The position numbers and the translations under genes were made by a program. 64,000 nt of DNA from Lytechinus pictus. Lineage: Eukaryota. This document shows, piece after piece, positions 1 to 64,000 of this stretch. Below the pieces are notes generated by a model. That model saw only the letters and a program-made list of their open reading frames with translations, had not been told where the DNA came from and ran no database searches. Positions within the stretch are counted from its first letter, which is position 1, and every line of letters starts with the position of its first letter. The DNA lies in assembly GCF_037042905.1 (NCBI RefSeq), contig NC_087250.1, positions 21,268,001 to 21,332,000 on the forward strand, given 5' to 3'.

Positions 1-14
1 GAGCGACCACTAAT

Positions 15-553
15 CCCGGGGGGGGGGCACTCAGTATATAATGCATAGTGGGTATGTGCCGCGGAGGGGACCCCCATTTTTACACTCAAATTTCCGTTCC
101 AAGGCATAGCATTTTTGTCTTATTGAGAAAAAGAACAAAGAAAGCCGCTCCAAGGCATAGCATTTCCATCTTATCGAGAAAAAAGAAGAAAGAAATCCGC
201 TCCAAAGCTTCGCATATTTTTCGTTACGCCGTTCCGGTCGCATTGATCTGCTACAATTTTGGTGAAAAGCGGCCGTAGAGCGCTTTTCGGCCATCGCCTA
301 AGCGCGAGCGCACCCGGCGGAGGCCGCGCTAGCTGCGTCATGCACGATTGCCCGTTCCATAAGGATGCATATACGCCTCACAGAGATACGGAGATCCGTT
401 CCGAGGACCCCCGTTTTCACAAACATTTGTAGTTCCGAAGCCCGTTCCGAGGACCCTCCTTTTACAATAAGCCCGCTCCAAGGCCCCCGTTTTTTGCCTC
501 GCCCGCGGCACACCCCTACCACTTTTTTTGTCGAGTGCCCCCCCCCCCCCGGG
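15..553. mobile_element. Non-autonomous DNA transposon (MITE) with 8-bp TSD, hAT-like
   Basis: TIRs CCCGGG(G)nCACTC / GAGTG(C)nGGG; identical 8-bp flanks CCACTAAT at 7-14 and 554-561; no credible ORF. Confidence 0.85.
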
Positions 554-783
554 CCACTAATTTACAACCGCGCTGCAAATAAAGCAAGCGGGGCGAAGGT
601 TCGCGGTTGGTCATCAACGCGACGCAACGACCGAACACGACAGAACACTACACTGATCTGTGGCTAAAGTCATTAAATTTTAAGTCACCACATTCACGTA
701 CATGCATATAATTTACCTCTGCAAGAGCTATAACTAGCATCAATCATTTGTTCATGAAATAAAAAAGAAGTTTCTATTCTTAC

Positions 784-847
784 CTTCAAATTTGTCCACA
801 TAATCCCCAAGCCCCCATCCTCGCAGCACCGTTTCGACGTACGCCAT
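784..847 (-). CDS. Putative first coding exon of a SAM-domain protein (MAYVETVLRGWGLGDYVDKFE); rest of gene lies further left
   Basis: ATG in aacATGG context, 21 codons + 1 nt, then a consensus donor AAG|GTAAG. The peptide fits the SAM helix 1-2 pattern V..L..WGL..Y...F. Confidence 0.6.
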
Positions 848-3800
848 GTTGCCAGAGTACGGTATTTTGTACTTCAAAATTAAGAACTTCTGAATTTTAC
901 ACTGCGCGCACGTGTCAATAAAACAAAACACAATTATGTAGAAAAACTAAATACACAATCGCCGTGTATTTCGCATATCAATAAAACAAAACACGATATG
1001 TAAAAAATCTAAGTTCACAATCGCCGTGTATTTCGCTCATATACAAAACACCATTGTGTAAAAAAAATAATAAATCACAATCGCCATTTCGCATAACACG
1101 GATGTGGAAAAACTTTTCCCAATCATCATGTATTTTGGACTCCATTACGATGTAATATTTACCCAAACGAGGTTAAATACCCTTTTTACAATTCACATAT
1201 GTATTTTAAATGCTTACAAACTGGCAAAGTAGACATTTTTTACCAGATCTTACATAGATTGTGTATAATTTATTCTTACATGCTATTTTTTTACTTAACA
1301 TTGGCAATATTTCTGTGAGTGTATATATATCTTGTATGGATTATTTCTTTCGTTTCAACTTTGATTTTTCTTTTTTTATACAAATGTTACGACAATTTCA
1401 TGGAATATTGTACTGTACATATTTAAATTTTGTGTCATATACTGTCTTAATTATTCAATTATGTATTGTCAATTTCAATGTGGAAGGGTTAAAAAGGAAA
1501 AATAAATAAATAAAAGCATATGGAAAACAAAATTATTTGCATTAGCACAATTATTTTCAAAAGCCTTTTCTTACTTGTTTTGGTTGCAACTTGCAGTCAA
1601 ACTCCAGGAACCTTTAGCATGTTTAGTTGAGACTGGCCTCCGCTGCCACTACCGTAGATAATAGCATTAAGATGATTTAAGTCAACTTGGCGGGTAACTT
1701 GGATATGTTATTTTAAAACAATATTTTGGAGAGTATTCACCAGAAATGGAGAAAGACAATGTTGATTTCAACGTATTATTACATTATCCTTCTCCCGTAA
1801 GATCCATTCAAGACTGAATTGTTGGTAGCATTTCTTGTCAAAATAGGCAACTTTGATACCATCGATGTGTTCGAATCATCAGCTAGGGCTTGAAATGACT
1901 GTAAAATATTTTACTTAATACACGGCATTTCTTCCAGTTTGCTCAAGTGTACTAATCAACCAATCAAAATGAACCATTTATTCTACCAAATATAGACATG
2001 TTTATACCACGGCAATGGCTTGACGCCCCCTAATTTGAATTTCGATCAATTATTATTACCATGTTACGGATTAATGCACATAACTCGGTGTCAACGTTTA
2101 ACAATTGAACACGAGTTATGTTTATTCCACAGAAAGATAAGGAGGTCTTACTTGTATACTACGATAGTGAGAATCGCCCCCCCCCCCTCCACACACATTG
2201 ACCCACCCCTCCCATCTCGTTACAAAGTGGACAGCTATAGACTTCAACATGATACAAGTTTGCACTTCTAAGAGATGAAGTATTTTCAACGATTTCATCT
2301 GACAACGGTGCGGCATAGACGAACGAAACAAAATCAGTTTATTTTCATTATTCACGTTTTTCTTCAAATTTCACGCTGTCGATCCAAATGTGAAGGCACA
2401 TCGTATATTGGTCCAGACCAAGATAGGTGATTTCATATCTGTGGTAGGGAACATCTTGACAACAATTTATAGTCTGAAAGTGTCAGTGATAAAGTTAAGG
2501 TGGGCAGTGATATGAAAAACTTATAACCAACAAGCAAAATTTGAATACGGCTGAATTAAAAGTGGAAATGATGTTTGTCGTTCGGGACTTAGCAATGTCC
2601 CGTATGACGCCCAACACTCCGACAGCTGAGAGGTTTTTGTCGAAAGTAAGTGGACCGGGACAGCATATTGTCCATAGATTCGGACCAGACGAGAAATTGC
2701 AAATATTTCGTTTGCCCAAGAACACCACTGCTGTTTTGATTCACAGATTTTCGACAAAAGCTGTTCTGTCATTAAGGAACATCTGGCAAAAGAATATAAG
2801 CGTTATTTGATTTTGATTTGATTTATTGTTTTCTTCTGCATCCATGGAACATTCGTATAATACATTTTCCATAACATAATAAACATAATATGTTAGCATT
2901 TTTGCATGAATAATAAATAAAGTGTACTAAAAAAAAAAAAATTCTAGACAAAAATGATTAACTAGCAAATTATTATATGATATTCACAATTTGCAGGAGA
3001 CGGATTGTAATCATAAGCAGATTGCTTGAAGAAAAATGACAATCCCAAACTAAACTAATTAAATTAAATAATACGTTTATAAAGCAGAATGGGCATATAT
3101 TTTTAAATACGAATCATCAATTCATGCAATATTTTTAGTTTGAAGATGAAGATGATAGAGGTGAGGGTGACGGTGATATGATGATGATGATGATTATACA
3201 GTGCGCCCCCCAAAAAAACTATACACTTTGAAATGGCTGCCAAATACAAAAGTATATCACTTTGGAGGGAAAGACCTACATGTATATATGGAAAGCCAAT
3301 AAAGTCATCTTTCACAGGACACCAAAATGCTGGAAAACTATTCATGCTTGAGTGAGCACTACCCACTTAAACAAAAGGTATGAACATTAGAGTGGGCAGG
3401 AATTAGCCTTTCGGTTTCTTTCAATTTTTGAGTGGCGAGTCCCCTGAAACTTGCACACTTGAGGGTGTTGTGATGAATTAATGGTCATTCATTATCAATT
3501 TATACTGTTAGAGCAAGGAGGTTCTTGGTTAGAGCAAATTTTATGAATTATCAAACTCCATGCATGAGTGAGCGTGAAGTGCAATCTTTAGTGCAGCATT
3601 TTAACCTTACAATGTGGGTCTCAACAATGTGTTCATTGGTGTCAGGAGAATAGAGGTAAGAACTGACTTCAGTGGGTGAAGTAAGCTGATTGGAAAAGAG
3701 TCAACAGAACGTTTAGCCTCCCTCCTACAGGTCCGCCCCCCCCTCCTGTTGAGATTGAGACTGATTGCTATTACATGTACGCATTAAGTACAGAGCGGAC

Positions 3801-4164
3801 TGTCAATTTGATGATAAATTCTGAAAATTAGGTCATCAACTTTTACTTTATTTAATCAACAATCTGTTGGTAAATCAACTCAATCAATGTGACTAATCAA
3901 ATATTCACCTTTTTCAATAAATTATCAAACATTTAGCTTTTTAATAAATCATTTCATAAATCATCATAATTAGTCAAGTTCTTAATAATAACAATGGAAA
4001 AGAAAGACCCATTAAACATAAGTCACTTGGCATTTAAGTTTTAAATAACATCCAGGGGAAAGGAAGGGGGTGGAGGGCGGGGGTGAGTACATGACATGTG
4101 ATTTGTAAGAGAACACAAAGAAGAATGCCCCTTTAATCCAGTCTTACCCTTTCTCACCCCCTTG

Positions 4165-6573
4165 CATGGGCGGAAATCCCAGGGGGGACAGGGGGGACGT
4201 GTCCCCCCTACTCAAAATAGTAGGGGGGACACAATATCAAATGTCCCCCCTACTATTTTTGGTCTTTTATGATGGTAAGAAATACATCATTCTAAATCTA
4301 AATAAAACATGTATTTTGGGACAAGTTGGGACGAGATGACCTTACTTTTGGGATGATAACCTTTTTTTTGCTTGTCAAATTTTCCCGCCCCTTGTCCCCG
4401 TAGGCGGACCAGGGGGCCGAGGGGCCCGCCCCCCCCCCCTCCCCTCTTGGCGGAGCAAAAAAAGTAAAAAGGGAAAGAAAGAAGGAATAAAGGAGGGAAA
4501 GGAGAGGAGAAAAAGAAGAGAAGGACGATGAGTAAATAAAATAAGATGAGGGGAAGACTTGGAAAATAAAAAGAATCTTTCGTGCCACTATATAAAATTT
4601 TCGCTCGCGCTTCGCGCTCGCATTGCCTGTTAGGTGATTTACATATCTTGTTCAATATGGAGCTCGAATATCAAGTTTGGAAGTCAATATACAAAACATA
4701 TTTCACCTCGGAAATCGAACTTTCATTATTTTGTGTGATTTGCAAATTGATTTTTAAAAAGTGCTCTGTAAAAATGTCAGTTTTATGGTCTGAATATTAA
4801 CAGTTGCTGCTTGCGCTGTGCGCTCGCAAATTTTAATTTATCAGGTACCTATTATTTTCGTGTATTTCATAAAGTTTTCAAAATATCCCTTTTCAGGTCT
4901 GATTGTTAAGATGTATCAGCTAGCGCGCTGCACGCTTGCATTTTGATTGGCGAGTTATATATGTTTCAATATTGATTATACAACAAACTACTTAAAAACC
5001 CCTTTTCGTGACAGTTTATCAAAAATTCTAGCTCCCAATTTGCGCTCGCATTAATGGTTAAAAATACTTTAACTGATGCATCCTATTCATAATTACAAAA
5101 GTGAAATGTCCAGTTTTTATGCCATAATATCATCAGATTTCGCGCCCTCATTAGGCATTAATAAATATGATATTAATTTGATAATTAAATTGTCCCTTTT
5201 GTTTCATCTCGCTTAGCAAGAGGAATAGTCATCATTTTCATATTATGACATGTCGTAAGGATGTCCCGGTCCTATGTCAAAACTCAGAGTAATAATAATG
5301 AAAATGTCAGCTCTTTTTTAAGTGCGATCCATATCCACCTTACAATTTTTCTACAAAGTGCATGAAATATAAGGCTGAAATTGACTCCATTTTTCAGATC
5401 GGAATATCAAAGTTTCATGATTTTCATGATTAAAGATGTATTTAGAATGCCTAGATTCTAGGTCTAAATATGAAACACGCGCGCGCATGTTTATTCAGAT
5501 ACTCAACTTGTTCTCTATTTAAATCATCATCCAGTTTCAGATCACAATATCAAAAATTTTCTGCTCGCGCTTTGTGCTCGCATTATTAATGTAGGAAGAC
5601 CCCATATTACTCATCCTTTTCATTATTTACAAAACATGAACGGAGTGGCCCATTTTTAGGTCTAAATCTCGATTTTTTTTCTTCTGCTCGCTCTTCGCGC
5701 TCGCATCAATTATTAAATTATATAGCTATCCTGTACACGATTAAAAAAAATTAATTTAAATTTTTCATTCTTTCTTTAGAAAGTTCAAAATTGTTCAGCT
5801 TGCGCTTCGCGCTCGCATCTTTTGATTGTTGAAATATGTCACGCCTTCATGGCTAAGTGCAAGCAGTCCTTAACAGTTACCTTTTCAACAGGTACCAGTT
5901 CAAAACGTATATAAAAATTTTCTGCTCGCGCTTTGCGCTCGCATTATTAATACTCATCCTTTTCATGATTTACAAAACATGAATAGTGTCTCGTTCAGTA
6001 AATATAGGACTAAATCTCGAAATTTTCCGCTCGCGCTTCGCGCTCGCATCAATTGTTTACTTATATACCTATTCTGCTTGAGTTACAAAAAGTGCTTAGA
6101 ATTCCAATTCTTTGGGCGAAATGTAAAAAAAAAATTAGCTTGCGCTTCGCGCTCGCATTATTTGATTGTTAAATGCTACTTTAACAGGTATCTTTTCCAT
6201 CAGTTCATTTCTGCTCGCGCTTTGCGTTCGTAGTAATTATTAAGTTGCATACACATCTTTTTCAGGATAACAAACATTGCCCAGAATGTTCAAATTTCAG
6301 GAAAAAATACACAAAATTTCCAAAAAATTAGCTCGCGCTTCGCGCTCGCATCATATAAATAAGGATTATGATATTATATATTAATTTATAACAATAAAGC
6401 TAAGAAGTGACTAATGAGGACTATTCCTTCAAAGAAACAAACAAAAATCATCTTCGAGCTGCCGATCGGGGAAAATATGGCTGAAACAAATTTCCGCCCC
6501 CCCCCCTCCTATTGGCGAAGGCTGGATCCGCCCCTGTGTCCCCCCTACCTTTTGGGAGAGATTTCCGCCCCTG
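4165..6573. mobile_element. hAT-type non-autonomous element
   Basis: TIRs CATGGGCGGAAATC / GATTTCCGCCCCTG; 8-bp TSD CCCCCTTG at 4157-4164 and 6574-6581. Confidence 0.85.
4400..6536. mobile_element. Second hAT-type element nested in 4165-6573, with recurrent GCTCGCGCTTCGCGCTCGCA motifs
   Basis: Right end GGATCCGCCCCTG; degenerate left end (GTAGGCGGACC); TGTCCCC on both flanks; motif recurs about every 60-150 bp. Confidence 0.6.
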
Positions 6574-7043
6574 CCCCCTTGCATGTAACAGGTACCATCA
6601 CATTACTCTGACTCTCGCAAGCACACTTGCTAACATCCACATAATAAACTAAAAATGCTACACTAAAATTACAATTCCTGTTTACTCATGCATTACATAT
6701 CAATTTAGTAACTCATGAAATTTGCTTAAGAAACCAAAAGTGATCTTAATTCATCAGTTATTTAGCACAACACCCTTAACGATGCAAGTTCCAAAGGACT
6801 CGCCTCTAAAGAAACTGGACGGCTATAGTCCAGGGGCTGGGGGGGGGGTTTCAGCTAATCGGGTACATAAGGTTTGATGGTCCCAACATGTTGGCATGAT
6901 ATCAGTGGTCAAGAAAATGTGTTGCTGCCGGGTCATATCCTGTACGGAAGGCCCACAGGACCCCATTTTTGTCGGCCATCTTGGATTTTTCATGAAAATC
7001 AATTATTTTCATATTTTTACACAAACAATGGAAAAATATTAAA

Positions 7044-8674
7044 CACTCTTAAAAATACCTAGTCAATTGACCAAAAAAAAATTCGTCAAAACATGGTCTT
7101 ATTTGACAAACTTGGAATTTGTCAAATAATTTGTCATGCAAGCAGATTTCCTTGACAAATTGAATTCGTCAAGTATTTATGGGGAAAAGATTTGTCATTA
7201 GACAAATTTTAATTCGTAATGAAAAGTGGTCTTATTTGACGAATTTTCATTTTGATTCGTCATGCTAAGAAATCAGTTTGTCATGCATGGAAATTAATTC
7301 GTAATGTATGAAAATTAATTCGTCATGTAGCACTGCACAGAACCCCACTGCATGACGAATCGTTCATGTCACTGACAACAAAGTTGTCATGGCATGCACA
7401 ACTTTAAAATTGTCACACAAGTATTGACAGTTACACTAGAGCTGTATACAGTATAGACCTAACTGTTGCACATGTAAGTTAGAACTCTAGATCTAGATTC
7501 TAGATAACTTAATAATGTGTGTGATCTGAAATGCAAGACTAGATTCTAACTTATCTAGATCTAACTTAGAATTCCAGATCTAGGGTTAGGCTATCAAATA
7601 AAAAAGGAGAGACCCTAGATCTAGAGGTCTAGGCCTACACTCCACGCAGACTAGACTCTAGGAGTAGGACCTAGCCTAACTGTTACGTCTAGTTACGAAT
7701 ACCGGTACGAGTGGGTAATGAAGTGGAATTACGTTAGATTCTAAGTTAGATCTAGATCTAGCTAGGTCTAACGAACTTAGATCTAGTAGTACTAGTTCTA
7801 CATCACTAAGTTAAGGTTCTATAGATTATGTAGACTAGTCTAACGTTAGACATAGATCTAACGTTAGATCTAGATATCTATTCACAATTCGAAAAAAATC
7901 CTTTGTGTATTGCTATGGCATAACAGTCAACGTTGTCGTTGAACTTAGAGGCTAGCGGTAGGCCTAGGCTATGCCGACCTATGTACACAGACCGTAACGT
8001 AAGCGGCCAGGCGATATCTAACTTACAGCCTAGTAGTGGTAGTAGTAGAGTCTACATGTGCAACAGTTAGGTCTAGGCCTATACAACTCTGTAACTGTCA
8101 GTATTTGTGTGACAATTAAAAATTAAGTTGTGCATACCTGATGTTCGACGTCGATTGTCACTGCGGGGAGGCCTAAAGTTATGGATCTGAAGTGCCGCCG
8201 GGCCTGGAGACATGCAGTCAGGGAAGCGAGAGTTTGCGATTGAATGGCGATACCAAAATTTAAAAAATTGCTCTCCAGGCAGGGCGCATGCGCACGATGT
8301 GAATTTTGACAAATCTTTTAAGATAAGGAAACCCGTTTTAAATTTGTCAAAAACTTTCATTCCAAAATTCGTATTGTATGTCTAAATTCGTCCCTCAATT
8401 TGTCAAGTCTGATAAGATTCGTCTTCTGCAATCTGACTGACAATATCCATTTGTCAATTCGTGCTTGTTGGATTCGTCAGTTAAAGTAGTTTGTCAAAAC
8501 AGGATTTACATTCGTTATACGAGAGACGTGAATTAGTATTTCCCGATTTTTAATTTGTCAACTACTAAAATGATTTGTCAATTGACATAAAGTGATCGTC
8601 ATAATGACGTGACGAATTTTTACTACCAGTTTGACAAATCTTTGCCCCCACTTGACTAATAAAAACTAAGAGTG
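7044..8674. mobile_element. CMC (CACTA/EnSpm-like) non-autonomous element
   Basis: Termini CACTCTTA...TAAGAGTG. Comparison with the uninterrupted opposite arm (~17331-17350) shows a 2-bp AA duplication. Dense subterminal TTGTCA/TTCGTCA motifs. Confidence 0.75.
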
Positions 8675-10476
8675 AATAAATACGCATTTTAAAATGATTT
8701 AGACAGTAGAAATCGATTGCAATTGTTCTCTGGACAGTCCGGTTAATATTTTTTGAAAAATATAAGAATTTATGCCAAAATTTTCATGTTTTTAGGAAAA
8801 AATTTGCATGTGCATTGATATCTTTCTGTTTTGTCATTAATATCAATAATTAATGCAAAATATAAGCATTCAACACGAAAGAGAATATATTAACGAGAAC
8901 ATTGATATGCCTCATTACAGTATTAATGTCTTAACTTGCTTAGATATAGGGAAGATACTTCCAAATGTATTCCCTGATATTGCGATAAAATGACCCCAAA
9001 AATCAACCTCCGTCACTAGTCACATTCGTGATACCGACTTCAATGCGCTCGCTAACTTGCCTTTCAAAAGAGTACAATAGACTCGGTCTTGCCTTGCCTT
9101 TGTTGGTGTGACTACACGCATAAATGCATTTAATGAGCGTCGCGATAGAAAAGTGTATATTACATAATATTGGTATGAGGGCAAAATGCGTTTTTTACAT
9201 ATTTAAGCAACTTTTATGTTAATGAAACCTCTTGGAAAAGTAAGAGGAGGGATTGCTCTGCATGTCGCAAGCAATTACATTCGGACACCTCAAAAGCATA
9301 GTCCCGCAAGAGCCTGTCGAAGGTACCCCACCCTTATCCGAAGCTTGACTATTAAAATATCTTGCCTTTTGGAGACCTCAATGTGGCAAAATGATGCTTG
9401 GTTAGGTAAAAATACAACTTTTATCTTCTTGAAATCACTTGCAGACGAAAGAGTATAGGCTTTTCCCTATCAGCTACAGTTAAAGAAATGAGGGCACAAA
9501 AAAAACCTACCCTCTCAGGGGGCTGCCCCAAGTCACCCACCCCCTTTTTCGTATTTTGCCCATTTTTGGAAAATTCGTCATTTTGGAGCCACATTGATAA
9601 AAAAAAGTGTTTCTACTATGTAGTGAAACCACTTTTATTGTTTTAAACCACTTGGAAACAAAAGAAGAAAAAAAATCTGCAAATTTGGAGCCCCCATTGA
9701 GGCTAAAGGGTGTTTCTGCTAAAAAGCAATCCATTTTCATTGTCTTAAAACCACATGGAGACGAAAGAGTTGGGTTTCCTCTATCAGTTACATATAAAGA
9801 GGTGCTGATACAGCAAAGCCTACCCCTGTCAGGGGCTCCTGAAATTACCCACCCCTTTTCCGTATTTTACCGTTTTATTAGAAAACCTCGAATTGGGAGC
9901 CCACATTGAGGCAAAACGATGTTTCTCCTATATTGCAAACAACTTTCATTGTCTTAAAACCACTTGGATAGGAAAAAGTCGGATTTTTCTCTCTGCTACA
10001 TATATATAACAAAGTGCTGACACATGGAAGCCTACCCCTCAGGGAGTCCCTGAAGTCACCCGCCCCCTTCCCGTATTTAGCTAATTTATGGGAAAAATCT
10101 GCCAATATGGAGAAACTGAAGAGGGTAGGCGTTGATGTGCCAGCATCTTTTTATAATTATGTAGCTGATATTTAAAAAAAAAAAATTTTTAATTTCCAGG
10201 TGGTTTGAAAAATAAAAGTGACTTTACTATTATATCAGAAACGCCCTTTGCCTCAATTGTGACTCCAAAATGACGAATTTTCTAATAATTAGACAAAATA
10301 GACAAACAGGATGGGGTGACTTAATTTTCGGCAGCCCCTGAAAAGGGTAGGCGTCGATGTGCCAGAACTTCTTTATATGAAAAGCTTACTCTTCCATCCC
10401 CAATCCCAGGGGAGTTAAAAAAATAAAAGTTGTTTTACTACATAGCAGAAATACCTTTTTGCATCAATGGGGCTAA

Positions 10477-10639
10477 CACCTTGGTCATATTTGCTCTATA
10501 CGGCGGCCGAACGGCGAGTCGAAAACAGCCGTTTTATTAATTTCGATTCAAACCACCTATATGTAAATGTACAAAAAATGTTAAAACGGCTGTTTTCGAC
10601 TCGCCGTACGGCCGCCGTAGAGCAAATGTGACCAAGGTA
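10477..10639. mobile_element. Palindromic PIF/Harbinger-type MITE
   Basis: Near-perfect ~58-bp TIRs (ACCTTGGTCA...TGACCAAGGT) flanked by TAA on both sides. Confidence 0.8.
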
Positions 10640-13436
10640 TAAACACTGCGACTTTTCCAATAAAGAGGGAAAATAGGCAAAAAGGTGGGGTGACTTCAGC
10701 TGAATTGAGTAGCTTCGATGCGCCAGCACGTTTTTTTCATGTAGCTGATAGAAGAAAGCCTAATATTTCATCTTTCAGTTGCTTCCAAAAAATAAATTGG
10801 CTTCATTATATAGCAGGAATGCAAATTTGCCTGAACGAGGGGGTCAAAAACTGCGAATTATTCAATAAAGTGGGAAAATAGTCAAAAGGGTGGGGGAGGG
10901 GGGGATTCGGCAGCCTCTGTTGGGGGTAGGATTCTGTGTGCGAGCACGTCTTCAAATGAAGCTGATGTAGAAAATCCTACCTTTTTGTCTCCCACGAGTT
11001 ACAAACAAAAAAGCGACTTTCTGCAAAGCAGAAACGCCGTTGGTCTCAATGGGGCTCCAAAATGGCGAATTTTCCTAGAAATGGGCAATGTACGAAATAG
11101 GGATTGGGTGACCTTTGCCTGCCCTGAGGGGGTAAGGCTTCGATGTGCAGCACTTCGTTATTAAGTAGCAGATAGAGAAAGTACTACTTTTTCGTATCCA
11201 AGTGGTTTAAAGACAATGATAGTGGTTTGCTATATAGGAGAAACATCTTTGTGCCTCAATGTGGGCTCCAAATTCGCAGATTTTCTAATAAAAAGGTTAA
11301 TTTACGGAAAAGGGGTGGATGATTTCGGGAGCCCCCGACGGGGTAGGCTTCAGTGTGCGAGCTGGGCGCGCGCGTCTTCAAATGTAGCTGATGGAGAAAA
11401 TGCCATCTTTTCGTCTCCCACGAGTTACAAAACAAGTTACTTTTCTGCAAAGCAGAAACATCGTTTGTCTCAATGGGGCTCCAAAATGGTGAATTTTCCT
11501 AGAAATGGGCAAAATACGAAATAGGGGTTGGATGTCTTCAGCTGCCCCCTGAGGGGGTAGGCTTCGATGTGGCAGCACTTCGTTATAATGTAGCAGATAG
11601 AGAAAATACTACTTTTTTGCATCCAAGTGGTTTTAAGACAAGGAAAGTGTTTTGCTGTTTAGGAGAAACATCTTTGTGCCTCAATGTGGGCTCCAAATTC
11701 GCAGATTTTCTAGTATAATATAAAAAAAAGGTAGAATACGGAAAAGGGTTGGGTAATTTCGGGAGCCCTTGACGGGGGTAGGATTTGCTGTACCAGCACT
11801 TTTTTTTATATGTAACTGATAGAATCAATGATACTATCTTGTCTCCAAGTGGATTAAGGCAATGAAAATGGATTGCTTTTTAGCAGAAACACCCTTTAGC
11901 CTCAGTGGGGGCTCCAAATTGACAGATTTTCCTATAAAGTGTTAAAATGTGAAATAGGGGTTGGGTGACTTCAGTCGCCCCCTGAGGGGGTAAGCTTCGA
12001 TATGCCAGCACTTCGTTATATATATAGCAGACAGAAAAAAAAAATCTTATCAAAGTGGTTTTAAGACAGTGAAAGTGATTTGCTATATAGAAGAAACATC
12101 TTTTTGCCTCAATATGGGCTCCAAATTCGCAGATTTTCTAATAAAAAGGTAAATTACAGAAAAGGGGTGGGTAATTTCAGGAGCCCCTGACGGGGGTAGG
12201 CTTTGCTGTACCAGCACTTCTTTATATTCAACTGATAGAGGAAAGGCAACTCTTTCGTCTCCATGTCGATTTAAGACAATGAAAATGGGTTGCTTTTTAG
12301 CAGAAACACCCTTTAGCCTCAATGGGGGCTCCAAATTTGCAGATTTTTCCATAAATTTGCAAAATACGGAAAAAGGGGATGATGTTTTCGGCATCCAACT
12401 GACGGGAGTGGCTTCAATTTTCCAGTAATTATTTATATGTAGCAAATAGAAGAAAGTCTACTCTTTTGTTTCCAAGTGGTTTAAAACAATAAAAGTGGTT
12501 TCCCGACGTAGTATAAACATTTTTTTCATCAATGTGGCTCCAAAATGACGAATTTTCCAAGAAATGGGCAAAATACGAAAAAGGGGGTGGGTGACTTGGG
12601 GCAGCCCCCTGAGAGGGTAGGCTTTGTTGCGCCCTCACTTCTTTAAATGTAGCTGATAGATAAAAGCCTACTCTTTCGTCTGCAAGTGATTTCAAGAAAA
12701 TAAAAATTGTTTTTTTTTACCTAACCGAAGCATCATTTTGCCACATTGAGGGCTTCAAAAGGCAAGATATTTTAATAGTCAAGCATCGGACAAGGGTGGG
12801 GTACCTTCGACAGGCTCTTGCGGGACTATGTTTTTTAGGTGTCCGAATGTAATTGATTGCGACATGCAGAGCAATCCCTCCTCTAACTTTTTCTAAGAGG
12901 TTTCATTCACATAAAAGTTGCTGAAATGTGTAAAAAAAACGCCTTTTGCCCTCATACCCATGTACGTAAGATTCACTTTTCTATCGCGACGCTCATTAAA
13001 TGCATTTATGCGTGCCAGTGACACCAACAAAGGTGAGGCAAGACCGATTGAGTCTACTGTACTCTTTTGAAAGGCAAGTTAGCGAGCGCATTGAAGTCGG
13101 TATCCTAGTGTGACTAGTGACGGAGGTTGCTTTTTGGTGCCATTTTATCGCAATATCGGGGAATACATTTGAAAGTATTTTCCCTATATCTAAGCAAGTT
13201 AAGACATTAATACTGTAATGAGGCATATCAATGTTCTCGTTAATATATTCTCTTTCGTGTTGAATGTTGATATTTTGCATTAATTGTTAATATTAATGAC
13301 AAAACAGAAAGATATCAATGCACATGCAAATATTGGCCTAAAAACATGGAAATTTTGGCATAAATTCTTATATTTTTCAAAAAATATTAACCGGACTGTC
13401 CAGAGAACAATTGCAATCGATTTCTACTGTCTAAAT

Positions 13437-16400
13437 TGATTGATTGATTGATTCTTTATTTCCATGCAAAAATAAATCATACAACAGAAAATATATTGAC
13501 AATATCTCATGGTAAAATAACAATAAACAATCATGGCATGGGAGGGAACAGTCATAAGCACAAGGCTTGAAAAGGACGCCCCTCAAGAAAGACTACGGCC
13601 CTGAATAAAATCAATAAGTCATATTTAAAAATTACAGTAAAAGCAGGGCCAAAAGGAAAACACATCAAGCATGTCAAGAATAAATCAAATGATAATAACA
13701 CACCAGCCGTGTATCGATTAATATTACTATGTTTAACATAGATACGTCGTATGAGATAATACAAAAAATAAAGTATGCAATATGATGAAAGTCATGAAAC
13801 TGATGATAGAACAATATCTTAACTCAAATAAGTGCTAATAATGGAATGCTTAAACTCAAACTTAAATTTGTTCAATGTAGGAGCACCACGTATTGTTAAA
13901 GCTATATCATTCCAGGTATCTGGACCAGTATGTCTTATTGACCTATGGGCTAAGGCAGTTAGCGGATTTAATAAATGTAAATTTGTTGAGGTTCTCGTAG
14001 GATAATTATGAATAAACGAATTCAAAAGGAACATATGATCAAATGTTAATGGTAATTGGCGACAGTGAAACTTAAACATAAACAAAGCAATTTGAAATTT
14101 ATGTATATCATCAATTTTTAAAGTCTTGAAACGGTTAAAGAGGGGACCAGTATTTTCATAAAAATCCAGCGTCGGCACACAAACGAATAGCTTTCTTTTG
14201 AAGTAAAAGGATGTGATTTTTTTATTTGAATGAGCCCCATACAATATTGCAATAAGTGATATGTGGAAGTAAAATAGAATTATAAATTGAGAGTAATGCT
14301 TGAGGAGGTAAATAGTGTTTAACTTTAAACATTATAATACATCTTGATACAGACGTCAATATTTTACATACATGGTCATCCCATGTTAAAAACTCATCTA
14401 GAATGACACCTAAAATCTCACATTATTTTTTTGTCCGATAGAAATCCCACTTATCTTTATTTCCTCTGTATAATGATCAGCTATTATTTTGGAGTTCTTG
14501 AAATCAATATAATATGTTTTTTGCAAATTTAAAGACAATTTATTACTTTGGAACCATGTGGATATTTTGGGCAATTCATTATTCAACATTTCAAAAAGCA
14601 TTCTTTTATTCGAGTTTGAAGAAATAACTGTTGTGTCATCAGCTTAAAGAATATATTGTAATAAGGGTGAAGAATATACTATGTCATTTATATACAGAAG
14701 AAATAAAAGCGGGCCCAGAATTGAGCCTTGAGGCACACCACAATTAATATACTGTGAATTAGAACTTACTGAATTTATACATGTAAATTGTTGCCTATTT
14801 GAAATATAACTATTAAACCAATTAAGAGTAGTACCTCTAACACCAAAATATTTTAATTTGTAAAGCAATATAGTATGATCCAGGGTATCGAACGCTTTAC
14901 TTAAGTCCATGAAAACACAAATTACATGTTCCTTTTTTGCTAAAAGAGAAGAAATTTTATCATAAAGATCAACAAGAGCTAGATCAGCAGAATGAAATTT
15001 GCGAAAACCATATTGGGATGGATTTAATAAATTATGTAATGACAAAAATGAAACTAATCTATTGTAAACAAGACGTTCAAGTATTTTTGAAAATGACGAA
15101 AGAATAGAGATAGGGCGATAATTCTCAATGAGTGTCCGATCGTCCTTTTTATAAATTGGAATGATTTTCGCAATTTTCATATGAAGAGGAAAAATTCCGG
15201 TTGACATTGAAATATTACATATATGAACAAAAGGAGTTATAATGCTTAATATAATCTTTTTTAAGGAGAAAATTACTAATCTCGTCATGTCCAAAAGAAC
15301 GACTGTTTTTAAGATTGTTTACGATTTTCAATATTTCCTCAGAATTTGTTGGATTAAAAAACAATGTATGTTGACATGAATTGCGTAAATAATCTGCAAA
15401 ATTAGTTGTGGTATGTGGTATTTTTAATGCTTGTTCCTGTCCAACATTAACAAAATAATCATTAAAACCGTTAACAATATCATCTAATGATTCATATACC
15501 AAATCACCATGTGAATATTTATGATTTAAATTAGCATCCTTTGCTTTCCCCAATAATTCGTTAATATTTTTCCAAGTAGCTGACATACCTCCTTTAGCAT
15601 TTTCAAATTTTTGTGAATAATATGTTTTCTTTGCATTTTTGATGATACATGTTAAAAAATTTCTATATCTTTTATATTTACTAATATTTTCAGAGGAATG
15701 ATTCTTCAAACCAGTTTTATAAAGTTTGTTCCTTTTTCGACTTTACTTTACAATCCCAAAAGTAATCCATGGTTTTCTAGGAGTTTTGGATGACCTTTTT
15801 CGTCTAACTTTTGGAATTGTATGGTTTAAACAGCAATGCAATTTATCAATAAATAATTTATATGCTATATCAACGTCATTACAGGATAAAACATCAACCC
15901 AAGATTCGGCTTCAAGTTCGGTTATAAAATTTTGCATATTCTCAGGAGACATCTTTCGAATATAAGTAATATTTGTAGCAGGCTTTTTACTTTGTCCAAG
16001 TGTAGTGATAATAAATATAGGAAGATGGTCAGAAACATCAGAATATAATATACCAGATGAAATATGTCGCTTGTCAGTGTTGGAAAAAATATTATCGATT
16101 AAAGTAGAACTTACAGCAGAAACACGTGTTGGTTTATCTATAAAAGGATATAATGCATACGAATTCAATGACATTGACAAATGTTTGGCTTTGTTTATTA
16201 ATATTTAGAATATCAATATTGTAATCACCAGATAAATATATATCTTTATTTTCGGTTGTAAGTTTATGAAGAATAATATTTATATCAGAGAAGAAGGATT
16301 CAGTATTTAAGTGGGGTGGTCGATAAACAACACCTATAACAGAATTTTTGGAATTACAATTTTCAACTTCAACAAATAATGATTCAGCGCTATTACTCAC

Positions 16401-17295
16401 AAATTGTAAGTCTTTCCTGATAAAAAATTGATAAGATTCTTTTATATATATAGCAACACGACCACCTTTCATATTATTTCTATCAACATGAAGAAGTAAA
16501 TAACCACTGATATTAAATAAATCTGGAGATTTGTCATTTAGCCATGTTTCAGTTACACATATAATACTATATTCATATTCAACAGAAGAAAGCAATTCTT
16601 GAAAAGTATCAAAATTCTTACATAAACTCCTTGAATTTACATGAAGAATTCTGAAATGATTTTCTTGGTAAGTAATCTTATTTTTAAATTCATGGGGTAA
16701 ATAATATTGGCAAGATGACGTTGCAATGACCTCATTTAGTTCCAAATCTATATTACTATCGATCATATAATAAACATGTGAACAAACAATACTTGTATAA
16801 CATAATGATAGTAGGTTTTACGATAATAACGACTTTACTTGCATCTCTTGATAAATAAATATAGCGATGATATAATTTACAAATCGATACACGACTGGTA
16901 CGAAGGTTTTGTGAACTTTCTTGCTGATTCACATTTATATTAATAAAGTAGAAATTATGGAAAATAGATTCAAGACTGACAATCAAATAAAGTGTAAAAA
17001 GAGCATGACATGCTAGAAATATGGCACAGCGATGTGCAAGAAGACAATTACCAAAATATAAGTACAATACAAAACAAATCGTTTTGGTTGAATATATTTT
17101 GATAGACTTGCTCGACCTCAGAAAAACGGAAGAGTAAAGAAACACTCCATTTAAAAGTATTTGTTTTCAAAGTGTACATGTACGAGGAGAAGACGATCCT
17201 AAAATAGTTACTTGTATATATATTTTTAACATATGTGCAACAATGCTACATTGTAACCGTTATGTAATCGGCGTAACCAAAATAGAACTCATCTC
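13437..17295 (-). mobile_element. 5'-truncated, decayed CR1/L2-group LINE (ORF2: APE endonuclease + RT)
   Basis: Frameshifted ORFs: APE (VNSRSL, CVTETWL, GDYNID, SDHLP; 15743-16766) and RT (YRPISIL, QYGFR, DLSKAFD, GVPQGSILGPLLF; 14644-15294). The catalytic motif reads L*ADD. C-terminal pieces 13819-14601; (CAAT)n tail at 13437-13452. Confidence 0.92.
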
Positions 17296-17429
17296 CATTG
17301 TGAAATGCGTATTTAAATCATTGTGAAATGCGTATTTATTTAATATTTTTCCGTTGTTTGTGCAAAAATATGAAAATAATTGATTTTCATGAAAAATCCA
17401 AGATGGCCGACAAAAATGGGGTCCTGTGG

Positions 17430-18077
17430 GCGTATTTTTTTTTTACACCACTGCTCCGCCAAAATATTGAAAACCCCCACAGAAACGGCTCGCGCTAGAG
17501 TCTAACACGTTGACCACACACGTTTCGTCGTGCACATCTTGATTTCGTTCAATAGTCATACAAAAAAAAAAACCCTTATGATTTCAATATACATGTAGAT
17601 ATATAGCTTTTTAAAAGCGTTTAGTTTGTAGGGACCTAATCCGCTTACATTTCATATTAATTCTACACCGCATGAGCATTTTGTTCGCAGTTATGGCACC
17701 TCCAGACATTCAGATGCATGAAACAAAGAACTAGCGAGGGTCCTTTGCTGCAGATAGCCTAGATTTTCTTCGTCGACAAAATTTTTCACCTCATGATCTT
17801 CAGCACTCACCCTCTCTCTCCAGCATTCTCCTTTCTGTATTTGGGCGACAGTGGTCTCTGCATCGCCCTCTTGCTTTTTGCCCAATACAAAAGACCTTTA
17901 TTTTGTTGTAATTAAATTAGGCACAATCATTTGTCGATAAATTTTGTCTGTATTTATTGATATGCACACCATGATACCTTTGCTTTTCTCTAGTTATTTA
18001 AAAAGCACATAGGGATTGCTTCTGCAGTGTGATGCGCTCTAGAAATATGATTTTATATTATTATTAATATTATGATC

Positions 18078-18112
<35 letters not shown>

Positions 18113-19831
18113 CATCATTATTATTATTATTATCATTTGGCAGATAAGATCTTCTCTCTACCTCCCTATTCTTTCTTTCTTTCTTTCTCATTTTTTTTTA
18201 AGGAAAGTCTACCCCAAAATAACAATTTTTTCAACAGGACAAGAAAAGTCAGATTGACAGAAAAGTCTAAAAAGTTGGAGGGAAATCGGACAACTAATAA
18301 GAATGTTATGAATTTTTAATGAAATGAATATCACTAGGCGATTGCCAACTTGCTGACATCATAGGTATAGTTCATTACTACAAAATTAAAATTTTACCGA
18401 AATTTTGATTTCCTCAAAACTTTTTCCAGGATATCTAGATGATAGATATGTTTTTCATGTTTCCATTATTACAGACTTTATAGTTCTATTTAACAACCTT
18501 GAAAATATTCAAGATCTTGAATTGAATATGAATTTATGATTCAATATTTATAATTGAGTGATCAAAGGTATAAAAATATAGTCAAGCTCAATATTTTGAG
18601 TTCATTATATTCTAAAAGGCCTACATAACAATGAAATGTAAACTTGATTCGAGTTCTGAAAAAAAATCATGTGATTGGTCAAAAATGATTTCTTTGCAGT
18701 ATAAATACATTTGTAAACAAAATGAATGGTTAGTGGTGCATCCACGACTTCATGAAATCGGCAATTTGTTTTGTGATTTCCCCATATTTTCATGTGATTA
18801 AAATTTTTCATAAATTATTTAGTTGTCCAATATGAACGTTTTAGTTTTGTTCATCTGATTTTTCTGCTTGGGTAGACTTTTCTTTTATCCCCCCCCCCCT
18901 CTTGCTTAAGGCCCTTTCTTTTGATTTTTTTTTCTTCAAAATATAATTTTTTTCCAAATCAATCTCCTTGTATCTCCTCTCAACCTTTATTTCTTATCTT
19001 TCGCACTCCCCACCCCTTTTGCTTCTCCTCTCTTTTCGGGCTCTTTTCATCTTTCTCAGATCACAGCTACTACTGAACTTTGTCCAACAGGTGCACTACG
19101 TACAAAATGCTGCAAATGTATACTCTGTACCTGATTTTGAAAAGTATTTCAGGTTGGGAAAACCCCAGAACAAGTCAACACTAGAAGGCCTATATGCGTA
19201 CCTCGGGATTTTTCACAGGGGGGGGGGGGCAAATTCATCCGCCCTAAAATTTGACAAGCAAAAACAAAAAATAAAAATAAAAAGGTCTTCAACCAATGAA
19301 TATAGGATTTCGTACCAGAAAAAAATTGACAAGCAAAAAAGGGGGCTTCAAGCTGGTCAGGGGGGGGGGCAGAGATACGTCCCTTGCATGGGTTGTGACT
19401 AGTCAGGGGGGCAGACTGCCCCCTTGCCCCCCCCCCGTAGGGACGCTATATAGTGAGGCCTATACTGAAGGAAAATACTTTAAAGTGCCCTCACACTTTC
19501 CTTCAGCAAATTCAATTCGCCACTAGACTTTAAACCTATAAATATAGACAATATCTTTTACAAATTCATTTTTAATACAAAATCAGCTCAGTTACAAACT
19601 AAAATGGTTTTTAGAACCATTTTCCGTAATATCAACAATAACCCTAAGAAAATCATGTGATAACGGGATGATTTCAGGTGGTTTTGGATAATTGATTAAA
19701 TTTCATACAAATCTCACGCGGGAATTCCGAGAGCTTTGCTTTCAAGAGCGCACAGATTAGACTTGCCAGCGAGCCGTTTCTTTCGCATTTCTGGGAATTT
19801 TGGCGGAGCAGTGGTGTAAAAAAAAATACGC
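17430..19831. mobile_element. Mutator (MULE)-like non-autonomous element
   Basis: TIRs GCGTA(T)nACACCACTGCTCCGCCAAAAT; 9-bp TSD GTCCTGTGG at 17421-17429 and 19832-19840; the empty site is preserved in the left arm of the foldback element (~6950-6965). Confidence 0.8.
18053..18135. repeat. (ATT)n microsatellite
   Basis: Direct reading. Confidence 0.9.
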
Positions 19832-22324
19832 GTCCTGTGGGCCTTCCGTACAGGATATGACCCGGCAGCAACACATTTTCTTGACCACTGATATCATGCC
19901 AACATGTGGGGACCATCAAACCTTATGTACCCGATCAGCTGAATAAACTCTCCCATACTAATTCCTGCTCACCCTAGCAAAGGCAAGTCTCTCAGGAGGC
20001 CTTGGTGAAAGGGAGAGAGAGAGAGAGAGGGGGGGGGGGGGGGTAAGTGCTCTGTTGACCCATATTCCGTCAACCTACTTCCCCCACCTAAGTCCTATCC
20101 CTATTCTGACTTCCATGAACACATTGCTAAGATCCACTTTAAAAAGTAAAAAAAATGTATTTCATGTTCACTCATGCATTAAATTTCAATTGAATAATTC
20201 TTGAAATTTGCTTTAAAAACCTAAATTGATGATGCTTGATCATTGATTTATCAAAACACCCTCAACTTTGCAAGTTCCAAGGGACTCGCATCTAAAAAAC
20301 TGAAAGAAATTGGAACGCTAATTCCTGCCCACCCTTATTTTCAAACCCTTTGTTTCAGTGGGCAGTGCTCGCTCAAGCATGAATAGTTTTCCAACTTTTT
20401 GGTGTCATTTGAAAGTTGACTTTATTGGTTTCCATAAAGTGTTTCCCCCCAAAGTGATATATGTAACCCCGGGGAAATTGAGCAATTGCTTCGCAGACGC
20501 TTTCTACACGAAGTAATTGCTCAATTTCCCCCATTGTCATCTATTTACAGTGTTGTTACATACACTCTCTGTGAAAGTGTGAAAACTTGTTCAAATTAAT
20601 CACATTGGACTGACTATGTAAACGCAGTGTGAACACAAAGTGAAAACAGTGTTGTCGTATAATGATTACATTCTTGCACGAGTTCGTGGGAAATAGAGAC
20701 CTGCAAATATCAGCCCATATTGTCTATTGTTTATTGCAATGATTATAGTAATATTCGGATGTGATTGTGTATTTTCTATTTTCACGAGCTGTTCCCTGAT
20801 TCGATTATCTATGAAAAAGAAGCATTCCCCTTTAAGGTCTTCTAGAAATAATCAACTATATCTAAATGCACGATCAATCAAACTATGTTAATTTCGAAAC
20901 GGGTCTTTATTACACCCGGTTATTCAGACAAGAACCATAACATAAACATAGAATTACCAATCTGCTACCCCTTTTGAGTCCCTGTTCTCCTTTTTATCTG
21001 CATTATTTTCTTTTGATTTCAGTATTGGTTGGTGATGAATCGTTATTCTATCATTCCATATGACGATGATCATAAAGATTCATGGCATATTTTTCACACA
21101 GTTAATTCTACTTATACTCATTCCACGGTTAAGTTCGCTCGGATGATTCAATTCATAGTTCGCACGCAATCTTTGTTTGTTCAAACGTGGTACAAAGTTT
21201 GGAAATTTCCCTTCTTTTCTCTCCAACAGAGTTATATCACATTGAATTTCTTTAGTACCTGTTTAAGTAGAGATAGGAAGAATAGAATCAATCTGCTTTT
21301 TTGCGACTACATGTTCGATGCAGCCGTTACGGGCTAATTTTCAATAATTTTTTTTTTCGATATAAATTTATATACGTAACTGATATTGGGCACACGAAAA
21401 TCGCCTCAGCAGAAGAACGGTATACAGCATTGAACTTCATTGTCAAATGTCAAACCAAATTGCTACGCTTAAAGAAATACCCCATTCATGCCATTACCAC
21501 GTTTAGAGACGTAAATGTTATGATGCGTTTTGCATGAATTTCAGATCATTCTTAATAACTCTCTGGTTCAGACAAATGTGACCTGCCACCCCAAAACCAA
21601 CAGTAAGTCGCCCATTCTGAATTTAGGGGGGTTTGTTGTGCTTAGAAACACACTTTCTTTTATTAGCTTTCAAAATGTGATCAGCAATAACCTTCACAAT
21701 TAAGTGCTTGATTAAATGCAGAAGAAATTCAGTGAGAGGTTCCCTCAAAATGAGAAAACAAGGTTTGAAGTTTTGGTTCACTAAGGCATGAGATGTGCAC
21801 ACTGTGCAATCTCAACGAAATTTCCAAGTAGTCCATAAAACTGCCTAAAAATAATTCCTTTATCTTTCTTTATTCACTTTTACATCTTCTTTTTTTTTAA
21901 ATACTTTTAGGAGACCAAATTATTCTTTCAGCTATTGCAGAGAACTTTCCCTGGCGAAACATTGCTTGTATGGGGGGGGGGGGGGGCAGGTCCCCTAAAC
22001 GTATAATTTCGAGCTTCAGAAGAAGATACGAAATTTATACAACATACATACAAAATGCAATTCACTATTTTAAAATTTGGTTAGTTCAATTGGCAGTTTG
22101 TTTGTCTGGCTTATATTACAGACTATTATATGTTTGTGTGGTTTCGCCGGGACTGATATATGTGAAGAATGCTTTCATTGTGAAGGCTTCTGGTGAATAG
22201 TCTGGAACAGATATTTTCATCTTCCTAAAGAACATTTGAAAATTAAATTGCGCCCTTTACCATTCCTTGTTGTGCTATTTTCTCAAAGCATACCATTCTG
22301 GTAGATTCAAGTAGAAAAAAATAA

Positions 22325-22364
22325 TACTACGTAGTACTACTTCTATTACTACTACTACTTCTAT

Positions 22365-22419
<55 letters not shown>

Positions 22420-22520
22420 TCTTCTTCTTCCTCCTCTTCTTCTTTTTTTCATCATGTTCTTCTTCTTTTTCTTCTACTACTCCTACTACTACTACTACTA
22501 TTATTATTATTATTACTATA
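22325..22520. repeat. (TAC)n/(TTC)n/(TAT)n compound microsatellite
   Basis: Direct reading; a paralogous tract lies at about 44020-44170. Confidence 0.9.
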
Positions 22521-22807
22521 TCATTATCAATGGTCATAATGATGGTGTTAATGATAATGATAATAAGAAGAACAATAATACTAATGATACAAAATTGCAA
22601 TGACTGCGCCAGGATTAAAATAACCAGTGGTGGAGCTGGTACGCCGTTCTTATGTGTAAGATGCATAAAAATAGCAATTGCCTGATGCTGTATGTATAAA
22701 AGAATAGCGAACAAATACTTTTGCTAGTAAGCTTAAGCGATTGCTAATCTCGCAAATTTCCATTTGCTTGACGCGTATGCTTATGCGTATGTTTACGCAT
22801 TTGCTTG

Positions 22808-23333
22808 GGCTTATTATAATCACTCGGACGGGCTGCGGGCTGACTGGCACTGAAACGTGGGATCTAACTCGGCTCTTCTCACGTTAGCTTGCTCCATGCT
22901 ACCGATGCACGTCGTGTCCGACCGCGGCCGGGTCCCACCTTGGGGCCATTGCATGGAGGCATGTCCGCATATGGGAATGACGATGTAATATCGATGTGGC
23001 AGATATGGCAAGTTCCGACTCGGAGTCCTCGTATAAGACACAGTAGAAGTTCGGATCTATTCTAAGTTAGTTGAGCCACATGGCTGATTTGCTTGTTTGT
23101 TATGTTAAAACAGTAATAGAATACATTTTATTTAAGGCACTTGCCGGCCTAAAACGAACCTCTAATTTCAATTTCATTTTATTTTCCCAGCGTGTTTGTC
23201 CCATTGAAGACACCGTTAAAAAAAAAATCGCATCGAAATCCAAAATATCGCCAAAAATCCAAAACCTGAGTGATTTCGAACGCGACCCGAGTGATTTCGA
23301 ATGCGCCCGCGACCCGAGTGGTTATCATAAGCC
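22808..23333. mobile_element. Non-autonomous TIR element with GG termini and 8-bp TSD
   Basis: TIRs GGCTTATTATAATCACTCGG / CCGAGTGGTTATCATAAGCC; TSD TTTGCTTG at 22800-22807 and 23334-23341. Confidence 0.8.
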
Positions 23334-23539
23334 TTTGCTTGTGTGGTCAGTGCTCTGTCTGAGCAGCTTGAACGTTTGCTTGATCTGGGCTTTCGCGTTG
23401 TATAATCATGTTTATACATCTGAAATAGAACCCAAATGTGTACAGTAGCTTAGATTAACATGTTTTCTTCCAAGTAAGTGCAAAACGAATGCAAAGTTTA
23501 TAAATTTATTAATAAGAAACAAGTTAAAGGAATAGTTTT

Positions 23540-24510
23540 TTATGTGTTTTATTGAATCAACGTAATAAAAAACATAAACAAAAAATAGCGATGACTTTAA
23601 TAAACAATAATAATAATAATAATAATCAACAACAAAAATAAAACATGACATTAACATAATGCATGCAAAAAACAACAACTTATATCCATGTAAAGATATA
23701 CGAATACATATTACAACTTAATATGATTACATCTTGAAATCTTGTCAACTTCTCTACGCCAAAAACCTAGCATGACATTGTTCTACAGACCATGACAAAC
23801 GCAAAGTTTAATGAACATAATTAAAATTCCCATTTTCTTAGGGCTTCCTTTCTTAACAATACTGGACTCCAGGTTATTATTATAGGCAGTGTAAGTTTAT
23901 TGTAGCTTTCAAAAGACGGTGATTTATTTTGGAATTCGCATGTATAAATATAATCAATGAAAGTCAGTGAGTGTAAATTGAGGAGGGCTGAACCATTCTT
24001 GGGGTCATTTGCAAACAGTGGTCCAAATTTCCTGCACAAACAGACAGACCATATTGTGATATGGTAATTGCAGTTGGATGAACCCAGTTTTGGTGACCTT
24101 CGTCGGGAAAGAAAAATATACTAGCAACATCTTAAAGTCACATGAAACTTCAAAAGCAATATGACCATATTATTATTTTGCAGATTAAAAATATAATTGA
24201 GTGATCATAATATAAATTTTCGTTTCTGAAAATGAAAAACTAACTTGTTGGTCTTTCAGGCAATACTGTAATCCAGGTCCTTATTATTGACAATGTATGC
24301 TTTGTAATCTTCAAAGGATGTCACTTTACTTTGAAATTTGCATAGTAAATAAAATATTTAAGCGAAAGAAACAAATATGTAAGAAATTTATCGTTGTCAA
24401 AACCAAACTTTTTTTCAAAGACAGTAGGATCGAAAAAATGTTTTGTCATCTCTTTAAGAAGTTTAATAATCTCCTCCCAGACAGACTGAACCACAGGACA
24501 CACAAAAATA
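23540..24510 (-). mobile_element. Decayed 3' fragment(s) of an L1/Tx1-like LINE
   Basis: Peptides CPVVQSVW...FGF...LKYFIY (24321-24503) and YIYTC..QNKSPSF...KW (23821-24039) resemble Tx1/L1 ORF2 C-termini. Confidence 0.55.
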
Positions 24511-27000
24511 ATGATAATTAAAGGATTAGTTTGACACGGCGTCTAAGGAAAAGATGTGACATGTGATTGAGAGAAGCAATATTTTACACTGCAACACTTC
24601 TACATTCGAGACCTATAGCAGCCTTTGTTTTGTGAGTCTTGTTCACACAGACATGACGTTGTTCGAACCGTTTGCTCTCCAGCAATTGCTTCAAGCACAA
24701 GCAATAGCTAGCCAAGCAAAATATCATGCTTCAGCATGTGCTTTATTTCATATGCATAACCGTTTGTTTTTGATTGAAGCCTTTTCTTGCCTTCAGATAG
24801 CAATTGATTGCGGTTTGAACAATAGCGACGTCACACTCGTGCGAACACGACTCACACAAATAGTATCCCTAAATTAGACCCCAAAATAGCCAATCTGGAA
24901 TAAATTTATTGGAAATGGTTTCTCAACTGATTTGAGTAGGTATGGGTGTCAACATTTACCAAAAATTAAGTACCTAGAATGCACATTCACCTATAAAATT
25001 CAAGGTCAAAGCCTTTCAAAGGTGAATGACCCTTATTTACATTACTGTATAATGGTATCTCTGAGATGATAAGGTAGAGGCTGGTGATCATGGTGTCAAA
25101 ATGTACAGATTCAGACAAGAAGATAAAATATAATAAATTCAGGTACCTAGAATGGACATTCACCAATAAAATTCAAGGTCAAAGCTTTCCAAAGGTCAAT
25201 AAACTTTTTACATTATAGGTACCATACAGTATAATGGTATCTCTGAGATGAAAAGGCACAGGTTGGTGATCATGGTGTCAAAATGCACAGATTCTGACCA
25301 GAAGATCAAATTAAATAAAATTAAGTACTTAGAATGCATATTCACCCATAAAATTTAGGGTCAAAGGTCAATGACCTTTTATACATTTATATACCATATT
25401 GTATAATAGTATCTCGAAGATAAAACGGCGCAGGTTGGTGTTCTTGGTGTCAAAATACACAGATTCTTACAGGAAGATTAAATGAAATAAAATTAAGCAT
25501 AGATAATGCACATTCTTCCTTAAATTTCAAGGACAAAGGTCAGTGTCCTTTTTAACATAAGATAATGATCAGGGTATCTCTGGGATAAAACACCACAGGT
25601 TGGTGATCTTGTTGCCAAAATGCGAAGATTTGTACAAAAAGATCAACCAACAATTTGTGATCAAAACTTGGAGGTTTCATAATTTCAGACTGAAATAATG
25701 AAGGTCATTGAGAATGTATCTAGGGGTCAGAGGTCAATGAACTCTTTCCAAAATATCAGTGGAAATTAAGTTTTTAAAAAAGTTGATAACCAAATAACAC
25801 TTCTTCATATATTGCGATGCATTGCCAAAAGTAATGAACAAAAATAAATGAAATCTAGTATGTAATTTGAAATGATTTTTATAGTAGCAGCATTTAATGC
25901 ATCATGATATCTAAATCAAGGTTGTCGTGTCTTTTTCTCTCCAGCGATAGGGCAGTCACCTCAATACTATAATAAATACTATAAACAATCAGCTTAATCT
26001 TCTGAAAATTAATAGGATAGGTCTAACTCTCATGTCACAGCTAGCATCATCTCAGAGCATTTCTACACAGCAGAGGGAAGATGATGATGAAAATGAAATG
26101 AAGGCCATCATTAGAGCTGCAGCTTCTGTCATAGTAAATGTCAGGTATCTCAACTTCAAGAAAGATGAATTCCCAATGATTCCCGTAATATTATTAATTA
26201 CCTCTCATTGCAAGCTGCCAGAATCTCTCGAGATGCTAACGCTGCAGGACAAAACTTCATATCTGCTCTCTGCCGTTCGTCACCCATGATGCTTTTTGGT
26301 CCAACACAAATTAGGCATATGATAATGAAATTCAAAATGAGATAATAGCTTACAAGTACACATCCATCGACCTAAAAAAAACCCTGCAGCTCCACTTCCA
26401 GTTCTTGAGAATCAAGCTGTGCAACATATCAGTTATAATATATAGATCTATCCTAGTTAATAATATAGATCCTGGTCTGATATCCCTTTTACAGAACGTT
26501 AAGCCTTCATTAAATGTGCCAGATCAAAGTCCTGAAAATGTCAGAAGTTTTTCAAAGTTTAAATACTATTTGCTGAAGTTGAGACACTTAATTTCATATA
26601 CTATGATAAAAGCTGCAGCTCTAATGATGGCCTTATTTTAATTCTTCATCATTGTCCATGGCTATATGAAAATGATGCTTGCCATAATAGTGAGGCCTAT
26701 CCTTTCCATTTACAGATTAAGTTATGGTTTATAATATTGATTGTAGAATTTGAGGTTAGTGACCTATTGCTACAGAGAAATTAGTACCTTGATTTAGATT
26801 TATAAAATGCATAGCTAAATGCTGTTACTTTAGACAACTTCACCATTTCAAATTAAATCAAACATGATTTTTTTTACACTTTTGGCAATGCATTACTAAA
26901 ATCTATATCGAAAAGTGCTATTTAATCTCGATTTTACCTCGAACTTGTATTTTGACATCATCATTCGTCAAGGAATCAACTATTAAATTTGTGTTCATTT

Positions 27001-27231
27001 TATAATAATAATAATCAGCTTTTATGTAGCGCTTAATACATCGAAACGACGTGTCTAAGCGCTTTACAGATATATTATTATCCCGGTCATCGGATTCAAT
27101 CAGTTATTCCCGCACACAATGTGTGCGCATCCTCCACTCCCTGGGGAGTATTCCAGTCAGTCGCCGATGAGGCGCACACAGTACTGGACAAGCTTCAATG
27201 ACTTTCACATCATATTGGGTACCCATTTAGC
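27001..27231 (-). mobile_element. tRNA-derived SINE, 3' half (5' half at 37579-37713)
   Basis: (TAA)n tail; body colinear with the uninterrupted copy at 35673-36012. Confidence 0.8.
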
Positions 27232-28429
27232 GGTTCCATGACAATTGCTCCGCCGACAATTGCTACGCAAAATACGACAACTGCTCCGCCGACAATTGCT
27301 CCGGACAGTTGCTCCGCCGACAGTTGCTCCGTCGACACTTGCTCCGCCGATATTTGCTCCGTCGACACTTGCTCCGCCGATATTTGCTCCGCTGATATTT
27401 GCTCCGCCGATATTTGCTCCGTCGACATCTGCTCCGCCGAAAATTGCTTCGCCGACAATTGCTCCGCCGATAGTTGCTCCGCCGACATCTGCTCCGATTA
27501 TACGACAATTGCTCCGCGACAATTGCTCCGCCGATATTTGCTCCGCCGACATCTGCTCCGATTATACGACATTTGCTCCGCCGACAATTGCTCCGCCGAT
27601 AGTTGCTCCGCCGACATCTGCTCCGCCGAAAATTGCTCCGCGACAATTTCTCCGCCGATATCTGCTCCGTCGACATCTGCTCCGTCAATATTTGCTCCGC
27701 CGACATCTGCTCCGCCGAAAATGGCTCCGCCGTAAACTGCTCCGATAATGCTTGCATGATATATTACATGGCATACACAGGGGCCGCGGAACGGTTTTCA
27801 AAGTGGGGGGCTGCATGAGTCTAAAGTGGGGGGGTGACCATGCTAAAAATCGCAATCATATGGTCATTTTTACGTTTTTGTACACGGTTTTGGAAAAAAG
27901 TGGGGGGCTGAAGCCCCACGGATCCGCGGCTCCTGAATTCTGATACATGCATATAGAAAGAAATAGAAAAAAGGGGTAAGCACAAAGGAGGGATAGATAT
28001 TTATTAATTCTTATTCATGGTGGGGGAGCATTTGTGTAAGTTTTATTACGTGCCTGGTGATTACAATGAAAAAAAAATACGCGTTTTCATGTAATTATTA
28101 TAACAGTACAAAGAACTTAGATATACCCCATTCTTAGCGTCAAAATCGCTCTGGCGAAATATGCTCCGAAGTGGAGATATTTGCTCCAGGTGAAATTCAA
28201 CGGTACCCCACCTTTTTTGTCGAAAACCTGTACTGTAGTCACGCAAAATGTTTACTGTCGGCAAATTTTGTCCCACACAAACATGACCAAGACATTCAGT
28301 AATTAAAAATTAATATTCACGAAAATACCAACTTGTGAAACGCTACATGTCGTGTCACCTTCTCGCCACACCCCTCCAATCTGGTTTCCATATCCTCTCG
28401 TATGCACAGTGCTCTGGTCTCCAGATCCA

Positions 28430-28825
28430 CATTTAATTTCATTTATTTAATTTTCAACAAAATATAAATCAAATAAATACAATCATAACAAGTCAACATC
28501 ATAAAAAAATATACCAAGGTCATAAAATCAACTTGAAAAAGACATGTTATAAGAAAGTTACATACAAAGTAATCATGTGTAAAGGATTTGTGATTTATAA
28601 TTTGTGAAAATGGAGGATCCCACTTAAAAGCAAAGCTTGTATATTGTGGGGTCCTCAAAATATGACAAGCGAGAAATGAATTTATATATATATAAATCAA
28701 AATATAAACCATGATTACCAACAGGAGACATCATTTAAAAAAAATATTAAAAAATAACCAAAATATACGAAAATTACGCAAAAAACTCAGGAATGAGAAA
28801 CAGTATAGAAAGAAAGCGGATGAAT

Positions 28826-28858
<33 letters not shown>

Positions 28859-29560
28859 GATAGGGGGGTGAGGAATGAATGTGAGAACTGCATAATGAAC
28901 TACAGGGAGAGGAGTGTAGACAAACAGAAGCAACGTAGCGCATGAGTGAAAAGGAACGGTGATTAAAGATAAAAATCTGTGATGATGTATTTTTAGACGT
29001 GATTATAGGATTTCAGTAAGAAAGATTTTAACTTTCTTTTAAAAGTGTACAGAGAGGGGGAATTCTTTAAGTCGCTATGAAGGGAATTCCAAAATTTTGG
29101 GCCTTCATAAATGAAAGTATTTTTGGCTTTGAACGTCCTGAAAAGCGGTAAATGGAATTCATCTGATTGCCTAGTTGGGTATTTATGAATGCTCTCATCT
29201 TTATGAAATATGTCATAAAAACAATAGGTAAATCATTGCTATTATATTGATACATAAACTGACCTAGTTGAAATTAATATAAATCCTTAATTTTAAAAAA
29301 TCTTGTTTTCGAAAGAAAAATAATGAGAGCGTATTAGAGCATTGCAAATAATCCGGATAACCTACTTTTGCAGTATAAAAATATTTTCTATCAACGTTTG
29401 ATGGGTATTACCACAAATCAAGAGACCGCAATTCAGGTATGGCAAAATCAATGACGAATAAAGCATAAATAATGAGGATTGTGGTAAAAGAAATTTCATT
29501 CTATTGATAACATCATGTCATATACACCGTAGGTTTTTAGATTATGATAATATATAATAG
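28430..29560 (-). mobile_element. Decayed 3' fragment of a CR1/L2-group LINE
   Basis: Peptide FMYQYNSNDLPIVF parallels FMFKFHCRQLPLTF of the LINE at 13.8-14.2 kb; AT-rich simple tail near 28430. Confidence 0.65.
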
Positions 29561-30775
29561 TGAGTTGCTTTTTTGTTTTATGTGAATCATGATTGTTTTC
29601 TTCACTGATAGAAAAAGGATACTTAATTTTTTTTTTAATTCAAAAATAAAATCCATATGGTCCGCCAATAGTCGAATTATATTCATTCTGATGTTATAAT
29701 GTAAGTAACAATTTGTTGTTGATGGGGGATATATATAATTTTACACGTAGTTTCAAAATAAAACAAATCAATCAAACAAGATTTTCTTCTATAAATGATA
29801 TACCTTCATCTGTATATGGCCGCCTAAGAAGAAAATGAACAAGAAAGAAAATGAAACGGAAAGGGTGAAATGGTATATTATTTTCTGAATATTAAGTCAA
29901 ACTCTTAAAAAAAAAAATCGATTTCTGTATTAAAAATGTCAAAAAATTTGCTCGCTCGCTCGCATCTTTTTAGAACTATTGTTCCATCAGCCATTTTTGG
30001 CTCATTATGCCATTGTGAGCGTCAGACCAGTAGGCCTATAAATAATCCCAGCTTGCATATCGCGCTATTTAGTAAGATACGGAACATGATCGTGTTTTTT
30101 TTTTTTATTCCGTTTTCATAACCTATGAAAAAAAAGTTTCAGCTTATCTCCTCCATAATTTAATTGGCGAGATTCGTATCCTTTTGATTAATTTCTGGAA
30201 CGGATATCAAAATATTTTGAAATATTAAAAAAATGAAAGGAAGGAGAATGAAATATAATACAAATAATACAACTACTACTAATAACAATGATAATAATAA
30301 TAATAATGAAAAAGCAATGGTAATAATAATAATAATAATGACGTGTTTAAAAGTTGCTCCCGTATTTTGCCATCATTTTACTGTTTATCTTACGATTTGT
30401 GGAAGGAAATTTATATCAGCAGATGCAATACAACACCAGGCACCCGATGGAGTACCGTGATTTGCATTTGGAGAATAATTAGGACATATATCAGTGAGTT
30501 TCATGATGTTTTTTATCGAAATTTCATAGAAAGTTGTTATTCGAGAAGCGCGCACGATAACAAGTAGATGATACTACGCTGGCTTGATGGCAACCATTGT
30601 TACGCGCTACTTTGAGTGACGTAGAACGATGAAAGGAGATAATTATGATGGTGGAGAACTGAGATACTTTGGGAGATAAACGGCCTAGCTGAACAAACTT
30701 TTTTAAACTTTAATTGTAAAGTTCCAGGGTAACGCCAACTCTTTTCCCCGAGCCAGGGATACGGCACAATCACTC

Positions 30776-32983
30776 ATGCAAATGATGAATACAGATTTGA
30801 ATACAAACGTTAACGGCGAAAACGAGAGAACTAGCCTGCATAGTTCGCTCGCGCCCGGTATGGATTCTGTGGAGGCTCAGGCAGGATCCAGTCGTCAATC
30901 TACTACTGGACCAAAAACTTCAACAAGAAGAGAATGGAGCAGAAGAGACAATATGAATGTCATGGAATGTTATTATGAGAGCAGACCTGACCAGGAAAGA
31001 GGCTACATCAAGAGAATGTACAAGATCTGGCAAGAGAAGGGTCTTTTCCCAACATCAGAGCAAAGACTTGCAGATCAGGTACGTGTGATCAAAAGGAATG
31101 AGTTACTGACTGAAGTTGAGAGGGAAGGGATCAGACGAAATGTGTATGAACCTGTGAGAGATGAGCAGGAGGAAGTACTCAGACCGGGAAGAGAAGAGCA
31201 GACAGAAGCAACAGCTCAATTTCAAACAGAATTGGATCCAACCACTAACAGATTGGATGAAGAGCAGGAAGAGATAAAGATTATATTATTGGAGATAAAA
31301 GAGTGGGTAACACAAGGAGAGCGCCCCACCCCTCCTAATCTGAAGAGAATACCAAGAGAGAAACTGCTGATAGAAACTCAGAAAGTCAACGATGTTATGA
31401 AGTTTATCAGCTCAGACAGTATTGAGGATACCAATGATCTCATATATGCTGGAGCAGTTCTGGTAACAGAGAGGTTAGGTGTAAGAAAACAGGAGAACAC
31501 AAGGAAGCACTGCCTACCACCATGGAAAAGGAGACTTGATAATCAGATAAAGGGATGGAGGACAGACCTATCAAGACTGACAGAGATAAACCTTGGCAAA
31601 GCAGATATCAATGATTTTAAGTACCTTGAGGAGAAGTTCAGTATTAGAAGGAAAGGAAGGAAGATCGTCGTGGAGGAACTAAAACAAAGGATAACAAGCA
31701 CTACAGCAAAAGTAAAGAGGTACACCGATCGAGTGTCACAGTATAGACAGAATTCCTTGTTTGAGAACAACCAGAAGAGGTTCTACCAAGAAATAAATGG
31801 AAAGATGAAAGACGAAGTTCCACCACCAAATCCAGCTGAAGCAATTGCCTTCTGGAGCAACATTTGGAGCCAACCACACAATCACAACCAAGAAGCTATG
31901 TGGTTGAAAACAACGAAAGAGGAATGTGCAAATATAGTTGCACAGGATGATCTGACGATCAACAAAAGCAAGCTAGAAAAGATCATTAGGAAAATGGCGC
32001 CATGGAAAGCTGCCGGTCCAGACGGTGTGCAAGCTTTCTGGGTTAAAAGGTTCACAAATCTTCATGAAAGGCTGAGCATGCAAATGAACGAGATTGTCGT
32101 GAATGGTAACCCCCCTAATTGGATGACAAAAGGAAGAACGGTTCTCATCCCAAAGGATCCTACCAAAGGCAACATTCCGTCAAACTACCGTCCAATTACC
32201 TGCTTGCCGATTCTCTGGAAGTTACTGACTGGCATAATATCAGAAGAAATATATCAACACCTGGACGATCAAGCCATACTACCATGGGAACAGAAGGGAT
32301 GTAGAAAAGGAAGTAGAGGAACAAAAGAACAACTATGCATCGACAAAGGAATTATGAAAGACAGCAAGAAAAGAAAAACGAACCTCGCAATGGCATGGAT
32401 TGACTACAAGAAAGCATACGACATGGTTCCACACTCTTGGATCATCGAGTCTATGGAAATGTTAGGGGTAGCAGACAATATCAGAAGGTTCCTCATTACA
32501 AGTATGACGAGATGGAGAACTAAGTTGGAAAGTAATGGTGAAGTGCTTGGAGAGGTTGGTATCAAGAGAGGAATCTTTCAGGGAGATAGTCTATCTCCAT
32601 TGCTGTTTGTGATGGCAATGACACCATTAACTAAGGTACTCAGAAGATCCAGGCTAGGATATGAGTTCAAGAGCAAGGCAAAAATCAACCATCTATTATA
32701 CATGGACGATTTGAAGCTGTTTGGTAAGACACAAAGTGACTTGGAGTCTCTCATCAACACTGTGCGGATCTTCAGCGAAGACATCGGTATGCAGTTTGGG
32801 ATGGATAAATGTGCAATGATTACTCTCATGAGAGGTAAGCCAGCCAATGACAACAACTTCCAGATGCCGAACGGAAAAGAGATCAGATCAATCGAAGACG
32901 GTGGTAGCTATAAATATCTCGGAATATTAGAGGCAGATCAGTTGAAACATCAAGAAATGAAGAAGAAGATTGAGGCAGAGTAT
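30776..32983 (+). CDS. R4/Dong ORF, N-terminal and reverse transcriptase part (interrupted by MITE)
   Basis: Motifs WKAAGPDG, NYRPITCL, EQKGC, WIDYKKAYD, GIFQGDSLSPLLF, HLLYMDDLKL, YKYLG; no stops over 736 codons. Confidence 0.93.
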
Positions 32984-34365
32984 CAGTGGCGTAGCTAGGA
33001 TTTTTTTCACGGGGGGGCACTGGGGGGTCCTTGCTTCTTCAGGGGGGGCACCGGCCATTTTTCCGGTGTGTGTGTGTGTATGTGTCACAAGGGCGGATCC
33101 GACTTTCGCCATTAGGGGATGGGGCCCGAAATTATCTTCACCTATATCAGTAACTTCTTAGTTTTATTCTTATAGAACAACATAAACATGAAATAATCTC
33201 ATAAGCCTTATAAAAAGTGCGAGCGCGAAGCGCGAGCGATTTTTAAAAAAAAAAAACTTTCATGTATTTTTTCCTGAAAATTTAATTTTCTGGGCAATGT
33301 TATGTGTGATCCTGAACAAGATTCGTATGTAACTAGATGGTTACTGCGAACGCCAAGCGTGAACAGAAATTTTTATCAACTGTTCTAGCATTATCGAAAA
33401 GGACTGCTTAAGGACTGCTTACAGTTACCCACGAAGACGGTATATATTTCAATAATGCGAGCGCGAAGCGCGAGCAAATTTTTTGACATTCCGACCTAAA
33501 AAATTGTCTTTCTAAGCACTGTTTGTATTAATAAATGGAGTAGATATGTAACTAAATAATTGATGCGAGCGCGAAGCGCGAGAGGAAGAAATTTTAAAAT
33601 TGAGATTTTAGACCTAAAAGCGGGACACTCTATTCATATTTTGTAAATCATAAATAGAATATAGTCAATTGGGTATAATTTATAATGCGATTGTGAAGCG
33701 TGAGTAGACGATTATTGATATTCTGATGTGAAACTGGATAATTTAAGTACATTTTAAATAAAGAACATGCAGGCTATCGCGCATGTTTTAGATTTAGACC
33801 TAGAATCTGGGCATTCTGAATACATTTGTTTAATGGAACATTATGGAATACAATATGAACTTGGCAAATCAAACAATGTGACCGCGCAGCGTGAGCTTAA
33901 AATGCTGATATGTAGACCATAAAACGGGCCGATTTCACAGAGCACTTAAATTTGTAAATGAAAAAAAAATAATGAAAGCTCGATGTCCGAGCTAAAATAT
34001 GTTTTGCATATTGACTTCAAAACTTGCTCCATATCAGCCTATTGAGCAAGATATGAATCTCATCGAACAGGCAATTCTGGCGCGAAGCGCCAGCAAAAAT
34101 TTTATATAGTAACATGAAAAGATTTGTTTTTTAATTGCAAGTCTTCCCCTCACATTATTTCATTCACTCGTCTTCCTCCTCTTATTTTCCTCTTCTTTTT
34201 TTTCTTCTGTCTTTCTTCTTCTTTTCTTTTTTCTTTTCTTCTTTCTCCCTTTTTTTTTTTTTTTTTTTTGCTCTGCCAATTTTTTCTGGGGGGGCACCTG
34301 GGGGGGCACACCAAATCTCAGGGGGGGCACGTGCCCCCCCAGGCCCCCCCGTAGCTACGCCACTG
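32984..34365. mobile_element. hAT-type MITE inserted in the R4/Dong ORF
   Basis: TIRs CAGTGGCGTAGCTA / TAGCTACGCCACTG; 8-bp TSD CAGAGTAT at 32976-32983 and 34366-34373; internal GCGAGCGCGAAGCGCGAGC motifs. Confidence 0.92.
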
Positions 34366-34373
34366 CAGAGTAT

Positions 34374-35534
34374 ATCAGGAGAATTCGGAAGGTGCTCAAA
34401 TCCAAATTAAATGCTGGAAACATGGTGAAGGCTGTTAACACTTGGGCAGTAGCCCTAGTGAGATATGCTGCTGGCATAGTTGAATGGAACAAGCTTGAAC
34501 TCGAAACCCTGGACAGGAAGACAAGGAAGTTGCTAACTATGCATGGGATGTTTCACCCAAAGTCTGATGTAGATAGACTTTATGTGTCAAGAGAGAAGGG
34601 AGGACGTGGTCTGACTGGAATAGAGGAGACTGTAAGATATGAGGAACAAAGCCTATACTGCTATATTGAAGGCCAGATGGATAGCATCATGGCGGCAGTC
34701 AAAGACTCGATGAGGAAAGGAAAGGATGTGACAGCGAAACAGCTGAAGGCTGATCAAAGGAAAATGAGACTGGAAGGATGGAAAGAGAAGGTGATGCACG
34801 GGCAGCATTTAAGACAGACAGAGGAGTTTGCTGGACCAGAGAGTTGGCAGTGGCTGAAACGAGGAAGTTTAAAGAAGGAGACGGAAAGTATGCTAGTTGC
34901 TGCTCAGGACCAAGCAATTAGAACAAATTACCGAAGAGCCAAAGTTGAAAAGGAGCATACATCTCCCTCATGTAGAATGTGTCATGACAAAGACGAAACG
35001 GTGTCTCATCTGGTGAGTGAATGCAGCAAAATGGCACAGACAGAGTACAAAGGAAGGCACGACAGAGTAGCAGCTGCGGTTCATTGGGGTCTGGCCAAGA
35101 AGTACCATTTACCTCATGCGGAAAAATGGTACGAACATCGGGCAGAGCCTGTAGTAGAGAACGACGATGTAAAACTTTTATGGGATTTTAATATCCAGAC
35201 AGACAAGGTCATTGAAGCTAGACGACCAGACATCGTTCTCTTAAAGAAGAAGGAAAAGGAATGTCTCATCATAGATATTGCGATTCCGGGAGACTGCAGA
35301 GCTTGGCGTAAAGAGGAGGAAAAGATACAGAAGTATAAGGATCTGGCATGGGAGCTGAGAAGGATATGGAAGGTGAAGACGAAGGTGGTACCAATAGTCA
35401 TCGGAGCCTTAGGAACAGTGACAACAAGACACAGAAGCTTTCTGGCTGTTCTAGGAGTCGAGGTGTCCTTTGAAACGATACAGAAGGCAAGCTTGCTTGG
35501 AACAGCTAATATCTTACGGAAGGTCTTGAATTAG
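34374..35534 (+). CDS. R4/Dong ORF, C-terminal part: CCHC zinc knuckle and restriction-like (REL) endonuclease
   Basis: CRMC...H...C, RHD, RPDIV...IIDIAIP, KIQKY motifs; joins the upstream part in frame (EAEY|IRRIRKVLKSKLN) after removing the MITE and one TSD copy. Confidence 0.92.
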   Translation: MRRIRKVLKSKLNAGNMVKAVNTWAVALVRYAAGIVEWNKLELETLDRKTRKLLTMHGMFHPKSDVDRLYVSREKGGRGLTGIEETVRYEEQSLYCYIEGQMDSIMAAVKDSMRKGKDVTAKQLKADQRKMRLEGWKEKVMHGQHLRQTEEFAGPESWQWLKRGSLKKETESMLVAAQDQAIRTNYRRAKVEKEHTSPSCRMCHDKDETVSHLVSECSKMAQTEYKGRHDRVAAAVHWGLAKKYHLPHAEKWYEHRAEPVVENDDVKLLWDFNIQTDKVIEARRPDIVLLKKKEKECLIIDIAIPGDCRAWRKEEEKIQKYKDLAWELRRIWKVKTKVVPIVIGALGTVTTRHRSFLAVLGVEVSFETIQKASLLGTANILRKVLN

Positions 35535-35672
35535 AAAGAGAAGTGAACAATGAGAAGAGGACCCATTTGATAGAATATATAACAATAACCCTAGATTTCT
35601 GGAAGAAGTCCGGTTACTGTTTAATATACCAACAGAACATCAAGTTGTGGACAATGGAAATAATAATAATAA

Positions 35673-36012
35673 CAATCATTTGGTTATCTATAATGCGCTT
35701 AAGACATGGTATGTATCTAAGCGCTTACATATTTATCACCCCGGTCATCATTTTAATCAGCTATTCCCGCACACAACGTATGCACATCCTCCACTCCCTG
35801 GGGAGTAATCCAGCCTGTCACCGATTAGGCGCACATAATGCAGGACAAGCTACAATGACTTTCACATCTTACAATTTAGCACCTGGGTTGAGAATGGCAA
35901 AGTGTGGATTAACGACTTGCCAAAGGATGCGACACCAAGGTGGGATTCGAAAACACGACCGTTTAAGTACAAGCCAAGAGTCAGAACCGCTACACCACAT
36001 CACGACGGTTCC
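35673..36012 (-). mobile_element. tRNA-derived SINE (same family as the split copy)
   Basis: A/B-box-like head at ~35940-36010 on the minus strand; body matches 27015-27230 and 37580-37710. Confidence 0.75.
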
Positions 36013-37578
36013 ACTTTAAACTTTAGTCTTTAGTTAGGACTAACCCTTTAAAAAAAAAAATCCGCTTTTAGCGGCTGATCGGCGAAAATGTGGATGAAAA
36101 TGTTTTTTCCACCCGGCCCCCAACCCTAGTGGCGAAAGCTTGGTCCACTCCTTAAATATGTCTCAAGTTCACGATCACAAAATGTCCCTTTTCTGAAATA
36201 TATAAAAAATATTCAATTAGCGCATTGCGCTCTCACTATGAAATATCTCCCCCCCCCCCCGAGATATGCTTCAATGTTTACAATTTTCCAGGTCAATAAC
36301 AGCTCGCGCTTTGTGCTCGCATTATAAATTCAGTTTAATGCGTATCGGGTTTCATGAATTTGTAACTATATTATTACTGGTATATATATTATTGTCTTTT
36401 AAAAATAACATTATTTGTTTAGACGTAGTGAGAGAGATACATATATTCATTTATTAAAACCTATTTATATTGTCGCTATTGCACAGAATAGAACAAAAAT
36501 ACAACCGAAGTCTAGTTTTATAGTAACTCACCAGTAGCGTAATGAGCCAACAACAACAATTGGAGTGGGCCAGACAAGGATTACATTTATTTTCCTTTCC
36601 TTTATTTTTTTTTTTCATTGGTAGGGAGAATGGGGGGGGGGGGATCCGAGACCACTAGCACACCCCTCCCCCATCTGTACACCAGTGATGATCATACTTT
36701 CGTTTGGAACAAATTGAAAGAAAAAAGATGCAAGGGTAGATAAGGCCCAAGATGTAAATAAAAATTATTGATAAAAATATCAATAATTATAATGCTGCTA
36801 AATATACAATAAATCAAGCGGTCATCAATGAAAATAAACAGCGTGAAAGAACAAAACGAGAAAGAGAGAGAGCCCGTGCGAATGTATGGCGTATAAGTTG
36901 CTGAAAAGCAGAAGAGATATTGTGTCCAGCACCCCCCCCCCCCAATTTCTCTCCCCGCTCAAGACCGGATTGAAACCAATGATAATAACATATGAACAAA
37001 AATCCAGATTCACAATTTCAATGGGGAGTGTGTCATTCCCCTTCTCCGTTACAATTTGTCAAGTGGCAGCGGCAGGGAGAACGATTTGTTTTGTTTTTTT
37101 TAAGCAGAAAGCTGTGATGATAGGGGGAGAATAAAATAAATAAAATATTAACGAATAACAAGAAAAAAAAACCAACATAACAATTTGTATCAGGATGAAT
37201 ATCTTATCATTTCAAACATAGACCAACTTTGAGAAATAAGATGTTCATGCAATTGTCGTATAATCGGAGCAGATGTCGGCGGAGCAAATATCGGCGGAGC
37301 AATTGTCGGCAGAGCAGATGTCGACGGAGCAATTATCGGCGGAGCAATTATCGCGGAGCAATTGTCATATAATCGGAGCAGAAGTCGGCGGAGCAAATAT
37401 CGGTGGAGCAAATATCGGCGGAGCAGATGTCGGCGGAGCAGATATCGGCGGAGCAAGTGTCGACGGAGCAACTGTCGGCGGAGCAACTGTCCGGAGCAAT
37501 TGTCGGCGGAGCAGTTGTCGTATTTTGCGTAGCAATTGTCGGCGGAGCAGATATCGGCGGAGCAATTGTCGGGTCACC

Positions 37579-37713
37579 CATTTAGCACCTGGGTCGAGGG
37601 TGGCAAAGTGTGGATTAACGCCTTGCCAAAGGACGCCAGACCGCGATGGGATTCGAACACACGATCCTCTCTTTACAAGGCGAGAGTCTGAACCACTACA
37701 CCACGGCTCCTCC
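37579..37713 (-). mobile_element. tRNA-derived SINE, 5' half
   Basis: Minus strand reads GGAGCCGTGGTGTAGTGG (A box) ... GTTCGAATCCC (B box). Confidence 0.8.
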
Positions 37714-40700
37714 ATTTTCCATGCAGGTCAGTCTGTTTCCCATCAGAATCACTATATACATGCCACAATTAAGTTATCGACCTATTTACTTAAATTCCCT
37801 GACGTTATTGACATGGTTGATTGACCTCTAGCCCCTACATATATTTTTCATGGCCATTATTTATCCTTATTTCAGAGTGAAATTATTAAACATCCAAGTT
37901 TTCATTACACATATTTACCTTTCTTTCTATTATTCACATATAAAATGTGAATATAATGGATTAATTTCTTTTTGGGGGAATCATGCATGGATATATAAAT
38001 ATTTACTATCTTTTGACCTTTGACTTTGGATATCAAAGGTGAAGGATTATTCTTTATGATTATTTTGTGCCTTTTTATCTTCTTGCAAAAATTGTTTTTT
38101 GACACCAAAATCACCAACATGCAGTGTTTTATCTAGGAGATACCATTAAACGATATATATAGCCTATGTAAAAAAGCCAATGACCTTTGACCTTGAACTT
38201 TATTGATTATTATGCATTCTGGGTACTTAATCTAATTTCATTTGATCTTCCTGTATACCTCTGCATTTTGACACCAAGATCACCAAACTGCGTCTTTTCA
38301 TCTCAGAGATACCGTATATGGTAAATAAGGCGAAAAAGGTAATTGACCTTTGAAAGGCTTTAACCTTGAATTTCATTGGTGAATGATCATTGTACGTACT
38401 TGATTTTATTTTATTTGATCTTCTTGTAAGAATATGTACATTTTGACAACAAGATCACCAACCTGTGCCTTTTCATCTCAGATATACCATTATACGTATA
38501 TGTTATATAATGTGAAAAGGGTCATTGACATTTGAAAGGTTTTGACCTTGAATTTAATGGGTGAATGAGCATTGTAGGTACTTGCTTTTATTTTATTTGA
38601 TCTTCTTGTAAGAATCTGTGCATTTTGACACCATGATCACCAACCTGTAATATTTTATCTGGGAGATACCATGATACAGAATATTTAAAAAGGTCATTGA
38701 CCTTTAACCTTGAAAAAAACTTTCCCCAACCCGTATTCCTCCTAACTTTTTTGGTAAATGTTGACACCAATATCTTCTCAAATCAGTCAAAAAAACATTT
38801 CCAATAATTTTATTCCAGATGGTTACTAATTACGGGATACTCAAAATGCAGGGCTCAAACACAACGGTTTGACAGAGCAAATTACCGCTTCTTTCCTATA
38901 ACATCTCTTCCTCAGACGTGGTGTCAAACTAACTTGTTTCTTTTTGATAAATTTATATATTTGGCATTTGATTTGCACTTTTTAGATTTATTAGGAAGAA
39001 AAATTGTACATGTAGGCTACTGTACACCTTGGGGTTCTCACTTGCATAAAAATGACAAAAAAATCGCAAACGCCCTGATCAAGTAAACGCTCAAGCTGCT
39101 CTGACGGAGCTTGAAAAAAAAACGCACGAGCGAAATGTTCCCTTTATGCATAAAATTTTTAGCAATGACTTAATCGTGAAGCAAATGCTAGCAGGCAGTT
39201 AGTCATTGCTTGAGCTTACTAGCAAAAGCATTTGCTTGCTCATTTTTATACATACAGAATCAAGCAAAAGCCTAGCAAAAGCAATTGCTACTTTATATGC
39301 ATCTGACCCATTGTCCCCTTGTGTAAATAGTCTTTTATGAACAAAATAATAGTATTGATTGATTGCAGTTACATTGTTGCATTCTCTGTTTCTCGCAGTG
39401 GGTTCACGTAGTAACCACCTAAACTGGGTATGATTTGTTTTTAGACAAACTAAACGGAATTATTAAAGGGAACTCAATTTAAGAACGGGGGGGGGGGGAC
39501 TAAAGATAGGCTCATATAAACGATCAAAATTACAATTTCATTTTGTTTTCATTGTCAGACGAAAGCTTACAAATCATATTCTTTTTTTCTTATCTCATTT
39601 ATGCTGTATATATATATAAAGTGTAGGTAATGTTTTATATAAATGACTTCAGCACTTTGATCTGATCAATCAAGTGTATATATTTTTTTTAATTTAACCT
39701 CAGCTGACTGCATACTTATGTGAACCAAATCGATAGTTTAGTAAAACAATATTTCGAAATGTAATAAACTTTATATTGTCTATACGATCCTATTTGAGGA
39801 AAGGCTGAATATTCTAATGAAATTAATTTCAGACATAATTATGATAGAATATTTAAACAGAATGGGGGGCATAAGTTATATGATAGCAACTACAATTTTG
39901 CACACGAAGTGCAAATCTGACGACCCAGCCGTGGTGGCGAAAACTTTCCACTAACACGATGTACAGCACAATTAGAATGAGTGATCTCGATATTTAAATT
40001 TGCATTACTTTCCCATTACTTGTCAAGCTTATTAAAGCTTTCGTTGATCTTATTTTGTTTCTGTTTTTTAAGAGCTAACTTGCTATAAGGGTTTCATTCA
40101 CCTTAAAAACCCACGTTTCCACTAAGGCCACGACAGCGCCAGGACAATGCGCGGAATGCAGCATTTGCAACCCACGTCCCTACCGCAACCTGTCCGGCTG
40201 TCCGGACATTCCAAGGGGTGTCTGCGCGCTGTCCTTAACCCTTCATAAGGTTCGGGACATCAACATTTGTCCGCATCCGAATTTAGTCGAGAGTAAAATC
40301 TGGACACGGAAAGTGAATTCCTGACACATTCGGGACCTTGTCCTGACGATGTCCCGATGATGTCCCACCCTTTCTAAACCCTTCCTCGTCTTCCGCAAAC
40401 CCTCCGAAACCAATCCCCAATCAGGACAGCTTCAGGAAGCAGAGCAGCCAAGGGTTCAGGAACTTTCAGGAACGTGCAGACTGGAATAAGAAGGCAAGCG
40501 GAGTGATTCGGGAACACGCGGACAGGAATGAGAAGTCAAGCGGAACGTATCAGGAATGTGTGGATCCAATGCTAATATGTATGGAACGGGTACACAAGCA
40601 ACAAAAGCCATTTTTGGTCAGTGCGCGAGAGTGGGGCAACGGGACATAATACAAGACAACAGCATCGCAAAACGTAGCGAAGAACAGGGTCAAGTTGCCT

Positions 40701-41177
40701 CATTAATATATCACTAAACAAACCAGAAACTGAATATTTCAAGCAGTGTTTTAAACAAATATCTCGCGTGCGCGAAGCGCGAGCTGATTTTTTCCTCTTG
40801 GGGGATAAGGGGGCTACAGACTTTAATGATGAACATTTCAAGGACCATCTAACTGGACAGAACATGCCAACGCGAAGCGCGTACTGGAATTTTATACTGA
40901 TCCGAAAAGTGGACATTTCAAATATTAATGCGCGCAGATTTTTTTGTTTACCGAAAAAAAGATGTTTCAAGCAACGTTTTAATTATGAAGTAGATTATTT
41001 CAATTCAGGAGATCGCACCTCAAGTAGGTTGCGTGAAACTCCGAGTTGCAATTAAATTTGATGAACCTCCAGTCAACCTTGTGAACTTATATTTATTTAT
41101 TATTCAAAGCTCTTCCTGTGAAGGACATCGAGCACTCTATACAAGGATAGCATTTTCGAAGAATATATGTATATATA

Positions 41178-42149
41178 TAGTGTGTATCAAAAACAAATTT
41201 ACACTTTGAAAAAGCCCTGGGAATTAAGAAATACACATAATGTGGGTAATTTTTTCACATATAATCTTGGGTTTGGGTCTCATCTATGCAATGAAAGTAA
41301 AAGTTTTGACAGAATGTTACACTTGAGTGAGCACTGTCCTTTTTTGTAAAGCTCGCAGAAATCTGTTTGCGCAGAAATGCTCGTTTTCACGCTGTGTCAA
41401 GGGGAAAGAGCGAAATCAAACTTACCGTACGAAACGTTTCTCATACACTTCCCTTGCACTTTTAGTCGATTGAAATAAAACGGATACATTCAAGCATTTT
41501 GTAACAATTTTGCCACCAAAATTGAAATTTCAACACTTAGTAAGCACAACCTATTACCCTTTTTGGGCCAGCTGGATCTGAGGACATAACTGAATCCGAA
41601 CAAAACGTTATATCAGACATCTCTAGCACTTTTTCAATAAGTTGTTATCATTTAAAGTGGGTTTACATTTCATTTTTCATTTAATACTTGTTTCTCCACA
41701 CTTTTTCCAAGCTTGACAATGATTAACAAAATGAAAATCAAGCCTAAGCTTGTAAATCAAATGTCAGTGTAAAGCAAATATCGTCACGATGGCTTCTGTG
41801 TTTGGAGGAGTGGGTTGGGGCGCAATGCACTCTTCGAAGTGTTTTGGGCAAGGAAACAAGTTAAAAAGGTAAAATATATCTTCAAATCAATTTTATTAGC
41901 TAAATTCCATGTGTTCTTCATGATTAAGGTCTACTTTTATTCGCATAACTATTTCAAAGTTCTACGCAAATAATTTTTCACTTACTTTTCAAAAGTAAGT
42001 GGTGCTCACTCAAGCGGAAATATTTTTCGACAGTTATATCGTCATTTACTTAAATGGATCTGTACCAGATGTAGACAAATCTTCAGGATAATTGAAATGT
42101 ATGATTTTACAGGATTTTTCTAAGTGTAAATTTTTTTTTATACGCACTG
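41178..42149. mobile_element. Tc1/mariner-like MITE in a (TA)n tract
   Basis: Imperfect TIRs TAGTGTGTATCAAAAACAAATTTACACTT / AAGTGTAAA(T)nATACGCACTG flanked by TA. Confidence 0.75.
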
Positions 42150-42740
42150 TATATATATATTCGCCATTGTCATCTTGCAGTCATGGCAACGCGTCTTTAG
42201 ATGCGTCTTTTACAGTGCGCTTCCTCCATCTTCAGCGCATTGATTTCTTTGAAAGGTGAGGTTCACAATCCGTATGCCCATAAACAGACGTGTTTTTCAC
42301 GACTGTTTCAGAAACGGATTTAGAATCTTCTTTTTTTTGTCACATCATGGGCACTGACGAAGAGTGTGACTTTACCTTTCATTTTTGAGAGCAGTGTTCT
42401 GTTTAAAATCTACGAATTCATTTAAACGGCATTTATTAAACCATTTATTTATATATTGTATATAGATATATATATATATATATATATATATTATGATGCG
42501 CAGATTAGGCCCTAATGTTTTATACATCGTTTCGGCTTCGTAATCATTAATGGGGGAGGAACAAACCTGGACGATTTTTTTTCATTTGTTAACAGTGCAT
42601 GTCAAGGCTAGGCGTTTCATCATAATAATTTCGTTATTTGCCTAACAATACTATTTACGAATTTGGTTGCATTGTACCTTGAGGGCTTTTTAAATGAAAT
42701 CAAAGGATGGATATTTTTCCTTCAATATTTCAGAAGCAAA

Positions 42741-42822
42741 ATGAAACTGCACCTATCTGACTTCTCTTTTTTTATAAAATTCCTTTCTGTCTGGCTGGTT
42801 CTTTTGATCCAAAGCTTTACAG
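42741..42822 (+). CDS. Possible signal-peptide exon (MKLHLSDFSFFIKFLSVWLVLLIQSFT), copy 1
   Basis: Acceptor-like TTTCAG 7 nt upstream, aaaATG, hydrophobic 27-aa peptide, phase-1 AG|GT; paralog at 51956-52038. Confidence 0.35.
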
Positions 42823-44071
42823 GTTTATCGATGAAAAGGAGAAAGAGTAAACATGAGAGAAGTGGAGAGACAAGGACAGATTTGGGGGCTGGAAAAACAC
42901 CTGGAGTACCGAGGGGAAAGCTTAGACGTTAATGTTGACACGAACGATTATGGTTACATATTTTGTCCTGATTTGTATGTCTTCTGTAGTATCATATTTA
43001 AGTATTTAAATGACATTAAGCATGCATACCCAGGTTCGGCACTGATTTTGTAACTAATGGAAATCAATAAAAATCGTGTTTTGCCAGTAAACCTATTTGA
43101 GTTTAATCGATGGTGTGGTTCGGATTCTATAAAAGTAGAGACCCTAGAACTTTACTGCTGCATCCAATATGATATTAAATATAAACACCTGGATGATCAT
43201 AACCTGGGAAGCAGGATTGGTGTTGGGTATTTTGTACACCACAAGCAGCACCCCTGAAAATATGGTTGGTATGCTAAAATGTAGAGATTTGACACTAATC
43301 TTCTTCATTCCTGGACAGAAAAAACTTTATTATCTAATTACATTATTTTTATTTTTCAAATCGCCCAGATATTTAACTATATTTTATTCATCACCTAATC
43401 ATTATCAAAAACATGCATACAATAATTAAAATATAGCATCATCATCATTATCGTAATTTCCACCATTATCCTTAGAGTAATCATTATTATCATCATCCTA
43501 ATCTTCATGATCATTATTGTCGTCTTAATCTTCGTCTTCGTCGTCGAATCGACCAATACCACCGTCATCTTTTCATCACTACGATATTTTCTCAATCAAT
43601 ACGCAGATGCTTTCTACAACGCACCAATTCGTTTGAAAATGCAAATCGAATCACTCCGACAGTATAGAGAAAAAAATACGCTCTATATAAGCTTATTTTC
43701 AAATGTTTACTTTCTAGAGACCAAATTATTGTTTTAGCTAATACAGAAAACTTTCCCTTTCGACACATTGCTGGTTTTATCTTTTCAGAAGAAGCCATGT
43801 AATGCAGTTCACTGTTGAAGAGTTTGGGTTGATTTCTTTGGCAGTTTGTCTGGTTTGAAAGAATGCTTTCATTGTGAAGGCTAGATCTATTCAGGTTAGA
43901 CATTTTCATCTTTCTAAAGATCATTTGAAAATTACATTGCGCCCTTTTCAATCCTGCTTGTATTATTTTCTCAAAGCATACCGTTCCGGTTAACATGATT
44001 AAAGTATATAGAAACACATGATACTACTACTACTACTATTACTACTGCTGCTGCTGCTCCTGCTAGTATTT

Positions 44072-44131
<60 letters not shown>

Positions 44132-45205
44132 TAACTACTATTACTATAACTACTAATATTGCTACTACTAATAATGATAATTATTAATAACAATAATAAT
44201 ACTAATAATATTAACTTTAAAATCAACATTATAAGCAAACAAAATTATAACAACATCAACGATTTTCATAATAATGATGTCGATGATGATAATGATGATG
44301 ATAACAAGAACAATAATACTAATAAAAATACCATGGAATGGGGAGTTGATTTGTTTATATTTTATTTTTATCGTAATGGGCTCACATGGTAACCACCTGA
44401 ACTCGATAAGGTTTGTTTTCAGACAAGCTAAACGGGATTATTAAAGGGGAATGAATATAAGGGAGAAAAAAAAACTGTAGATAGATTCATATAAACGATG
44501 AAAATTACAATTTCATTTTTTTACATTGCCAGACGAAAGCTTACCAATCATTATATTCTATTTCTTTGCACGTTTATGCTGTTATATATCTAAGTTTATA
44601 ATGTTTTATATAAATGACTATATATGATCTTCAGCACATTGATTTTTTCCTTTATAATAGTCATGGTTTGTCTTCAATCAAATGTATAATTTTTATTTAG
44701 CCCAGCTAAATGCATACTTATATGAAAACCAAATGAGACAGTTAAGTAAATAATATTTCGATATTTGATTATCTTTGCACTTTCTTCACAATCCATCTTG
44801 ACGAAAGTCTGAATATTCTAATGAAATTGATTAAAGTCATAATTATTATAGTATATTTAAACATAAAGGGGGTATGACTGCTGACGGCATCGCCGTACGC
44901 GGTTAATTGGTAGATTTTTCCCAATAAAGTCCACTCAGACCAGCGTTTATTAAGTCTGAAGTTGTCAAACCGATCGTTAAGCACGAGTCACATCGCTCTT
45001 ACCATAGTAGCAACTACAATTTTGCACACGAAGTGCACGTCTAACGTTCCCGTCGTGGTGGCGAAAACTCCCTACTCAGACGATGTACAATTATAATTAG
45101 TGATCTCGATATTCAAATGTGCATAACCTTCTCATTGTCAAGCTTACTAAAACTTTTTTTTAAATTTATTTTTTCCTCTATTTTTAAAGAGCTAACATGC
45201 TCTAA

Positions 45206-48200
45206 TAGTCCAGTCAATCTAGCCAGAATAGGGGGGTAACCCACCACTAATTGCAACACGAGATATTCCACTGAAATGCTTTCCAGGAAGGTCCCCTAAA
45301 CAACATACTAAAAGTCCCAAGAAATCCAAGCTTTGGAAATTTATGAAATGTGCATATTATGCAAATTAGCCATGAAAAATTAGAAAAAGAAGGGAAATAA
45401 TCCAAAGATTACAAATTAAATGTCCAAAACAATTTAATTTGAATGGAAATTCATGATAAATAACTAAATTCAATGCTTTTAATCAAAAGTGCAAACATTT
45501 CTACCTCATTTGCATATTATGCAAATAAGCATCCTTATATGGAAAATATGTCAAGATATTGTGATTTTTCTCATATAGACTACTAAAAAAAAAAATCATT
45601 ATTGTTGACATTAATATGCTAATATATCACTAAGCATGAGAATTCATCCCAATGCCTGCAAATTAATTTGCATATTATGCAAATTAGCCATTAAAAAAAT
45701 AGAAAATGAGGAAATTAATCCAAAGATGACAAATCAAATGTCCACAGCAATTAATTTTGAACAAAAGTTCATGATGAATAAATAAGTTCAATGTCTTTAT
45801 TAAAAAAAATCTAGCAAATCTGCCTCATTTGCATATTATGCAAAGAAGTATCCTTATATGGAAAATGTCAAGAAATTTTGATTTTTATCACATTGACTGC
45901 AGTGAAAACGTTTCAGTTTTTCAAATTAATATACTGCTATCACTAAGCATTCAAATGTATCCTTAGTATGATTTATATTCAAGGAAAAATACTGGAAATA
46001 TGTTCTTCGCTTCCTAAGCCGCGTTGTTAGTCTGACAAGATGATGGGATTGGCAAGAACAAAAGCACAAAATTTGAATTGGTGTGTAGTTTGTTAAAGTT
46101 GACAACCCTTTCTTATTATGGATGGGAACGACTTAGACTTTCTTGAAATCTCACCGTATAAGCATGATAAAGGGAGGCCAGGAAAAGCAAACTTATGGCA
46201 GGTAAGATCTGATGAGTAGTCTCATTAAGAAGTGTAGCAGAGATTTCGTCTGGCCTAGTAGCTTCATGCAGGTTGTTTTCTTTAACAATTTCTTCAGTAT
46301 GTTATCTGGCCATATCTGGGTCAGGGCTGGGTCCCAGGACTTGTAGATCAGCGTCATCATCATCATCATCATCATCAGTGGTGATTAAAGACTAAAAATC
46401 TTTGCCTTCCTTTAATAATGATATTCCAATGTAGTCATAGCTATTGATATTAAGGGCTCCCAACACATTAATTGTTACAGCCTGGATCATTGTCAATCCG
46501 GTCAACAAATTATGTATTATAGGCTTGTCTACAAAGTACAAACCCTCTAATGGTCCTCTTTAATGCATTGTAGCAATTCTGAGCTTTACCTTACTGATGC
46601 TTTTGGAGCTCTAAAATGTGCAAGCCTTTCTAGCCTTTCTCTAAAACTCTTGACATCTTCCGACACAACTTATGTCAATTTTCTCATTGAGGCAACTTGT
46701 GTCGGAAGAAGACATGGTTAACGGTGTGTTCTTGTTAGAGTCCTCTTGATTGGCATTCAGTCTCCTATGCTCGACTTGTCGGATTTCAGTACAGAGAGTC
46801 ATGAGAGTTGTATGATTGTCCAAAGTACATCTGCATGACACTATTAAAGTCAGCATTCCTCCAGATAATTTCTAAAAGGTTTATTCCTCTGGATAACCAC
46901 ACAGTATACCCATGAGTAACACATTGTGGCAAATAAATCCTGGAAGTGGTACACACTGTCTAATCAATGTTGGATGGTATTTGATGGTGATGTTCAGGGT
47001 GTTCCATTTTGTTGTGTCCTCTTGTTGGAAAGGCAATAATCTGGCTTATAACCTCCATCTGGTTTGTTCATTGTCTCACTGAGGAATTTCTGTTTACCAT
47101 CAATATCAGGAAATTAATATTATTATTTGCATACGACTTACTTAGAAACTATAGCTTTAATATATGGAGATGGTTGCCATAGGAGATTTATCAAAGAGGA
47201 AAGAAAAGAAAATGGATGCTTATTCATGAAGCAGCAACTGGATTCAGCAAGAACGTCTAATCACGATTCCTGTATCTGAGAAAGATGCCTATAATGCACT
47301 TTAAGCCTTCATCATGAATTTATGAATGGCCTTCATGTCGCTCGTATAGGCAAATGTCCATTGTTACTCTTATTAAGCATGCCCAGATATCTTGTGATCC
47401 AAGCAAGTACTCATATTCACCACCATGACAAGTGATGATGATGATGATAAAGATGATGATGATGATGGGTTCTTGTAAAGCGCCGGTATCCGCCTCAGCT
47501 GGGCGCTCATGGCGCTTGCTAAAAAATAGGAAATATCTCACAAATTTCAATGTCTTCAAACAGTGCTTAGGATCATCATTCAGTTCAAGTACTGTCCTAG
47601 TAATGCTACAATTGAGTTATTCTTGGGATAATGTTGGAGTGGGGAACAGAAGGTCTTCGGGTAAGACTCAAAAGTTGATTGGGTCTCTGCTCTCCTGAAA
47701 AATTGGGGAAGGCTATTCCACAGCTTTGATCCAGAAATGTAGAAGGCTCTGTCAGTGACTGTCACCCCAGGTTGTGTGGCTGAGAGATTCCCTCAGCAAT
47801 GCTTGATCTGCTGATCTGAGACTGTGTGTTGGTCTATGCTGAGATAAGAGCTCTGATATGTAGGGTGGAGATTTATCATTAAGCGCTTTAAATACAAGGA
47901 CCCCAAGTTTATAAGCTAAGTGGTGTGCTACAAGGACCAAATATTCGAAGCTAATGGGCTTTTATTTGTACGGGTGTGACATCTTGTGCTGATCACTTGG
48001 CAATCCAGGAACTTGCTAGCGTGGACTATATACTCGCAAGAAACGCAAAGTCTCTACAACGTCAAGAAGAGAGCAAGACTTGGATGGAAATAATGAAGCA
48101 TTCGAGCAGTGGGATCCATGTAGAATGGACTCATCATTGTACAATATGAGTGGAGTAACTGCTCGTGACATAAGTCAATATCAACCAAGCAAGAAGTGTA

Positions 48201-49280
48201 GGGAATGTCATCATGGTTAATATACATAATCTACCTGGAATTTTGGAGGAAAGTATCACGTATGTTTTCCTTGAATATTTATAATATGTCGGATGCTTAT
48301 TTGCATAATATGTAAATTACACTTCAGATATTAAGCTGATTATTAATGTATTTGCCATTCTTAGTGATCACATCATATTGATCTAGACTAAAATGTTTTC
48401 ATAACTGGTTTGGGGAGAAAAATCAAAATTACTGGATTTTTTTCCATATGAAGATGCTCATAAATATGCAAATGAGGTAGATTTATTTACGATTTTTATT
48501 TAAAAAATAAATAAATTTGTAAAACTTATCATGGGCTTCAGTTCAATTCGTATTGTTTTCTGCACTTGATTTCCAATATTTGGATTATTTTCATTATTTG
48601 TAATTAATTATGGCTAATTTGCATAAAATGCAAATTTTGTGATTTTCCTATATGCTTGTATATTTAAGGACTTTTAATATGGTGTTTAGGAAACCTTCCT
48701 GTAAGGTATTGCCATATTCCAATTTCAATAGATAATCTACTTGCAATTTTGAGGGATGTATCAACAGTGAGTTTTCTTGAATATCTATAACATGTTAGAT
48801 ACTTTTATTTGCATAATATGCAAATTACACTACATACACTAAGCTGAATACAAATGTATTCAACGTCCTTAGTGATAGCAGCATGTAAATTTCAACATCA
48901 ATGAAATTTCCAAGCAGTTAATGAGAGAAAAATCACAATACCTTGACATTTTTCCATATAAGGATGCTTATTTGCATATTATGCAAATGAGGTAGATTTT
49001 TTTGCACTTTTGACAAAAAACATTGAATACAGTTATTTATCATGAATTTTCGCTCAAATTGAATTGTTTTGGACACTTAATTTGTAATCTTTGGGCTATT
49101 TTCCTTATTTTTCTAACTTTATATGGCTAATTTGCATAATATGCAAATTTCATAAATTTCCACTGCTTGGATTTCTTGGGACTTTTAGTATGTTGTTTAG
49201 GGGACCTTCCTTGAAAGCATTGCAGTGGAATATCTCGTGTTGCAATTAGTGGTGGGTCAAACCCTATATTGACTGGACTA
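45206..49280. mobile_element. Academ-like DNA transposon remnant with long repetitive TIRs
   Basis: Termini TAGTCCAGTCAAT / ATTGACTGGACTA; 3-bp TSD TAA; ~750-bp inverted arms rich in TTTGCATATTATGCAAA; absent from the paralogous backbone near 40085. Confidence 0.7.
47440..48000 (-). mobile_element. 3' fragment of an L2-group LINE
   Basis: YKLGVLVFKALN..SPPYISELL...SLRS and DRAF..SGSKLWNSLP; (GAT)n tail near 47433-47467. Confidence 0.8.
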
Positions 49281-49443
49281 TAACAGTCTAATGGTTTCAT
49301 TCACCTTTAGCGCACTAGGGTTTTTTTTACTCATGTGGATTGCGGATGAATTGTTATTATTCTATTATCTTATTTAGATTATAAGCAACACGATTCACAA
49401 CATACCACTCAATTAAGAATTATAGTAGTTATTATTCCATCGC

Positions 49444-49510
49444 TATATATATATATTTGTGTGTGTGAGGGTGTGTGCGTGTGTGTGTATGTATATATAT
49501 ATACACACAC

Positions 49511-49599
<89 letters not shown>

Positions 49600-49621
49600 T
49601 GTGTGTGTGTGTGTGTGTGTG
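49444..49621. repeat. (TA)n/(TG)n compound microsatellite
   Basis: Direct reading. Confidence 0.95.
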
Positions 49622-49767
49622 AAGTTATACATGTACAACAGCTTTGGCAACTCTTTTTATTTTAAATATTGTAAAGAAATGAATGAAGAGAACAATGGTA
49701 GGTGTAGTATAAATCAAGGTTACCCAGAGCTATCTACCCTTTGGAAAAATTGGTGATGCCGAAAAAA

Positions 49768-49839
49768 TGTCTTTGCCGGGAATCGAACCCGGGCCCCCAG
49801 CTTTGAACGCCGGTGCCTTAACCACTAGACCACAGAGGT
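49768..49839 (-). pseudogene. tRNA-like copy (anticodon TCA) with damaged acceptor stem
   Basis: Same D, anticodon and T arms as the forward copies; acceptor ACCTCTG/CAAAGAC has 3 mismatches, two at the inversion junction. Confidence 0.75.
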
Positions 49840-50017
49840 ATGGTGTATGGTATACGTGTACTGTATAAAAGCAATAGCTTTGATCCAGCTGAGGCATGGC
49901 GGCTTGTCATTGTTCAAAACCCACCTTCACCCGACAAAGGAAATTATAATTGGTATAGTGTCGAAAATCTGTCTATCTGACGGTCAATCGGATCGGGGTC
50001 GCCCTAGCCACTAACCT

Positions 50018-50089
50018 GTCTCTGTGGTCTAGTGGTTAAGGCACCGGCGTTCAAAGCTGGGGGCCCGGGTTCGATTCCCGGCAGAGACA
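50018..50089 (+). tRNA. tRNA-like gene, anticodon TCA (opal-suppressor-type, not tRNA-Sec architecture)
   Basis: Acceptor GTCTCTG/CAGAGAC, D arm GTCT/AGGC, anticodon arm CCGGC-GTTCAAA-GCTGG, 4-nt variable loop, T arm CCGGG-TTCGATT-CCCGG, discriminator A, then T6 terminator. Confidence 0.7.
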
Positions 50090-50424
50090 TTTTTTCGGCA
50101 TCACCAATTTTTCCAAAGGGTAAATAGCTCTGGGGAACCTTGATTTAAGCTACGCCTACCATTGTTCTCTTCATTCATTTCTTTACAATATTTAGAATAA
50201 AAAGAGTTGCCAAAGCTGTTGTACATGTATAACTTCACACATTTGTATACTTTCTCCCATACGTGTACTGTATCAAAGCAATAGCTTTGATCCAGCTGAG
50301 GCATGGCGGCTTGTCATTGTTCAAAACCCACCTTCACCCGACAAAGGAAATTATAATTGGTATAGTGTCGAAAATCTGTCTATCTGACGGTCAATCGGAT
50401 CGGGGTCGCCCTAGCCACTAACCT

Positions 50425-50496
50425 GTCTCTGTGGTCTAGTGGTTAAGGCACCGGCGTTCAAAGCTGGGGGCCCGGGTTCGATTCCCGGCAGAGACA
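50425..50496 (+). tRNA. tRNA-like gene, anticodon TCA (identical to 50018-50089)
   Basis: Identical cloverleaf and T6 terminator. Confidence 0.7.
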
Positions 50497-50831
50497 TTTT
50501 TTCGGCATCACCAATTTTTCCAAAGGGTAAATAGCTCTGGGGAACCTTGATTTAAGCTACGCCTACCATTGTTCTCTTCATTCATTTCTTTACAATATTT
50601 AGAATAAAAAGAGTTGCCAAAGCTGTTGTACATGTATAACTTCACACATTTGTATACTTTCTCCCATACGTGTACTGTATCAAAGCAATAGCTTTGATCC
50701 AGCTGAGGCATGGCGGCTTGTCATTGTTCAAAACCCACCTTCACCCGACAAAGGAAATTATAATTGGTATTGTGTCGAAAATCTGTCTATCTGACGGTCA
50801 ATCAGATCGGGGTCGACCTAGCCACTAACAC

Positions 50832-50903
50832 GTCTCTGTGGTCTAGTGGTTAAGGCACCGGCGTTAAAAGCTGGGGGCTCGGGTTCGATTCCCGGCAGAG
50901 ACA
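50832..50903 (+). tRNA. tRNA-like gene variant, anticodon TAA
   Basis: Loop GTTAAAA; one C>T change in the T stem gives a U-G wobble; T6 terminator kept. Confidence 0.6.
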
Positions 50904-51117
50904 TTTTTTCGGCATCACCAATTTTTCCAAAGGGTAGATAGCTCTGGAGAACCTTGATTTAAGCTACGCCTACCATTGTTCTCTTCATTCATTTCTTTAC
51001 AATATATATATATATATATATATATTGCGCAGAGTAGGCCTAGATGTTTTACACATCGTTTCGGCCTCGTAATCATTAAAGGGGGAACAAACATGCACGA
51101 TACGAGGCTGTGATAAT

Positions 51118-51764
51118 GGGCAGATGCATAAAAGTACCAATTGCTGGCAAGCAATTGCTTCAAGCGCAAGTAAACGATCATGTTTCAGCAAATTACCGCT
51201 TGGTGTCAAACTACCTTGTTTCTTTTTGATAATTCTATATATTTAACATTTGATTTGCACTTATTATTTAAATGTATGAATTATTATGTAAGATTTATTA
51301 TGTTTATTGTCATGTTCCAAATGTAGACTGCATTATTCATGTTAAATTTTTACAATGTGTTGTCTATCATTTTGCACGGCATGTAACCAAGAAGAATTTC
51401 CAATTATGGACAATAAATAAATACTTATACTTATTAAACATGTATTTGTAGGCTACGGTATACCTTGGTGTTCTCTCTTAGGTGCATAAACATGATTAAA
51501 AAACACCCTGATCAAGCAAAAGCTGAAGTTATTCTGACCGTGCTTGAAAAAAAACCAAGGAAGCACTTTAACACGCAAGCAAAATGTTCGCTTTATGCAT
51601 ACGATTTTTAGCAATAGATTAATCGTCAAGGAAATGCTAGCAGTCAGCGATTTCTTGAACTTACTGGCAAAAGCATATGCTCGCTCAGTTTATGCATACG
51701 AAATCAATCAAAAGCAAGGCAAAAGCCTCGAAAAAGCAATTGCTACTTTTTATGCATCTGACCC
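51118..51764. mobile_element. PIF/Harbinger-like MITE, same family as 22654-39309
   Basis: GGGCAGATGCATAAAAGTA / TACTTTTTATGCATCTGACCC; AAT on both flanks; body matches 38880-39309. Confidence 0.75.
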
Positions 51765-51955
51765 AATGCATCGTAATGTTCTTTTTCATCTTTTTCTTTT
51801 GCCTTCAGTGCATGTCACGGTTAGGCGTTTCATCATATCGTAATTTCGTTATTGGCCTAACAATGTTTTTTACGAATTTGGTTGCGTTGTAGCGTGACGG
51901 CTTTTTGAATGAAATCAAAGGAAAGCTATTTTTCATTCAATTTATCAGAAGCAAA

Positions 51956-52038
51956 ATGAAACTGCACCCTTCTTACTTCTCGTTTTTAATAGCATTCCTT
52001 TCTGTCTGGCTGGTTCTTTTGATCAAAAGCTTTACCAG
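51956..52038 (+). CDS. Possible signal-peptide exon (MKLHPSYFSFLIAFLSVWLVLLIKSFT), copy 2
   Basis: Paralog of 42741-42822; one extra base before AG|GT changes the phase. Confidence 0.3.
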
Positions 52039-52435
52039 GTTTACCGATGAAAAGGAGAAAGAGTACAGAATGAGAGAAGTAGAGAGATAGATACAGATTA
52101 GGGGGCGGGGAAAACACATGGAATACTGAGGGGAAAGCTTAGACACGAACGATTAGGGTTACATATTTTGTCCTTATTTGTATGTCGTCTGTATTATTAT
52201 ATTTAGATATTTGAATGACAATAAGCATGCATTCCCAGGTTCGTCACTGGTTTTGTAACTTAAGTAAATCAATAAAAATCGTGTTTTGCCAGGTAAACGT
52301 TTTGTAACTTAAGTAAATCAATAAAAATCGTGTTTTGCCAGGTAAACCTATCGAGGTTCTTGTTCGGATTCTATAAAAGTAAAGACCCTGGAACTTTACT
52401 GCTGCATCCAATATAATATTAAATACAAACACCTG

Positions 52436-55400
52436 GGGGGCGTTTCATCAAACAATTAGTCGGTGGTTTTCTCCGACTAAATGTGATTTTCACCGACTAA
52501 TTTCATTTTCACCGACAATTTTGCCATCACCGACTAAATTCCATTTCATGAAAATTTGTCGGTGATTTTCTCCGACAAATTATTGGAAACCACCGACTAA
52601 TTTTGTCGGTGGCCTTCACCTACCGACAAAACTTATTTTCACCGACTAATCCAATTTTCACCGACTAATCAGCCTTTTGAGGGCCTTTGCAGCTAAAATC
52701 GATCAATTTCAGTTGATTTTGAATATAAAATTTTGATAAATTGCTTATTTTTCATTTCATTGAGAAAATTCAAAGAAAATGTATTTATTTTTAGTCAATG
52801 ACAAATAAAAAGTAGACATTTCATGAATAATATTTTCATCTTTAAAACTATATTATATCAATCAATACATAGGAAACATCTTCAAATGTACACATTTTTT
52901 CAAACATAATTTTCTTTAACCCAAATAAATCATTGTGCATTTTTTAATCAATAATGTCTGATAATGTCTGAAAATGCGACCTCATTGACTTTTGTACAAG
53001 TTTTTTCAATGTTCATTAGTGTTGTTGGTGTTGCTGCTGCTGTTGTCATCGTGATTGCTGGAATTGCTGGGTGTTTTTGCTGCTCTTGGTGTTGTGGGTG
53101 TGGTTGTTGCATCTCCTGGTGCAATTAGTTATTTTTGCTACTGATGTTGCTCAAGGTGTTGCCTGTGTGGTTGCTGTTGTCATCGCTTCTACTGCTGCTG
53201 TTTACGAGTGTGGCTGTTGCATCTCCTGATGCATCTATTGATGTTGTCGCTTGTGTTGTTGCTTGTATGATTGCTTGTTAGAATCCTTGCTGTTGGCTTT
53301 GTTTCTACTGTCGTTGTTGCTACTGCTGTTGATGTTTACCACTGTGGTTGTTGCATCTCTTGATGAAGTTATTTATGTTGCGCCCGATGTTCCCTGCATG
53401 GTTGTTGGAGCTCCTGCTGCTGTTGATGTTGTCGGTGTGGTTGTTGCATCTCTTACTGCAGTTGTAGTTTCAGCTGCTGATGCTGTTGTTGCTCCTGCTG
53501 CTGTCCATGTTCATTGAAGTAACTGAAATGGATTTAATTTATAGAGCATGTGATATTTTATTAATAAAGATATCAATTTCCATCATTATTGATATCAGTC
53601 ATTTATTCTTAATTTAATTATCATTGTTAAAACTTACATTTTTTTATTTCTAATGTTTGAAACAAGAACTTTAAGTTCTAAATGGTTAAAATATTGTCAC
53701 CAAAGCCTTATTAAACAATGAAAACAAAAAAGTTAATAACAAAGAAATGCATAAGAAAATGATTAAAATTTCCTCTTTTTTTATACACAATTGATTTTAA
53801 TGACTTGGGTTTTTCTCATTGGTTTACCAAAGAAAGGGAGTCAAAATCCAAAATTATCACATTTGGTCTTTATTTCTTGAGCCAAATGCTGATTTCATGC
53901 AAGAGTGATGTTATCATATTAAAAAAAAAAAAAAAAACATCAGGAACAGCAGCATGATTTCTGAAGCGAGTGCACAATCAACAGGCAAGATCCTGAGGCA
54001 CCCCCCCCCCTACCAAGATCATTTGAATTAATGAGGTTTCATGACTGCTTTTGTAGGCATTACATTTATACAGGCCTACAAGAGATATAATTTTTTTTTT
54101 TTTTTTTTTGGGGGGGGGTAATCTTCCAGTGTTACTCCCATACAAAGCAGATGGTGATGAGGCGGGGGGGGGGGTCTAATAGGAATGCAGAACAATGGAA
54201 CATTCATTTACTACTTTGGCAATAGAAAGCAAGTCACACCATCTAGCATTGATTGATATTGTCCAATAAATATCACCATTAATCAATTAAGCATCTAAGC
54301 ACTTATAGATGTCATTGTTTTCAAATATTTGAGTAGACCAAATAAAGAAGAGAGCAGTACCAGTAATTTAATATTTTTTTTTAATGTGACTTTACTTTCT
54401 TCGCCAAAGTGAGGCAGTCATAATTAAGTGTGTTTTAACTTACAAGTGACATCACATTTCCTGCCTTCTTGTCTGGCTCTCCTAAACCTTCAACCATTTA
54501 TACTTGTGTAACTTTGTATCTCATGTCTGTCTGAAAAGTTTGGTTGAAGCCTCCACCTGAAGGAAAAATAGTATTGAAATAACTCATTAAAATATTTGCC
54601 ATAATCTGGTATTTCTTCTCACATGTATATGTACATGTCTAAAAACAGGAAATAAAACATCTTTTGATTACCAGGTTTCATATAGAAGGGGGTTAATAAA
54701 GGGTTCAAGTTTTTATTATGTTAATAAAAAATACAAACAATAGTAAATGACATATGCTCTGGCTGAGAAACTTAAAAAGTGAAATTATTCCTCACAATGT
54801 AGCTTGTATGTACATACACATGAGCAAGTAGTGCTAAATGGATTGAGGGGTGAGAGCAGGGGCTCCGGAAACCGGGGGGGGGGTGCATGTTAGCTGCAGG
54901 GTCAGCGGAACGGATTTTACAGTGAGCGGGCTGACCATGCATAACCAGATGGTCATTTCATATTTTTCAGCTCCCGCATTGTTTTCCAAAACCATGTACA
55001 AAAATGTAAAATTGACCATCTGCTTATGATTTTTTGCATTGGTCAGCCCCCCCCCCCCCCACTTTCGGCTCAGCCCCCTCACTTTCAAAACCGTTCTGCT
55101 GACCCTGCAGCTAACATGCAAAATATATTGAATCTATTATGTCTTTCATGCTTATGTAATGTTTGCATTTCAAACTGACTTTAAATAGAAAATCTGGTCA
55201 CAGTCCGATTTCATTGTCATTGATGTGGGTTTTTATGATTTAACATTCTGCAACCAAAACAATATCCTTCATTATTTTTTAATCATTATCGCATTTTACT
55301 AGTCTACATGTTACCTGTGGTTGCATTTCAATCTCAGTATTTCTTCACCCATTGCCAAATCTTCTGTCACATGTTCATCAGATTGGCCGCTGGCACATTC

Positions 55401-57423
55401 CTTGCTGTAGTAGACCAGTCAGAGCCTTGCTTTCTAGTTCCAGATCCGTCTTCTTCTGCATACTGTTCAAATGTCCATAGTCTGAAATTAAAATATTAAT
55501 AATATCACATTGTTATACATGTAGCAAAGAAAATATGTAGATTTACAGTGATCATTGAAAAATACTGCACTTTCAATGAATATTGTTGACATTTCCTAAA
55601 GGGGAATGATCGAATATACCAATCATTTTTCTTCTTTTATTATCCTGAAATTTATAGAATTTACCAACAATCGGTCAACAATTTATCCTTGTTAATTCAT
55701 ATAATTTTCAATTGATTATAAACAAGACGGTAATTAACACATTAACCATACAAAATAGTAAAACAGCTTTTTCAATAATTTTTTTTTTAATTCAAAAATA
55801 AAAACAAAAGTTTTTTTCTAACTCAATAGCGCTTGGATACCTTGCCGGTTAAAAGCCACGATCAAATTAATAAAAAATATGAATAGGCTCCTAATTCATA
55901 ACTGCAGCAAATTGCATCCCCATCAAACTGTCAACTATTTCTGGACTGTGACCTTTGTTCAATGGAACTTTAATATGAGATTCAAGGCAGAAAAATACTT
56001 GGGATTGATGAGATCCATTCCATATTCTCCTATATTTTTTTCTAATGAAGAGACCTTTAACCTTTACATGCTATTTAAGGTTAGGTACGACAGTATTTTT
56101 CAAAAAATAGATTAAGAGACATTATCAACAATAATTTAATTTATTTACCCCAATAACACCGATGCTATTGCAGATTCATGCTAAATAGTAATTTGTCTAA
56201 AAAATTGACTTAGAAAAATAAAAGCAAAACAAACTTCATAATCGCACACAAATGAAGAGCATTATTTCGTCTCCCCCAAATTGGATGATCAATCTTTTTT
56301 TTAAAAGGGAGCTATGCAATGGCTCATTTCACTTGGGTGCGCAAAGTCAAAGATAATTTAAGATAGATCTAGGCCTAGTACGGCCATGGGCCGGGTGCAC
56401 TATTTAAAACTTAGATCTAATAATTTTTTATATCTAGATTTTAATTTTTATTGGGTGTGAACGCACCTCTGCCACAATCGCATCACCCCCCCCCCCCCCC
56501 GAATCCTCGCCAGCTGTCGAGAGCCTTCACTTCATTCGACTTGTGACTTGCTAAGGCTAAGCCTACATTAATAGTTGAGAACATCCACTTTACAAATTTA
56601 CCACTCACACTATTAATTACCATGTGATTTAGCTCCTGTTCAATTCCAATATCTGTAACACAGAATTAGGATGGCCCCATTGGATATGTGTGCATTTACA
56701 ATTGCACACGCTGGTTTGCCTGGTGATCAAGGATATCTCCGACCACACCGAGCAACAAAATTATTCCAAAACCAAAGGAAATGAAAAAATATGATTTGCA
56801 ACATAGAATGACATAAAGGTAGAACAATATAAAGAATTATCTTTGCAAAATTTATAAAATTGCAGCCATGTGCGGATCATAAAAACGTGACAGCCGTGAG
56901 CCGTGTCGTTAGTTTGGACCTGAGATAGTTCTACAGACACAGAAACACGGGTATGGGACGAGACTGGATTTTGTACTGTCAAGTTCACCGATCGTATCGA
57001 CAGGGGTCCTGCCAGAAGATCCTCTTTTCTTGTAATTCATTTGATAATCACGCACAACGAATAATTCAATCACCTTACATACAATATGAAGGATATTTTG
57101 AAGGGTTTTACTTACGGTAAAATCCTCATTCACCTCTACGAGGACCTTCGCTTCTTCTCATTTCTTCGTTTCATTTCAAATGGTCGCGGCGAAAACATCA
57201 ACCAATTTTACATCTTTTTCACGACTTTGGGAGTGGGCGTGGCCTAATTAGTCAGCGAACCTCGTTCAAGACGATTTGTAAAATAAAAATTCACTGACAA
57301 TAGTCAGAGAAGCTCCGAGAGTTTGATGAAACGAATTTTTGTCAGCGCTGACTAAATTGTCAGCGCTGACAATTTTAGTCAGCGCTGACAGTTGTCGGAC
57401 GAAAATATTGATGAAACACCCCC
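52436..57423. mobile_element. PIF/Harbinger element (~5 kb) with decayed internal gene
   Basis: TIRs GGGGGCGTTTCATCAA / TTGATGAAACACCCCC; CTG TSD; empty site preserved in the paralog near 43185 (AAACACCTGGATGATCAT); subterminal CACCGAC and GCTGAC repeats. Confidence 0.88.
53020..57180 (-). pseudogene. Possible decayed multi-exon Myb/SANT (MADF)-like accessory gene of the Harbinger element
   Basis: Exon-like blocks with AG/GT borders at ~57117-57180, ~55315-55481 (frameshifted KKTGSG...W.YY) and ~54444-54557, plus a CAA/CAG-rich block at 53020-53520. Confidence 0.35.
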
Positions 57424-60054
57424 CTGGACGATCATAGCCTGGGAAGCGGGATTGCTTTTGGATATTTTGTACACCGTAAGCAGCACCCCTGGACATTTGG
57501 TTGGTATGTTAAATGTAGAGGTTTGACAAAAATCTTCTTCATTTTTAGAGAGAAAAATGTTTATCTACTTATCATTATTGTTGTTGTAATTTTTAAAGAC
57601 TAAATTTAGTTCTGTGTTGGAATAAATCTTTCTTTTTTCTTGTCATCTTTTTTCTTCTGAACAAAATCCCCTGGCATCATGGTCATTTGAAGTGAAACCC
57701 TTTTTCTTGGTCTTTTTAACAAACCAGCACCCCCTATTTCTAAACCTTTCCCAGGGCAGTGTGATCAATCATTTAGTGATTGAAATATGATTGAAATATT
57801 ACAAAAGAGAACAATTACATTTAGCTGGTAGACCAAGCGGCGATTCGATCCAGGAACGTTTTGCTGAGCCGTACGCATAAATAATCATTCAATACAAATG
57901 CAAAGAAAAGGGACGACCCTCGATGACTCTGATGCTGTGCTCATTTATTATATATATCTTTATTTTTCCACGGCATTTGCCGGCATGCATGCAACCTCTA
58001 ATTTCGGGGAAGGTAAATAGTTAAGAATTATAACTACAATGATTCCTTTGTTTAGCTAGTATCTGTAAAGACAGTCACAATGATTTCTTTACTCGGGAAA
58101 GATTGAAAAAATTAATGAATAAAAGTAAGTAATACTCCCTCCGAAAGTATATCAAAGGTGTGTATAAATTGATAGGAAGACAAAGCTTAGAGCATAGCCA
58201 ACTTTATCAAGCTTTCCGTCCTTTAATTAACTTATTATCCATGATAATTTTTAAAGTCTTCTGGTATCACGGGGGTCCTTCCCCATATTTCAAAAGTAAA
58301 CAATTATCCTACATCTATGATATTTTTTCTTACAGTACCCTATGAAATGTTTCCTTCCACTCATAAAAAAGATTGGTCGAAGTAAAAAAAAATTTGGTAA
58401 ATATTTGTCCGATAAATAAAAGCGGTCTATTACAACCAAATTCTAATAGATTTAAACAAGAATAAAGTTGTCAATTTTTGCAATTTCTTTTTGATCGGAT
58501 ACATACTCGATAAAACATAATTAATTTGGGCCAATTCTTCTAAAATTGTGATCAATAATTTCATTCTTGAAAGTCTATTGTAACCAAAAGCTGAATAAAA
58601 CATTGAAAACGAAAAATAAACATCCTCCAGATTTTCCCGGTGTAAAATTATACTGGGCCGGTCGTTAGTGTCATATACTCTCTTTTTAACATCAAATTTG
58701 CATTTGATTTCAAGGAGCGTATATAAAGTCATAGTAAGGTACAATAAAGGCAATCTCAAACTGTTTAAAATTATAGTTCAATAATTTTTTTTCTTAATAA
58801 CCTTCCACAGGTCTGGGTTCCTTTATTGAAAATCTGTGGGGTACATGTATGCAGTAACACAATATAATGCCATAAAACATGTCATAAGATGTCATAAAAC
58901 AAATACAATACTCCAATACATTTTCAACACTCCTTAGCAAGTAATTTATACACACAGACTTAAGGCACCAAAATGAAACGAAAATAGTAAGATTGCGACG
59001 TATTTGCTAAGTTTCATACCGCCCGATTTTTGCTTGTATTTTTCTTCTATTTAAAACATGATGATACTCTGTAATTTCAAACTTATCTCTTCATGTTTAT
59101 TATTGCTTTTGTTTTTCTTTCGCCAAATATATTTGGTCAAAATCTTAATGATATTTCTTTTGTGGTATATTCTTTTATTTGGATCGAAATCACAAAGAGA
59201 GTTGTTAATAGTTTTAAATAGAATTGCGACCCAGAAAGAGAGTTTTTTAACTTTGAGAGAAAAATCAGACATGTCGATACATGATAGTGATGAATTATAA
59301 TATATTTGGATTGATGTTTTTTTTATCATTCATAATGTTCTATTTTTTGGCATGCAGGAAGTTGGTCTACATGTCAGAAAGCGTATTATAATATATTCTA
59401 AACTCATTTGATAGGATATGAAATCGGTCTAGTTCGGCCTACAATACACTTCGTCTATTATTGTATTTATTAGATTAAGTGGGTATTTTCTAACATAATA
59501 ATTAGAAAATAAACCCGCTGTAAAAAAAGGTTATAACAATAAAATATAATTGGACCAAGTTATCGGTATCAAGCGACAAGATGAGACAACCCAGATGGTA
59601 GAAAAGGGCATCCTAGATCCATAAAAGGTAGGGTCCATTTAACCCAATGTTTAGTGAAAATTATAACAAAGTTTTCGAACTCTCGGGTAAAATGGACCCC
59701 TTAAATTTCGTGAATTTAGGATGCTTTTTGCTTAAACGCATTTGGGTATTTGCGACTGCCCGACCCAAAGCGATAATCTGTTGTGATGGCACAAACCGTG
59801 TGGACAAGGGACTTGTACAAACAATAGTGATTGATCCGGTCAATCTCATCTCTATCGATTTTTTATTCTTGTGATATTTTAAAATAGGAAATTTGTTCTT
59901 AGTAAATACAAATGAGCTCAACGATTTTCAAGGCAAGAAATCACGTAACACCTGTGTCTGGGGCCACCTGTCTATACTTAAAACCTTCCTACAGTGGCCA
60001 CTATAAAAACCAGGCATTTTTTCGTCGGTATGTCTATACAAGAACCTGTCTATA

Positions 60055-60617
60055 AGGGCAAAGAATCTTCACGTGAAAATACTGATAATATTGTACTAAA
60101 TGTCGTGAAGGAGAAGTTGGGAGTCAATATCGGTATCGGCGACATCGACCGAAGTCACAGAGTTGGGCCTATCCGTAACATCCAACGTAGTAATGAGAGT
60201 GTCCAGGGTTCGTCGTCTGCTGCTAGTGCTGTTACTGACACCTCATCTTTGAGTTCTTCAGCTTCTTCTTCGACGTCATATGCCAGCAAGTTAACACCGT
60301 CACCATCTACCTCGAACAGGGATCGTCTTCATCATAGAGCAAGAATAGTCAAGCTCACCTCGTATCGTGCTCGCCAAACCATTCTCCTTTCTCGACGGAA
60401 GCTGAAAGGTACTGGAGTTTCCATCTCAGAAGATCTAACGGCTGAAAATTATGGGATACTCAAAACAGCACGACAGTCGACAAAGGTCACAGCTTCATGG
60501 TCGAGTGATGGTCGAATCTTTGTGGCGTTACCGGCTTCAAATGGCAAAACTGTCAAGAAACTCGCTAGATCACTAGAGGAAGCGAAGCAACTCTCATCAT
60601 CTACTAGATCAAAATAG
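60055..60617 (+). CDS. LINE ORF1 C-terminal part (CR1/L2 group), 5'-truncated
   Basis: ENTD..V, DIDRSHRVG, IVKLTSY, RKLKGTGVSISEDLT, WSSDGRIFV. Confidence 0.8.
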
Positions 60618-60726
60618 AGATTTGATATGACAGATGAAATGCAATTAACTCTGGAAGTTGTTGAATTGAACAGAATATTCCGTATACTTTGATTTTTTTA
60701 TTTGTTATATATATATATTTTTTTTT

Positions 60727-61907
60727 GTCTAGCCTGCATAGCAGAGCGAGACTATAGGCGCCGCTTTTCCGACGGCGGCGGCGTCAACATCAAATCTTAA
60801 CCTAAGGTTAAGTTTTTGAAATGACATCATAACTTAAAAAGTAAATGGACCTAGTTCATGAAACTTTGACATAAGGTTGATCAAGTACTACTGAACATCC
60901 TGCTTGAGTTTCAGGTCACATGACCAAGGTCAAAGGTCATTTAGGGTCAATGAACTTAGACCATGTTGGGAAAATTATTTTCAAAATCTTAACCGAAGGT
61001 TAAGTTTTTGAAATGACATCATAACTTAGAAAGTATATAGACCTAGTTCATGAAACTTAGACATAAGGTTAATCAAGTATTAGTAAACATCCTGGTTGAG
61101 TTTCAGGTCACGTGATCAAGGTCAAATGTCATTTAGGGTCAATGAACTTTGGTCAAGTTGGGGGTATTTGTTGAATTACTATCATAACTTTGAAAATTTA
61201 TGGATTTAGTTCATGAAACTTGGACATTAGGTTGATCAAGTACCACTGAATATCCTGTGCGAGTTTCAGGTCACATGACCATGGTCAATGGTCATTTAAG
61301 GTCAATGAACTTTGGCCGTGTTGGGGGTATATGTTAAATTACCATCCTAGCTCTGAAAGTTTATGGATCTAGTTCATAAAACTTGGACATAAGAGTAATC
61401 AAGTATCACTGAACATCCTGTACGAGTTTCAGGTCACATGACCATGGTCAAAGGTCATTAAAGGTCAATGAACTTTGGCCGTGTTGGGGGTATTTGTTGA
61501 ATTACCATCCTAACTGTGAAAGTTTATGGATCTATTTCATAAAACTTGGGATATAAGAGTAATCAAGCATCACTGAACATCCCCTGTGAGTTTCAGGTCA
61601 CAAAACCAAGTCAAAGGTCAGTTAAGGTCAATAAACTTAGGCCATGTTGGGGTAATTGTTGAAGTGCCATCATAACTTTGAAAGTTTATGGATAGAGTGA
61701 ATGAAATGTGGACATTGGTGTAGTTGACAGTCTTAAGTCTCCGTTCAAATGTCATTTATGGTCAATGAACGTGGTATTATGTCATTATATGAATGATGTT
61801 TTTGTGAATGATTATTTATATAGTAGTTTATAGTAGTTTTCAAAGTTAGCACTGCTGCTATATTAAATTGCGTAATGCAGGCGAGACTGCCAAAGGCGTT
61901 CCACTTG
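60727..61907 (+). mobile_element. Helentron-associated non-autonomous element (HINE/DINE-1-like) with ~180-bp internal tandem repeats
   Basis: Asymmetric sub-terminal inverted repeats GTCTAGCCTGCAT / ATGCAGGCGAGAC; T-run flanks with no TSD; about 5 tandem units containing GGTCAAAGGTCA. Confidence 0.7.
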
Positions 61908-61938
61908 TTTTTGTATATTTTTCCTTCAGTAATGCCAA

Positions 61939-62434
61939 ATGTCTTCTAACTGTAGCTGTGTATTATGTAGCAGGCAATGTAACTTAACTTGTAATGATTG
62001 TTTCTTATGTAGGCCTTTAAGAAATGAACAAGAATCTGAAACTAGTTTTGATGAAAATTATGGGTACTTTGAAAATTTGATAAATAATATTATACCCCTA
62101 CGGAATTTGGAAATGCATTGAAATTACATGGTGAGAAAAATCTGATTTTGGCAAATTTCAATTGCCGTAGTTTAAAGTGTAATTTTGAGACATTCACTAA
62201 TTGTCTTGATGAAATTGGTCAGAAATTGTCATTTATTGGTACTTGTGAAACATGGCTCAATAATGAGGAAGAACATGAATGTATGATTCCAGGTTATACA
62301 TTTGTAGGCAAACACAGACATAACAAAAGAGGAGGAGGCGTAGGCATGTATATAAATGATTATATAAAATATATAAAACGCCCAGACTTGGTCACATTTA
62401 TTGAAAATATCGAAAGCCTGTTCATTGAAATTCA
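61939..62434 (+). pseudogene. LINE ORF2 N-terminus (APE endonuclease), truncated
   Basis: NFNCRSL, IGTCETWL, KRGGGVGMYI, IESLFIEI; lies downstream of the ORF1 at 60055-60617. Confidence 0.85.
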
Positions 62435-62740
62435 AAATTTCTTGGTGGAAGCTGAATGGTGAGGTGAAGCTCTGTCCTGCAGGAAAATCTGTCCTTGAAA
62501 GAGGGAATGTAGCTGGAGGTCAGAATCTCTTGATACTGAATGCTGTCCACGTACTCTGCAGATCTTTGTTGCACCACCAGATCTGATGTAGCCCCAAGAT
62601 CTGCAGAGAAGATGGGACCATTTACAGCATTAGGTTTTTAACAGATTCTGACCTCCAGCTACATTCTTACCTACCTACAAGGGCAGATTTTCCAGCAGGA
62701 TGGAGCTCTTTGTCACACGTCAGCTTCCACCAAGAAATTT
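62435..62740. repeat. ~300-bp imperfect palindrome (MITE-like) at the point where the APE ORF breaks off
   Basis: AAATTTCTTGGTGGAAGCTGA...GAATGTAGCTGGAGGTCAGAATCT mirrored by AGATTCTGACCTCCAGCTACATTC...TCAGCTTCCACCAAGAAATTT. Confidence 0.75.
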
Positions 62741-64000
62741 ATTCAGCACAAGAAGATCAAATGTCTTGAGAATAGGACAGCACAGTCTCCAGACATGACT
62801 TTTATTGAGCATGTATGAAGCAGAATGAATGAGAGCACATGGAAACGAAGCCAAATAATGTGGGGGGAGTTGTGGAACACTCGTGAGGCCATCTTTTATG
62901 CCATTCTGATGCCTACATCAACAAACTGGTACGACCCCCTCCCAAGACCAAGGCCAAAATAAGGCACAGCAGATACTAAAGTGTTAATTCCCGGTGTTGC
63001 AGTTAGTATGATGTTGATGTGATGTCAGAAGCAATGTTTGTTGATTCAGTCTGAATGATTTGTAAATTGCGACATGACTTTTGTCCAGCTGAAAAAAAAG
63101 GCCTACTTGACATTATTCAATTCAATTCAAATAAAACATTTATTTTCTTCTATTTCATCACATAGTTTTCTTGTAACATACATACATAAATACATAAATC
63201 AATTTGTTATGAAAAATATAAATATATACATGTTGGGTTTAAGGAAGAAGGCGTATACCCTAAAAGCTGAGGCTTGTGGCGGGATACGCCTATAGACATA
63301 AATACAATACAATCAACAATACAAAGGAAAGGGCAGAGAAAAGAAGAAAAGGAAAGGGAACAAGAGAGGGAGACGTGAGCGGGGAGGCGGGCATGAAAAT
63401 AGAATCCTCAACAAAATATCAGTGGGGGGGGGGGCAAAATATAAATGCCGCAACCACAATTGTCCATGGTTCATCTTATCATGTTTAAAGTCAAAAGGAA
63501 ACGTAAGATGAGAAATATTTATATATAAAACGACAGAAGCAATTTTTTTCATTTTATACTTAAAGCTGGTTGTCGATAGAGATTTTTTTATGTAATCCGG
63601 AATTTCAATTTATGTCACTGTTCTCATTAGCGTAGATTAAATTTAATTTCTCTGCTGCCAAATAATATTTTTAAACATTAGAATTAATCTGAAAGATATC
63701 ACAGATCAGATGATTTTTGGTAAAGTTAGAAAGTGATTACTTCATCAGCAGTACCTGCGACAAGACTTATGTACATTACAGTAATACGCTAATGGTTTTC
63801 TGCGGTTGTAATAGTTTAACTACTTGAGGTATTAATACCTTATTATGAAATACCTTACTTCGTTTTGTATATCTTTGCATTTGTTGGTCATTTGCTATTA
63901 TCAGGGGAAGCGGAATTGCAATAAACTTGTACTAAATCTTTTAAAATACACGAACTACCCTTTCTGCATGGTCATTCATTAGGGATATAACTGTTTGGGG

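Follow-up and report, generated by a model that had tools for sequence, protein, structure and literature searches.

A dispersed 406-base repeat with an internal tRNA-like module in Lytechinus pictus, likely copied through RNA by Neptune-type Penelope-like elements

This article describes a repeat locus in a stretch of 64,000 nucleotides of Lytechinus pictus DNA (contig NC_087250.1, positions 21,268,001 to 21,332,000; hereafter the window). A tandem array at 49852-51005 (period 407, 2.8 copies, 98% matches in TRF) lies beside an inverted arm at 49616-49837 (222 nt, 97% identity), and the arrangement of about 2.8 head-to-tail units plus an inverted partial copy, put forward in an initial annotation made from the letters alone, is thereby confirmed. 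The locus holds four tRNA-like modules, with anticodon TCA in three of them and TAA in the last direct unit, that score 45-61 bits against Rfam RF00005. On the left, unit sequence passes into (TG)11 at 49600-49621 and from there into (TA)n; on the right, TTTACAAT runs into (TA)n at ~51002-51025. Judging from the sequence of both ends, the two junctions are microhomologies, as had been claimed. The features are collected in Table 1.

Table 1. Features of the repeat locus and of its paralogous backbone (window coordinates)
Feature	Position	Strand	Basis
Older paralogous backbone: (TA)n without element, then sequence 81-84% like the element's right flank	42446..43192	+	
(TA)n target tract, left side	49488..49599	.	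TRF and sequence
(CA)11 run extending the element's own CACAC end (3' site B)	49600..49621	-	Sequence; analogous runs in an autonomous Neptune-type family
Inverted arm (222 nt), 5'-truncated, covering the unit between tRNA position 3 and 3' site B	49616..49837	-	
tRNA-like module (TCA) of the inverted arm, without the first two acceptor bases	49768..49839	-	45 bits
Junction filler made of two short stretches of unit sequence in inverted orientation, adjoining the direct-arm start	49838..49851	.	Sequence
Direct unit 1, without its first 9 nt	49852..50249	+	
tRNA-like module 1: TCA, short variable loop, G32, A and B boxes	50018..50089	+	Rfam RF00005, 60.9 bits
T6 Pol III terminator-like run immediately 3' of module 1	50090..50095	+	Sequence
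Direct unit 2, post-insertion recombinant; not in the duplicate locus	50250..50656	+	
Antisense arm: degenerate inverted copy of tRNA and trailer, skipping the anticodon arm; predicted rod	50353..50424	+	Fold z = -7.3, alignment
tRNA-like module 2 (TCA)	50425..50496	+	Rfam RF00005
Direct unit 3, terminating at 3' site A	50657..51005	+	
tRNA-like module 3: TCA to TAA after segmental duplication, T-stem mismatch; decaying	50832..50903	+	
3' region weakly collinear with the 3' end of a TA-targeting Neptune-type PLE	50930..51005	+	
(TA)n target tract, right side	51002..51025	.	Sequence

T6 runs equivalent to that of module 1 follow modules 2 and 3 (50497-50502 and 50904-50909), and each unit contains one antisense arm. 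From their sequences, the junction filler at 49838..49851 appears to have arisen by a slippage-like event, and the 3' region at 50930..51005 may begin at a dead half hammerhead.

The history of the locus can be read from a segmental duplicate 290 kb away (G000:C6:21608076), which has the same inverted arm and junctions, 1.85 units, and independent mutations. Three rare changes are common to window units 1 and 2 and also present in the first unit of the duplicate, while unit 2 has neither the position-25 change of unit 1 nor the position-115 change of the last unit. Unit 2 is thus a crossover product formed after insertion, taking its 5' part from the last unit and its 3' part from unit 1, with the exchange between unit positions 26 and 114. 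The original insertion was one inverted arm plus 1.85 units, and the TAA anticodon of module 3 postdates the segmental duplication. The near-identity of the units had been taken as a sign of recent insertion, a conclusion that falls away since the likeness of units 1 and 2 is due to this recombination; measured against the family majority sequence, each piece of the original insertion has 5-10 differing sites (~1-3%). A proposed empty site at 42446-42491 holds on one side only: its right flank aligns with that of the element (81-84%), but the adjacent left flanks are unalignable, and left-side homology between the backbone at 42446 and the element locus resumes only ~2.4 kb upstream. That an insertion took place is therefore established by the genome-wide family, in place of the half-shown empty site.

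The window element is one copy of a 406-base, non-coding, dispersed repeat with more than 1,700 genomic copies. A 31-base tRNA-core pattern has at least 1,756 exact matches in the genome (control 0), and the anticodon is TCA in 99 of the first 100 matches listed. The genome-wide search with the unit itself (110 matches from 39 of 1,470 candidates scored) hit many contigs, full-length matches being 95-100% identical. Relatives beyond this genome numbered 0 in two metagenome scans.

Orientations, truncation points, and flanks were tabulated for 68 insertions at 57 loci, leaving out 12 loci (duplicates, the paralogue of the window, and arrays cut by an edge), and the table shows two 3' sites, scattered 5' ends, inverted arms, and TA flanks. 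Site A accounts for 43/100 of the 3' ends and site B for 46/100 (together 89/100), whereas the 36 5' ends are scattered across unit positions 1-379; the element thus has pLTR-like partial tandems with variable 5' truncation and a fixed 3' end. A terminal tail occurs at one end only, with sites A and B lying ~50 nt apart compared with ~50-60 nt in coding Penelope-like element (PLE) families. The insertions show no fixed 5' termini and no TIRs. In 32 of the 68, an inverted, 5'-truncated copy stands on the 5' side of the direct one, and 22 contain at least 1.5 units. TA runs stand at or near 36/43 site A ends, 41/46 site B ends, and 24/36 5' ends; four more site B ends carry CA followed by TA, and one CA alone. 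One array of ~44 units, on C2, probably grew by unequal exchange. The table upholds the proposal that the element is dispersed and non-autonomous, inserts as partial tandems and inverted copies in the Penelope-like manner, and favours microsatellites.

Searches for GIY-YIG and RT domains recovered several PLE families in this genome, with the RT followed by a C-terminal endonuclease (EN), a DKG motif, and a linker Zn-finger-like motif; intact open reading frames span 896-1026 aa. Among 13 ORFs inspected, the EN is C-terminal wherever the domain was reached, with DKG in 11 and DKA in 0, and by the motifs of PMC8557442 these families would be classed as Neptune-type. Most of them have (TA)n ends, a minimal hammerhead-like motif, and two alternative ends ~50-60 nt apart. 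In one family (L031), runs of CA and then TA follow the CAC-ending site, so the window (CA)n is a product of the element end and not a target. The run had been regarded as a target or anchor, yet it separates the element end from (TA)n, which is the actual target; it was likely added at or after insertion.

The last ~135 nt of the unit are collinear with the end of the L031 family, from the second half of the hammerhead through both ends. This alignment is weak: 4-13 of 1000 dinucleotide shuffles reach its score, and it is the best of 10 PLE 3' ends tried. Comparison with PLE 3' ends, GIY-YIG loci, and PLE loci revealed no clear sequence common to the unit and an autonomous partner. With blastn, the unit gave only 13-bp matches to 16 GIY-YIG loci; at 48 PLE loci it matched copies that had inserted separately into TA tracts or flanks, and no shared sequence. 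Gaps of 1-3 kb between copies contained no partner ORF, one of them being filled by a Poseidon-type PLE fragment. Copies next to PLE 3' ends show no excess over the TA-tract background, and physical linkage to a PLE family was discarded as an argument: 5/30 and 4/30 PLE-end loci were positive against 3/7 TA tracts from 200 kb of arbitrary DNA, a small control whose three positives all lie in one region. The reading of the element as a non-autonomous PLE is supported.

One copy speaks for the form in which the element moves. Of the 16 substitutions at locus L060, read on the tRNA-sense strand, 12 are A>G, and none of these is preceded by G (p ~3e-9 against a background share of 10.8% among 254 rows). 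Clusters of A>G changes lacking a 5' G are the signature of ADAR editing. The hyper-editing of this single copy points indirectly to an RNA intermediate and indicates the polarity of that RNA. The A>G skew of the family as a whole loses significance when L060 is left out (p=0.08).

As to the template, diagnostic sites mismatch in 5.1% of comparisons within insertions (61/1,198) and in 23.6% between insertions, and 8 of the 29 rare alleles common to all units of an insertion span inverted and direct arms. That the units of an insertion have one haplotype in common agrees with a circular or multi-pass template, although a linear transcript of a homogeneous array would give the same result. A repeatedly read circle has been proposed as the template for PLEs and retrozymes (PMC4209133, PMC7229834, 10.64898/2026.07.22.740005). 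Among 98 breakpoints no pile-up is significant (tRNA 5' end 7, about 4 being expected there; anticodon loop 2; 3' end 4), so a simple linear Pol III transcript is not the template. The hammerhead core CUGANGA is absent from both strands of the unit, and no Rfam ribozyme matches it at E up to 10. The unit is strongly self-paired (z = -7.3, 0/100 shuffles as stable).

The tRNA-like module is 72 nt long, has a short variable loop, and does not adopt the tRNA-Sec fold (RF01852); the host tRNA-Sec scores 76.9 bits at two other places. It is identical to host Gly-TCC, Glu-TTC, and Glu-CTC tRNA genes at 49-51 of 72 positions, and a single parent was not retained as a conclusion because Gly (50/72) and Glu (49-51/72) do not separate. 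The acceptor and anticodon stems are remodelled relative to all candidate parents and still fully paired, the acceptor stem being unlike that of host Gly or Glu. G32 occurs in 172/178 rows, whereas a C or T fills this position in each of the 11 host anticodon-loop types fetched; it may be the leftover of a one-base shift against Glu-CTC. A cloverleaf, Pol III boxes, and a UCA anticodon are present in a module that has neither a canonical anticodon loop (pyrimidine 32) nor the synthetase identity set.

The anticodon itself has changed over time. Ten of the 19 copies without A36 have TCC, and 21 of 47 TCC-pattern matches are element copies. Mean identity is 90.6% for TCC rows (n=26, fetched on purpose) and 97.2% for TCA rows (n=143). 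The TCC rows have linked diagnostic changes in common and represent an older subfamily that is dispersed as well, so the family was mobile before TCA arose. The A and B boxes and the terminator are unchanged between the old and young subfamilies. From old to young, five changes improve rod pairing, and several young variants break pairs. A lower mutation density in the tRNA (0.64 vs 0.88%) was set aside as a sign of selection: loci were chosen by a match to the tRNA core, and its conservation is thus partly built into the sampling. We consider it likely that the module helps to transcribe the repeat or to process its RNA and does not read stop codons.

The explanation that we hold to be reasonably probable is that of a 406-bp repeat residing in (TA)n, likely RNA-copied by Neptune-type PLEs, whose tRNA likely acts as promoter and processing signal and not as a UGA decoder. 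A multi-unit locus would be transcribed either by Pol III, starting from upstream tRNA boxes and passing T6, or by Pol II read-through, giving RNA longer than a unit. This RNA would be reduced to a unit-length, rod-folded, and probably circular form, the tRNA module replacing the lost ribozyme. The PLE GIY-YIG endonuclease would nick (TA)n, the nick would anneal to one of two AT-rich sites in the unit, and the RT would copy round the template for 0.2-5 units, with a second priming event yielding the inverted arm. Arrays would later expand or contract by unequal exchange, as happened with window unit 2, and TCA would have replaced TCC within a subfamily, at a loop position that is exposed.

Each unit also contains T6 and T5 runs, which would normally halt Pol III before the observed 3' ends. 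A SINE-like role of the tRNA was rejected, as the 5' end is not fixed and T6 lies upstream of the 3' ends. By analogy, a Cassandra-like role, in which Pol III transcription passes from one repeat into the next, fits the partial tandem of the element; such a role requires terminator read-through and an extra step placing sites A and B on the template.

It is possible, though we rate it as unlikely, that the tRNA is a pure passenger in a Neptune pLTR derivative spreading only by Pol II read-through and rod folding. The module would then be a captured tRNA or SINE head, and three observations sit well with this: breakpoints ignore the tRNA, T6 would cut Pol III transcripts short, and the cloverleaf is fully masked in folds of the unit and dimer. 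In the predicted unit and dimer RNA, the D and T sides are taken up by pairing with the antisense arm upstream, and the anticodon hairpin alone stays free; cloverleaf pair probabilities are ~0, and the rod is predicted at -143.7 kcal/mol as against -120.8 for a forced cloverleaf. A mere passenger, however, would not be expected to have stems that differ from all candidate parent tRNAs and are yet fully paired, nor boxes and a terminator that remain unchanged from old to young copies (an observation owed in part to tRNA-core sampling).

More doubtful is a specific version of the processing role, namely a ribozyme-free, retrozyme-like element that hijacks tRNA splicing, with TSEN cutting the RNA and RtcB circularizing a unit-length intron. 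Based on predicted folds, Pol III would start at the tRNA of unit n and continue to that of unit n+1. The antisense arm would sequester the two inner tRNA halves while sparing the anticodon stems, and the outer halves would form a pre-tRNA with the whole 406-nt unit as its intron. G32 would supply a G32-C35 proximal pair, which a tandem Gly-TCC tRNA (C32-C35) would lack; TSEN cleavage at 37/38 and RtcB closure would yield a circle for the Penelope RT. Position 36 would lie in a bulge, free to drift from TCC to TCA, and the spliced UCA tRNA would be a by-product that may cause low-level stop read-through. In the modelled transcript from tRNA n to tRNA n+1, the outer halves do fold as a cloverleaf, and a symmetric bulge-helix-bulge closed by G32-C35 can be drawn. 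Two of its features hold by construction, the Watson-Crick proximal pair between G32 and C35 of the following unit and the 3-nt bulge at 37/38. According to Schmidt et al. (10.1101/497545), a G-C proximal pair splices and C-C does not, while unpaired middle positions inhibit splicing. Positions 2-3 of the middle helix are U-U here, the forced fold lies 7.8 kcal/mol above the MFE, and it vanishes when an upstream leader is included. The hybrid acceptor stem was dropped as evidence of design, as it also forms in 19/20 shuffled-spacer controls.

To a DNA-level mobile repeat, be it a Helitron-like rolling circle or a dispersing satellite, we assign a very small probability. The 44-unit array and the unequal exchange seen in the window would suit it, but it does not account for the strand-specific A>G hyper-editing, nor for the two-end geometry and CA-then-TA tails that the element shares with coding PLEs, and the insertions have no fixed 5' termini and no TIRs.

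According to a speculation in the initial annotation, which we now regard as scarcely probable, an autonomous PLE of the Naiad clade with in-frame TGA codons would receive its UGA-decoding tRNA from the element. In its favour are an intact cloverleaf, A and B boxes, its own T6, and TCA with A36-A37-A38 in more than 1,700 copies. The isolated Pol III transcript is predicted to fold largely as a cloverleaf, and low-level UGA suppression by such an isolated module transcript may occur, judging from folding. Naiads themselves are possible in this genome, as the PLE searches scored the best 150 of 567 and the best 150 of 713 candidates. The PLE ORFs recovered, however, all have an RT followed by a C-terminal GIY-YIG and lend no support to a Naiad link, and no recurrent TGA was seen among the 300 scored matches (Neptune-type ORFs only). 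In the best 150 RT matches scored, TGA was found in 9/150 and TAA/TAG in 16/150; for the best 150 EN matches the figures were 8/150 and 21/150. Four EN TGAs that were inspected align with Arg and not Cys, and the L031 TGA was rejected as recoding because two copies carry stops at different codons.

What Craig et al. 2021 (PMC8557442) say of Naiads points in the same direction. There, (CA)n is the target of Chlamys and (TA)n that of Naiad, and Naiad UGAs align with Cys, accompany SECIS elements, and occur in clams and spiders, being read as selenocysteine via SECIS and the host tRNA-Sec; in one supplement file of that paper, echinoderms are mentioned three times, at least two of these being Hydra rows. 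Further points against the proposed self-supplied decoder are the sporadic nature of TGA, the TCC of the older dispersed subfamily, the presence of G32 in 0/11 host anticodon-loop types fetched, the decay of copies (e.g., TAA in the window), and a separate host tRNA-Sec located elsewhere.

That the locus is an assembly artefact or a single-locus array has a negligible chance, for although units 1 and 2 are almost identical, the family is genome-wide, and the duplicate 290 kb off keeps the same junctions with independent mutations, which makes an artefact very unlikely.

Among known systems, the animal non-LTR retrozymes come first (Cervera and de la Pena 2020, PMC7229834; Li, Clavereau and Pollet 2026, 10.64898/2026.07.22.740005). 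They likewise consist of non-coding units of 150-450 bp, occur from dimers to long multimers, and are highly self-paired; they are proposed to be non-autonomous PLE derivatives copied from RtcB-closed circles. Our element differs from them in having no hammerhead core on either strand and in having a whole tRNA module plus terminator, and its circles are only putative. It works like a retrozyme without falling under the retrozyme definition, and the retrozyme/non-autonomous PLE class gains a member with a whole tRNA gene instead of a hammerhead. A literature search that omitted most subscription papers, repeat databases, and bioRxiv supplements found no tRNA-bearing PLE derivative. The present analysis adds an editing signature, a test for one haplotype per insertion, the recognition of the middle unit as a recombinant, an origin for the CA run, and weak homology to a Neptune 3' end.

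MRC1, other Chlamys derivatives, and the Neptune/Naiad pattern, as described by Craig et al. 2021 (PMC8557442), have in common with our element the pLTR-like partial tandems, the inverted 5'-truncated copy, the tail at one end, and the microsatellite target. In contrast, the tail is ~50 nt in the element and 30-40 bp in that text, the element is only weakly 3'-similar to any autonomous family found, and a tRNA module is not described in the part consulted. The element offers a small natural substrate for questions of PLE replication: whether the template is circular or linear, how the two 3' ends come about, and how the inverted arm arises.

The TRIMp3 elements Cassandra, Helenus, and Ajax are, as described by Kojima 2024 (PMC10886601), also non-autonomous, with a small-RNA gene in the repeat that is read as a Pol III promoter; in Cassandra, transcription runs from one repeat into the next. 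According to the same text, however, these elements have LTRs, a PBS, 5-bp TSDs, and the machinery of LTR retrotransposons, whereas ours has PLE-type ends. It is the PLE counterpart of tRNA-bearing SINEs and TRIMs, and it lets us expect well over a thousand false 'Sec/suppressor' calls in the tRNA annotation of this genome. tRNA-derived SINEs have tRNA-derived A and B boxes and depend on the RT of another element. In our element, by contrast, the tRNA is internal and directly followed by T6, there is no fixed 5' end at the tRNA, and insertion takes place as tandem and inverted copies.

Finally, if the tRNA-splicing route were true, the element would be a transposon using TSEN to make its replicating circle. 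It resembles tricRNA biogenesis by TSEN and RtcB (Schmidt et al., 10.1101/497545) in that two of its modules in tandem allow a pre-tRNA to be drawn whose intron is one unit long, with a G-C proximal pair and bulges of 3 nt. That process, however, is known for host tRNA introns only, and the likeness of our element, with U-U at its middle helix positions, is drawn from a predicted fold.

The element lies within a segmental duplication, in which window positions 27307-59973 match G000:C6:21595000-21613000 with 94-98% identity at a spacing of 290 kb. Several insertions (window 30341-35651, 45210-49278, and 52436-57423) distinguish the two segments. The 4.1-kb inverted-repeat element, which we take to be PIF/Harbinger-like, contains no long open frame. 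Coordinates of this and further features are collected in the table.

Coordinates of mobile elements and element copies (L, genomic loci)
Feature	Position	Strand	Remarks
4.1-kb element, long terminal inverted repeats and TAA target duplication	window 45205-49281		missing at the duplicate locus
Non-LTR retrotransposon-like RT frame, two pieces (763 and 473 aa, stop to stop)	window 30707-32998 and 34113-35534	+	within stretch missing from the duplicate
LINE-like endonuclease and RT fragments	window 13819-16817	-	frameshifted
420-bp insert, terminal inverted repeats of ~30 bp	L009:1918-2337		interrupts one unit of a 7-unit array, C18
A-to-G hyper-edited element copy	L060:2515-2734 (G000:C1:652814-653033)		
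Poseidon-type PLE fragment, terminal repeats bearing hammerhead, in (TA)n	L048:2840-4500		broken by another insertion

The majority of the edited sites in the hyper-edited copy are unpaired in the monomer rod, and editing therefore likely took place in a longer duplex, which could be an inverted-arm hairpin.

In the tRNA-like module of the second direct unit, the anticodon loop (window 50449-50457 region) has come to resemble a second B box through the replacement of TCC by TCA, judged by the B-box consensus. A separate SINE-like family carries a Glu-type tRNA head (L168, L170, L177, L182, and L184), and a genuine tRNA-Sec gene is present at two places, namely L311 (G000:C2:54020026) and L312 (G000:C25:889015).

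Among Penelope-like elements (PLEs), young families of the Neptune type number at least six in this genome and carry minimal hammerhead-like motifs (L037, L216-L228, L236-L265, and L317-L346). Most of them target (TA)n, whereas the ends of the L045/L226 family lie at AT-rich sites other than (TA)n.

What the first reader, a model, noticed from the sequence alone, without database searches (positions are those of the whole stretch)
50018..50903. Repeat-borne tRNA genes with a UCA (opal-reading) anticodon and their own Pol III terminator
Seen: each 407-bp unit holds a 72-nt cloverleaf with all four stems paired, A and B boxes, and TTTTTT right after the discriminator. Two intact copies and the damaged inverted copy read TCA; one reads TAA. 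Established: tRNA-Sec has a long variable arm, which is absent here. SINE heads are normally read through into a body rather than terminated, and often lose acceptor-stem pairing. The D and T arms resemble eukaryotic tRNA-Glu but the acceptor stem does not. Inference: a mobile or amplifying unit may carry a stand-alone UGA-suppressor-like tRNA or tRNA mimic. Caveat: G at position 32 is atypical and may impair decoding.
Basis: partly seen in the sequence, partly recalled or inferred. Interest (0 to 1): 0.85.

Follow-up and report, generated by a model that had tools for sequence, protein, structure and literature searches.

The report
Repeat family carrying tRNA-like UCA genes
The tRNA genes with a stop-codon-reading anticodon are real in the sequence, but they belong to a young repeat present in well over a thousand decaying copies, so they are most likely relics carried by selfish DNA, not working stop-codon suppressors.

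Summary
Window 49616-51008 carries four 72-nt tRNA-like cloverleaves in a 407-bp repeat. Three read TCA and one reads TAA. Each is followed at once by TTTTTT.

It is not a private locus. The host genome is a eukaryote of 812 Mb. A 32-nt stretch around the anticodon occurs at 1,775 places in it, in arrays of up to at least 40 units and in hundreds of short fragments. TCA is the family consensus: 82 of 83 copies in sampled loci, 99 of the first 100 places genome-wide.

Individual copies decay as fast inside the tRNA as outside it, with no compensatory pair changes. Poly-A-type RNA-seq shows even, two-strand, low coverage with no tRNA-sized peak. A separate tRNA-Sec candidate exists elsewhere.

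The D and T arms match the genome's own tRNA-Glu. The anticodon loop is closer to tRNA-Gly(UCC). G32 is atypical.

Insertions sit in (TA)n microsatellites. Their downstream ends are fixed at unit positions about 177 or 224-234, and their upstream ends vary. Many have a head-to-head inverted arm. This polarity points to copying from a single-stranded sense template, most likely reverse transcription with twin priming.

Verdict: a tRNA-derived satellite or retroposon family. A suppressor function is unlikely but untested.

The parts
49448..49637 (.). Left flank: compound (TG)n(TA)n(TG)n microsatellite that the insertion abuts
   Evidence: (TA x56 at 49488-49600). The miRNA-family hits here are all below gathering score and lie on the microsatellite.
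49616..49837 (-). Inverted arm: unit positions 224 down to 3, outer end running into (CA)n(TA)n
   Evidence: I1, 222 nt, 97%; L001: '-' 3-224, 96.8%.
49768..49839 (-). Damaged tRNA-like copy, anticodon TCA. The 5' acceptor is cut at the junction and there is G>A in the 3' acceptor strand. Its T-run is at 49762-49767.
   Evidence: (45.2 bits).
49840..49851 (.). 12-nt filler at the head-to-head junction between the inverted arm and the direct array
   Evidence: The stretch between the two matches aligns to no part of the unit.
49852..50017 (+). Partial unit (positions 242-407), upstream part of the direct array
   Evidence: 99.4%.
50018..50424 (+). Full 407-bp unit 1: tRNA-like gene 50018-50089 (anticodon TCA at 50051-50053, G32 at 50049), T6 at 50090-50095
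   Evidence: 60.9 bits.
50425..50831 (+). Full unit 2: tRNA-like gene 50425-50496 (TCA), T6 at 50497-50502
   Evidence: (60.9 bits).
50832..51008 (+). Terminal partial unit (positions 1-177): tRNA-like gene 50832-50903 with C35>A (anticodon TAA, a Leu-type reading) and C>T in the T stem; T6 at 50904-50909. It ends at the family's usual downstream end.
   Evidence: (58.3 bits).
51002..51025 (.). Right flank: (TA)n microsatellite

Best explanation
The cloverleaves are the tRNA-derived module of a young, high-copy repeat family with a 407-bp unit. They are not members of the organism's decoding tRNA set.

Shown:
- The family has at least about 1,800 copies on many chromosomes, as long head-to-tail arrays and as short fragments.
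- TCA, G32 and the T-run belong to the family consensus.
- Individual copies accumulate mutations in the tRNA as fast as elsewhere.
- High-frequency (subfamily) variants are scarce in unit positions 1-170, which is the tRNA plus about 100 nt downstream. This fits constraint on source copies only.
- Insertions lie in (TA)n or (CA)n(TA)n tracts. Their downstream ends are fixed at unit positions about 177 or 224-234 and their upstream ends vary. Often a head-to-head inverted arm is present, so both outer ends are downstream-type.

Inferred:
- The strict polarity means new copies are made from a single-stranded template of tRNA-sense polarity. The most likely route is this: array transcripts are reverse-transcribed by a LINE enzyme, primed by nicked TA-rich target DNA that pairs with UAUA-like sites or a (UA)n tail. 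The self-complementary TA target lets both strands prime (twin priming), which yields the inverted arms. Arrays then change length by unequal exchange.
- The UCA anticodon is a by-product of the module's divergence from a Glu/Gly-like tRNA and has no decoding role.
- The conserved tRNA plus 3' block probably serves the element's own propagation, for example Pol III/TFIIIC binding, RNA stability or reverse-transcriptase recognition.
For: Copy number and spread:
- 166 scored matches from 1,473 first-look candidates, at 87-100% identity.
- 1,775 exact places for the 32-nt pattern against 0 for the control, including an array at 406-bp spacing on C2:8866150-8882827.

Consensus:
- Anticodon TCA in 82 of 83 readable copies in 30 loci and in 99 of the first 100 listed places.
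- T-run columns read T in 110-112 of 111-112 copies. G32 is present in 107 of 107.

Neutral decay of copies:
- Private variants run at 6.9 per kb-copy in the tRNA against 6.1 in the rest.
- Stem variants are single-sided.

Source-level constraint:
- Sites with minor-allele frequency of 5% or more: 1 of 72 (tRNA), 4 of 98 (73-170), 13 of 71 (171-241), 14 of 166 (242-407). Fisher test, tRNA against the rest, p = 0.027.
- The RNA-run variant sites I transcribed give 1 of 72 against 27 of 335, p = 0.04.

Polarity:
- Of 81 outer ends in 39 loci, 61 are downstream-type, and 55 of those lie at 170-178 or 214-234. The other 20 are upstream-type, and 17 of those lie elsewhere.
- Genome-wide, the junction 'unit...177 + (TA)4' has 31 places. 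The mirror junction '(TA)5 + unit 176...' has 0. The uninterrupted form has 38.
- Flanks are TA-rich at 43 of 61 downstream-type ends and 13 of 20 upstream-type ends.
- Upstream ends are not enriched at tRNA +1, so Pol III transcripts are not the template.

No discrete RNA:
- 2,078 of 12.9 million RNA-seq records lay on the unit.
- The two mate orientations have equal depth.
- There are no start or end pile-ups.
- Reads cross unit and inverted junctions.

Relation to real tRNAs:
- The genome's own tRNA-Glu genes share 44-48 of 72 positions with it: T arm 17/17, D arm 13/16, anticodon arm 5-7/17.
- The real tRNA-Gly(UCC) has a similar anticodon loop and 3' stem.

A tRNA-Sec candidate lies elsewhere.

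Published hallmarks of tRNA-derived repeats include identical flanks, anticodon/isotype disagreement and more than 40 hits per anticodon (tRNAscan-SE 2.0 paper, PMC8450103; passages read).
Against: - The consensus cloverleaf is unusually intact for a repeat-borne tRNA relic. All stems pair, although both acceptor strands differ from tRNA-Glu at 4-6 of 7 positions. The T-run sits exactly where a stand-alone Pol III gene needs it.
- TCA is also kept in two older copies of about 87-90% identity, L081 and L082.
- The tRNA is the least variable part among subfamilies and in contigs of three other coded organisms. Some function of the tRNA shape is therefore likely, and a decoding function in a few copies cannot be excluded.
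- No data here can see mature, CCA-tailed or charged tRNA.
- The reverse-transcription step is inferred from geometry only. No target-site duplications can be read in (TA)n, and no partner LINE was identified.
- The constraint statistics are modest (p about 0.03-0.05) and the sampled sites are not fully independent.
Confidence: 0.72

Rival explanations
1. Some copies are working Pol III genes whose product is charged and reads UGA, acting as a repeat-borne opal suppressor or recoding tRNA. A recalled lead is that eukaryotic TrpRS might charge it, given A73, G1-C72 and C35-A36.
For: - Complete cloverleaf at 60.9 bits, A and B boxes, and T6 directly after the discriminator.
- TCA is the consensus and is kept in older copies.
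- The tRNA is the least variable segment among subfamilies.
Against: - Private mutations are as dense in the tRNA as outside it.
- No compensatory changes were seen.
- G32 occurs in 107 of 107 copies. A purine at position 32 is atypical; this is recalled, not tested.
- There is no long variable arm and no G3:U70, which rules out the synthetases that ignore anticodons (recalled identity rules).
- About 1,800 promoter-bearing copies would be a heavy read-through load.
- The adjacent non-tRNA block at 73-170 is nearly as conserved.
- A canonical tRNA-Sec candidate already exists.
Confidence: 0.07
2. The tRNA module is a tRNA mimic with a non-decoding role. It might be a TFIIIC/Pol III binding site acting on chromatin, an RNase P/Z processing signal in array transcripts, or a source of small RNAs. 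Such a role could serve the host or the element.
For: - Constraint at subfamily level on positions 1-170 without constraint on individual copies.
- Intact boxes and terminator across the family.
- Weak sub-threshold resemblance to mascRNA-type models: 25.2 bits against a gathering score of 42.5.
Against: - No start or end pile-ups at the tRNA borders in RNA reads.
- Retroposed copies run straight through the tRNA, so the template RNA is not cut there.
- Nothing here measures protein binding.
Confidence: 0.2
3. The family spreads only at the DNA level. Fragments of satellite arrays, for example from extrachromosomal circles, are captured when fragile (TA)n tracts break, and are joined by microhomology. 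No reverse transcription is involved.
For: - Both flanks are (TA)n.
- The ends lie at the TA-like spots of the unit.
- Arrays demonstrably change length at the DNA level: the window copy has one unit more than its two segmental duplicates.
Against: The ATAT motif at position 177 is palindromic, so a double-stranded donor should give both polarities. Observed: 31 junctions against 0 genome-wide, and 55 of 61 against 3 of 20 in sampled loci. The variable upstream ends and head-to-head arms match 5' truncation and twin priming.
Confidence: 0.2
4. It is an ordinary tRNA-derived SINE: a Pol III transcript that starts at tRNA +1, with a body and a simple-repeat tail, sometimes tandemised.
For: - tRNA-related part, a (TA)n tail-like end, and 5' truncation.
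- Tandem-like and palindromic SINE structures are described in bivalves (PMC11481361, passages read).
- SINE-derived satellites are described in squamates (PMC10702118, abstract read).
Against: - T6 at unit positions 73-78 and a T5 further on would stop Pol III before the body.
- Only 1 of 20 upstream-type ends is at position 1. Most copies extend 70-270 nt upstream of the tRNA into the preceding unit.
Confidence: 0.05

Closest known systems
tRNA-derived repetitive elements that tRNA finders report as tRNA genes, including unexpected or 'suppressor' anticodons (tRNAscan-SE 2.0 paper, PMC8450103; passages read)
   Same: - High copy number with identical flanks.
- The anticodon disagrees with the body's isotype likeness.
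- Copies decay slowly, so anticodon changes are not selected against.
   Different: - The consensus keeps a full cloverleaf at 60.9 bits.
- It has its own T-run directly after the discriminator.
- The module lies inside a 407-bp tandem unit, not at the head of a SINE.
SINE-derived satellites and tandem-like or palindromic SINE arrays (squamates: PMC10702118, abstract read; bivalves: PMC11481361, passages read; limpet PcH-sat: PMC11121367, abstract read)
   Same: - A tRNA-related retroposon sequence organised head-to-tail and head-to-head.
- Both dispersed and arrayed copies.
- Young and homogeneous.
   Different: - No SINE with this head, starting at +1, was found.
- An internal Pol III terminator is present.
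- Ends are set by (TA)n junctions inside the unit.
- Whether this genome is a mollusc or a reptile relative is unknown.
Twin priming and 5' truncation of LINE-mediated insertions, and non-LTR elements that target microsatellites (recalled from the L1 and target-specific LINE literature; no paper was read here)
   Same: - Fixed 3' end and variable 5' end.
- An inverted 5' segment whose outer end is a priming site.
- Insertion in simple repeats.
   Different: - The template is a non-coding tandem-array transcript.
- The tails and targets are (TA)n, so both strands can prime at the same motifs.
- No partner LINE was identified.
tRNA-Sec, the only canonical UCA tRNA of animals
   Same: Anticodon UCA, and the loop reads UUCAAA from position 33.
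   Different: It is 72 nt with a 4-nt variable loop and 7/5 acceptor/T stems. It is absent from the RF01852 match list, which instead finds an 86-nt gene at C2:54020026-54020111 scoring 76.9 bits.
MITE-like elements with a tandem-repeat core in bivalves (CvA/pearl; Helentron-associated HINE). CvA as described in PMC5874043, passages read; HINE paper PMC7492417 seen in a search listing only.
   Same: Short dispersed arrays of a satellite-like unit next to microsatellites.
   Different: - There are no constant non-repeat 5' and 3' modules and no tetranucleotide tract.
- The ends fall inside the unit itself.
- The junctions are polar.

Membership tests
Cytosolic decoding tRNA gene | Cloverleaf matching the tRNA covariance model | tested here: met
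   RF00005 scores 60.9, 60.9, 58.3 and 45.2 bits against a gathering score of 29.
Cytosolic decoding tRNA gene | Internal A and B boxes and a downstream T-run | tested here: met
   Read. T-run columns are T in 110-112 of 111-112 copies. The box consensus is recalled.
Cytosolic decoding tRNA gene | An anticodon expected for eukaryotic decoding, agreeing with the body's isotype | tested here: not met
   The anticodon is UCA. The body is Glu-like in the D and T arms and Gly(UCC)-like in the loop. Isotype-specific models (tRNAscan-SE) were not available.
Cytosolic decoding tRNA gene | Purifying selection on gene copies, with flanks that differ between copies | tested here: not met
   Private variants run at 6.9 against 6.1 per kb-copy. 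The flanks are the same repeat unit at 1,775 places.
Cytosolic decoding tRNA gene | Mature, CCA-tailed, aminoacylated RNA | not testable with these tools
   Only poly-A-type RNA-seq could be laid. It shows no discrete product, but it would not capture tRNA.
tRNA-Sec | Long variable arm, extended acceptor/T helix, about 85-90 nt | tested here: not met
   It is 72 nt with a 4-nt variable loop. The RF01852 search lists other loci only, the best at 76.9 bits on C2.
tRNA-derived SINE | Copies start at tRNA +1 (Pol III transcript) | tested here: not met
   1 of 20 upstream-type ends is at position 1. Most lie 70-270 nt upstream, in the preceding unit.
tRNA-derived SINE | No Pol III terminator between head and tail | tested here: not met
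   T6 lies at unit positions 73-78.
tRNA-derived SINE | Fixed 3' end with a simple-repeat tail, 5' truncation, target-site duplication | tested here: inconclusive
   The fixed 3' ends and variable 5' ends are met. Duplications cannot be read inside (TA)n.
Satellite DNA / tandem array | Long head-to-tail arrays of a homogeneous unit | tested here: met
   At least 40 units at 406-bp spacing on C2. 21 units at C4:26.000-26.009 Mb.
CvA/pearl or Helentron-borne repeat arrays | Constant non-repeat terminal modules flanking the repeat core | tested here: not met
   Outer ends fall within the unit and abut (TA)n directly. Helitron-type end motifs were checked by eye only.

The most novel reading that the evidence does not exclude
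A mobile satellite has scattered about 1,800 Pol III-ready genes for a UCA tRNA through an animal genome. A subset is expressed and charged under some conditions, giving a repeat-encoded, tunable UGA read-through activity. The cloverleaf has been kept intact by selection for that activity and not merely for the element's spread.
Probability: 0.05. Interest if true: 0.8.

Novelty: new member of a known kind. Interest (0 to 1): 0.3.

Why it matters
Annotation: this family would add well over a thousand false 'SeC' or suppressor tRNA calls to any tRNA scan of this genome. ARAGORN already labels them SeC. They need to be masked as repeats.

Repeat biology, two points:
- It links a tRNA-derived module, a satellite and dispersed insertions in one family.
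- The strictly polar junctions in (TA)n tracts, with frequent head-to-head arms, give a clean natural data set for microhomology-primed copying (probably twin-primed reverse transcription) into a self-complementary microsatellite.

Recoding: if the small chance that some copies are charged proved true, it would be a rare natural case of a repeat-borne stop-codon suppressor in an animal.

Tried and rejected
- Earlier findings of this scan: three look-ups, by place, by sequence and by words, returned nothing.
- A whole-genome RF00005 search to find the parent tRNA returned only tRNA-Lys arrays, because few candidates are scored. I replaced it with pattern searches.
- One search used a pattern that I mistyped with one extra T. 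It gave 1 irrelevant hit and should be ignored.
- Parent assignment stays open. Over the 54-nt core, the real Glu-TTC and the real Gly-UCC both match at 39 of 54 by my hand count.
- One 90% copy (L088) reads TCC with a canonical Gly loop. It was found by a search aimed at that loop, so it may be a chance double change. I do not count it as evidence that the ancestor was Gly.
- The big Glu-TTC-like SINE family (L083, L084) shares only the tRNA part with the unit, at 72-74% identity, so it is not the source.
- Taxon: the Atlas look-up with a reverse-transcriptase ORF from the window gave only 'Eukaryota', with Chordata or Arthropoda the commonest.
- Helitron, foldback and Tc1-type MITE readings were rejected. 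There are no constant termini, many copies have no inverted arm, and the end motifs are absent (by eye).
- Hammerhead or other ribozymes and other RNA families in the unit: none at E up to 1 other than tRNA. The miRNA-family and Plastid-ycf2 rows are sub-threshold hits on microsatellite or on the reverse strand of the tRNA.
- Literature: four full-text searches found no description of a tRNA(UCA)-bearing 407-bp repeat. Two more searches failed on term syntax and were not repeated. Repbase and Dfam could not be queried, so 'not catalogued' is not shown.
- The runs of organisms B, C and D are contigs only. They show that the family, with an unchanged tRNA part, is present there, but not how related those organisms are.
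Full report
**What is in the window**

Tandem Repeats Finder reports a 407-bp period over 49852-51005, with 2.8 copies and 98% matches. An inverted arm at 49616-49837 is 97% complementary to the start of each direct unit.

Mapping the unit back onto the region gives one compound insertion (locus L001):
- an inverted arm (unit positions 224 down to 3);
- 12 nt of filler;
- a partial unit (242-407);
- two full units;
- a final partial unit (1-177).

The insertion lies between a (TG)n(TA)n(TG)n tract on the left and a (TA)n tract on the right.

ARAGORN calls four tRNA genes, three with tca and one with taa. Rfam's tRNA model scores them 60.9, 60.9, 58.3 and 45.2 bits against a gathering score of 29.

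Read directly:
- The acceptor, D, anticodon and T stems pair. The D stem and the anticodon stem each contain one G.U.
- The variable loop has 4 nt and the discriminator is A.
- TTTTTT follows the discriminator at once.
- Position 32 is G.

The minimum-energy fold forms three of the four stems but not the D stem.

**How common it is**

The window lies in an 812-Mb eukaryotic assembly of 368 contigs. The 407-bp unit gave 166 scored matches out of 1,473 first-look candidates, at 87-100% identity, on many contigs.

A 32-nt pattern spanning the D-stem end, the anticodon arm and the variable loop, with the anticodon left free, has 1,775 exact places and none for the reversed control. The places include an array at 406-bp spacing on C2:8866150-8882827, where the listing stops, and many isolated sites.

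The window's own locus is one of three segmental duplicates on the same contig. Their flanks are 96-99% alike, and the window copy has one unit more than the other two.

**The anticodon and the state of the copies**

TCA is the family consensus:
- In the 30 loci first fetched I found 88 distinct tRNA hits. Of the 83 with a readable loop, 82 read TCA. The single TAA is the window's own third copy.
- Of the first 100 places listed genome-wide, 99 read TCA and one reads TCT.

This does not show selection, because three bases in a family that is 97-98% uniform are expected to be intact.

The sharper test uses 163 aligned pieces from 50 loci, about 107 tRNA copies:
- Variants confined to one locus occur at 6.9 per kb-copy in the tRNA and 6.1 in the rest. 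Individual copies therefore decay as fast in the tRNA as elsewhere.
- The stem variants listed are single-sided. Several recurrent ones are transitions that leave a G.U pair, and others break pairs. I did not tabulate pairs copy by copy.
- Variants at 5% frequency or more, which mark subfamilies, are scarce in the tRNA (1 of 72) and in the next 98 nt (4 of 98). They are commoner in positions 171-241 (13 of 71) and 242-407 (14 of 166).

The same picture comes from 2,078 RNA-seq reads of a run labelled with the same organism. Of the variant sites at 10% or more that I transcribed, 1 falls in the 72-nt tRNA and 27 fall in the other 335 nt (six further rows were not shown by the tool). It also comes from contigs of three other coded organisms. 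One of these has six differences of its own in the 166 nt upstream of the tRNA and none in the tRNA or the next 86 nt.

The statistics are modest (Fisher p about 0.03-0.05). They fit the usual pattern of a mobile family: source copies are constrained and daughter copies are not. The constrained block is positions 1-170, not the tRNA alone.

**Expression**

The only raw RNA data that could be laid were ordinary transcriptome libraries. Coverage of the unit is even at about 200-480, and the two mate orientations are equal. No places were found where molecules begin or end, and reads cross both the unit-to-unit joint and the inverted joints.

The share of reads laid is about 0.016%, that is 2,078 of 12.9 million records read. 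This is below the family's share of the genome, which is about 0.09% (1,775 x 407 bases of 812 Mb; my arithmetic). This is what low-level read-through transcription or a little DNA carry-over would give. Such libraries cannot show a mature tRNA, so expression as a small RNA remains untested.

**What the tRNA is related to**

A pattern keeping the D loop and T loop but excluding the family's own D stem found 243 places. Among the first 100 listed were:
- this genome's real tRNA-Glu genes (CTC and TTC);
- a large SINE-like family with a Glu-TTC-like head;
- mutated or older members of the present family.

I fetched three real tRNA-Glu genes. They share 44-48 of 72 positions with the repeat's tRNA:
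- T arm 17/17;
- D arm 13/16;
- anticodon arm 5-7/17;
- acceptor strands 1-3/7 each.

Their T-runs start 2-8 nt after the gene and not at once.

The real tRNA-Gly(UCC), clustered on C13, has a loop and 3' anticodon stem closer to the repeat's. Over the 54-nt core, both real tRNAs match at 39 positions by my hand count. The parent therefore cannot be named.

Older family members of about 87-90% identity (L081, L082) keep TCA and the T-run, but have stem mismatches that are not compensated. One 90% copy (L088) reads TCC in a canonical Gly-type loop. It was found by a search aimed at that loop, so it may be a chance double change.

The genome also has a proper tRNA-Sec candidate: 86 nt, 76.9 bits, on C2, with a twin on C25. 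The repeat copies do not appear in that search's list.

**How the family spreads**

In 39 non-redundant loci I classified 81 outer ends of repeat blocks.
- 61 are downstream-type, meaning the end towards which the tRNA points. 55 of these lie at unit positions 170-178 (25 ends) or 214-234 (30 ends).
- 20 are upstream-type. 17 of these are scattered elsewhere, and only one is at tRNA position 1.
- Flanks are TA-rich at 43 of 61 downstream-type ends and at 13 of 20 upstream-type ends.

Downstream-type ends outnumber upstream-type ends because many insertions, including the window's, carry a head-to-head inverted arm. In those, both outer ends are downstream-type.

A genome-wide check on one subfamily gives the same answer. 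The junction 'unit up to 177, then TA repeats' has 31 places. The mirror junction 'TA repeats, then unit from 176 on' has none. The uninterrupted sequence has 38.

The ATAT motif at position 177 and the target (TA)n are both self-complementary. A double-stranded DNA donor should therefore give both polarities. The strict polarity points to a single-stranded template with the sense of the tRNA.

The simplest reading, which is an inference, has four steps:
1. Array transcripts are reverse-transcribed from nicked (TA)n target DNA.
2. The target DNA pairs with UAUA-like sites or with a (UA)n tail.
3. cDNA synthesis is often incomplete, which gives the variable upstream ends.
4. The second target strand, which is just as TA-rich, often primes on the same RNA. 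This is twin priming, and it gives the inverted arms.

In the window, the inverted arm ends at 224-232 and the direct part starts at 242. That is the geometry twin priming predicts, although in a periodic template this is not a strong test.

Pol III cannot supply this template, for two reasons. T6 at positions 73-78 and a T5 further on would stop it, and copies do not start at +1. Array length then changes at the DNA level. No partner LINE was identified, and target duplications cannot be read inside (TA)n.

**Comparison with what is known**

- The tRNAscan-SE 2.0 paper (PMC8450103, passages read) lists signs of tRNA-derived repeats: identical flanks, disagreement between anticodon and isotype model, unexpected anticodons and very many hits per anticodon. 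It notes that anticodon changes in such elements are not selected against. This family shows these signs.
- Tandem-like and palindromic SINE structures are reported in bivalves (PMC11481361, passages read). SINE-derived satellites are reported in squamates (PMC10702118, abstract read). A SINE-related satellite is reported in a limpet (PMC11121367, abstract read).
- The present family differs in four ways. It keeps a full cloverleaf. It has a terminator directly behind the cloverleaf. The tRNA lies inside the unit and not at the head of the element. The junctions in (TA)n are polar.
- It fails the tests for tRNA-Sec, for a canonical SINE and for the CvA/Helentron-type repeat carriers (see Membership tests).
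- Four full-text searches found no description of it. Repeat databases could not be queried.

**Verdict**

The evidence points to a tRNA-derived module of selfish repeated DNA, not to a working opal suppressor.

I put about 0.72 on that reading and about 0.07 on a decoding role for some copies. A non-decoding role for the tRNA shape, such as promoter or factor binding, RNA handling, or recognition during copying, is plausible and compatible with the main reading. Interest is modest. The most useful by-products are a warning for tRNA annotation of this genome and a clear natural example of polar, probably RNA-mediated, insertion of satellite units into (TA)n tracts.

Noticed in passing
window 24963-27744 and 37249-38693: A structure of about 14 kb whose two sides are inverted copies of each other. 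The arms are built of 172/182-bp tandem repeats and a 15-bp minisatellite, with arm pairs up to 95% complementary. Reverse-transcriptase-like ORFs (30707-32998, 34113-35534) lie between them.
   Followed up: partly
window 13819-16817 (-): A run of ORFs with endonuclease/reverse-transcriptase-like text, probably a decayed LINE. It was not scanned against families.
   Followed up: no
G000:C6 21.064, 21.318 and 21.608 Mb (L023, L001, L002): The window's insertion and its flanks exist three times on the same contig at 96-99% identity, so this is a segmental duplication. The window copy has one more 407-bp unit.
   Followed up: partly
G000:C4:9700711-9735957: A dense array of tRNA-Lys (TTT and CTT) genes with many variant copies. 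It gave 49 matches over the Rfam cut-off.
   Followed up: partly
G000:C2:54020026-54020111 and C25:889015-889100: A canonical tRNA-Sec candidate, 86 nt, 76.9 bits, in two identical-scoring copies.
   Followed up: no
G000:C13:22080300-22158139: A cluster of about 30 tRNA-Gly(UCC) genes on both strands.
   Followed up: no
L083 and L084 (G000:C5:11042493, C1:19695511) and most rows: A large SINE-like family whose head resembles tRNA-Glu(TTC). It shares the D-loop and T-loop words with real tRNA-Glu, and its body is unrelated to the 407-bp unit.
   Followed up: partly
L012 about 2110-2140; L018 about 2800-2830; loose ends of run X21 at window 50187: A Tc1/mariner-like terminal sequence beginning TACAGTGCGTCCCA lies in the same (TA)n tracts, so these tracts collect several kinds of insertion.
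   Followed up: no
window 49445-49620: The miRNA-family rows (mir-297, mir-466 and others) are all below gathering score and lie on the TG/TA microsatellite. They are artefacts of simple sequence.
   Followed up: yes
window 10940-12203 and 60792-61715: Other tandem repeats: a 425-bp unit x3, and 163/192-bp units x4. Neither was examined.
   Followed up: no
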